From Macrostomum lignano (taxonomy: Eukaryota): a DNA stretch of 64,000 bases. The translations under genes and the position numbers were made by a program. The stretch's first letter is position 1; each line of letters begins with the position of its first letter. A model generated the notes under the pieces. The model had not been told where the DNA came from and searched no databases. It worked only from the letters and a program-made list of their open reading frames with translations. Shown in pieces: positions 1 to 64,000 of the stretch. The stretch covers positions 310,001 through 374,000 of the forward strand of contig NIVC01000326.1 of NCBI GenBank assembly GCA_002269645.1. Direction: 5' to 3'.

Positions 1-654
1 TTATTCGTAAAGTGAAGGTGAGGTAATGAGCGACGCTTTCTTGAAGCCGTGATTTGGCGATTTCTGTCTTGCACTCTTGGCTCTTTTCCGTTTTGACTAT
101 TTTGTAATCATTTGCAGGCTAGATTAGCAATCCATTTATATAATGATTCGGTGGTGCTGCGGTCGCTCGCCCGTAGCCCTTATGGGCTCAACAGCCATGG
201 GCTGAAAGGGCCATTGTTACCACCCTGGTGTTCCTGCTGTTGAGTCCAAGCAGGGCCCGCAGTAAAGCATTAATTCCAAATGCTCTGCTCCCCTTTTCCG
301 TTAGATTGGCTAGATTAGTAACCATTTTAATTTTAAGACTCTGGTAATACAGATAGTTTAATTGTCATGAAACTCAATTCCATTTATATTTACAAACTCG
401 ACAATTCGCGAGTATTTTTAATTAATCAGAAAAGTTTTTGAGGTAGGCAATTTGAGCAGCCCAGAAGAACATTTTCAAAACTTCTACATCGTTTCTGCTT
501 CTAGTTGAAAATATGAAAGTGCTCAAGCGTGATCATGTTCTGTTTACCTTCAGGCAAGAGTTTCTCGTAGATACTGCTTGTTGCAAATATTTATTTATTT
601 ACAAATCACAAATCTTTCTTCAACCGAAGCAACTCTTCATTCAACTTGGCTGGC

Positions 655-6280
<5,626 letters not shown>

Positions 6281-6584
6281 ACCGGATTGGCCCAGAATCC
6301 TCCACGCCCCATCCTCCCGCCATTAGGAATCAGTTCCCCATCAACCTGCTGCTAATTACCTCCATCCCCCCCGGTGCAGCCACTTGTCGCTGACAGCGGC
6401 TTGTGGCCGCCGGGGTTGCGCAATGCAGCACCGCAGGCTTTGCTTTATTCCAGGCAGTGCGCGGGGGACAGCGAGAAATTGGAGAGTTTCTTCTGAAAGC
6501 AGCGCAGGAAATGGACGGTCAAGAGGATAAGAAAAAGAATGGACGGACTCGAGTTCAGGACACTGGCTTCAGGCAGGGCCTGCC

Positions 6585-7125
6585 CTCTGACTCTCTGATT
6601 CTCTGACTCTCTGACTGTCTGATTCTCTGACTCTCTGACTGTCTGATTCTCTGACTCTCTGACTCTCTGATTCTCTGACTCTCTGACTCTCTGACTCTCT
6701 GATTCTCTGACTCTCTGACTCTCTGATTCTCTGACTCTCTGATTCTCTGACTCTCTGACTCTCTGACTCTCTGATTCTCTGACTCTCTGATTCTCTGACT
6801 CTCTGACTCTCTGACTCTCTGATTCTCTGACTCTCTGACTCTCTGACTCTCTGATTCTCTGACTCTCTGACTCTCTGACTCTCTGATTCTCTGACTCTCT
6901 GATTCTCTGACTCTCTGATTCTCTGACTCTCTGACTCTCTGACTCTCTGATTCTCTGACCCTTTGACTCTCTGATTCTCTGATTTTCTGATTCTCTGACT
7001 CTCTGATTCTCTGACTCTCTCACTATCTGACTCTCTCACTATCTTACTCTCTCACTATCTGACTCTCTCACTATCTTACTCTCTCACTATCTGACTCTCT
7101 CACTATCTTACTCTCTCACTATCTG
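6585..7125. repeat. 8-bp CTCTGA(C/T)T satellite grading into a CTCTCACTAT unit
   Basis: Direct reading of the tandem units. Confidence 0.95.
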
Positions 7126-7329
7126 ATCATTTGACTCTGACAGATTTTCCTGTTTTCCGGCTGTCTGGTTATTGAATGAGTTTCCAAATTTCGAATTTAA
7201 CTAATTTCGAAGTTGCAAGCGATAACCAAGAGCATAATTTATTAGCATTGAATTGTCCCCAACGTTTGCCGGATCAAGACTAGAGCTGCGTCCTCCCCCC
7301 AGTGTCTGCAACAATCCTCTTGCAAAGTT

Positions 7330-9850
7330 TTAATCAATGCGCTGACGGACGAGCCTGCGAGTGGACGCCAGACTGTCATCCACCGACTGACGAGGCGAAC
7401 CGGCCTCGGCGGCTGTTGATGCCGCCGCTGCTCCGCTGTGCAGCTCGACGGCGGAGCGGAACCGCTGCTCGCCCGGACCTGCCATTCCCGGTGCCATTCC
7501 TGGTGCCATTCCCGGTGCCATTCCTGGTGCCATTCCCGGTGCCAATCCAGTTGGCAAGGTGCCAGGCAGCAGGCCGGGCATCGGAACGCCGCCGCCACCG
7601 CCGACACCGCCGCCGCCCATCATAAACAGCGGCGTCGACACGGGAATGAACACCGGCACAAGGCCCTGCATCATCAGTCCCGGTGCCAGGCCGGTTGTCG
7701 GCACGCCTGGCGCCGCTCTGACAGCTGGCGGGCCGACCGCCGGGGCCGCTGTCGATTTTGGTGCCGCTCCCGGTGCCGCTCCCGGTGCCGCTCCCGGTGC
7801 CGCTCCCCGGGCCACTCCCGGTGCCGCTCCCAGTGCCGCTCCCGGTGCCGCTCCCAGTGCCGCTCCCGGTGCCACTTCCGGTGCCGCTCCCGGTGCCACC
7901 TTGAGCGTCACTCCGGAAGGAGCGACTTCCGGCGGCGCCGCTTCGGGAGCCGCTGTCGCCTCCTCTGGCGGCCGAGCCGCCCAGGCCAGCAGCAGCTGCA
8001 GTCCGGCCGCCAGCCAGGCCGCCAGGCAGCCGGACAGGCCCAGCCAGTGCGCCAGCCCCGGCTCCATGGACGATGACGTCATCGTTGAATCGGACAGCCA
8101 ATCAAGAGTGGCTGACATCTGCGAGTGACGGTGGCAGTTATCTGTGTCAGCTGCTGTCAGTCTGGGTCAGTGGGAATTAGGAGGGGTCATTTTGGGTCAG
8201 AAATGGGGTCAGTGGATCAGCCGGGGCCAGTGAGGATCGGCCGGAAGTCTTTCGGGGTGAGTGGAATCAGCCGGGGTCAATCAGTGTCAGTCAAGGGGTC
8301 CGTCAAGGTCAGCCGGGGTCAATCAGGGTCAGTCGGGGGGTTTGTCGAGGTCAGCCTGGGTCAGTGGGGTCAGCCGGGGTCAATCAGGGTCGGTCGGGGG
8401 GTCCGTCGAGGTCAGCCTGGGTCAGTGGGATCAGCCGGGGTCAATCAGGTCAGTCGGGGAGTCCAGCAAGGTTAGCCGGGGTCAATCAGATCAGTGGGGG
8501 GTCCGTCAAGGTCAGCCGGGGTCAATCAGGGTCAGTCGGGGGGTCCGTCGAGGTCAGCCTGGGTCAGTGGGATCAGCCGGGGTCAATCAGGTCAGTCGGG
8601 GAGTCCAGCGAGGTTAGCCGGGGTCAATCAGATCAGTGGGGGGTCCGTCAAGGTCAGCCGGGGTCAGTGGGGTCAGCCGGGGTCAATGGGGTCAGCCGAG
8701 GTCAATGGGGTCAGTCGCTGACCTGGCAGGCCAGAAACGCGGCGGCCTGGCAGGCGAAGGCGACGAATGCGGCGGCCTGGGCGACCCGAGGAACCTGCGG
8801 CGGGCGGCCTGGCCGGAGGCGAACAGCGCCACGGCGGTGACGCAGGCAGCCAGGAGGTGCATCACGGCGGCGCCAAGGTGCAGCGCCAGCACGGCGAGAC
8901 GCCACTGGCGTTGAAATGTTGATGAAGAATCCAGCATCGTTGACTGTCCGAAATCGAGCGGCTGACAGCGCGAGTTCGAGTCGCAGCCGGTCAAGATGCC
9001 GCGCATCGATGCGCCCGAGGTGCTGTTCGCCACCAGCAGCCACCAGCTCGGCAGATTGAGGGCCGCCAGGTTCAGCGACAGGCCGATGGCTGATGACGTC
9101 ACGCAGGCGGCGACGAACGGGGCGAGCTGGCGGCGTTTGCGGAGCCTCTCAGCTGCCGCGGCGGCGGCTGCCGCTGGAGGCTTCCTGGTGGAGGAGTTTT
9201 AAGATTTCAGGATGTCACTTTTGGGGCCGATTGCGGCACGAGCGTCCGAATTTTGCGCCAGAGATCTAGGGGTTCGATTCCTCACAGGCTTTGTGTACGG
9301 ACAGTGTCTTGGGGGGGGTCGTGAAGTTCACAGCCATGAGGGCCAACCACCAAGGCACAGAAAGTGCCTGACGATTAGAAAGTCAGGGCCCCTGTACACC
9401 CTGCATGAGCATGAGTGCCCTGTACACCCTGCATGAGCAGGAGTGCCCCTGCACACCCTGCATGAGCATGAGTGCCACTGTACACCCTGCATGAGCATGA
9501 GTGCCACTGTACACCCTGCATGAGCATGAGTGCCACTGTACACCCTGCATGAGCATGAGTGCCCCTGTACACCCTGCATGAGCATGAGTGCCCCTGTACA
9601 CCCTGCATGAGCATGAGTGCTGAGGAGTCAGCGGGATGGGCAAGATACAAAAACACAATTTAACAGCATCTGGCCGAGGCTGGAAGCTGCGAATTTGACC
9701 TTGATTTATCCATCTTCCCTCTCTATGCCTTCCGAACTTGAGCTGGTACAGGGGTGCTTTGGAGAGTTTCTATCAGACTGTTATAACCTGCTTAAAGGAG
9801 CCCAAGAACACTCACTGGCTGGTTGGCCTTGGCTGCTGTGGGGCCGGCAT
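7330..9850 (-). CDS. Claudin/PMP22-superfamily-like tetraspan membrane protein with Ala/Pro/Gly/Met-rich C-terminal tail; contains a 1-nt frameshift as assembled
   Basis: Exons 9850-9816 (ATG...CA|gtgagt), 9184-8723 and 8118-7330, with matching phases 2 and 0. TM1 is APFVAACVTSSAIGLSLNLAAL. Loop 1 is SWW...RGILTGC...C (claudin W-GLW-C-C-like). TM2 is WRLAVLALHLGAAVMHLLAACVTAVALF. TM3, FLGVAQAAAFVAFACQAAAFLAC, is in frame only if one G is added to the run at 8785-8787. TM4 is PGLAHWLGLSGCLAAWLAAGLQLLLAW. Confidence 0.7.
8165..8715. repeat. GGGGTCA-based intronic minisatellite
   Basis: ~10-bp ggggtcagt/ggggtcaatc subunits with a higher-order repeat, filling intron 8119-8722. Confidence 0.9.
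9225..9375 (+). mobile_element. tRNA-derived SINE-like element (copy 1)
   Basis: B-box GGTTCGATTCC at ~9271. The 3' segment cacagccatgagggccaaccaccaaggcacag is shared with 60946-60980. Confidence 0.5.
9391..9620. repeat. 28-29 bp intronic minisatellite
   Basis: Unit tgtacaccctgcatgagcatgagtgcc(c/ac), ~8 copies. Confidence 0.95.
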
Positions 9851-10351
9851 CAGTGCTCAGATGCTGCAGGTGCGTAGCGAAATTGAAAATATTGTCTGTA
9901 ATTTTGCTGATACCTTCGCCTCTGAGTTTACAGTTTTATCTGTACTGGCCGGCGAGCTGCGTGGGTGAAGGAACTGGCGTGAGGTGGCGGTCGCCACTAA
10001 ATTACAGGTCACCTGCGGCAGGTTTCAGCTCGGCAAGGTAAATTTCTCGAGTGCTATTCAAGTGGCTGCTGGTTTCTCATGAACTGCTCAATACTTTGCT
10101 TTTTGTCTACAGCTGAGAATCTGCAACTACAAGCGCAGATGCATTATGGAGCTTTGAGAAGAGGCTGAGTAGGCGGTTAGTAAATCAAACACTGCATAGC
10201 AAGTACTGCTCCAGACTGACAGGCTGTCAGCAAGCGCGTGAGGGTCACAACTTGTCAAACTGAATCAGATGGCCGCGAATGCATTCATAACAGAGCCCCG
10301 CCAAGTGCGGCCAAGCTTAGAGAATACTATATTTGAAGCAATGAAAGCAAT

Positions 10352-10373
10352 TAGTAGTAGTAGCAGTAGTAGC

Positions 10374-10432
<59 letters not shown>

Positions 10433-10433
10433 C

Positions 10434-10489
<56 letters not shown>

Positions 10490-10490
10490 C

Positions 10491-10537
<47 letters not shown>

Positions 10538-10538
10538 C

Positions 10539-10579
<41 letters not shown>

Positions 10580-10589
10580 CAGTAGTAGC

Positions 10590-10651
<62 letters not shown>

Positions 10652-10718
10652 CTGTAGTAGTAGTAGTAGCAGTAGTAGTAACAGTAGTAGTAGTAGTAGT
10701 ATTAGTAGTAGTAGTAGC

Positions 10719-10753
<35 letters not shown>

Positions 10754-10754
10754 C

Positions 10755-10792
<38 letters not shown>

Positions 10793-10832
10793 CTGTAGTA
10801 GTAGTAGTAGCAGTAGTAGTAGTAGTAGTAGC

Positions 10833-10921
<89 letters not shown>

Positions 10922-10999
10922 CTGTAGTAGTAGTAGTAGCTGTAGTAGTAGTAGTAGTAGTATTAGTAGTAGTAGTTGCAGTAGTAGTAGTATAGTAGC

Positions 11000-11037
<38 letters not shown>

Positions 11038-11038
11038 C

Positions 11039-11098
<60 letters not shown>

Positions 11099-11121
11099 TG
11101 CAGTAGTAGTAGTATAGTAGC

Positions 11122-11165
<44 letters not shown>

Positions 11166-11179
11166 CAGTAGTAGTAGTG

Positions 11180-11252
<73 letters not shown>

Positions 11253-11337
11253 CTGTAGTAGTAGCAGTAGTAGTAACAGTAGTAGTAGTAGTAGTATTAG
11301 TAGTAGTAGTAGCAGTAGTAGTAGTAGTAGTAGTAGC

Positions 11338-11369
<32 letters not shown>

Positions 11370-11397
11370 CAGTAGTAGTAGTAGTAGTAGTAGTAGC

Positions 11398-11444
<47 letters not shown>

Positions 11445-11445
11445 C

Positions 11446-11507
<62 letters not shown>

Positions 11508-11551
11508 CAGTAGTAGTAGTAGTAGTAGCAGTAGCAGTAGTAGTAGTAGTA
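10352..11551. repeat. (AGT)n microsatellite, 1.2 kb
   Basis: Imperfect AGT run with AGC interruptions. Confidence 0.99.
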
Positions 11552-12257
11552 TCTAGATAATAGTAATAGTAGTTAGTACAGCAGCCCTAAACCTCCTAAT
11601 CATCAGGCATGCACACTCTCTTGTGCCTCTGTGGCTGGTGAATTGCACAACAAAAACCCACTGGCCAATTTTCTCGAACAAGCCCCAAATTATTGTGGCC
11701 GCGTACGCAGAATCGAACCAGGGGTCAGGGAGGCAGCAGCAGCAGCAGCAGCAGCAGCACAATTAGCGGCGGTAACCGCAACAGAAGCAGCAGAACACAC
11801 AAACAGCCAAGGCAGATCCCAGCGAGCCAGTATCTGTCGGTGTCTGTATAATTTCTTGCCTTCTTGAACCTTCCAGCCCAGAATCTGCAGATGTCGTCAG
11901 ACGCAGTCCCGATAATTGGCTGCGGCAACTTGCTGCAACCAAGGAACTGGCTGACATGCGGGGCCTGATTTATGGCACCCGGCAGGGGGTCGCGGCGGGG
12001 AAGGAGGAGCCGGCGGAGGCGCCGCAAACACCGGCCTGAATGCAGCGAGGGCCCAGCAGCTGCAGTGTGCCAGCACCCCCACCCCCCACCCCCAGTCATC
12101 TCGGGTTTATCAGTGCTGAACACTGCGGCCAACTTCGGGCGTTTTCAAGTCTGTGACTGAAGCACTTTGCGGAGGAGATGCACAGGGAGCTGAACTCAGA
12201 TGAACTGAGATTTTGGATAGAGATTTGGTTGACAAATTGACTTTTGATTTAAATTAG

Positions 12258-12312
12258 GTAGATAGATAGATAGATAGATAGATAGTTAGATAGATGATAG
12301 ACAGACAGATAC

Positions 12313-12377
<65 letters not shown>

Positions 12378-12394
12378 CAGATAGATAGATAGAT

Positions 12395-12448
<54 letters not shown>

Positions 12449-12449
12449 T

Positions 12450-12506
<57 letters not shown>

Positions 12507-12523
12507 GATAGACAGACAGATAC

Positions 12524-12562
<39 letters not shown>

Positions 12563-12628
12563 CAAAGAAAGATAGATAGATAGATACATACATACATACT
12601 ACATACATAGATAGATAGATAGATAGAT

Positions 12629-12675
<47 letters not shown>
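12258..12675. repeat. (GATA)n microsatellite
   Basis: Direct reading. Confidence 0.98.
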
Positions 12676-12676
<1 letters not shown>

Positions 12677-12701
12677 GGGCAGGCAGGCAGGCAGGCAGGC
12701 A

Positions 12702-14029
12702 GGCACACAGACGGATGGCACAGACACACAGACAGACACAGACGGATGGCACAGACACACAGACAGACACACAGACGGATGGCACAGACACACAGACAGG
12801 CAGACAGACGGATGGCACAGACACACAGACAGACACACAGACGGATGGCACAGACACACAGACAGACACACAGACGGATGGCACAGACACACAGACAGAC
12901 ACAGACGGATGGCACAGACACACAGACAGACACAGACGGATGGCACAGACACACAGACAGACACACAGACGGATGGCACAGACACACAGACAGACACACA
13001 GACGGATGGCACAGACACACAGACAGACACACAGACGGATGGCACAGACACACAGACAGACACAGACGGATGGCACAGACACACAGACAGACACAGACGG
13101 ATGGCACAGACACACAGACAGACACACAGACGGATGGCACAGACACACAGACAGACACAGACGGATGGCACAGACACACAGACAGACACAGACGGATGGC
13201 ACAGACACACAGACAGACACACAGACGGATGGCACAGACACACAGACAGACACAGACGGATGGCACAGACACACAGACAGACACACAGACGGATGGCGCA
13301 GACACACAGACAGGCAGACAGACGGATGGCACAGACACACAGACAGGCAGACAGACGGATGGCACAGACACACAGACAGACACACAGACGGATGGCACAG
13401 ACACACAGACAGGCACACAGACGGATGGCACAGACACACAGACAGGCACACAGACGGATGGCACAGACACACAGACAGACACACAGACGGATGGCAGACA
13501 CACAGACAGGCACACAGACGGATGGCACAGACACACAGACAGACACACAGACGGATGGCACAGACACACAGACAGACACACAGACGGATGGCACAGACAC
13601 ACAGACAGACACACAGACGGATGGCACAGACACACAGACAGACACACAGACGGATGGCACAGACACACAGACAGACACACAGACGGATGGCAGACACACA
13701 GACGGATGGCACAGACACACAGACAGGCACACAGACGGATGGCACAGACACACAGACAGACACACAGACGGATGGCACAGACACACAGACAGACACACAG
13801 ACAGACACACAGACGGATGGCACAGACACACAGACGGATGGCAGACACACAGACAGACACACAGACGGATGGCACAGACACACAGACAGACACACAGACG
13901 GATGGCACAGACACACAGACAGGCAGACAGACGGATGGCACAGACACACAGACAGACACACAGACGGATGGCACAGACACACAGACAGGCAGACAGACGG
14001 ATGGCACAGACACACAGACAGACACACAG
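12702..14029. repeat. ~31-33 bp CACAGACGGATGG minisatellite
   Basis: Unit acggatggcacagacacacagacagacacacag with length variants. Confidence 0.97.
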
Positions 14030-14134
14030 AGGACATCAGAGCACAGAAGCAGTGCAGGCAGAGCCGGAGAAGCCAGTGATCAGATCAGGGTGGCAGAGGC
14101 AAACACCGCAGTTCGAGTCCGAATTCGAAATGGA

Positions 14135-14310
14135 CAACCCCCCCCCCTCAGTCGCCTGACCAAAGGACTTCAGGAAGCCGATCTCTCAACAGAAATCAGT
14201 GCAGTGGCGACAATCGAATTCCAACCCCCCCCCTCAGTCGCCTGACCAAAGGACTTCAGGAAGCCGATCTCTCAACAGAAATCAGTGCAGTGGCGACAAT
14301 CGAGTTCCAA
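14135..14310. repeat. 87-bp tandem duplication
   Basis: caaccccccccc(c)tcagtcgcctgacc...gacaatcga(a/g)ttc occurs twice, at 14135 and 14222. Confidence 0.9.
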
Positions 14311-14575
14311 CTTCCAGTCCTCGAACTGCCCATCGGGATAAAAGCTGCCAGCGCACTTTTGCTGCCTGTTGATAAGAGGATTAAGAAATCGGATATGGCG
14401 GCCCACAGCAGCGGCCGCTTGTTTATTTACCCACCAACTCTGCCGGTGCCCTTTTGGGGGCCGGAGCAAAAGCACGAAGGGTTATTCAGTGCTGCTGTTG
14501 CTGCTGCGGGAGTCAATATTCGGTAGCGGGACTGACGAGCTTAGAGAATTGTAGGTTTTAGGCGTGTGAAGAGTG

Positions 14576-15160
14576 CACGTTGCAGGGAGTGCAGGGTTGT
14601 AGGGAGTGCAGGGTTGCAGGGAGTGCAGGGTTGCAGGGAGTGCAGGGTTGCAGGGAGTGCAGGGTTGCAGGGAGTGCAGGGTTGCAGGGAGTGCAGGGTT
14701 GCAGGGAGTGCAGGGATGCAGAGAGTGCAGGGATGCAGGGAGTGCAGGGTTGCAGGGAGTGCAGGGTTGCAGGGAGTGCAGGGTTGTAGGGAGTGCAGGG
14801 TTGCAGGGAGTGCAGGGTTGCAGGGAGTGCAGGGTTGCAGGGAGTGCAGGGATGCAGGGAGTGCAGGGAGTGCAGGAAGTGCAGGGTTGCGGGAGTGCAG
14901 GGAGTGCAGGGATGCAGGGAGTGCAGGGAGTGCAGGGATGCAGGGAGTGCAGGGAGTGCAGGGTTGCAGGGAGTGCAGGGTTGCGGGAGTGCAGGGATGC
15001 AGGGAGTGCAGGGATGCAGGGAGTTCAGGGATGCAGGGAGTGCAGGGAGTGCAGGGATGCAGGGAGTGCAGGGTTGCGGGAGTGCAGGGATGCAGGGAGT
15101 GCAGGGATGCAGGGAGTGCAGGGATGCAGGGAGTGCAGGGTTGCAGGGAGTGCAGGGTTG
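14576..15160. repeat. 9/18-bp GCAGGGAGT/GCAGGGTT minisatellite
   Basis: Direct reading. Confidence 0.97.
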
Positions 15161-15540
15161 TATTCTAAACAAATCAGAAAAGGATAAAGTCTGAAAGATT
15201 ATCAAAACTTATACACATTTGTAGACAGCCACGTTAAATTTATAGCAAGTCAGCAGATACAATTTATTTGAGTACGCAAAGAGCTGCCTGAGAAAGCAAC
15301 TTCAAATATTGTTAAAGCGCCGATGATTCACTGTTGTGAGCCAACTGTACATCGCTAACAATAACTGGTTGCAAAGCATCTCGTGCATTAAATATCGGAA
15401 AGAGCAACGGAAAAATAAACTGGCAGCTACTTTCACGTCAAACTACTTATAAGTCGAGGCTAAATAAGTAGTATTTACAGTTTGCCTGCATTGGTCGACT
15501 ATAAAACGAATCAAGTATTCGAATTTTAAAGAGATTTAAG

Positions 15541-16172
15541 CCCCAAATCCCCATGAATTCATCAATACAGATCCCAAATCCCCATGAATACACATCCCAA
15601 ATCCTCATGAATACAGATCTCAAATCCCCATGAATACAGATCTCAAATCCCCATGAATTCAGATCCCAAATCCCCATGAATACAGATCCCAAATCCCCAT
15701 GAATACAGATCTCAAATCCCCATGAATACAGATCTCAAATCCCCATGAATTCAGATCCCAAATCCCCATGAATACAGATCTCAAATCCCCATGAATACAG
15801 ATCTCAAATCCCCATGAATTCAGATCCCAAATCCCCATGAATACACATCCCAAATCCTCATGAATACAGATCTCAAATCCCCATGAATACAGATCTCAAA
15901 TCTCCATGAATTCAGATCCCAAATCCCCATGAATACAGATCCCAAATCCCCATGAATACACATCCCGAATCCCCATGAACACAGATCCCAAATCCCCATG
16001 AACACAGATCCCGAATCCCCATGAACACAGATCCCGAATCCCCATGAACACAGATCCCAAATCCCCATGAACACAGATCCCGAATCCCCATGAATTCAGA
16101 TCCCAAATCCCCATGAACACAGATCCCAAATACTCATGAATACAGATCCCAAATCCCCATGAATACAGATCG
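15541..16172. repeat. 23-bp minisatellite
   Basis: Unit atacagatcccaaatccccatga. Confidence 0.97.
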
Positions 16173-16225
16173 CCAAACACTCGGGCATTTTTATACATTG
16201 AAGTCCTGACAAATTGAGATCCCAA

Positions 16226-17806
16226 TCATCTTTGCCTGTGCCGGGAAGCCGCTGCCGCAGCCATGGGTTCAATGTCGGAGTCGTCGCTGTCGCTGGGTGG
16301 CACTCGGTCGTCACCGCCTGCGGCGGCAGCTCTGTCCTCGCCTTCTCCGGCGTTCTCGCTCAGTACAACATATTCGCGCGAACTGTACCCGAATTTAAGT
16401 ACGTCGCGTTCTTTTAATTCAATATAACGCCGAGCTTCGACGCGCTCGCCGTTGAGGTAGGTGCCGTTGGCGGACTCCAGGTCGATGATGTACGGCTTCA
16501 CCAGCCGCGACTTGCTGCCGTCCGGCTGCTCCAACTCCACCAGCCGGTACTGCAGGGCCGCGTGCTGCTTGGAGATGGACGGGTGGTCCAGCGGGATGTC
16601 GGCCACCTTGCGGTCCCTGCCGATCAGGTAGCCGCTCTGCCGGTGCACGTACAGCGGCTTCATGGCCTCCTCGCCCTGAGGTGGGTGGGGAAAGGGGAAT
16701 TTAGTGAGGATCTGGGATGATCCGGGTTTTGGTTTAGGAATATGGTGGCTTATATTATCTCTATTGATGATCTGAAAGGTTTCAATTTTCTGGCCTGAGG
16801 ATCAGGGAGGCTGGCCCAGCAACTGACACTCTGGGAGGCTGGCCCAGCAACTGACACTCTGGAATGCTGGCCCAGCAACTGACACTCTGAAAGGCTGGCC
16901 CAGCAACTGGGGATCTGGGAGGCTGGTCCAGCAACTGAGGAACTGGGAGGCTGGCCCAGCAACTGACACTCTGAAAGGCTGGCCCAGCAACTGAGGATAT
17001 GGGAGGCTGGTTCAGCAACTGAGGATCTGGGAGGCTGGCTCAGCAACTGGGGATCTGGGAGGCTGGCCCAGCAACTGAGAATCTGGGAGGCTGGCCAAGC
17101 AACTGAGGATCTGGGAGGCTGGGGCCAGCAACTGGGGATCTGGGAGGCTGGGCCCAGCAACTGAGGATCTGGGAGGCTGGGGCCAGCAACTGGGGATGTG
17201 GGAGTCCCAGTGCACCCCAGCAGCCCTCACCTTGAACGGATAGAGTCGCCAGCGCTTCTTGGGCATGCGGGCGTTGGCGGGCTCGCTGTACTTGATGAGC
17301 ACACCCTTGTACATGTTGGTGTCCTCGGCCAGCTTGCCGGAGAGCCCCATGTTGGCCATCTGCTTGGGTGGCGGCGGCGGCTTTTTCTCGTCGGGCTCTT
17401 CGCCGGTTTCAGATTTCACTCGCTGCTGGTCTGGGCGGCCCCACTCGAACCGCTGCTGCTGCTGGCGATGCTCGCGACGGCCGCGGCCTCTGCCACCGCC
17501 GCCGCCGCCCCTGCGCTCCCGACGGGTGTCAAAGCGGTCAGCAGACCGAGAGCGCGATCGCTCCCTTCGTCGCGGCTGGTCTTCGTCGCGCTGCTGACTG
17601 TGCCGATGGTGCTCGCGGCGTCGGGCATCCCGGTCCCGATGGTCCCGCTGAACCCGATCAGCGTCGCGTTGGTCGCCAGCATCGTCAGGCCGATGCTGGT
17701 GGCGGCGGTGGTGGTGGCTGTCGGAGTCGCCGTGTCGCCTCGGCCGCCGGTCCGTGTCGTCGAGTTCGCGGTGGCGGCTGGCCTGGAGTGGATCGAGTTC
17801 GGCAGA
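16226..17806 (-). CDS. SNIP1: Smad nuclear-interacting protein 1 / Pml1 (RES complex), FHA domain
   Basis: Exons 17806-17231 (192 codons) and 16675-16226 (150 codons including stop), joined by a phase-0 intron. It contains the SNIP1 motif GKLAEDTN..KGVLIKYSEPANARMPKKRWRLYPFK and the FHA sequence YLIGRDRKVADIPLDHPSISKQHAALQYR...YIIDLESANGTYLNG. The N-terminal region is Arg/Asp/His-rich. No in-frame ATG was found upstream. Confidence 0.92.
16798..17200. repeat. 28-bp minisatellite in the SNIP1 intron
   Basis: Unit gggaggctggcccagcaactgaggatct. Confidence 0.95.
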
Positions 17807-19356
17807 CTGGGGATTTGGGAAGAATCTTGCCCGATCCCAAACTATTCTAGTCAGTTACCAAGGGCCTCTTGCGCCACAATCAGGCGGCTTAGTTTGCTTT
17901 CCAATAAAGAACTATTTGCTTGAATGATTTACTATGGAACATAATTTTAGCCATTTTGTAACAATAAAATTCTATGGCCAAAAGTTATACATGATAAGGA
18001 AGCCAATAGCAAAATAAGTTATAAAAATGAAGCCACTCCTAAAAGCACAAAAAGACAACAGAATGGAAATAAGCAGAAGAGGCTATCAGAGCAATAAGAG
18101 CCTTTTATACAGATGCATTTTTCATTTTAAAAAGTTATATGAAGAGGTTGCAATTAGGGATTGCAATCAAATGATTATAGGACTGGGCTCTTAAATCCAT
18201 ATTTAAGCTCATAAATCCCAAGACAAAACTATGTTTCTTCCATAACAAATGCAAAAAAACTGAATTCATATATCATTTTATTTCCTATATTCTATATGCT
18301 TCATTAATGCTTAATACTTTGCTAAACTCTATAAATTGTCTTGCTACCATTGATTTCTTTATGAATTTTTAGGTTGGACTATAAATTAATAAATTATTAG
18401 GACAAAAAAGCTATTTCAAAACAAATATTATTGTCAAAATTGTAATTGTAAGACCATAGAAATAAAGAAATTGACAAACTCATCATAAGATTTTAAATTG
18501 TAGATTAATTAAAAGCTAAAAAGTTGATTTATTTGTATTTTATAATTCTAAGAGAAAAATGCTTAGGTTAGGTATAGCTTTTATTAAGATTTAAAATTTT
18601 GATTCAGAAACTTAAAAATCTTTTTTATCCCAAGATTAGCTAATCTTAAGCTAATCTAAACTAATTCAAACTTTAAAGAATTAGACTATAAAATCTAGGA
18701 TATACTAGATATTTAGGCCTATCAATTGTTCATTTCATTTTTTTCAAACATGGTATAATAAGTAAATTTTCCTTTTCATATTATAATTTTTATAGGATTG
18801 TAACTTATATTATATCATATTTCATTGTCTTGATGTTGATCTATGACTATATTTTTTTCAACATTAAAATAGCCTAGGACAGGGGGCCTATTTGTTGCAT
18901 AGGAAATTTTGCAATAATATACATAAGTCCCATATATAAATTAGCAGCCAAGTAGGATTCTATGAGGAGATTACATTATTTACATTATTTATTTACAATT
19001 TACATTAAACTTGGCTAGTTAAACTACTTAGTTTTAGTTAGATATTATAAATATAATGCATTTGGAATGGAAAACATTAAACAATATAAAACAATAATTA
19101 AAGAGGTCTTGAATTTAAATACATTTTATATGCTAATAAAAAGATTTATTATTTTATACTCAAACTGAGTCAAAGGTGTTTGATATTAGCTGGATATTAT
19201 TTTCTAAAATGACTAAGGTTCAAGACTAAAGACACAGGAGTAGATCTAGGATGGGCTGAGGGCAGAGAGTGCATACCCATTAGAATTGCACATTACAGAT
19301 ATAAGATTCCATTTAATGTCAGATTGCCAGTGTTACAGTGTACTAATGATAATGTA

Positions 19357-19531
19357 CATGGGCAGCTTGCGGCACCAAGGCACGTGCCCCCCCCCCCAGA
19401 AAATGAGTCCACGTGATAATTTTTTGTGTTCTTTTCTGATTTTATGCCCTAATTAGCAACTTATAAAGGTACCTGTGCCCCCTTGCCCTGTGCCTGGTGC
19501 CCCCCTCAAATATTAGGCTCCGCTGCCCCTG
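19357..19531. mobile_element. 175-bp non-autonomous hAT-type DNA element (MITE)
   Basis: 10-bp TIRs CA(T/G)GGGCAGC and an 8-bp target-site duplication ataatgta/ctaatgta (7/8 match). An 8-bp TSD with a CAG-starting TIR is typical of hAT elements. Confidence 0.7.
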
Positions 19532-22500
19532 CTAATGTACTTCCATAGAAAATAGGCAAGTTATATAATTTTATTGTGCTGCGTGTGCCACCCCTCTCAT
19601 AAAACTTTAAGTCTATTGTAATTTTTGTGTGGCGCACACTACTAGTTCTAAAATTGCACGTAACTGTGCAACTTTTCAATTGTACTGCTCATTGACATTG
19701 CATTGCTGGAACTTAAACTTTGTAATTTAAATTATCTAGATCGCTACTAAATTGTCAAAGCAAATCAAAGTCACACAGTTCACTCATTTACATGATTTAT
19801 ACATATATCGGGTAAATCTCAAATTGAAATATACGTAAGTTATAAACAAATTTTTTCTTTCAGCATGAATTTAATTGTTAAACCAGAAGTATTTGTACAT
19901 AAATTTAACTTTTATTTATAAAAAACTGATTGAAAAATGTGTCTTTAAACTTTTAGCCAGAGCTTATGCTTTTATCGTGGCGATAGCGACCGAAAACGTA
20001 TTTTTCTGACTTGTACTTTAAGTACGTTTTTTGTTTCATAACGCTCTTTTGTGTACGTGTACTATTTTTGTCTATGGGACAATGACTGAAAATATAGGGG
20101 AAAACCTTTATCTGTGAGCTTGTGGATATTTTACGGCTGTGTTTTCAATATTTATGAACTTATTTAGCCCTGTCTTAATTGCATGACACTTGTCTACTGT
20201 TGAAAAATTCCTGTAAGGTGTAGGTTTTCTGATAAACAAGGCCAAACATTTTGATCTTTAGTGATTCATTCTTTCAGAGACATTTTAAATATTGTTATTT
20301 TGTTTTATCTGCGACTGTCAATGCATTGTTACTTACTTATGCCTATTGATGTTACATTTTGACTTTTTTCATGAGCACAAAATTTCCTGTAAGGTGTAAG
20401 TTTACTCAGCTCATAAGCATGTAAATGTTCCCAAAACTTGTTATTATGTAGAAAAATACTAAACAAAGAGTAGTTTTTTATTGCATGTTCTTGTGATTTT
20501 ACTAAAGAAGTATAGACCTTATTAAGTTCATTATATGGGTTTTTACCATTTATAGCCAACTAACATACTTAAGTAAGCAGTTTGTTTATTTTTGTATGAA
20601 AATCTTTGATGAATTCGCTTGTAATGATATTCAATTTTGATCTTATGTGTATATTTTGAGCTCTAATGTTTGGTAATCCATAGAAATATTCTAATTTGTT
20701 TTTGCCAATGTATTTAATATATTCCTCTAATGTTATCATATTTGAATGCCTATTTGGGCTAGCAAAAGACAATAGGTATGGCAGGAACAGGAACCCTTAG
20801 AAACAGTTTGCATGGTTAGGAGAAAGCAAAAAGAATCCTGGTATTGCATACTTTTATTGTATTTAATGACACCTTAGAAAGCCTTTTTACTCATAATTAG
20901 GAAGCACAATCTATCTACTTCTATTTGTATTTATATCTCAATATCTGTGTGTAGCAGTATATGTTTACCTTGCAATTTGAATGCCATATCTATTATTTCT
21001 ATTTAGTCATTTTCAATTGTACTCTGCTATCTTGGTATTCATTTACAAAAATACAAAGTGAGAGTCTATCTGTCTATTTGTAAATTTTGGCAATTTTCAA
21101 TGTAGACATTCCTAAAATTACTACAGTTATTTTCTTTAAATTGATACCAGATAACATTAAGATGATAATACCTCATTCTTATATCGTTTCTATTTTCTAC
21201 AATACACAAATTTACTTCAAAAGTTCAAAATTCATTTCTTGTCTGGAATAAAAGTGGATATTGCATGATAATAGAATATATTTATATGTATCTCTATAGT
21301 ACAGTGCAAGAAGGGAGTGTTGGCCATGATGGCATAGCAGTCATGAGGGTAGAAAGAATTGCTGGGCTGGGCCAATGCCAAATGCCACACATGCACATTG
21401 TTTCACATGTGCACTGTGTAGTTACAGTGTTGGGCATAAAAACTAACACATCTATGTAAGAGTTTGAAATCCTATATACTGTATTTGTACTGTCAGTTGC
21501 ATCTTATCCTGGCCTGTACATCTGTTGCTTTCTCTTAGCATACTGTATTACCTTTCTCTCAGCATATATATGTTTTAGTTTCCAGTTTAACATTTGCCAT
21601 TTGCCATTTACATTTTTCTTAGTTTTCAGTGCCATATCTGCTTTATATAGTATTTTTCAGTCTGTAAGTTTTCTGTTTTTTTTCTTTTTGCCAGTATCTT
21701 TTTGGCTTTTATTTACTGTTGTACATTTTCCCAGTGCGAGTAACTGTACGCTTTTAATTTCATTGCATTTTTATGGTCTGCACTTCTTTATATAAGTCCA
21801 GTGCAGTTCAAGTATCTGTTTCAGTCTGTTTTTTCTTGCACATTTTAAAGTAGAAATGGGAAATACACATGCAATTTTTTGTTTTGCTTTAATTTACAAA
21901 CAAACATCTACATTCTACAGACGATATATTTGATCAGTGATGGAAACCTTAGTCAAAACTTCAAAAGTAAAATGTATAAGTATATTTTTTAACTTCTAGC
22001 TTTTTAGCAGTATGAGAGAACAGCAGCTTCGAGTTCTTTGTCAAGAAATTAAGGGAAAGTATTGGTGTTATTTTTGTGGTATGGCTTGCAATTTGATAGT
22101 TGCAAAACTTGATTCAGTTGAATTAAAGAGACAAACGTGTAATTTAAAGAAAATTCAATACATTTGCTTAATTAAAATATGTTCAAGTTGAATACTAGAT
22201 CCATGATCCATCGGTGTCAGTCTGAATATTACAGAATTTGTAGGTTTCGCCATATTAAATTTTAGTAAAGATAAATAACCCAATTGGCATCGTTTCATTG
22301 CCATCAATAATAAACTCCGGTCGTTATCAGTCCGTCAACGGGATATGTTGTCGATATATATATAAAAAATGGTTTAGGTACCGTATATTCCGTTTATATT
22401 AAATCAGGCAGATTCTTAGCACGTTAAATTAAGTAACTATAAACAGCCTCAATTTATAACAAAATGTTTCTTAAAAACAAAGAATATTTGTGTATACTAC

Positions 22501-23847
22501 AAACCAATAGAAATTTAACTCTAAAAAAACAAAAACTACAATTTTGTATGTTAAATAAACAAACAGTTTATCTTCGGTATTAATCGTTGTCAGAATACCC
22601 TTCGAAAAAACAAACAGAATTCTTTCTTGAAATTCAGGCCTACTTGTGGTTTTAAGTAGAAAAATTATTATATTATTGTTTAATCTTCAGAGGTAAAGCA
22701 TTATTTTGCATGCCACAGAACTTTTATTTTTTGTCAATTTTTTTACTTCTGTGTTTGAGATTTACCCTATCGCGCAACTTAGACTTCCGAATTCGAAACG
22801 GAGGCTGAGATTCCAAGAAACATAAGTGAAAAGAAACAAATTCTATCCGCAGGAGTAATGTTATTTTAGACTGGTGAGTCCCATACTTCTCTAGCAAGTA
22901 GCTGGTGTTGCAATTACAAAACTAATTTATTACTCGTAATTCCAGAAGTCAGCATTTTGTTTGAGCATTCACGGATAAGCTGCTTTTCCACCACTTTTCA
23001 CATCAATTTAAGAACCAGAGTCAGTTCGGATCGGATCTTTGAAGAAAAAAACCGTGTAACTGTTTTAATTTGCTGAATTTTTGACTGCGTTATCAGGCTC
23101 ACTTTGCACAATTATTTACTTTCTTGGCTATTCCCATTCAATAGTAAAAACTTTATGGCACGTATATATCCCTTTAGTTTATGAGAAAAAAGTTATACTT
23201 CACAAATTGGATCTGGTTCTAGAACCAGAACAAGCACTATGAAAGGGCCCCATACTGTTAATGTACAAATAAATATTTTTACAGTTCTAATTATCAAAGT
23301 AATCCAGTTTTTTCTTCTGGGATTCAATACTATAGTCCAGTTCAGCCAAAACTTACGATATTCACGTACATTAAAGTACGAGTAACATGCATGCATTTAT
23401 ATTTGCATGTAGCATCCAAGGACTACTCTAGTAGAATGACAGGAAATTACGTTTCTTGAAAATTTTAGGAGGCAGTTTTTACCTAAAAATACATTATGGA
23501 GATAGGTTTTCTTTTTTAAACAGAAAATTTTTGGTTTTTGATGGGAGACAGACCCTATGCTTATTTTTGATGTGTTGCCTTCCCTATCGCTCTATTGATC
23601 TCATAAAGTTTTTCATCTATAAAAGTACGATTCTATGTTAATTTTATATCCTAGGTACATGTTTTCTTTTCTTTTCTAACGTAGCCATCAGTAATGAAAC
23701 AATTACATGCGTAATGTTACGCATTCATGTAGACATGTAGAAAGAGTAAACAAAGGACGCATTTATATTTTCAGCAGGAGCATATAAATGTAACAGTGGC
23801 ATATTATTCGCACAGCAACGTTAATGTACAACATTGCAGCCCAAAGC

Positions 23848-25905
23848 TCAGAGCACAAACGGTATAAGGGCCCGTCTGTCAGCAGGGAAGCTGCTGCCAA
23901 ACTGCCGCCTGTACCACGCGTGCGAGAGCAGGGCGCTGGCCGACTGGTTCACCAGGACAAACAGCAGCAGGTGAAACAGCAGCCCGCCACCCCCGCCGCC
24001 GCTGCCGCTGACGAGGCAAAACAAATTCAGGTAGATAAGCATCTCCAGGTTGTAATGGGGCGACGACAGGTAGCGGAACAGGTGACCCTGCGGCAGCAGA
24101 TGCTTGCGGTGAATCACGGCGCCTAGAGGAAAAAATTACAAGCATTAAAACCGAGTTTTAAGAAGACAAGAAGCTTAATGAAATGAGGATTTGGGAAGAT
24201 AAACAGATTAGGGAAACAGGGATTTCGGGAATACAAACAGATTAGGGAAATGGGGATTCGGGAAGATAAACAGATTAGGGAAATGGGGATTCGGGAAGAT
24301 AAACAGATTAGGGAAATGGGGATTCGGGAATATAAACAGATTTAGGAAAATGGGGATTTGTTAAGATAAACAGATTAGGAAAATGGGGATTTGGGAATAC
24401 AAACAGATTAGGGAAATTAGGGATTTGGGAATATAAACAGATTAGGGAAATGGGGATTTGGGAAGATAAACAGCTGAGGGAACAGCTGCTCCGGCATTGA
24501 GATCGGACAGAAGAGAACGCACTGCACAGGCCACACAGTCAAACAGAAGCACCAGAAATCTCCCACCTTTTCCGTCCTTCCTCAACGCGGCGAGAGTCTG
24601 GGCCGCCTTAAACTGACCCCAGGCCAGCAGTGCGTGAACGGCAGAGTGAGCGATAGCTTGCGCCAAGCTGATCCTGTACTCTGCCATCGGCAATTCAAAT
24701 ATTCGATGAAATTTTCATTCTTATAAAGATATCTACGCAACATATCGGCAAATTGACTCGCCTGGCAGCCGGAGCAGCAGCGACCAGACAACGCAGCAGT
24801 AGAATCCGTAGCCCAGCCCGTAGTGCAGCAGGTTGATGCTGCCGCTAGAGTAGACCGACACCAGCCGGCACTCCAGCAGGCGGCGAAGCATCTGGCAGGC
24901 TTGCAGGACCAGCGGGGTGAAGCTCAGCCAGGGTGCCGCGGACACTGCGGAGTTCGGCAGGTAGTTGCTGGAGCAGCTGATGACTCATGGCTACTCCTGC
25001 TAAACCAGCATCTGTATCACTCTCACCCATCTCACTCTCAGCCCTGCTACTCTCACCCATCTCACTCTCACCCCTGCCACTCTCACCACTGCCACTCTCA
25101 CCCATCTCACTCTCACCCCTGCCACTCTCACCACTGCCACTCTCACCCATCTCACTCTCACCCCTGCCACTCTCACCACTGCCACTCTCACCCATCTTAC
25201 TCTCACCCATCTCACTCTCACCCCTGCTACTCTCCCCCATCTCACTCTCACCCCTGCCACTCTCACCACTGCCACTCTCACCCATCTCACTCTCACCTAT
25301 CTAACTCTCACCCATCTCACTATCACCCTTGCCACTCTCACCAATCTCTCTCACCACTGCCACTCTCATCTATCTCACTCTCACCACTACAACTCACATC
25401 ACTGCCACTCTCACCCCTGCCACTCTCACCACTGCTACTCTGACCCATCTCACTCTCACTCATCTCACTCTCACCCCAATTTCACCACATCCCACCTCAT
25501 CTCACCTTAATATCACCCCAAATCTCATGCCATCTCACCTCAATCCCACCCCAGTCTCACCCTCCCCAGACACGCACCATCCGGCAGGCCCAGCGGTGCG
25601 GCCAGGCAGCCGCCCAGCCAGCCCGCAGGCCAGCTGGCGGCCCAGAGCAGGCAGGCGCAGCAGGCCAGGCCGGCCAGGTAGAAATGCCAGAAGTGCTGCT
25701 TCGGCAGCTCCAGCAGCTGCACTGCAGTCCAGGCCCGGCCGGCCGGCCGAACTTTGCCGAACTGCAGGGCGTCTCGGAGCAGCTGCGGCAGCCGTGTGGG
25801 GCTCAGCAGCTCCAGGCTCGCCATCAGCCCGATGACCACAGTGAACGCGTCCACAATCAAGGACAGCCAGGCCTCCAGACTACTGGCCGAGTCGCTAGTA
25901 GCCAT
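23848..25905 (-). CDS. SRD5A3: Polyprenol (polyprenal) reductase, steroid 5-alpha-reductase family (SRD5A3/DFG10)
   Basis: Exons 25905-25578, 24944-24762, 24680-24567 and 24122-23848, all joined in phase 1. Motifs are FGK...LPKQHFWHFY, RRLLECRLVSVYS...HYGLGYGFY, LAALRK, and LPQGHLFRYLSSPHYNLEMLIY...NQSASALLSHAWYRRQF...RRALIPFVL*. Confidence 0.9.
24195..24472. repeat. ~32-bp minisatellite in SRD5A3 intron 3
   Basis: Unit ggggattcgggaagataaacagattagggaaat. Confidence 0.93.
25020..25560. repeat. 15-bp CACTCTCACC minisatellite in SRD5A3 intron 1
   Basis: Units cactctcacccatct / cactctcacccctgc. Confidence 0.95.
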
Positions 25906-27369
25906 GGCAACAGAGCAGCGCGAGTGTTTGCGTGGTGCAGCTGCGAGGATGAACCGCCAAAAGTTTCAATCTTTTGAGGCCAATATTTTGCAGGAAAAAT
26001 GACCCCCCTGACCTCACCTCGATGACTCCCTAAATTGCTGTAACACAGAAGACAAAGACTACTAAAAGTACACTGATAGAGAAGCACTTTAGCTTCTAAG
26101 AAAACGTTTTTTGAAGGCCTACGTTTCTTGCGAAAAAACAAATGTTACTATCTTGTAAAAGTGGAAATTCAACAGGAAATCGTTTCTAAGAAATTGAGAG
26201 ATCGAATGCCGGTTTTGAACAAAGGAGAGACAGGAATTTCTGCATTCCAGATTTTTACTGTTTTTGAAAATATGAAATAAACATGTGCAACAAAAACTCG
26301 CATTTTTTACCGGGACAAAAAAGAAATTCCAATTTGGTTTGTTTTTATTGTATATTTGTTTGCAACACAGGCAAAACAGAGAAGCAGGCCTTAAACCTGC
26401 TGCTTGAGTTCATTTACTGTAGTTGACTTTCTTGCAGTTCAGTCAGTGTAGAAAACAGAAAGCAGAAGAGAATAAAGAGAGAGTGGGAGAGTGGGATTTG
26501 GTGTAGCGAAATTCAATATATTTGTTAATTAAATAATCATCTCTGGATAAGCGCAATGGCACAACCTGCATAAAGCCAGTAATAGCATTTTAATAAACGA
26601 ATAAATAAGCAATAAATCATTCAGATTTTAACAAAAGTAAGAAAACACTTTCCAAACTAAGCATTAGCGCATGCATTTTGTATATATAATCTAAATATAT
26701 ATTGATGCGCAAATGATACTACTAGCGAGTAAGTAGCCAGACGCAGGTTTAACAAATATTTTTGCTAATACAAACGTAAAGTTTACAAATTATATAATTA
26801 AAATATTTTGACTAATCAAAAACATAAATAAAGCTTTGTCCACAGAATGACTTTGGTCCAACCGATAACAAAGCAAATGAGTAGTGTTTCTACACAAGCC
26901 AAACTGGGACTCCACCTTCAGGACGATTATTAGCTAATTTAGTAAAACAAATCAAAAACAAAACAAGTTCGCGAATGGCAAAATAAGCTTATTAAAAATG
27001 AGTTGGCAGGTTATATTGGGTCTCTGCCGCGAGAGCCGCGGCCCGCGGGCGCTTCAGCGGCCGCAGGCTCAGAGGAAAGGAAAAACGCGCATTGAACGAA
27101 AGCAGACAAAGATTGCAGCGATTGTGCAGCTTCCAGCAGCTTCCAGCAGCCCCAGTGCGGTTTGTTGATCAACCAGTCTACTCGGTGACAAATTTACACT
27201 GACCGATATTGCAAATTATAGCTATCCATTTATTGTGTGTACTCAATACAGTGATTATCGATAATGAAATATGATTAATATCAGACCGATATTCAAACTT
27301 AATTATAAATATCATAAACCAATTGTAATAAAGTTGAAGCACTGATATCTATATCCAATCATAAATCTC

Positions 27370-27720
27370 GATATTGAATACCTGATTAATTATAAATATC
27401 GATATTCAATACCTGATTAATTATAAATATCGATATTCAATACCTGATTAATTATAAATATCGATATTAAATAACCGATCAATTATAAATATCGATATTC
27501 AATACCTGATTTAATACCTGATTAATTATAAATATCGATATTTAATACCTGAATTATTATTTATATCGATATTCAATTAATGATAAATTATTTATAACGA
27601 TATTTTATTACCTGGTCAATTTAAAATATCTAAATTTAATAACTGATCAATTAGAATAAAAACATCGATTTTCAATAACTGATTAAATACAAATATCGAT
27701 CTTAAAAACCTTATCAATAA
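27370..27720. repeat. AT-rich ~31-bp minisatellite downstream of EHD
   Basis: Unit attaattataaatatcgatattcaatacctg, degenerating rightward. Confidence 0.85.
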
Positions 27721-27855
27721 TAAATATAAAAAACTGGCCATTAATTCAGGATAGAATTGAAACAAATCACTGAATTTTTAATTAAAATCCTCTTCATTCG
27801 CCAAAGCAGGCTTGATCACCAGCAGCTGTCCATCGCCGCAGTCCGAGCTCCCCAA

Positions 27856-30800
27856 TCACTTCTTGCTGGGCGGCATGAGGTGGTCTGGCAGCTGGTTCGG
27901 CAGCTCGTGGCCGTCCAGCCTCAGCCTGATGAGGTACTTGGCCAGCGCGAACTCGTCAATGTCCAGCATGCCATCCTGGTCGATGTCGGCCAGCTTCCAG
28001 ATCTTGCCGAGCTGCTGGAAGGGCAGCTTGGAGCGGCTCATCTCGTCCTTGGCCTGGGCGCCGGTGATTTTGCCGTCCACCGGCCCCATGGCGTAGAAGG
28101 CGGAGTCGTACTCCTCGCGGAACCGGTTCACGATCCAGTCGTGGTCGAACTTGCCCGCCGCCAGGCCAAGGTTGTCGCTGAAGGCGAACGGATTGTCGTC
28201 CCCGGCCTGGTTGAAGGCGCCGCCCTCGATGGCGCCCCATTCCTTGGTCTGGGTGGAGGACTCCTGCGGGAGGCGGGCGGATCGCATCAGCTAATATGGG
28301 ATCTCTGCGATGTTTTGGGATTTCAATATGGGATCTCTGCGATGTTTTGGGATTTCAATATGGGATCTCTGCGATGTTTTGGGATTTCAATATGGGATCT
28401 CTGCGATGGTTTGGGATTTCAATATGGGATCTCTGCGATGTTTTGGGATTTCAATATGGGATCTCTGCGATGTTTTGGGATTTCAATATTGGATCTCTGC
28501 GATGTTTTGGGATTTCAATATGGGATCTCTGCGATGTTTTAGGATTTAAATATGGGATCTCTGCGATGTTTTAGGATTTCAATATGGGATCTCTGCGATG
28601 TTTTGGGATTTCAATATTGGATCTCTGCGATGTTTTGGGATTTCAATATGGGATCTCTGCGATGTTTTAGGATTTAAATATGGGATCTCTGCGATGTTTT
28701 AGGATTTCAATATGGGATCTCTGCGATGTTTTGGGATTTCAATATGGGATCTCTGCGATGTTTTGGGATTTCAATATGGGATCTCTGCGATGTTTTGGGA
28801 TTTCAATATCGGATCTCCCAAAGAGACGGTGAGATTTTAATTTAGGATACATGGAATTTTCAGATACATACCAGGTAGGAAGATTTATGGGATTTTAATT
28901 TGGGATCTTATGGGATTTCAATATGAGATCCCTAAGACAGGTGGGATTTCATTATGGGATTTCACAGGGAGACAAGTGAGACTTTACCCTGGTAATACGA
29001 TCTCAGAGGTACAGGTGGAATTTTAATATGTGATTATGTAAAGAGACAGGTGAAATTTTAATGGGATCTCAGTGGGACAGGTGGAATTTCTCAAAGACAC
29101 AGGTGGGATTTCAGTATGGGATTTCTCAAAGACACAAGTGGGATTTCAATATGGGATTTCTCAAAGACACAGGTGGGATTTCAATATGGGATTTCTCAAA
29201 GACAGGTGGAATTTTAATGGGATCCCAGAGAGACAGGTAGAATTTTAATATGGGATTTCTCAAAGACACAGGTGGGATTTCAATATGGGATTTCTCAAAG
29301 ACAGGTGGAATTTTAATGGGATCTCAGAGAGACAGGTAGAATTTTAATATGGGATTTCTCAAAGACACAGGTGGAATTTTAATGGGATCTCAGAGAGACA
29401 GGTAGAATTTTAATATGGGAATATGGGATTTCTCAGAGAGACAGGTGGGATTTCAATATGGGATTTCTCAAATGGACAGGTGGGATATGGGATTTCTCAG
29501 GGAGAAGTGGGATTTCAATGAGATCTAATGGGATACGGGATATAAGGATGCAAATCAAGCTCAGTGAAGCTGCCTGCCCACCTGCGGAATCTGCTGCATC
29601 AGCTTAGCGATATCGTCGCTAAGCATGGCGTCCACAGTGTTGATCAGCCGCTCCTTTAACGGCTGAAACTTGGAGAAGTCGGCGTGCTCAAGAGCCTGCT
29701 GCATTCTGGCCAGGTTGGGCAGGTCCCCCAGGCTGATGTTGTGCTCCCTGGCCACGTTGGTGTAGATCTGCTGCAGGTCCCGGATCAGCTGCTTCTTCTT
29801 GTTGTCCTTGCCGAACACTGAGGGCATCTCCTTGCGCAGTGCGGCGATGATGTAGGCGTGGGTCTTGGCCAGCCGGGCCCGCTTGATCAGGTCGTTGAGC
29901 TTGCGCAGCGTGGCGTTGCGCGGCAGCGACTGCAGGTCGCGGAACAGGTCCTGCGCCTCCAGCTCGAACAGGCGCTTGTTGGTCTCGAACTTCAGCGGCT
30001 CGTTCCAGAAACTGCCGATGTACACCCGGGCCACCTCGGGGGTGTACAGCACCTTGCCTGCGGGAGAGGCATGGGGATCAGAGGATTAGGGAGCCATGGA
30101 GATCAGAGGATTGGAGAGGCATGGGGATCAGAGGATTTGAGAGCCATGGGGATCAGAGGATTAGAGAGGCATGAGGATCAGAGGATTAGAGCCATGGGGA
30201 TCAGAGGATTAGAGCCATGGGGATCAGAGGATTATAGAGCCATGGGGATCAGAGGATTTGAGAGCCATGGGGATCAGAGGATTTGAGAGCCATGGGGATC
30301 AGAGGATTAGAGAGCCATGGGGATCAGAGGATTAGAGAGGCATGGGGATCAGAGGATTAGAGAGCCATGGGGATCAGAGGATTAGAGATGCATGGGGAGC
30401 AGAGGATTAGAGAGGCATGAGGATCAGAGGATTTGAGAGCCATGGGGATCAGAGGATTATAGAGCCATGGGGATCAGAGGATTAGAGCCATGGGGATCAG
30501 AGGATTATAGAGCCATGGGGATCAGAGGATTTGAGAGCCATGGGGATCAGAGGATTATAGAGCCATGGGGATCAGAGGATTTGAGAGCCATGGGGATCAG
30601 AGGATTAGAGGCATGGGGATCAGAGGATTTGAGAGCCATGGGGATCAGAGGATTATAGAGCCATGGGGATCAGAGGATTAGAGCCATGGGGATCAGAGGA
30701 TTTGAGAGCCATGGGGATCAGAGGATTTGAGAGCCATGGGGATCAGAGGATTAGAGGCATGGGGATCAGAGGATTTGAGAGCCATGGGGATCAGAGGATT

Positions 30801-33800
30801 TGAGAGGCATGAGGATCAGAGGATTTGAGAGCCATGGGGATCAGAGGATTTGAGAGCCATGGGGATCAGAGGATTTGAGAGCCATGGGGATCAGAGGATT
30901 AGAGGCATGGGGATCAGAGGATTTGAGAGGCATCGGGATCAGAGGATTAGAGAGGCATGGGGATCAGAGGATTAGAGCCATGGGGATCAGAGGATTAGAG
31001 AGGCATGGGGATCAGAGGATTAGAGCCATGGGGATCAGAGGATTTGAGAGCCATGGGGATCAGAGGATTTGAGAGCCATGGGGATCAGAGGATTTGAGAG
31101 CCATGGGGATCAGAGGATTTGAGAGGCATGGGGATCAGAGGATTTGAGAGGCATGGGGATCAGAGGATTATAGAGCCACGGGGATCAGAGGATTAGAGAG
31201 CCATGGGGATGAGAGGATTCGAGAGCCATGGGGATCAGAGGATTTGAGAGGCATGGGGATGAGAGGATTTGAGAGGCATGGGGATCAGAGGATTTGAGAG
31301 GCATGGGGATCAGAGGATTTGAGAGGCATGGGGATGAGAGGATTTGAGAGGCATGGGGATCAGAGGATTTGAGAGCCATGGGGATCAGAGGATTAGAGAG
31401 CCATGGGGATCAGAGGATTAGAGAGGCATGGGGATCAGAGGATTAGAGAGCCATGGGGATCAGAGGATTAGAGATGCATGGGGAGCAGAGGATTAGAGAC
31501 CTAATAAGGATTAGAGGTCTAATGAGACTCATAGCATTAAAGGCCTGGAATCAAAGATATGAGCAGGCTTGGAATGATTAAATTACAATTCGCAACAGGG
31601 ATCAAGCCTACCTAAGCTCCACATGAGCGCTCCGTACACCCGCATGAGCTGTTGCGAGTCTATCATATCGGCTTTGTTGAGCACAATCCGAATCTTATCC
31701 TCGTAGCCCTTCATGCTCTCGATGACGGCCTTGAACTCGTCAGAGATGTCCAGCTTGTGCGCGTCGAACAGCAGGACGATCCGGTCAACCCGGGCGGCGA
31801 ACCATTCGATCACCTCGTTCATGGAGTAGCCGCGGTCCACCCGCTGCTTCTCGCCTAAGGTGTGCCGGTTTAATAGTAGTCCATGAAGCAGGTCATTCAC
31901 TGGGTTATACAGTGATCCATGGAGCAGGTATACACTGGGTCATGCAGTGATCTATGAAGCAGGTAATACACTGGGTCATGCAGTGATCCATGAAGCAGGT
32001 ATACACTGGGTCATGCAGTGATCCATGAAGCAGGTATACACTGGGTCATGCAGTGATCTATGAAGGTCATACACTGGGTCATGCAGTGATCCATGAAGCA
32101 GGTCATACACTGGGTCATACAGTGGTCCATGAAGCAGTTCATATACTGGGTCATAGTGGTTCATGCTGTAGGTCATACACGGATCATACAGTGGTTCATG
32201 AATGTCATACACTGGGTCATATAGTGCTTCATGGAGCAGGTCATACACTGGGTCATGCAGTGAACTATGAAGCAGGTAATACACTGGGTCATGCAGTGAT
32301 CCATGAAGAATGTAATACACTGGGTCATGCAGTGATCCATGAAGCAGGTAATACACTGGGTCATGCAGTGATCTATGAAGCATGTAATACACTGGGTCAT
32401 GCAGTGATCTATGAAGCATGTAATACACTGGGTCATGCAGTGATCCATGAAGCATGCAATACACTGGGTCATGCAGTGATCCATGAAGCATGTAATACAC
32501 TGGGTCATGCAGTGATCTATGAAGGTCATACACTGGGTCATGCAGTGATCCATGAAGCATGTAATACACTGGGTCATGCAGTGATCTATGAAGCATGTAA
32601 TACACTGGGTCATGCAGTGATCTATGAAGCATGTAATACACTGGGTCATGCAGTGATCCATGAAGCATGTAATACACTGGGTCATGCAGTGATCCATGAA
32701 GCATGTAATACACTGGGTCACGCAGTGATCCATGAAGCATGTAATACACTGGGTCATGCAGTGATCCATGAAGCATGTAATACACTGGGTCATGCAGTGA
32801 TCTATGAAGGTCATACACTGGGTCATGCAGTGATCCATGAAGCAGGTCATACACTGGGTCATGCAGTGATCCATGAAGCAGGTCATACACTCGGTCATGC
32901 AGTGATCCATGAAGCAGTTCCCAAGCCCTTCTCCTTCAGCAGTGACTTACCAGACAAGATCCCGGGAGTATCAATAATAGAAATTGACTTGAGCACTTCG
33001 TTATTGAGAGTTGAGCACTGGAAGCGGTTCAGAAAGGCGTTGCCGAACCGAGACAGCGGCCGGAAGGGCTTCTGGGTGTCCACCACCAGGGCGTTGCCGG
33101 GCACAACTCCCTCGTGCTCATCGTGCATCACGGCAATGAAGCGATCTGTAGTTGGCTCCGGGCCAATCCGAATGCCGGGGAAATCGGTCTCAAGCAGGTA
33201 TTTGATGAAGGTGGTCTTGCCTGTTGAGTACTGACCAACCAGCAGGATCATTGGCTTGCTGCAACAAAAAACCCAGCTCGCAGTAAACATCCACGTTGGT
33301 TTTAGGAATCAAGGACTTCTTTTACGATCATGAATCCCAAAATCTCCCCATTGAGATCGTGAATCCGAAAATCTCCCATTTGTGATTATGACTTCCAAAA
33401 TCTCCCATTTGAGATCATGAATCCCAAAAATCGCCCATTTGAGATTATGAATCCCAAAAAGTCTCTTTTGAGATTATGAATCCCAAAAAGTCTCTTTTGA
33501 GATCATGAATTCCAAAAATCTCCCTATTGAGATCATGAATCCCAAAAATCTCCCATTTGAGATCATGAATCCGAAAAACTCCCATTTGAGATCATGAATC
33601 CGAAAAACTCCCATTTGAGATCATGAATCCCAAAAAATCTCCCCAATAAGATAATGAATCCCAAAAATCTTCCATTTGAGATTATGAATCCCAAAAATAT
33701 CAATGTGAGATTAGAAAAGTCACCCGAATGTCCCTTTGAGAATCAGAACCCCAAATCTCACCAATTCAACTTAAACTTGAAATCTCAAAATCCCCTCCTT

Positions 33801-34050
33801 GAGAATAGGAGTAAAAATATTAAAATTGGCCAGTCCAAAAATCTGTCTAATTAAAATCACTCAGGCACTGCGGCCAAAAGACTCACCTGTAAAAGTCAGC
33901 ATCCTCCAGTGCTGGCTGGTGAAACTCATGGAACTTGTAGGCTTCCTCAAGTGGCAACAATTTGTTTTTATAGATCTTCCTCATGCCACTGGCCACAGAG
34001 TCAAAGGTTTCAGAGTCATGATCTTCTTGTTTGCGCAGGAAGGAGAACAT
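27856..34050 (-). CDS. EHD1: EH-domain-containing protein (EHD1-4 / RME-1 / Past1 family), dynamin-like ATPase
   Basis: Exons 34050-33887, 33258-32951, 31854-31612, 30057-29582 and 28263-27856 total 1599 nt (532 aa). It has the P-loop GQYSTGKT, GPEPTTD, DTPGILSGEKQR, NKAD and a C-terminal EH domain (KLPFQQLGKIWKLADIDQDGMLDIDEFALAKYLI...LPDHLMPPSK). The specific paralog cannot be assigned. Confidence 0.96.
28294..29530. repeat. 32-bp minisatellite (28294-28817) followed by a related degenerate array in EHD intron 4
   Basis: Unit atatgggatctctgcgatgttttgggatttca, then gggatttctcaaagacacaggtgggatttcaatat. Confidence 0.95.
30066..31500. repeat. 22-24 bp minisatellite in EHD intron 3
   Basis: Unit gagagccatggggatcagaggatt(t). 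Confidence 0.97.
31895..32917. repeat. 30-bp minisatellite in EHD intron 2
   Basis: Unit atacactgggtcatgcagtgatccatgaagcatgta with variants. Confidence 0.97.
33325..33690. repeat. ~30-bp minisatellite in EHD intron 1
   Basis: Unit gagatcatgaatcccaaaaatctcccattt. Confidence 0.93.
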
Positions 34051-34349
34051 GATGAGCAGCTGATGGTGGTCTAAAAAGCTGCAGATAGAAAGTAAATATA
34101 AATATTTGTTGTCAAACAAGCAACTATTAACCATAGTTTCTACTATGGTCATAATGAAGGTTGATTAAAATTTTTACATGGTTATTTAAAAACTTGACAC
34201 ATATAACTAATGAATATAATAAAAATATGAAAATTTTATCTATAGCATAATAACTTTAAGTAATGAAGTTAAACCCATCGGTCTTACAGACTTATTGGAT
34301 TTTTACCACTCAGTCAACATGAAGAATGTTTACTGTTGTTCAGATAATT

Positions 34350-37300
34350 TTGTGGTGATTTCTGTAGACACATTTCGGCTTTCACTAACTGAGTCTGGGC
34401 ACCCACCTGCCATATTTGAGTCATGTATATATGTCCAGTTACGTAGATAAAAGGCACTTTTAACAGAAATGGCAGAGTTAAATGGACTTTTGGGTGTTCA
34501 GATCGGCTTCTTTGCAAGTACTCCAAATGCATGATAGCATCCAGATCATTTGTGGTGATTTCTGTGGACACATTTCGGCTTTCACTAACTGAGTCTGGGC
34601 ACCCACCTGCCATATTTGAGTCATGTATATATGTCCAGTTACGTAGATAAAAGGCACTTTTAACAGAAATGGCAGAGTTAAATGGACTTTTGGGTGTTCA
34701 GATCGGCTTCTTTGCAAGTACTCCAAATGCATGATAGCATCCAGATCATTTGTGGTGATTTCTGTGGACACATTTCGGCTTTCACTAACTGAGTCTGGGC
34801 ACCCACCTGCCATATTTGAGTCATGTATATATGTCCAGTTACGTAGATAAAAGGCACTTTTAACAGAAATGGCAGAGTTAAATGGACTTTTGGGTGTTCA
34901 GATCGGCTTCTTTGCAAGTACTCCAAATGCATGATAGCATCCAGATCATTTGTGGTGATTTCTGTGGACACATTTCGGCTTTCACTAACTGAGTCTGGGC
35001 ACCCACCTGCTATATTTGAGTCATGTATATATGTCCAGTTACGTAGATAAAAGGCACTTTTAACAGAAATGGCAGAGTTAAATGGACTTTTGGGTGTTCA
35101 GATCGGCTTCTTTGCAAGTACTCCAAATGCATGATAGCATCCAGATCATTTGTGGTGATTTCTGTGGACACATTTCGGCTTTCACTAACTGAGTCTGGGC
35201 ACCCACCTGCCATATTTGAGTCATGTATATATGTCCAGTTACGTAGATAAAAGGCACTTTTAACAGAAATGGCAGAGTTAAATGGACTTTTGGGTGTTCA
35301 GATCGGCTTCTTTGCAAGTACTCCAAATGCATGATAGCATCCAGATCATTTGTGGTGATTTCTGTGGACACATTTCGGCTTTCACTAACTGAGTCTGGGC
35401 ACCCACCTGCCATATTTGAGTCATGTATATATGTCCAGTTACGTAGATAAAAGGCACTTTTAACAGAAATGGCAGAGTTAAATGGACTTTTGGGTGTTCA
35501 GATCGGCTTCTTTGCAAGTACTCCAAATGCATGATAGCATCCAGATCATTTGTGGTGATTTCTGTGGACACATTTCGGCTTTCACTAACTGAGTCTGGGC
35601 ACCCACCTGCCATATTTGAGTCATGTATATATGTCCAGTTACGTAGATAAAAGGCACTTTTAACAGAAATGGCAGAGTTAAATGGACTTTTGGGTGTTCA
35701 GATCGGCTTCTTTGCAAGTACTCCAAATGCATGATAGCATCCAGATCATTTGTGGTGATTTCTGTGGACACATTTCGGCTTTCACTAACTGAGTCTGGGC
35801 ACCCACCTGCCATATTTGAGTCATGTATATATGTCCAGTTACGTAGATAAAAGGCACTTTTAACAGAAATGGCAGAGTTAAATGGACTTTTGGGTGTTCA
35901 GATCGGCTTCTTTGCAAGTACTCCAAATGCATGATAGCATCCAGATCATTTGTGGTGATTTCTGTGGACACATTTCGGCTTTCACTAACTGAGTCTGGGC
36001 ACCCACCTGCCATATTTGAGTCATGTATATATGTCCAGTTACGTAGATAAAAGGCACTTTTAACAGAAATGGCAGAGTTAAATGGACTTTTGGGTGTTCA
36101 GATCGGCTTCTTTGCAAGTACTCCAAATGCATGATAGCATCCAGATCATTTGTGGTGATTTCTGTGGACACATTTCGGCTTTCACTAACTGAGTCTGGGC
36201 ACCCACCTGCCATATTTGAGTCATGTATATATGTCCAGTTACGTAGATAAAAGGCACTTTTAACAGAAATGGCAGAGTTAAATGGACTTTTGGGTGTTCA
36301 GATCGGCTTCTTTGCAAGTACTCCAAATGCATGATAGCATCCAGATCATTTGTGGTGATTTCTGTGGACACATTTCGGCTTTCACTAACTGAGTCTGGGC
36401 ACCCACCTGCCATATTTGAGTCATGTATATATGTCCAGTTACGTAGATAAAAGGCACTTTTAACAGAAATGGCAGAGTTAAATGGACTTTTGGGTGTTCA
36501 GATCGGCTTCTTTGCAAGTACTCCAAATGCATGATAGCATCCAGATCATTTGTGGTGATTTCTGTGGACACATTTCGGCTTTCACTAACTGAGTCTGGGC
36601 ACCCACCTGCCATATTTGAGTCATGTATATATGTCCAGTTACGTAGATAAAAGGCACTTTTAACAGAAATGGCAGAGTTAAATGGACTTTTGGGTGTTCA
36701 GATCGGCTTCTTTGCAAGTACTCCAAATGCATGATAGCATCCAGATCATTTGTGGTGATTTCTGTGGACACATTTCGGCTTTCACTAACTGAGTCTGGGC
36801 ACCCACCTGCCATATTTGAGTCATGTATATATGTCCAGTTACGTAGATAAAAGGCACTTTTAACAGAAATGGCAGAGTTAAATGGACTTTTGGGTGTTCA
36901 GATCGGCTTCTTTGCAAGTACTCCAAATGCATGATAGCATCCAGATCATTTGTGGTGATTTCTGTGGACACATTTCGGCTTTCACTAACTGAGTCTGGGC
37001 ACCCACCTGCCATATTTGAGTCATGTATATATGTCCAGTTACGTAGATAAAAGGCACTTTTAACAGAAATGGCAGAGTTAAATGGACTTTTGGGTGTTCA
37101 GATCGGCTTCTTTGCAAGTACTCCAAATGCATGATAGCATCCAGATCATTTGTGGTGATTTCTGTGGACACATTTCGGCTTTCACTAACTGAGTCTGGGC
37201 ACCCACCTGCCATATTTGAGTCATGTATATATGTCCAGTTACGTAGATAAAAGGCACTTTTAACAGAAATGGCAGAGTTAAATGGACTTTTGGGTGTTCA

Positions 37301-40300
37301 GATCGGCTTCTTTGCAAGTACTCCAAATGCATGATAGCATCCAGATCATTTGTGGTGATTTCTGTGGACACATTTCGGCTTTCACTAACTGAGTCTGGGC
37401 ACCCACCTGCCATATTTGAGTCATGTATATATGTCCAGTTACGTAGATAAAAGGCACTTTTAACAGAAATGGCAGAGTTAAATGGACTTTTGGGTGTTCA
37501 GATCGGCTTCTTTGCAAGTACTCCAAATGCATGATAGCATCCAGATCATTTGTGGTGATTTCTGTGGACACATTTCGGCTTTCACTAACTGAGTCTGGGC
37601 ACCCACCTGCCATATTTGAGTCATGTATATATGTCCAGTTACGTAGATAAAAGGCACTTTTAACAGAAATGGCAGAGTTAAATGGACTTTTGGGTGTTCA
37701 GATCGGCTTCTTTGCAAGTACTCCAAATGCATGATAGCATCCAGATCATTTGTGGTGATTTCTGTGGACACATTTCGGCTTTCACTAACTGAGTCTGGGC
37801 ACCCACCTGCCATATTTGAGTCATGTATATATGTCCAGTTACGTAGATAAAAGGCACTTTTAACAGAAATGGCAGAGTTAAATGGACTTTTGGGTGTTCA
37901 GATCGGCTTCTTTGCAAGTACTCCAAATGCATGATAGCATCCAGATCATTTGTGGTGATTTCTGTGGACACATTTCGGCTTTCACTAACTGAGTCTGGGC
38001 ACCCACCTGCCATATTTGAGTCATGTATATATGTCCAGTTACGTAGATAAAAGGCACTTTTAACAGAAATGGCAGAGTTAAATGGACTTTTGGGTGTTCA
38101 GATCGGCTTCTTTGCAAGTACTCCAAATGCATGATAGCATCCAGATCATTTGTGGTGATTTCTGTGGACACATTTCGGCTTTCACTAACTGAGTCTGGGC
38201 ACCCACCTGCCATATTTGAGTCATGTATATATGTCCAGTTACGTAGATAAAAGGCACTTTTAACAGAAATGGCAGAGTTAAATGGACTTTTGGGTGTTCA
38301 GATCGGCTTCTTTGCAAGTACTCCAAATGCATGATAGCATCCAGATCATTTGTGGTGATTTCTGTGGACACATTTCGGCTTTCACTAACTGAGTCTGGGC
38401 ACCCACCTGCCATATTTGAGTCATGTATATATGTCCAGTTACGTAGATAAAAGGCACTTTTAACAGAAATGGCAGAGTTAAATGGACTTTTGGGTGTTCA
38501 GATCGGCTTCTTTGCAAGTACTCCAAATGCATGATAGCATCCAGATCATTTGTGGTGATTTCTGTGGACACATTTCGGCTTTCACTAACTGAGTCTGGGC
38601 ACCCACCTGCCATATTTGAGTCATGTATATATGTCCAGTTACGTAGATAAAAGGCACTTTTAACAGAAATGGCAGAGTTAAATGGACTTTTGGGTGTTCA
38701 GATCGGCTTCTTTGCAAGTACTCCAAATGCATGATAGCATCCAGATCATTTGTGGTGATTTCTGTGGACACATTTCGGCTTTCACTAACTGAGTCTGGGC
38801 ACCCACCTGCCATATTTGAGTCATGTATATATGTCCAGTTACGTAGATAAAAGGCACTTTTAACAGAAATGGCAGAGTTAAATGGACTTTTGGGTGTTCA
38901 GATCGGCTTCTTTGCAAGTACTCCAAATGCATGATAGCATCCAGATCATTTGTGGTGATTTCTGTGGACACATTTCGGCTTTCACTAACTGAGTCTGGGC
39001 ACCCACCTGCCATATTTGAGTCATGTATATATGTCCAGTTACGTAGATAAAAGGCACTTTTAACAGAAATGGCAGAGTTAAATGGACTTTTGGGTGTTCA
39101 GATCGGCTTCTTTGCAAGTACTCCAAATGCATGATAGCATCCAGATCATTTGTGGTGATTTCTGTGGACACATTTCGGCTTTCACTAACTGAGTCTGGGC
39201 ACCCACCTGCCATATTTGAGTCATGTATATATGTCCAGTTACGTAGATAAAAGGCACTTTTAACAGAAATGGCAGAGTTAAATGGACTTTTGGGTGTTCA
39301 GATCGGCTTCTTTGCAAGTACTCCAAATGCATGATAGCATCCAGATCATTTGTGGTGATTTCTGTGGACACATTTCGGCTTTCACTAACTGAGTCTGGGC
39401 ACCCACCTGCCATATTTGAGTCATGTATATATGTCCAGTTACGTAGATAAAAGGCACTTTTAACAGAAATGGCAGAGTTAAATGGACTTTTGGGTGTTCA
39501 GATCGGCTTCTTTGCAAGTACTCCAAATGCATGATAGCATCCAGATCATTTGTGGTGATTTCTGTGGACACATTTCGGCTTTCACTAACTGAGTCTGGGC
39601 ACCCACCTGCCATATTTGAGTCATGTATATATGTCCAGTTACGTAGATAAAAGGCACTTTTAACAGAAATGGCAGAGTTAAATGGACTTTTGGGTGTTCA
39701 GATCGGCTTCTTTGCAAGTACTCCAAATGCATGATAGCATCCAGATCATTTGTGGTGATTTCTGTGGACACATTTCGGCTTTCACTAACTGAGTCTGGGC
39801 ACCCACCTGCCATATTTGAGTCATGTATATATGTCCAGTTACGTAGATAAAAGGCACTTTTAACAGAAATGGCAGAGTTAAATGGACTTTTGGGTGTTCA
39901 GATCGGCTTCTTTGCAAGTACTCCAAATGCATGATAGCATCCAGATCATTTGTGGTGATTTCTGTGGACACATTTCGGCTTTCACTAACTGAGTCTGGGC
40001 ACCCACCTGCCATATTTGAGTCATGTATATATGTCCAGTTACGTAGATAAAAGGCACTTTTAACAGAAATGGCAGAGTTAAATGGACTTTTGGGTGTTCA
40101 GATCGGCTTCTTTGCAAGTACTCCAAATGCATGATAGCATCCAGATCATTTGTGGTGATTTCTGTGGACACATTTCGGCTTTCACTAACTGAGTCTGGGC
40201 ACCCACCTGCCATATTTGAGTCATGTATATATGTCCAGTTACGTAGATAAAAGGCACTTTTAACAGAAATGGCAGAGTTAAATGGACTTTTGGGTGTTCA

Positions 40301-43300
40301 GATCGGCTTCTTTGCAAGTACTCCAAATGCATGATAGCATCCAGATCATTTGTGGTGATTTCTGTGGACACATTTCGGCTTTCACTAACTGAGTCTGGGC
40401 ACCCACCTGCCATATTTGAGTCATGTATATATGTCCAGTTACGTAGATAAAAGGCACTTTTAACAGAAATGGCAGAGTTAAATGGACTTTTGGGTGTTCA
40501 GATCGGCTTCTTTGCAAGTACTCCAAATGCATGATAGCATCCAGATCATTTGTGGTGATTTCTGTGGACACATTTCGGCTTTCACTAACTGAGTCTGGGC
40601 ACCCACCTGCCATATTTGAGTCATGTATATATGTCCAGTTACGTAGATAAAAGGCACTTTTAACAGAAATGGCAGAGTTAAATGGACTTTTGGGTGTTCA
40701 GATCGGCTTCTTTGCAAGTACTCCAAATGCATGATAGCATCCAGATCATTTGTGGTGATTTCTGTGGACACATTTCGGCTTTCACTAACTGAGTCTGGGC
40801 ACCCACCTGCCATATTTGAGTCATGTATATATGTCCAGTTACGTAGATAAAAGGCACTTTTAACAGAAATGGCAGAGTTAAATGGACTTTTGGGTGTTCA
40901 GATCGGCTTCTTTGCAAGTACTCCAAATGCATGATAGCATCCAGATCATTTGTGGTGATTTCTGTGGACACATTTCGGCTTTCACTAACTGAGTCTGGGC
41001 ACCCACCTGCCATATTTGAGTCATGTATATATGTCCAGTTACGTAGATAAAAGGCACTTTTAACAGAAATGGCAGAGTTAAATGGACTTTTGGGTGTTCA
41101 GATCGGCTTCTTTGCAAGTACTCCAAATGCATGATAGCATCCAGATCATTTGTGGTGATTTCTGTGGACACATTTCGGCTTTCACTAACTGAGTCTGGGC
41201 ACCCACCTGCCATATTTGAGTCATGTATATATGTCCAGTTACGTAGATAAAAGGCACTTTTAACAGAAATGGCAGAGTTAAATGGACTTTTGGGTGTTCA
41301 GATCGGCTTCTTTGCAAGTACTCCAAATGCATGATAGCATCCAGATCATTTGTGGTGATTTCTGTGGACACATTTCGGCTTTCACTAACTGAGTCTGGGC
41401 ACCCACCTGCCATATTTGAGTCATGTATATATGTCCAGTTACGTAGATAAAAGGCACTTTTAACAGAAATGGCAGAGTTAAATGGACTTTTGGGTGTTCA
41501 GATCGGCTTCTTTGCAAGTACTCCAAATGCATGATAGCATCCAGATCATTTGTGGTGATTTCTGTGGACACATTTCGGCTTTCACTAACTGAGTCTGGGC
41601 ACCCACCTGCCATATTTGAGTCATGTATATATGTCCAGTTACGTAGATAAAAGGCACTTTTAACAGAAATGGCAGAGTTAAATGGACTTTTGGGTGTTCA
41701 GATCGGCTTCTTTGCAAGTACTCCAAATGCATGATAGCATCCAGATCATTTGTGGTGATTTCTGTGGACACATTTCGGCTTTCACTAACTGAGTCTGGGC
41801 ACCCACCTGCCATATTTGAGTCATGTATATATGTCCAGTTACGTAGATAAAAGGCACTTTTAACAGAAATGGCAGAGTTAAATGGACTTTTGGGTGTTCA
41901 GATCGGCTTCTTTGCAAGTACTCCAAATGCATGATAGCATCCAGATCATTTGTGGTGATTTCTGTGGACACATTTCGGCTTTCACTAACTGAGTCTGGGC
42001 ACCCACCTGCCATATTTGAGTCATGTATATATGTCCAGTTACGTAGATAAAAGGCACTTTTAACAGAAATGGCAGAGTTAAATGGACTTTTGGGTGTTCA
42101 GATCGGCTTCTTTGCAAGTACTCCAAATGCATGATAGCATCCAGATCATTTGTGGTGATTTCTGTGGACACATTTCGGCTTTCACTAACTGAGTCTGGGC
42201 ACCCACCTGCCATATTTGAGTCATGTATATATGTCCAGTTACGTAGATAAAAGGCACTTTTAACAGAAATGGCAGAGTTAAATGGACTTTTGGGTGTTCA
42301 GATCGGCTTCTTTGCAAGTACTCCAAATGCATGATAGCATCCAGATCATTTGTGGTGATTTCTGTGGACACATTTCGGCTTTCACTAACTGAGTCTGGGC
42401 ACCCACCTGCCATATTTGAGTCATGTATATATGTCCAGTTACGTAGATAAAAGGCACTTTTAACAGAAATGGCAGAGTTAAATGGACTTTTGGGTGTTCA
42501 GATCGGCTTCTTTGCAAGTACTCCAAATGCATGATAGCATCCAGATCATTTGTGGTGATTTCTGTGGACACATTTCGGCTTTCACTAACTGAGTCTGGGC
42601 ACCCACCTGCCATATTTGAGTCATGTATATATGTCCAGTTACGTAGATAAAAGGCACTTTTAACAGAAATGGCAGAGTTAAATGGACTTTTGGGTGTTCA
42701 GATCGGCTTCTTTGCAAGTACTCCAAATGCATGATAGCATCCAGATCATTTGTGGTGATTTCTGTGGACACATTTCGGCTTTCACTAACTGAGTCTGGGC
42801 ACCCACCTGCCATATTTGAGTCATGTATATATGTCCAGTTACGTAGATAAAAGGCACTTTTAACAGAAATGGCAGAGTTAAATGGACTTTTGGGTGTTCA
42901 GATCGGCTTCTTTGCAAGTACTCCAAATGCATGATAGCATCCAGATCATTTGTGGTGATTTCTGTGGACACATTTCGGCTTTCACTAACTGAGTCTGGGC
43001 ACCCACCTGCCATATTTGAGTCATGTATATATGTCCAGTTACGTAGATAAAAGGCACTTTTAACAGAAATGGCAGAGTTAAATGGACTTTTGGGTGTTCA
43101 GATCGGCTTCTTTGCAAGTACTCCAAATGCATGATAGCATCCAGATCATTTGTGGTGATTTCTGTGGACACATTTCGGCTTTCACTAACTGAGTCTGGGC
43201 ACCCACCTGCCATATTTGAGTCATGTATATATGTCCAGTTACGTAGATAAAAGGCACTTTTAACAGAAATGGCAGAGTTAAATGGACTTTTGGGTGTTCA

Positions 43301-45590
43301 GATCGGCTTCTTTGCAAGTACTCCAAATGCATGATAGCATCCAGATCATTTGTGGTGATTTCTGTGGACACATTTCGGCTTTCACTAACTGAGTCTGGGC
43401 ACCCACCTGCCATATTTGAGTCATGTATATATGTCCAGTTACGTAGATAAAAGGCACTTTTAACAGAAATGGCAGAGTTAAATGGACTTTTGGGTGTTCA
43501 GATCGGCTTCTTTGCAAGTACTCCAAATGCATGATAGCATCCAGATCATTTGTGGTGATTTCTGTGGACACATTTCGGCTTTCACTAACTGAGTCTGGGC
43601 ACCCACCTGCCATATTTGAGTCATGTATATATGTCCAGTTACGTAGATAAAAGGCACTTTTAACAGAAATGGCAGAGTTAAATGGACTTTTGGGTGTTCA
43701 GATCGGCTTCTTTGCAAGTACTCCAAATGCATGATAGCATCCAGATCATTTGTGGTGATTTCTGTGGACACATTTCGGCTTTCACTAACTGAGTCTGGGC
43801 ACCCACCTGCCATATTTGAGTCATGTATATATGTCCAGTTACGTAGATAAAAGGCACTTTTAACAGAAATGGCAGAGTTAAATGGACTTTTGGGTGTTCA
43901 GATCGGCTTCTTTGCAAGTACTCCAAATGCATGATAGCATCCAGATCATTTGTGGTGATTTCTGTGGACACATTTCGGCTTTCACTAACTGAGTCTGGGC
44001 ACCCACCTGCCATATTTGAGTCATGTATATATGTCCAGTTACGTAGATAAAAGGCACTTTTAACAGAAATGGCAGAGTTAAATGGACTTTTGGGTGTTCA
44101 GATCGGCTTCTTTGCAAGTACTCCAAATGCATGATAGCATCCAGATCATTTGTGGTGATTTCTGTGGACACATTTCGGCTTTCACTAACTGAGTCTGGGC
44201 ACCCACCTGCCATATTTGAGTCATGTATATATGTCCAGTTACGTAGATAAAAGGCACTTTTAACAGAAATGGCAGAGTTAAATGGACTTTTGGGTGTTCA
44301 GATCGGCTTCTTTGCAAGTACTCCAAATGCATGATAGCATCCAGATCATTTGTGGTGATTTCTGTGGACACATTTCGGCTTTCACTAACTGAGTCTGGGC
44401 ACCCACCTGCCATATTTGAGTCATGTATATATGTCCAGTTACGTAGATAAAAGGCACTTTTAACAGAAATGGCAGAGTTAAATGGACTTTTGGGTGTTCA
44501 GATCGGCTTCTTTGCAAGTACTCCAAATGCATGATAGCATCCAGATCATTTGTGGTGATTTCTGTGGACACATTTCGGCTTTCACTAACTGAGTCTGGGC
44601 ACCCACCTGCCATATTTGAGTCATGTATATATGTCCAGTTACGTAGATAAAAGGCACTTTTAACAGAAATGGCAGAGTTAAATGGACTTTTGGGTGTTCA
44701 GATCGGCTTCTTTGCAAGTACTCCAAATGCATGATAGCATCCAGATCATTTGTGGTGATTTCTGTGGACACATTTCGGCTTTCACTAACTGAGTCTGGGC
44801 ACCCACCTGCCATATTTGAGTCATGTATATATGTCCAGTTACGTAGATAAAAGGCACTTTTAACAGAAATGGCAGAGTTAAATGGACTTTTGGGTGTTCA
44901 GATCGGCTTCTTTGCAAGTACTCCAAATGCATGATAGCATCCAGATCATTTGTGGTGATTTCTGTGGACACATTTCGGCTTTCACTAACTGAGTCTGGGC
45001 ACCCACCTGCCATATTTGAGTCATGTATATATGTCCAGTTACGTAGATAAAAGGCACTTTTAACAGAAATGGCAGAGTTAAATGGACTTTTGGGTGTTCA
45101 GATCGGCTTCTTTGCAAGTACTCCAAATGCATGATAGCATCCAGATCATTTGTGGTGATTTCTGTGGACACATTTCGGCTTTCACTAACTGAGTCTGGGC
45201 ACCCACCTGCCATATTTGAGTCATGTATATATGTCCAGTTACGTAGATAAAAGGCACTTTTAACAGAAATGGCAGAGTTAAATGGACTTTTGGGTGTTCA
45301 GATCGGCTTCTTTGCAAGTACTCCAAATGCATGATAGCATCCAGATCATTTATGGTGATTTCTGTGGACACATTTCGGCTTTCACTAACTGAGTCTGGGC
45401 ACCCACCTGCCATATTTGAGTCATGTATATATGTCCAGTTACGTAGATAAAAGGCACTTTTAACAGAAATGGCAGAGTTAAATGGACTTTTGGGTGTTCA
45501 GATCGGCTTCTTTGCAAGTACTCCAAATGCATGATAGCATCCAGATCATTTGTGGTGATTTCTGTGGACACATTTCGGCTTTCATCATCT
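34350..45590. repeat. 200-bp tandem satellite, ~56 copies, almost invariant
   Basis: The period is exactly 200 bp (the ORF track repeats every 200 nt). Unit: tttgtggtgatttctgtggacacatttcggctttcactaactgagtctgggc...catgatagcatccagatca. The only internal variants seen are at 35011 and 45352. Confidence 0.99.
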
Positions 45591-46679
45591 GTATCTGGGC
45601 ATCTACCTGTCGGCCTTGCGTCACTCATGTAAACTGAGGCATTTGAAAACACTCTTCTAGCAGAACTTCAGACATTGGGTAGTGATCTTGGGTAGTACAG
45701 ATTAGATTCCTACCACTTAGTCAACATGAAGAATTTTTACTGTTGTTCGGGTAATTTTGTGGTGATTTCTGTTAACAAATTATGCCAACCCTATTCTCTC
45801 TCCGTATTGCCAGATATTGTGTCATATGAATTTCTTGCGCAAAACACTTGTGTAGTGAGTCGATAGTTTAGTTAGGCGCCGCACTAGTCAGCTGTTTCCC
45901 TCGCCCTCGCCCCAGGTTTCTGTCTGCCGCTGGGCAGTTGCCTGTCCCTTGCCCGTTTGCCTGTCTGTCTGTTTGTCCTCGTTTGCCCCTTTTTGTCTCG
46001 TGTTTTCGTTTTGCAGTGCCCAGACAGCTTGGTCTGGCCTGCCTCTGTTTCGTTCTCTGTTTGGCATCTCCAAATTTGGAGTGCTGTCCTGTTTTCCGGT
46101 CCCAAGGTCACGAGTGCCTTCACTTGTGGGCCCTTTCCCCCCTGTCATGTGAGCCAGTCACATGACAGGGCCTGCTTCCTTCTTTAGTCCAAAGTGCAAT
46201 GATTTATCATTGTACGCTGGGCTTGTGTTTATGGGACATCACGTGCGCCAGGACCCCTGCCTACTGAGGCAGAACCCGCTCGCTTGTTGCTAAAAATAGC
46301 AACAGAGTCACCCATGACTCTCCGCGGGGTCTTTCGTGCTATTGTGGTAGGCCGGTCTACCACTCGGAGGACGACAGCGGTCGCTAGCGCGAACAAGGCG
46401 GTTTTCCATCTACTGACGGACTGACGTCATTGTTTTCATCGGTTGTTCCCTTGACTGTTCCCCTGGTTGTCCCGTCCGTTGCTTCCCTGTTTGCTCCAAT
46501 CGCTGCCCCATCCCTTGTCTGTTTTACTGTGTCCAGCGGCCGGTTTTTCCCCTTTTCCTTTGGGTGCTCCTTTCTCTGTCCCACTCGGTGCCCCACCCCC
46601 TGGGATTAGTCGTGTCCAATACTATTTATACGTTTGTTTTAACCAATTTTGCTCTCATGCTTGTCGTTTCCATGTGTTC

Positions 46680-46917
46680 GCTACTTTACTACTGATAGTA
46701 ACAAACCGAGCATATCGACAGTTTACGAAATTTACGGCGTCTGAGGACCCAATTGAACGACCGTGCCGTTAAAAGACTGCTCGACTGCGAATTACGACTA
46801 CCCTCCCCCAGGAATTGAGGACCCGGCAGACGGAGTATCAAAGGAGAAGCTAAACGCATCAGTTCGTGAAATTTTCCGGCTTTACGAGTGCCGAGACAAC
46901 ACAGGCAGCAATTTAAA
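46680..46917 (+). repeat. Dispersed repeat, CpG-intact copy (paralog at 51267-51503)
   Basis: Colinear hand alignment over ~235 bp with 51267-51503. Confidence 0.9.
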
Positions 46918-47756
46918 GTTTAACCGCCCCATCTCATTGGTGTCAGCAACTGACCGATTTCAAAGTTTATTTTCTTCTCCGCCCCTACCTCACTATGGTG
47001 CAAACGATTCTCCCTATAGATGCAGCCCCTCTCATGGCTTGGCTCAGACAAGCGTTTATCTGCCTCTCTATTTCAACCAGTCTCCGAGATTCCCTTCAGC
47101 CCAAGGCTTTCAGTTGTGTGCAGGTTTGATCTTTGCTCCTGCTATGAATTAGCAGGCCAGCTTAGATCGCCCGAAGCTAGCACCATCGCTCTAACCCCGC
47201 ACTAGCCCGGCAGGGACTGCTGACTGCGGACACCTCTGCTCAAGAACTGCTAAATCTGCACGAAGTGCGAGTCTGTCTCTCTCGTCTTAGTTATTTGCTT
47301 ATACGAGCTCAGCACCTCACCGAAGGCTGCGACTCTGCGAAGCTGGTGGCAGCACTACCTACGCTACGAGAACTAAGAAACCACCGACCAGAGGTCATCG
47401 CCCAGCGCTAGGAGATCAGCCAGACCATCCCGAGACAACCCGAGACGGCCCTCAGCACTCCATTGGTGGCAGCGCCTCTATCGGATCGGAAGCTTCTAGT
47501 CAAGAACCACAGGCAAGAGCAAGTACTTCACTGGTGGCAGCGGTGGGATTTCAAGACCTACCAGGCCATCTCCAGACCAACTAGACACCTGTACTTCACT
47601 TGCCTTTTCTGTCTTCTGATTCTTTTATCTTTTGCTTTGTACTTCATTATTCGTTTTCCAGGGCGGAGATTAAGGGTCAACACGACAGTGAATTTATTTC
47701 TGACGGCTCATTCAGGCCAGCGTCAACAATTCTTCCAACGGAGTATCCACTCAACG

Positions 47757-48127
47757 CTGCTAACGTCGTTTCTTCAGGTTCTCGCCGCTTGTCGCCAACA
47801 GTACAAGACAAGCCTCGACGCGATGCGATGCGGCTGCTAACGTCGTTTCTTCAGGTTCTCGCCGCTTGTCGCCAACAGTACAAGACAAGCCTCGACGCGA
47901 TGCGATGCGGCTGCTAACGTCGTTTCTTCAGGTTCTCGCCGCTTGTCGCCAACAGTACAAGACAAGCCTCGACGCGATGCGGCTGATGACGTCGTTTCTT
48001 CAGGTTCTCGCCGCTTGTCGCCAACAGTACAAGACAAGCCTCGACGCGATGCGGCTGCTAACGTCGCTTCCTCAAGTTCTCGCCGCTTGTCGCCAACAGT
48101 ACAAGACAAGCCTCGACGCGATGCGGC
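47757..48127. repeat. 72/77-bp tandem repeat, 5 copies
   Basis: Units start at 47757, 47834, 47911, 47983 and 48055. The first two carry an extra GCGAT. Confidence 0.95.
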
Positions 48128-49188
48128 TGTGAACGTGTTTCAAAGTTCTGTCTCATCCATGAAGGCCAAAAAACTGCTGTAAGAGAATCGAGCAGTGCGT
48201 CCTTCGAGGCAAAGCCACGTTCTTCTTTTTCTAAAGGCAAATCCGCCGTAATTGCTGATCCCAACGAGAGCCCGGTCTGCTCCGACGACGAGTGCTGACG
48301 AGTGCGGCGGCTCAGATGACGATGTGGCTAGTCCAGCACACAAAAGAGTAAGCACGGTCAGCTTTACCTCTCCAGCACGTGGTAATTCCCGACGACGGAG
48401 TGCTGACGACAGCCGCAGGTCAGATGCCGACGTGGCTAATCTAGCAAAGAAAAAGCCAGCCTAGTCAGCGTAGTCCTTCGGACATGCGGCAATTCCCAAA
48501 GTGAAGAAATTCTAAAAAAGGCGGAGGGCATCCATTGGGAAGATGGACTCGAGCATTGGGCAAAAAATCAATTTGATAATCAAAGAGCTGTTGACAAACA
48601 ACGGACCAAAGAGCAGGAGCCCAGTTAAGCCAAGTAAGCGGGCTTACTCATCGCATGTGAAAACTCACGCGACCCTGAGAGGATTTACCGCAGAACAGCG
48701 ACGCGAAGTCAACGACCAAATGAACAGCTTCATCAATATGTGGAAGAGTCATTTCGAGCGTGCCAAGAAATAATCTATCGACCACAGTTGTGCTTAACTT
48801 CCATCGTGTCACTTCATTTCTTTACTTGTCGTGACATTCCATTGTGAATTTGTGAATATCTTCACTTCGGGAATTTAATGAGTCTGACTTGTCCCAGCCA
48901 TGTGTGCTGACTTTTCTGTCATCATATAATTCGCAGCTTTGTGTTTTTGGGTTTGTCTATTTACTCATATTTGTCTATTTGTTCATTCTTTGTTGTCCCC
49001 TCCAACCTGCTCTGTCCCCTCTAACCTGCCAATTTGCTCGTCCTTTGAAAACTATGTTTTACTATTAGTAAGCTATACTCAAGTGTATATTAAAGCATTT
49101 TTTAATACTGGAAGTCCATTTATTACTTCATTTTTAAGAATTTTGTGGTGCTTTGTGCATGTTTAATAATGCTATATACCATGCTTGG

Positions 49189-49344
49189 GCGCAACCTAGG
49201 GATTCACCCGGCCGCCTCTATTGACAACACACACATGTAAGTCGCTATTGGACGGAATAGTAGTCACGTGACTGCTCTCAGCCAATAGCGACTTACATGC
49301 GTGTGTTGCCAATAGAAACGGCCGAGTGATTCCCAAGGTTGCGC
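49189..49344. mobile_element. Fold-back / MITE-like inverted repeat
   Basis: ~63-bp arms (gcgcaacctagggattcacccggccg...gtcgctattgg and its near-perfect reverse complement) around a 30-nt spacer containing AGTCACGTGACT. The sequence gctatatac is repeated on both flanks (49171, 49351). Confidence 0.75.
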
Positions 49345-51266
49345 ATGTAAGCTATATACAATTACTTTGTACTTTTCTGCTTCATTTCATTTCTATTCAA
49401 TTTATAGCTATACTCCTACAATCTCTTAGTATATATTTCTAGAGTGTGTATTTCTAGAGTATGTACTCTTATAGTTGTTTTTTATAACTACATATGCCTA
49501 AGATCTTACTTCTCTTCTATTCCTCTTTGGTTGAAAAAAGGCTCTTCGAACTCTTTAGGAAAGATAGGCTAAGTTGTGTGACTTTTACTGCAATTTTTAA
49601 CTAACATTCTTTCCAATTCTATTCACTTTCAGCTTTCCTGCTTCTCCAAAATACATTTTAAAAGCAGCACACACCAGAGAGAGATGAAACAGCTTTGTGA
49701 ATTTGAAGAGCACCTTGACTTTGAGGACTGGGAGGATTGGAGCTACCTTTAAAGATTCTCCAGCTTAGTGAGAACACGTAAGGCGACACAACATTCCCTA
49801 ATTCATGCTGATTTTATTGATATTCAGTTGAATGATGGTACATATAGTTGTATATGGAAGTTGATTCTAAACCAAAGCAATAATACATGACTTCATTTTA
49901 TATAGAAGGCCATCGCCGACAACCCTAGATGCTGCGTTGTTGACTTCAATGACTCCAATGACCCTGCTGACTATCCTGTCTGCCATGGAAAGCTTTGATA
50001 TCAGCATATAGAGACTTGGAGAGATCTAATATACAATATACAAATATATACAAATTGGTGTACAAAAAGGCTTGGCAAACCTATTGGTATATAGTTTGGC
50101 TGCTTGGCATATAAATAGTGGGTAGTCGGGTAGACAAAGTTCCAAGTCCTTATCAATGTTCCAATGTACATAGTTAGTGTACAAAAAATGAATAAGTTCA
50201 AGCTTGGTAGTCTCCATAGTTTGGATTGTGTATTAGTGTATGCCAGGACTAGTAGAAGAAAAGTAGCCTATATGACCACATTTGTACACTGGGACAAAAA
50301 ATGTTTTCAACTATGTATACCTAAGTTGTACACATTTTTCCTTCTTTGAATTCATTATTTATGCAGATTAACAAACTTAAAATTATACACTTTTGCAATG
50401 TGCATGGAGAAAAGACAATTATAAAATAAAATACTTTTTATTTGCTAAAAATAGGAGAGAAAAAAAAGTTTTTTTATGGCAAAAAGTTAAAATTTTTTTA
50501 TTATTCTGTGCTCCATGTTGATAGTGTTGCATGTAGCTTAATTTACATAAAGTCACTTTAATTGATTCTAACATGTATGTAGCTATGCCACAGATATAAG
50601 CCAAAAATTTTCTATTATTATATACATTGAGATGCATGCTGATGTACACTGAAAAATAGCAAGTACCCTTGTTGTATACCACGATTTCATGATATACATG
50701 TTGCCTTCCAAACTATGGGGTAGTCTATGTGTCTATGTGCATAGATAGAATAACTAAATTTTGATCAAAAATAAAAAAATATCAAAAAGAAATTATGTTT
50801 AACTTTTCTAATAATATAATTCTATAATCTAAAATACATGTAATTAAAATAAATTGATTCTGACTAAAGTCATAGTTAAGTAAATATTAATAATTTTTAA
50901 TTATCTTTTTTATAAAGATTAAAATGTTATGAGCCTAAAATATTGATTGTCATTTTTTATCTTTTATTTGGCATATTTATTTTCATTTGTAATAAAAGTC
51001 TAATAGCATATATTAGTATACAATATAGGAGCTAAGGAAGTAATTTTCATTATTACCAGGTATTATTATTTGTTTATATTGCGCAAATAATAATAACAAC
51101 AAGCTACAGCCTAAATTTATTCATTTATTCAGTTGTTCCTAATCAAAGCCTTTTAGTCTCTATTGAGTCATTTGCCCACGGGGTGTAGAATAACCAATTA
51201 GTCTCAACTCAAAGAAAGCTCTGAGACCTCTATCATTCCATAATACGAAATTACGCTGGTGGCAAT

Positions 51267-51503
51267 GCTACTTTGCTACTAAGAGTAACAAACTGAGCAT
51301 ATCAACAGATCACAAATTTTACAGTGTCTGAGGACCAATTTGGAACAACTGTGCCACTAAAAGACTATTCAACTGCAATTACAACTACCTTCCCCCAGAA
51401 TTAAGGACCCGGCAGATGGAGTATCAAGGAGAAGTTAAAACACATCTATTTGTGAAATTTTCTAGCTTAACAAGTGCCAAGACAACACAGGCGGCAGTTC
51501 AAA
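51267..51503 (+). repeat. Dispersed repeat, CpG-decayed copy of 46680-46917
   Basis: Same alignment. The differences are concentrated at CpG positions. Confidence 0.9.
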
Positions 51504-53369
51504 CATGAAATCTACCTGCCTAACTGGTGTTAGCAACCTATTACCAGTGTTCAAACTGCCAAAGACACCATAATAATTTTTTCTCTGCCCCCACCTCAAT
51601 AGCTTATATAATGTGTTCTAAAAAATAAATTTTATGAACCAAAGTTGACAACTATATTGGCTTAGTCATACTAAGAAAGAATATTTTGTAAATGCTGACT
51701 GAAATTAAAAATTATGGTCAAGTCTGTCAAGTGTCAATTTGAATTTTTTTAATTAATGTCTAGAGGTGGAGGTGGGGAAGAACAGAGATGAGCAAGTGGG
51801 CAATCGAGCACAGCAAGGCAGGCCCCAAAGCAAGTAGGGCCCGCATTTTTCAAGTATATTGTGGCAAAAATGATAAATTTGAAGCAGCAGCAGTGCCCTC
51901 TTGCGTTAAGCTGAGCAATGTATATTAAAACATATGGGTATTGAGTCAGAGCACATATGTACAGCGCGTAAAAGCAAGCACAAGTACAAGGTCGGGGCGA
52001 TAAAAAAGGGGGGCAGCGAGGCAGGTTGCTCAGCCATTAAAAACGGCTAAAGCCCACTTGCTTTACCCGCCCAGAAAACCAATTTAGCTACCACTCAAAA
52101 ATATTAAACCTAACCTATTTGTGCCCTAGTGACATACCATTAAGCACGTAGCCACGTAATTGTAGGGGCCTAAGGCTAGCCCTCCTTTACAACCCTATTT
52201 TTTTCATTACGTTTCTTTGATAACTAAACAAAAATACAAGAAATAAATTCAACAAAAAACTAATGAATTCTTCAGCTAAGAAAAGGAACATATAATGCAA
52301 CAGCTTTTTTCAGACGACTTAAAGGAAGAAAACTAACAATACCTGAGAGGTTTTGGCCTTTAAAATGTCAAATGATTTGTCGAACAAAGAACCAAGCGCG
52401 GAAATGAACGCGGTAGCAATCTTGCTTTCCTGGAAAATATAAGAACACGAAAAAACTGAAAAGAAAAAATAGCTATTTTTCCTACTAGTTATTGTCTCTT
52501 TTTTAAAAATTAACTGTTTCTTCAATATATATCTAGTGATTTTTAATCTTCAGTTTACGACATTTTATGTTCCTTAAAGAAATTGTTATTTTATTGTAAT
52601 ACTTTTTACCGGCTTTCTGTACTTTCTTTCAATACTTTCTATGCCAGATTCATGTAAAGTGTTTCAAATCAGTATTACTGTAAAGCAATCATGCAACAAA
52701 ATTTCCCTATGCATGTCTGCAACCTGCCAGTTTTTATCGTTCCAAAATTAGAAAACCGGTCTTAAAACTAATCTAGTTCGTCTTACTTTTCATCTTAACT
52801 TTGCTTGTTATCTTCTATTGAAGAGCTTGTTGACTTCGATATAAATACGAAAGTTTTAATTAGTCTCAACTATTAATGTATCGATCGAGGACTCATTTTC
52901 TGTAGTTTAACTACCCGTATATAGTTAGTGGCACAAGCCCATGAACTGAAAATCAATCTTCTTCTTTTAGCAGTTTTCTGAACACTTTCATATGCTTTTC
53001 ATACATGTACGTACATGTATTTCTGTATAACATCCTCTTGAAAAAAATCCTGGCTTCGCCACCTTCATCTTCATGTAACTATAATTTGCTGACGTTTAGT
53101 TTGATACACATGACTTAATTATTGAGCTTAATCGTCTTATGAGTACTTTATTACGAGAAAAGATCAATCCGAATAGATACTCAGTCACACTGAGCATACT
53201 TCAATAACATTTAACAATACGATTCATATTATATTGGACTGCATGGTTTATGCCAGTTTTTAAATTCGCATTAGGAGTTTAGAATGGAGTTTTCTCAAAC
53301 TTCTAATGCTAAACTAACAGCTCCAGCTTTCCCGCCAAAGAATTATCGCTCGCCCGAAACAAAACCTTT

Positions 53370-54576
53370 GTAGAGTGTTCTACCTCCCGTAAGAAGACAT
53401 AAAAGTGTTAATGTACTACTCACACATTTTATTTAGTAGTAAATTGAAGAGCATGAATAAAGGTATGCTTTGAACTATAAGTATATTCGGACTAACCAAT
53501 AGGAAGAGAGAGACCTCGAGCATGCTAATTTTAGAAATCACCCAATCACGTGCGACCAACAACTGTCAATTCAAACCCCACCTTCAAGTCATCATTTTGT
53601 TTGCACTCGGGTTGCACCCGGATGAACCAATCAAAGTCTACCAGCTACGGTAACCAATCATGCGCTTTTACAGTAGACTAGTTGCGCAACTTTCTACCCT
53701 GTCATGCTTGACAGCCACCGAATCGTGACCCTTTGACATTTGCGAAGACAGTGATGTACGACCTCGAGAGAGGTCTGAACGCCTATAAATACAAGTGGTC
53801 CGGAACGGACCCGGAGCCAGAAAATCTCCAAGGGAGAGAAGCTCCGAAGAGGAAGCTCTAGTGAAGCCTTCCTGAAGAAACTCGCGTCGTGGACGAGTTC
53901 TTGCGGTAAGCCTTACTCATTTGCGCCCGTTGGTTGAGACGTCTCGCTCAATTCTATTGAGACTTGAGTTTATTTGAGTCTGCTGAGACTCTTGAGTCTG
54001 TTTAGACTCCACTGGTTGCAGTCTCCAGAAGGACTGCCCCTGATAGATCTTAGAAGACTATCAGTGGTTTCCGGAGCCATACCTAGAGTGCATAGAGGCA
54101 CTACTAGAAGGAGTAGGCTTATATTAAACCGCAGTTTGGCGCAGGGATCCCCATTGTTAATTTGGAAGCTTCCGATTGGTCCGAACTACAGATACCGGCC
54201 GGCAAGAAGTCAAGAGGACAAAGGAGATAACGGACCAGATCAACTGTTACCAGGCGCCTAAACTTCCTGAAGGACAGGAAAGTTACTGATCGCGATACTA
54301 CGGACGAGGATTATTACGAGAGCTCTCATTTAAGGACTCAAAGGTAATTGAATACCTTCATTTGATTACTGGGTTGCCTAGCTACAGAGCTAGAAGTGAT
54401 TGTTCCTTGATTACAGTTGAGGACTGGTAATAAGGAACACATCACCTTGCCTGCTTGTAAGTCGGTGATTAATTCCATCTTTTTCCCCAACCGCGAAGTG
54501 GCAGAAGTTGGGCAGGTCAAATTAATTGAAAGGCCGCGTCCGATCCCGAAAATTCCAATAAATCAGACCTCACACA
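53370..54576 (+). mobile_element. Possible LTR-like or promoter module
   Basis: CCAAT boxes at 53542, 53627 and 53654, TATAAATA at 53784, donor-like GTAAGC at 53906, and AATAAA at 54557 followed by ...CCTCACACA. No partner LTR, PBS or TSD was found. Confidence 0.3.
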
Positions 54577-54867
54577 GGGGAGCCGACTGAGACCGACGAA
54601 GCAATATGCGAATTTTTCCCACCGCGGAATTCCTAAGTCAAGGGTGGCGCAGCTGTGTGAAGTCAGTCTGAGCACCGCAGCATACCGGCAGGCCGAGAAG
54701 GGGCAGTTCGCACGCATCAATCAAGCAATCGACCCCAGCCGTCAGATGGGGGTTGACCGCAGAAAAATATGGACTTTGACCAGCTGCGGGAGTGTGAAAT
54801 GAGTCCAGTCAGTGAGTCAACGCACGGGAATTCGCCAGCTCTTTCACACCTGCATTTGCTAACTGAA

Positions 54868-55785
<918 letters not shown>

Positions 55786-56164
55786 ATTTATCTGTATCTA
55801 TCTGTCTATCTCCCATTTTTGCCTTAATTCCCTCCCACAGCCAGCGCACCCTGCGCTCTCCGAAGCAGCACAACAGAGGCAGTGCAGGAATAATTAATGC
55901 TGAAATCAGGGCAGCTGTAAAAGGAGCTGCACTAAGCAAATGTTTACACAGTAAAACCTGACCGATTCTGCGCAAAGAAACTCGGGAAGCTTTTGCGTTT
56001 CGCTTGCATGCTTCGCTGCATGTTTTTTACTGCGCAATAAGTTTATTTTTTGCATTTTTAAGTCGGTGTCAGGTTAAAGATGCAGGCCTGCCCGTTGGAA
56101 GCCACTCGTAAGTTATAAAGTGTGGCTAAAAGGCATCGGATCTGACTTAAAACCAATGCATCCG

Positions 56165-56712
<548 letters not shown>

Positions 56713-57112
56713 CATAAACAGACATGTCTATAAGCAGTACTGGCTAAAAACGCATACTGTACATTCACACATAATTCATAATGTAACTACTGATTCAATT
56801 AAAACCATATTTAGAAAATTATTGGCAATCTGATAATGAACGCACTGTACAAAAATGGACTTAAGGCTTCGCAGCCAATGACTTCCCGGCACTTAAGAAT
56901 CCCCCTGCTGCCCCCAGTCCCAGCCCAGCCAATGGCGCAGGCGCCAGACCGGCGCCGACAAAAGCGCGCCGAGAATGGAACAGAAGGCCCGGACAGACAC
57001 TGCTGCCTATTTTGGACGCAGGAGCGCCGGCCAGAGCTCAGAATCTTTGCGGCAGCGGAGAGCCAGCGGACAAGCGCACCGAGTGAGAGGCTGGCAGGCG
57101 GCACTCCGCGGC

Positions 57113-57571
57113 ATGCAGCAGCCGGACGGAAACCTGCCTGCGGCGTGCCCGCTGCACACGCAGCAGCAGCTTCAGCTACAGTCGCGTCAGCAGCCGAGAC
57201 GGCACCCATCGCAGCAGCATCAGCAGCTGCAGCGTCAGCAAATCCCCCTGCGTCACCGGCTGTATCACCTGGGCTCGCTCAGCCTCTTCATTTTAGGCCT
57301 GTGCGGCTTCATCGCTGCATCGCTGAGCCTGTCAGTTTACCTGGGCGAGGCCACGGCTGCGGATGTCGCGGCGAAGAACCGGAAGCTACAGGCAGCAGCG
57401 GAAACTCCAAAGCCACAGCCGCCGCTGCAGCCAAACCGAGGACTCCTGATCGGCGGGGCGGTGGGCCTGGCCGTCAGCTTCGGGCTGCTGCTGGCCGGCA
57501 GCGTCTGCTGCGCCGTGGCCAAGCGGCAGTCAATGTCGGCCAGCTATGGCGCGGCGCTGAGGCTGACCTAA
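57113..57571 (+). CDS. Small two-transmembrane protein, single exon, unknown family
   Basis: GC-rich open frame from ATG 57113 (the frame is open from 56975). It has two hydrophobic segments, LYHLGSLSLFILGLCGFIAASLSLSVYLG and GLLIGGAVGLAVSFGLLLAGSVCCAV, and a Gln-rich N-terminus. CCAAT boxes lie at ~56875 and ~56929, and AATAAA at ~58095. Confidence 0.6.
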   Translation: MQQPDGNLPAACPLHTQQQLQLQSRQQPRRHPSQQHQQLQRQQIPLRHRLYHLGSLSLFILGLCGFIAASLSLSVYLGEATAADVAAKNRKLQAAAETPKPQPPLQPNRGLLIGGAVGLAVSFGLLLAGSVCCAVAKRQSMSASYGAALRLT

Positions 57572-58737
57572 CGGTCCGCAGCGGTCAGACTGGGCTTGGT
57601 CTTCAGGGTGCAGCAGAACACAGCGCCGGAGTCTGTAGCGGAACCTGCTTAGACGGCGCCTGGCACCCCAAGCGCCATGGACACTTCGTCGCTTCCTTTG
57701 CTTGTCCCCTAAGCTGGGATTTGAGCTCGGATAATGTATAGATATTATCCAAGAATAGAATTCAGCTTTCCACTGGACACTGCTCAAGCTGAACTGCGCC
57801 ATCAACCAAATTTGCCATGGCTGAATTCCATAGCTGACCATTCTGTGACTTTTCTCTGGCACACAGACTGCTATGCACACAGACTGCAAGGCAATGCAAA
57901 GTCGAATATTTTATTGAACTGATGCACTGCGCTAACATGCATAGCAACTCAATTCTGGTGAAAACTGGTGCCAAAACGCTTGCTTTGTAAATAAGTCCGC
58001 ATTGACGTCCGCATTTCTCTCGCTTGGAGGCAAGTCCAGCATAGCATAATTTGTTTAACTAGCTTGTGTATTGGTGTTCGTTTTTGGTTCATAAATAAAT
58101 GTGTTCCAATTTCAACCAAGGACCTCTATATGGTAGAAACCGGATGCAAGACAGCTCCAAGTCTTCCAAGTTTTCAACATACTCGTAGTCCAACAACTTT
58201 ATCAGCAGCTGCGATGTCCGAAGACTAATCTGAACCAACTGCACATTGGTTTGAACAATCTGACGGTAATGTTAACCGGTCTTAAAGGGCTCAGTGGTGT
58301 GACGAAATCTCCTTAATCTTTATTTTCTTCACTGATTTTCCGCTAAGATTGTTTTAGTAAACTTTCAAACTATTGTAGAAATCATGCGAAAAATGCACGA
58401 AGGAGTTACCAGTTTGTTTAAAACTGCTAATAAATAGGTCACTATAAATCTATCCAACCTATTTGCGTTGCATCCTTGATCGTTTTAAAAAAGTCCCATT
58501 TTCACCGCCTGATTGAAACATTGCGCATGTGGTCCGGGGCTTGGCGAGTAAGCTGCTTCCGAGCACCGAGTACTGAGCTGTGCAGCTTCTTTTTTTAATC
58601 TTCAACTTCGCTGGAGAAAAGTCACTTTTTGAAAGTTGATTACCTGTCTTTTCTAGGAAAGAAAATCGTGCATTTTGCTTTCAATGTTTCAGTTCCGTTG
58701 ACATTAAAACTTGGCACTTCAGTTGCGAATTGTTGAG

Positions 58738-59005
58738 TACTGAGTAACCCGGGGTACCGAGTACCGAGTACTGAGTACTAAGTATACCGAGTACCGAGTA
58801 TCCCGAGTACCGAGTATCCCGAGTACCGAGTATCCCGAGTACCGAGTATCCCGAGTACCGAGTATCCCGAGTACCGAGTATCCCGAGTACCGAGTATCCC
58901 GAGTACCGAGTACTGAGTATCCCGAGTACCGAGTACTGAGTATCCCGAGTACCGAGTACCGAGTATCCCGAGTACCGAGTACCGAGTATCCCGAGTACCG
59001 AGTAC
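58738..59005. repeat. GTACCGAGTATCCCGA 7/16-bp minisatellite
   Basis: Direct reading. It ends in cccagccctgcacggccct, resembling a short-element terminus. Confidence 0.9.
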
Positions 59006-60839
59006 TCGCCCAGCCCTGCACGGCCCTCAATACAACAAGCTGTACACAGAAAGTAATAACAGCAGTTTTTCGTTGTCTTCTAGGGGGGCGCAGAAGTGCA
59101 GCGCGGGCTGAGGATCCTTTGCTGCCCTCATTGCCAATTTCGCCTATTTTTATTACGGTTCAACCCTTCTCTGCTCCCTCACTGCTCAAGCATGATACCC
59201 AATCTCTTGGGTCCTTTCTTCTCCATACTTTCGGGTTATCCGAAAATCAGATTTGGCCCGCATGCTCAAGGAGTTGCCCTCTACCCCCCAGGATCCATCC
59301 CACACTCTTCTTGCACCCGGTGGGAGAGCCATGAGTTGGAGAATGCGAGCTGTAGCCGCGGGGCTGGGCTGCATTGCAAGGTGTCCGCTCTCGCGCCTTA
59401 TTAGGCATGAAGTGAGCTGCACTTATTCTCCCCTGGAGGATAACAGAGAGGAGGAGAGGGGAGACCGGATGCTGTTGAAGCAGCCACGTGATAGCGCGAC
59501 GGCCTCTCTGAATCTGCCTCTGACTAAAAGCAGCGATTTGACTACACATATCGAGTCCCAAACCACCGGGACTGAAATGAAGTCCACGTAAGCCAATCAA
59601 TCTGTACTCAATCTGGGTTACACACTTCTATATGACACCTGCTGGGTAGTCAGCCAAACCACATATGCAAAATCTCTTGAAAGATATCACATGCTGCTCC
59701 AAATTTCGGATAGAAACAACGATTGGGGCTTCATCCCTGTGTGAGCGCTTTTTTGTTTTAATTATTGAAAATCCAAGTTTTTGTTTAAAAAAAACTATAA
59801 TTAAAGAAACAGTTAGACAAAGCTCAACCTGTTATTGATTAGTGCAGATTTAGTGAGTGCTGCAGCAGTACTCAGACGTGCGCTCAGTGACGTCTGACTT
59901 GTTTAATATTTACTTATTCCTGCCTGCCAACTGTGAGATCAAATCAATAAAAGGCAAAGATTGGGATCGGGAGAATATGAAGCGTGACTCCGCCTAACTT
60001 ATGAAGCCCGGGCAGCTGGACAGAATAATCGCAGTTTTCAATTTCCTAAAAGTTTCTGTTGTTTGCCGGACTCGCCGATCCCGCAGCCGGAAGCACTTTC
60101 TGGGCGCGCCTTCTCACCCGAAAGAGTCCGGCCCGTCTCCTCGGAGTTTTGTCACTTCCGGAAATCGGGGAAATTCTTGCGAGAAAAAAATTTCCCCAAG
60201 GGTCCGAGTAGGGGATATGGGAAACAATCTCAGTCAATGTTTGGTTTGGGAAGATTTTGGAGTTTTTTGCCACGCCCCGAAGCCCGCGAGCTTCTTCTCG
60301 TTTCGGCTCCCCTGAGAACTGCTCGGGCTGGTATTTTTAGCCCCGTCAGTCGAAGTTTTATTACTTAATAAAAATCCCTGCAGACACTGCATGCAGGCAA
60401 GGACTATTTTTAGTGATAGTGTGCCGGGGCAAGCAGTTCAGGACCTAAATGGTCCACCCCCTTCCCTACCGTTGATGCTGAGCTGGGCTGCTGTTTGAGT
60501 TCAAATCAGCTATTCATTGAGACGCAATAAATTATATGGCGGAATGCATAAATTCCAGTTAGCGCATATTGCCAGCGCGGGGGTGGCTATTTTTACACAC
60601 CAAACTTCCAAGTTTGATCGCAGGAGCAGGGCTTGTACCCCTGGCAAAAGCAGAAATGGAGCTCATGGCTTGTGCCATTTTAATTTAATGACGTCTGGCC
60701 TGACAGGGCCGTGCTGGCTGGTCCATGCTCAGCTCCAATAACTCAGGGGATTACTCATCTATCTAATGGATAAGTACGCACCATGGATGGCTAATCTAAC
60801 CAGTAAAAATAAAAAGTGCATGAAGAGGCAATAAACGCT

Positions 60840-60990
60840 TGTGACACTCGCACCACGACCCCTGATTCGAATCCATTCATCCGGACCTGGTTGCACTCTC
60901 TTCGGGCTGGTGCACCAAAAAAGGTCGGGTGATTGTCGTGCGATCCACAGTCATGAGGGCCAACCCCTAAGGCGCAGAGGGAGATGCTAA
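60840..60990 (+). mobile_element. SINE-like element (copy 2) with a long internal hairpin
   Basis: B-box-like GATTCGAATCC at ~60865. The 3' segment cacagtcatgagggccaacccctaaggcgcag matches 9329-9362. Confidence 0.45.
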
Positions 60991-61834
60991 AGACATGCTA
61001 AAGACTTAGAAAAATATCCTAAAGACTCATTCAAATGCTAAAAGTGCATGCACAGGCATGAATATAAATCAATATAGATCGAAATTCCGGTGACTGGAGG
61101 GGTGCGGTTTGGAGGCCAAAAAACAGCCATAACTTCCCAGCTTTATTGACACTTCTTGTAAGGCAATAAATCTGGATCCTCTTTCCCTGCAAGCGTTGAA
61201 GGCCAGTGGCAAGACAGAATCAAATGTACTTATAGCCTGCACTCGCATTAATTCAGTTGAGAAAAATACGTCGAAACGTGGCCGAGTGCAGTTCTGTGAC
61301 GGATGGGGAGTCTCCAACTGGCTGGATTCATTGTCTATGGCCGAGTGCAGTTCTGTGGCGGATGGGGAGATGAACTCTAGGAAGAATAAGAAGAATGATA
61401 GATCAAGAATAGGATGGATTGCTAGTCTAGTCGTTACGCCAGGTAGATACCGGTTAATCTTTAACTGTTTCGGTATTGGGAACTGCAAATGTGGTAAACA
61501 TTGCAATTGTTGACTCTGCTCAACTGTCACTCCGCATCCTGGAGTGGATAAGTGTGCTCAAGACCAGCATTGAGTGCTCAAGCTCAGCGGGCTACAATAG
61601 GGCCTCCTATTTACTCAAAGAAAACAAGAAAACTCCATTTTGTACTCACGAGTCAGCCTGGATACTCTCTGTGGAAGTTGGGTGAAGTCGGTTTTCTCCA
61701 ACTGTCAAACTTGTTGGTGCAGGCAGCCGAGCTGTAAAGCTGTCAGCTGCCACAACCGACTCTTTCAGAACGCGACGCCCACATGTCCTGTTCGGCATAA
61801 GTACTGCTTTTGAGACACCAAAATCATCAGCTGT

Positions 61835-64000
61835 TAGACACAGCCATGATTCTCTGTTAGACACGACATTAAACAGCTGTTAGACATGACATTAAGCAAC
61901 TGTTAGACACGACATTAAGCAACTGTTAGACACTACATTAAGCAACTGTTAGACACTAAATTAAGCTACTGTTAGACACGACATTAAAAAAACTGTTAGA
62001 CACGACATTAAGCAACTGTTAGACACGACATTAAAGCAACTGTTAGACACGACATTAAGCAACTGTTAGACACGACATTAAGCAACTGTTAGACACGACA
62101 TTAAGCAACTGTTAGACACGACATTAAGCAACTGTTAGACACGACATTAAAGCAACTGTTAGACACGACATTAAGCAACTGTTAGACACTACATTAAGCA
62201 ACTGTTAGACACGACATTAAGCAACTGTTAGACACTACATTAAGCAACTGTTAGACACGACATTAAAGCAACTGTTAGACACGACATTAAGCAACTGTTA
62301 GACACGACATTAAAGCAACTGTTAGACACTACATTAAGCAACTGTTAGACACGACATTAAGCAACTGTTAGACACGACATTAAGCAACTGTTAGACACGA
62401 CATTAAGCAACTGTTAGACACGACATTAAAGCAACTGTTAGACACGACATTAAGCAACTGTTAGACACTACATTAAGCAACTGTTAGACACGACATTAAG
62501 CAACTGTTAGACACGACATTAAGCAACTGTTAGACACGACATTAAAGCAACTGTTAGACACGACATTAAAGCAACTGTTAGACACTACATTAAGCAACTG
62601 TTAGACACGACATTAAAGCAACTGTTAGACACGACATTAAAGCAACTGTTAGACACGACATTAAAGCAACTGTTAGACACGACATTAAGCAACTGTTAGA
62701 CACGACATTAAGCAACTGTTAGACACGACATTAAAGCAACTGTTAGACACTACATTAAGCAACTGTTAGACACGACATTAAAGCAACTGTTAGACACGAC
62801 ATTAAGCAACTGTTAGACACGACATTAAGCAACTGTTAGACACGACATTAAGCAACTGTTAGACACGACATTAAGCAACTGTTAGACACGACATTAAAGC
62901 AACTGTTAGACACGACATTAAGCAACTGTTAGACACTACATTAAGCAACTGTTAGACACGACATTAAGCAACTGTTAGACACGACATTAAGCAACTGTTA
63001 GACACGACATTAAAGCAACTGTTAGACACGACATTAAAGCAACTGTTAGACACGACATTAAGCAACTGTTAGACACTACATTAAGCAACTGTTAGACACT
63101 ACATTAAGCAACTGTTAGACACTACATTAAGCAACTGTTAGACACGACATTAAAGCAACTGTTAGACACGACATTAAGCAACTGTTAGACACGACATTAA
63201 GCAACTGTTAGACACGACATTAAGCAACTGTTAGACACGACATTAAAGCAACTGTTAGACACGACATTAAAGCAACTGTTAGACACGACATTAAGCAACT
63301 GTTAGACACTACATTAAGCAACTGTTAGACACTACATTAAGCAACTGTTAGACACGACATTAAAGCAACTGTTAGACACTACATTAAGCAACTGTTAGAC
63401 ACGACATTAAGCAACTGTTAGACAAGAAATTAAAGCAACTGTTAGACACGACATTAAGCAACTGTTAGACACGACATTAAGCAACTGTTAGACACTACAT
63501 TAAGCAACTGTTAGACACGACATTAAGCAACTGTTAGACACGACATTAAAGCAACTGTTAGACACTACATTAAGCAACTGTTAGACACGACATTAAGCAA
63601 CTGTTAGACACGACATTAAGCAACTGTTAGACACTACATTAAGCAACTGTTAGACACGACATTAAGCAACTGTTAGACACGACATTAAAGCAACTGTTAG
63701 ACACGACATTAAGCAACTGTTAGACACGACATTAAGCAACTGTTAGACACGACATTAAGCAACTGTTAGACACTACATTAAGCAACTGTTAGACACTACA
63801 TTAAGCAACTGTTAGACACGACATTAAAGCAACTGTTAGACACGACATTAAAGCAACTGTTAGACACGACATTAAGCAACTGTTAGACACTACATTAAGC
63901 AACTGTTAGACACTACATTAAGCAACTGTTAGACACGACATTAAAGCAACTGTTAGACACTACATTAAGCAACTGTTAGACACGACATTAAGCAACTGTT
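61835..64000. repeat. 23/24-bp minisatellite, >90 copies, running off the window end
   Basis: Unit gttagacac(g/t)acattaa(a)gcaact. Confidence 0.99.

What the first reader, a model, noticed from the sequence alone, without database searches (positions are those of the whole stretch)
17790..17860. SNIP1 has no genomic start codon: the initiator Met may come from the spliced leader
The SNIP1 frame runs open from 17806 but hits an in-frame TAA upstream with no ATG. At 17807 there is a pyrimidine-rich acceptor (ttcttcccaaatccccag|TCT GCC GAA) in phase 0. Platyhelminth spliced leaders end in AUG, which is known to be usable as the initiator. SL addition here would give M-S-A-E-L-D-P..., a 342-aa SNIP1. 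The adjacent upstream DNA is CpG-free decayed sequence with no obvious coding exon.
Basis: partly seen in the sequence, partly recalled or inferred. Interest (0 to 1): 0.7.

Follow-up and report, generated by a model that had tools for sequence, protein, structure and literature searches.

The report
SNIP1 start codon from spliced leader
This flatworm (Macrostomum lignano) SNIP1 gene has no start codon of its own and almost certainly gets its AUG from the trans-spliced leader, a mechanism already documented in flatworms, so it is a clean example and an annotation fix, not a new phenomenon.

Summary
On the minus strand, a two-exon SNIP1 gene (FHA domain) runs open from 17806. An in-frame TAA lies 17 codons upstream (17857-17855), with no ATG between. 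The first in-frame genomic ATG is codon 151, downstream of a conserved SNIP1 motif. The window is Macrostomum lignano scaffold NIVC01000326.1. All four genomic copies share this ATG-less 5' end.

The published M. lignano spliced leader (SL) ends in ATG. An RNA-seq contig from a diverged congener starts with the last 22 nt of that SL, joined directly and in frame to its SNIP1 ORF (…TTGCATG|TCC…). Public M. lignano models start without Met exactly after one of two AG acceptors 24 nt apart: A at 17807|17806 and B at 17783|17782. Both are in phase, giving 342 or 334 aa.

I found no M. lignano read spanning the junction, so trans-splicing of this copy and the choice of acceptor remain inferred.

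The mechanism is known (Cheng et al. 2006 in Schistosoma; noted for Macrostomum in 2023). This is a new member of a known kind, of low to moderate interest. Its practical value is to show that the GenBank 'partial' and 192-aa models are artefacts of trimming the SL together with its ATG.

The parts
17855..17857 (-). In-frame TAA that closes the SNIP1 frame 17 codons upstream of the exon. There is no ATG between it and 17806.
17807..17826 (-). Acceptor A: pyrimidine tract plus AG (gattcttcccaaatccccAG|). The AG is at 17808-17807. This is outron sequence, removed on SL addition.
   Evidence: 13/18 pyrimidines. UniProt models A0A1I8HPA0 and A0A1I8ICY5 begin exactly after it. It is positionally homologous to the SL junction in L003.
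17783..17788 (-). Acceptor B: CTCCAG|, 24 nt downstream and also in phase 0. It is the only exact [T/C]TNCAG match between -300 and M151.
   Evidence: The GenBank partial CDS of paralogue Mlig026905.g1 starts exactly after it.
17231..17806 (-). Exon 1 (576 nt). It encodes the R/D/H/S-rich N-terminal region, the conserved FEWGRPDQQ motif and the start of the conserved SNIP1 core. It ends ...TTCAAG|gtgagg.
17416..17682 (-). Out-of-frame 88-codon ATG ORF (+1 frame) inside exon 1. Ribosomes that skip the SL AUG would meet this AUG first, and a second out-of-frame AUG before M151.
17357..17359 (-). First in-frame genomic ATG (codon 151 of 342). This is the start used in the 192-aa GenBank models PAA59080.1 and PAA66252.1.
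16676..17230 (-). Intron 1 (555 nt, GT...AG), filled mostly by a 28-bp minisatellite (16795-17204).
16226..16675 (-). Exon 2: the FHA domain and acidic C-terminus, with the TGA stop at 16228-16226.

Best explanation
The locus is an intact Macrostomum lignano SNIP1 gene. SNIP1 is an FHA-domain spliceosome protein, the orthologue of human SNIP1 and yeast Pml1.

The proposed mechanism runs in four steps:
1. The primary transcript starts somewhere in the AT-rich upstream region.
2. Its 5' part (the outron) is removed by spliced-leader trans-splicing.
3. The 35-nt SL, whose last three bases are AUG, is joined to an AG acceptor at 17807|17806 (A) and/or 17783|17782 (B).
4. Both junctions put the SL AUG in frame as the first AUG of the mRNA. 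Translation then starts on the SL and yields M-SAELDPLQ-ASRH... (342 aa) or M-ASRH... (334 aa).

Shown here:
- No genomic ATG exists between the stop and codon 151.
- The frame relations hold for both acceptors.
- The N-terminal region is conserved and coding.
- The SL ends in ATG.
- A direct, in-frame SL-SNIP1 junction exists in a congener's RNA.

Inferred:
- This M. lignano copy is itself trans-spliced at A and/or B.
- Ribosomes initiate on the SL AUG.
For: 1. Sequence. An in-frame TAA lies at 17857-17855, there is no ATG before codon 151, and two phase-0 AG acceptors are present.

2. Coding sequence extends upstream of M151.
- The motif (Y/F)EWG(K/R) is shared with diverse animal SNIP1 proteins and sits at about residue 121.
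- The HMMER alignment to human SNIP1 (5z56_X, E = 1.3e-61) begins at residue 26, although that N-terminal part is low-complexity.
- Frame 0 is the only stop-free frame of the N-terminal region in both species.
- The N-terminal length difference between the species is 63 nt, which is 21 codons.

3. The SL ends in ATG and is followed by a GTAAG donor. Between 30 and 39% of M. lignano genes are SL trans-spliced (PMC8629364; PMC5730564; PMC5173321).

4. Orthologue transcript L003 (Logan SRR28338164).
- It begins with CGAAGACTCAATTTATTGCATG, the last 22 nt of the SL.
- This is fused to TCCGGC..., with the ATG in frame with a 316-codon SNIP1 ORF. The next in-frame ATG is 132 codons on.
- The orthologue is truly diverged. 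The conserved block is 85.4% identical at nucleotide level, 50 of its 66 differences are at third codon positions, and 140/151 aa are identical.

5. Independent annotations stop at the acceptors.
- The WormBase/UniProt models start at SAELDP, after acceptor A.
- GenBank PAA59079.1 starts at ASRHRE, after acceptor B.
- The Mlig_3_7 pipeline trimmed the SL, cut transcripts at SL-read peaks and then ran TransDecoder. For an SL-AUG gene this would yield a '5'-partial' CDS.

6. If the SL AUG were skipped, two out-of-frame AUGs (88- and 70-codon ORFs) precede M151.

7. All four genomic copies share the ATG-less 5' end.

8. The mechanism has precedent in Schistosoma (Cheng et al. 2006).
Against: - I found no M. 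lignano read or contig spanning SL|TCTGCC or SL|GCCAGC. Exact 'M+' proteins are absent from the protein collection, junction strings are absent from the metagenome contigs, and no supplementary table lists the gene.
- The two annotations disagree on the acceptor. The GenBank model for this very copy (PAA85461.1) starts 3 nt after acceptor B, not exactly at an AG.
- The SL AUG context is weak at -3 (U). Position +4 is U at acceptor A and G at acceptor B.
- In parasitic flatworms, acceptors are often shared between cis- and trans-splicing (PMC12582326).
- Chance alone gives 75 ATG...GT phase-0 mini-exons in the 6 kb upstream. An additional cis-spliced isoform therefore cannot be excluded from sequence.
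Confidence: 0.8

Rival explanations
1. A short cis-spliced 5' exon carrying an ATG lies further upstream and joins acceptor A or B. The start codon is then genomic but unannotated.
For: - Sequence alone cannot exclude it. There are 75 chance ATG...GT phase-0 mini-exon candidates in the 6 kb upstream.
- Flatworm acceptors can serve both cis- and trans-splicing (PMC12582326).
- The Met-less models would look the same if a small first exon had been missed.
Against: - The congener's transcript shows the SL, not a cis exon, on the homologous junction.
- Two independent transcript-guided annotations found no upstream exon.
- There is no GC-rich, exon-like island between the acceptor and the next gene 6 kb upstream.
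- The TBONE pipeline places 5' ends at SL-read peaks.
Confidence: 0.07
2. The real protein is the 192-aa product initiated at the internal genomic ATG (codon 151), as annotated in PAA59080.1 and PAA66252.1. The roughly 450 nt upstream are 5' UTR.
For: - It is the first in-frame genomic ATG, with a reasonable context (AAGCAGATGG).
- GenBank uses it for two copies.
- The FHA core would still be made.
Against: - The conserved EWG motif and the R/D/S-rich region typical of SNIP1 lie upstream of it.
- In the congener that codon is Leu (KQLANMG).
- The upstream frame stays open in both species, with a net length difference of 21 codons.
- The SL AUG and two out-of-frame AUGs precede it.
- The two copies annotated this way carry -2 and -1 nt indels that break the upstream frame, which explains the annotators' choice.
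Confidence: 0.07
3. Initiation occurs at a near-cognate non-AUG codon on a transcript that is not trans-spliced, for example the CTG directly after the TAA.
For: An in-frame CTG follows the TAA (17854-17852). Non-AUG initiation exists in eukaryotes.
Against: - Nothing supports it specifically.
- The 16 codons between the TAA and 17806 overlap a pyrimidine tract and acceptor, and are absent from every protein model.
- The congener's mRNA starts with the SL.
Confidence: 0.03
4. The locus is a 5'-truncated pseudogene or a misassembled copy.
For: M. lignano is a recent polyploid with many duplicated genes. Two of the four copies have frame-breaking indels in exon 1.
Against: - The window copy and L002 are intact over 341 codons. 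They differ at only 5 of 576 nt in exon 1.
- All four copies share the same 5' end.
- The orthologue shows strong purifying selection.
- SNIP1 is a conserved spliceosome component, and no other SNIP1 appears in the species' proteome hits.
Confidence: 0.03

Closest known systems
Flatworm SL 3'-terminal AUG used as initiator methionine (Cheng, Cohen, Ndegwa & Davis 2006, J Biol Chem 281:733; Schistosoma mansoni)
   Same: The SL ends in AUG. The acceptor places that AUG in frame with the main ORF. The recipient gene lacks its own in-frame AUG upstream of conserved coding sequence. [quoted passage not shown]
   Different: This is a different species (a free-living macrostomorph) and a different gene. 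Here translation from the SL AUG is inferred, whereas Cheng et al. tested it experimentally. There are two in-phase acceptors 24 nt apart.
Macrostomum SL trans-splicing as annotated (Wudarski 2017 PMC5730564; Ustyantsev & Berezikov 2021 PMC8629364; Wiberg et al. 2023 PMC10468722)
   Same: The same 35-nt SL is involved. The acceptor motif [T/C]TNCAG matches acceptor B. [quoted passage not shown]
   Different: In the text and the supplementary files held here, none of these papers reports SNIP1 or quantifies SL-AUG-dependent genes in M. lignano. The annotation pipelines trimmed the ATG and left such genes as 'partial'.
slORFs in nematodes, Oikopleura and trypanosomes (slORFfinder, PMC9851317)
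   Same: The start codon is supplied by the trans-spliced leader rather than by the gene.
   Different: Those cases mostly use near-cognate NUG codons inside the SL and often create alternative ORFs. Here a canonical AUG at the SL 3' end initiates the main conserved ORF.
Human SNIP1 / Arabidopsis DDL / yeast Pml1 (FHA-domain splicing factors)
   Same: There is an FHA domain (Pfam E = 6e-18) and a conserved pre-FHA segment (SGKLxEDTN...YSEP...RWRLYPFK). The N-terminus is R/D/S-rich. Matches are human SNIP1 at E = 1.3e-61, DDL at E = 5e-47 and Pml1 at E = 4e-9.
   Different: The 120 orthologues listed were not screened for their start codons. The Macrostomum gene has lost its genomic ATG, or never had one.

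Membership tests
SL-AUG-initiated flatworm mRNAs (Cheng et al. 2006 class) | The organism's SL ends in AUG and is immediately followed by a GU donor. | tested here: met
   The published M. lignano SL is ...TTGCATG followed by GTAAG (PMC8629364; PMC5173321). The same 22-nt SL 3' end is seen on RNA contig L003. No SL RNA gene lies in the window itself, as expected for a trans-acting RNA.
SL-AUG-initiated flatworm mRNAs (Cheng et al. 2006 class) | The mRNA of this gene is SL trans-spliced at an acceptor at the 5' edge of the ORF. | tested here: inconclusive
   This is met for the diverged orthologue, which shows a direct SL|ORF junction. For M. lignano the evidence is only indirect: Met-less public models begin exactly after AG acceptors A or B, and the annotation pipeline cuts at SL-read peaks. 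No junction-spanning M. lignano read was obtainable.
SL-AUG-initiated flatworm mRNAs (Cheng et al. 2006 class) | The SL AUG is in frame with the main ORF, with no intervening stop. | tested here: met
   The ORF is 342 codons from acceptor A and 334 from acceptor B. The orthologue has a 316-codon ORF.
SL-AUG-initiated flatworm mRNAs (Cheng et al. 2006 class) | No genomic in-frame AUG lies upstream of conserved coding sequence, so the gene depends on the SL AUG. | tested here: met
   An in-frame TAA lies at 17857-17855. The first in-frame ATG is codon 151, downstream of the conserved EWG motif. The same holds in all four genomic copies.
SL-AUG-initiated flatworm mRNAs (Cheng et al. 2006 class) | Translation actually initiates at the SL AUG (protein N-terminus or initiating ribosomes). 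| not testable with these tools
   This needs Ribo-seq, N-terminal proteomics or a reporter assay.
SNIP1 / DDL / Pml1 FHA-domain splicing factors | An FHA domain is preceded by the conserved SNIP1-type segment. | tested here: met
   Pfam FHA PF00498 matches residues 209-289 at E = 6.4e-18. Human SNIP1 (5z56_X) aligns over residues 26-306 at E = 1.3e-61, and Arabidopsis DDL matches at E = 5e-47.
SNIP1 / DDL / Pml1 FHA-domain splicing factors | The gene is the SNIP1 orthologue of its species, not another FHA protein. | tested here: met
   All named top database hits are SNIP1, DDL or unnamed FHA-domain proteins from animals. The only M. lignano proteins listed are this gene's own copies.

The most novel reading that the evidence does not exclude
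SNIP1 is itself a spliceosome component, and in Macrostomum its protein can be made only from trans-spliced mRNA. This dependence is conserved between two species at substantial synonymous divergence. The missing genomic ATG could therefore be a selected feedback device: SNIP1 output would be coupled to the cell's SL trans-splicing capacity, and unprocessed or cis-processed transcripts would be untranslatable. In addition, two in-phase acceptors 24 nt apart could give two N-terminal isoforms (with or without SAELDPLQ).
Probability: 0.08. Interest if true: 0.55.

Novelty: new member of a known kind. Interest (0 to 1): 0.25.

Why it matters
Biologically, this is one more example of a mechanism known since 2006, so it changes no concept. 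It is useful in three ways.

1. It corrects the public record. GenBank PAA85461.1 and PAA59079.1 are labelled 'partial', and PAA59080.1 and PAA66252.1 are truncated 192-aa models. UniProt A0A1I8HPA0 and A0A1I8ICY5 lack a Met. All are explained by trimming the SL together with its ATG.

2. It suggests that other 5'-partial CDSs in the Mlig_3_7 annotation that begin right after an AG could be complete SL-AUG genes. That could be fixed systematically by leaving the ATG on trimmed reads.

3. It shows that SL-AUG dependence of a conserved housekeeping gene persists between Macrostomum species. This bears on how such dependence evolves in a model flatworm where transgenesis could test it.

Tried and rejected
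- Exact look-up of five hypothetical 'M+...' full-length proteins (window copy, paralogue, acceptor-B forms and the L003 ORF) found none in the collection. The gene caller had split or mis-framed these transcripts.
- A homologue search with the N-terminal 150 residues alone returned nothing, not even the 99%-identical P0001. The RD-rich low-complexity query was probably filtered out. That search was wasted.
- Look-up of the out-of-frame 88-aa ORF, as bait for M. lignano RNA contigs, found nothing on record.
- The SL sequence is not present in the window, even with up to 3 mismatches.
- Neither predicted SL-exon junction string occurs in the metagenome contigs.
- P0005/L006, the hit with the highest FHA identity, proved to be a 5'-truncated transcript of another animal with a long in-frame N-terminus. 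It is uninformative about SL use.
- The supplements held for PMC5816591, PMC5730564 and PMC5173321 have no entry for Mlig001447, Mlig026905 or Mlig000036 (the first two papers) or for SNIP1 (all three). PMC8629364 has no supplements held.
- Wasik et al. 2015 is not held, and no paper mentions SRR28338164. The species of L003 is therefore unnamed.
- Rfam and tRNA scans of the window were empty.
- I considered treating 'acceptor in phase 0' as significant and rejected it, because 23 of 38 AGs in the stretch are in phase 0.
- I considered operon membership with the steroid-dehydrogenase gene 6 kb upstream. It cannot be decided, because the published criterion is a repeat-adjusted distance below 1 kb.
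Full report
**What is in the sequence**

The feature lies on the minus strand. Read 5'→3' on that strand, the region is:

...tggTAActgactagaatagtttgggatcgggcaagattcttcccaaatccccAG|TCTGCCGAACTCGATCCACTCCAG|GCCAGCCGCCACCGC...

Translation shows one frame open from just after a TAA, through an R/D/H/S-rich stretch, into a conserved block (…LSGKLAEDTNMYKGVLIKYSEPANARMPKKRWRLYPFK) that ends at a GTGAGG donor. A second exon follows a cccacctcAG acceptor and encodes an FHA domain up to a TGA.

Exact coordinates:

| Feature | Window coordinates (minus strand) |
|---|---|
| In-frame TAA | 17857-17855 |
| Acceptor A, AG | 17808-17807 |
| First base of exon 1 (from acceptor A) | 17806 |
| Exon 1 | 17806-17231 |
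| Intron 1 | 17230-16676 |
| Exon 2, including the stop | 16675-16226 |

The conceptual product is 341 aa, or 342 with an added Met. There is no ATG in the 16 codons between the TAA and 17806. The first in-frame genomic ATG is codon 151, at 17359-17357.

First, a second AG acceptor lies 24 nt downstream (CTCCAG|GCC, first exon base 17782). It is also in phase 0. It is the only exact match to the published M. lignano trans-acceptor motif [T/C]TNCAG between -300 and codon 151.

Second, being 'in phase 0' is weak evidence here. Of the 38 AG dinucleotides in the stretch, 23 are in phase 0, because of CAG and AGC codons.

**Organism and gene identity**

- The best database hit is Macrostomum lignano A0A1I8HPA0, at 99% identity over 341 aa.
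- The 3 kb of the window that I compared (16000-19000) is identical to GenBank scaffold NIVC01000326.1 of assembly GCA_002269645.1.
- The protein has a Pfam FHA domain at residues 209-289 (E = 6e-18).
- It matches human SNIP1 from spliceosome structures (5z56_X, E = 1.3e-61), Arabidopsis DDL and yeast Pml1. It is the SNIP1 orthologue.

**Is the region upstream of codon 151 coding?**

Yes, on four grounds.

- The motif FEWGRPDQQ, at about residue 121, corresponds to the (Y/F)EWG(K/R) motif present in SNIP1 proteins of other animals.
- The HMMER alignment to human SNIP1 starts at residue 26, although that part is low-complexity.
- In M. lignano and in a diverged congener, frame 0 is the only stop-free frame of this region.
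- The two species' N-terminal regions differ in length by 63 nt (21 codons) and share RSRSRSA, GRGRG, QQQQ and EWGRPDQQ.

Translation must therefore begin upstream of any genomic in-frame ATG.

**Not an assembly artefact**

The assembly holds four copies: L001 (the window), L002, L004 and L005.

- Their alignment has no variable column across the 100 nt upstream of acceptor A. All carry the TAA and both acceptors, and none has an ATG.
- L001 and L002 keep exon 1 intact, with 5 differences in 576 nt.
- L004 and L005 carry -2 and -1 nt indels in the GC-rich N-terminal part. These two are the copies GenBank annotates as 192-aa proteins starting at codon 151.

**Where the AUG comes from**

- M. 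lignano has a single 35-nt spliced leader, CGGTCTCTTACTGCGAAGACTCAATTTATTGCATG, followed in the SL RNA gene by a GTAAG donor. [quoted passage not shown]
- Joining this SL to 17806 or to 17782 makes the SL AUG the first AUG of the mRNA, in frame with a 342- or 334-codon ORF.
- If the SL AUG were skipped, the next two AUGs are out of frame (88- and 70-codon ORFs) and precede codon 151.

**The strongest evidence: an orthologue's transcript**

Contig L003 is from run SRR28338164 and is 1,021 nt long. It is spliced at the same intron position, so it derives from RNA.

- It begins with CGAAGACTCAATTTATTGCATG, exactly the last 22 nt of the SL.
- It continues TCCGGCCGT…, and the ATG is in frame with an uninterrupted 316-codon SNIP1 ORF. 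The next in-frame ATG is 132 codons downstream.
- A 5' end that retains only part of the SL is what I would expect of a k-mer-based (de Bruijn) assembly of an SL-bearing mRNA. That is my inference, not a tested point.
- The orthologue is truly diverged. The conserved block is 85.4% identical at nucleotide level, 50 of its 66 differences are at third codon positions, and 140/151 aa are identical.
- No M. lignano protein matches it more closely than the SNIP1 copies do, so it comes from another species that shares the SL.
- Its junction aligns with acceptor A. Both proteins would begin M-S, with 9-10 residues before the S-R-(R)-H-R segment.

**Why the public models look as they do**

The UniProt/WormBase models A0A1I8HPA0 and A0A1I8ICY5 begin, without Met, at SAELDP. 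That is exactly after acceptor A, and 16 codons short of where a simple ORF extension would have ended.

GenBank PAA59079.1 (paralogue L002, labelled 'partial') begins ASRHRE, exactly after acceptor B. PAA85461.1 (this copy, labelled 'partial') begins one codon later.

The Mlig_3_7 pipeline extracted SL-bearing reads, trimmed the SL, mapped the remainder, cut transcripts at the resulting peaks and then ran TransDecoder. Because the ATG was trimmed away with the SL, I infer that a gene depending on the SL AUG would come out as a 5'-partial CDS beginning just after an AG.

Wiberg et al. 2023 left the ATG untrimmed for related annotation reasons. [quoted passage not shown]

**What remains unproven**

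- I could not obtain any M. lignano read or contig spanning the junction, nor a published table listing the gene as trans-spliced.
- Trans-splicing of this particular copy, the choice between acceptors A and B, and initiation on the SL AUG are therefore inferred.
- For acceptor A: it is homologous to the L003 junction, the WormBase models start there, and its pyrimidine tract is slightly better (13/18).
- For acceptor B: it matches the motif exactly, one GenBank model starts there, and it gives a G at +4 of the AUG context.
- A cis-spliced ATG exon cannot be excluded from sequence alone, because 75 chance ATG…GT phase-0 candidates lie in the 6 kb upstream.
- Against a cis exon: no upstream stretch has exon-like composition, the orthologue's transcript shows the SL, and two annotations found no such exon.
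- Whether SNIP1 is the downstream gene of an operon with the same-strand steroid-dehydrogenase gene (window about 23848-25932, 6 kb upstream) cannot be judged. The published criterion is a repeat-adjusted distance below 1 kb.

**Comparison with what is known**

The mechanism is that of Cheng et al. 2006 (J Biol Chem 281:733), as summarised in PMC9851317. All reported flatworm SLs end in AUG. In Schistosoma mansoni this AUG is in frame in 28% of trans-spliced transcripts, and more than 40 cDNAs need it to initiate translation. PMC12582326 restates this across parasitic flatworms.

On the membership tests:

- Met: the SL ends in AUG plus a GU donor; the AUG is in frame; no genomic AUG lies upstream of conserved coding sequence.
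- Met for the orthologue but only indirectly supported for M. lignano: trans-splicing of this mRNA.
- Not testable here: initiation at the SL AUG.

**Verdict**

It is a new example of a known mechanism in a species where that mechanism is already expected. Its main value is to correct the annotation, and it is a convenient test case in a transgenic model flatworm. Interest is 0.25.

Noticed in passing
window 34341-45609: A 200-bp satellite of about 56 head-to-tail copies at 99% identity (TRF score 22452). It explains the constant base composition across 36-44 kb. On the minus strand each pair of units carries an open 139-codon frame, which is probably meaningless.
   Followed up: no
window 16795-17204 (SNIP1 intron 1); L002, L004, L005: The single SNIP1 intron is made almost entirely of a 28-bp minisatellite. 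It is 555 nt in the window copy but about 1,755 nt in the other three genomic copies. This is either array-length variation or an assembly collapse.
   Followed up: partly
L004 (NIVC01002298.1) and L005 (NIVC01001574.1), exon 1: Two of the four SNIP1 copies have -2 and -1 nt indels in the GC-rich N-terminal coding region. That is why GenBank models them as 192-aa proteins from the internal ATG. They are either long-read indel errors or decaying duplicates in this recent polyploid.
   Followed up: partly
window 17860-23800: The 6 kb between SNIP1 and the upstream same-strand steroid-dehydrogenase gene is 27-34% GC and CpG-depleted, with 3 CpG observed against 18 expected in the proximal 1 kb. 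The exons are 59-72% GC. Homology among the four gene copies is continuous for only about 1 kb upstream and then breaks up, which suggests repeat or transposon turnover.
   Followed up: partly
whole window: Tandem-repeat load is very high, with 52 TRF rows at score 200 or more. Examples are (TAG)n at 10352-11578, a 33/163-bp array at 12696-14030, (ATCT)n at 54868-55811 and a 23-bp array running off the window end at 61854-64000. Several produce long spurious ORFs on both strands.
   Followed up: no
P0124 (UniProt A0A1I8ICY5, 399 aa): This M. lignano SNIP1 model shares the Met-less SAELDP start but has a different, longer C-terminus (…AAAAGDDRQVFTPNLRH…). It looks like a frameshifted or read-through or fused model from the older assembly.
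   Followed up: no
P0002: The best non-Macrostomum hit (65% identity) is labelled 'UNVERIFIED_CONTAM' in an Acipenser sinensis assembly, on a 113-kb contig. It may be invertebrate contamination in that fish genome.
   Followed up: no
window 32898-33308 (-): An open frame encoding …GQYSTGKTTFIKYLLETDFPGIRIGPEPTTDRF…. From memory only, this resembles the P-loop segment of an EHD/dynamin-like ATPase, and is presumably an exon of a neighbouring gene. No search was run.
   Followed up: no
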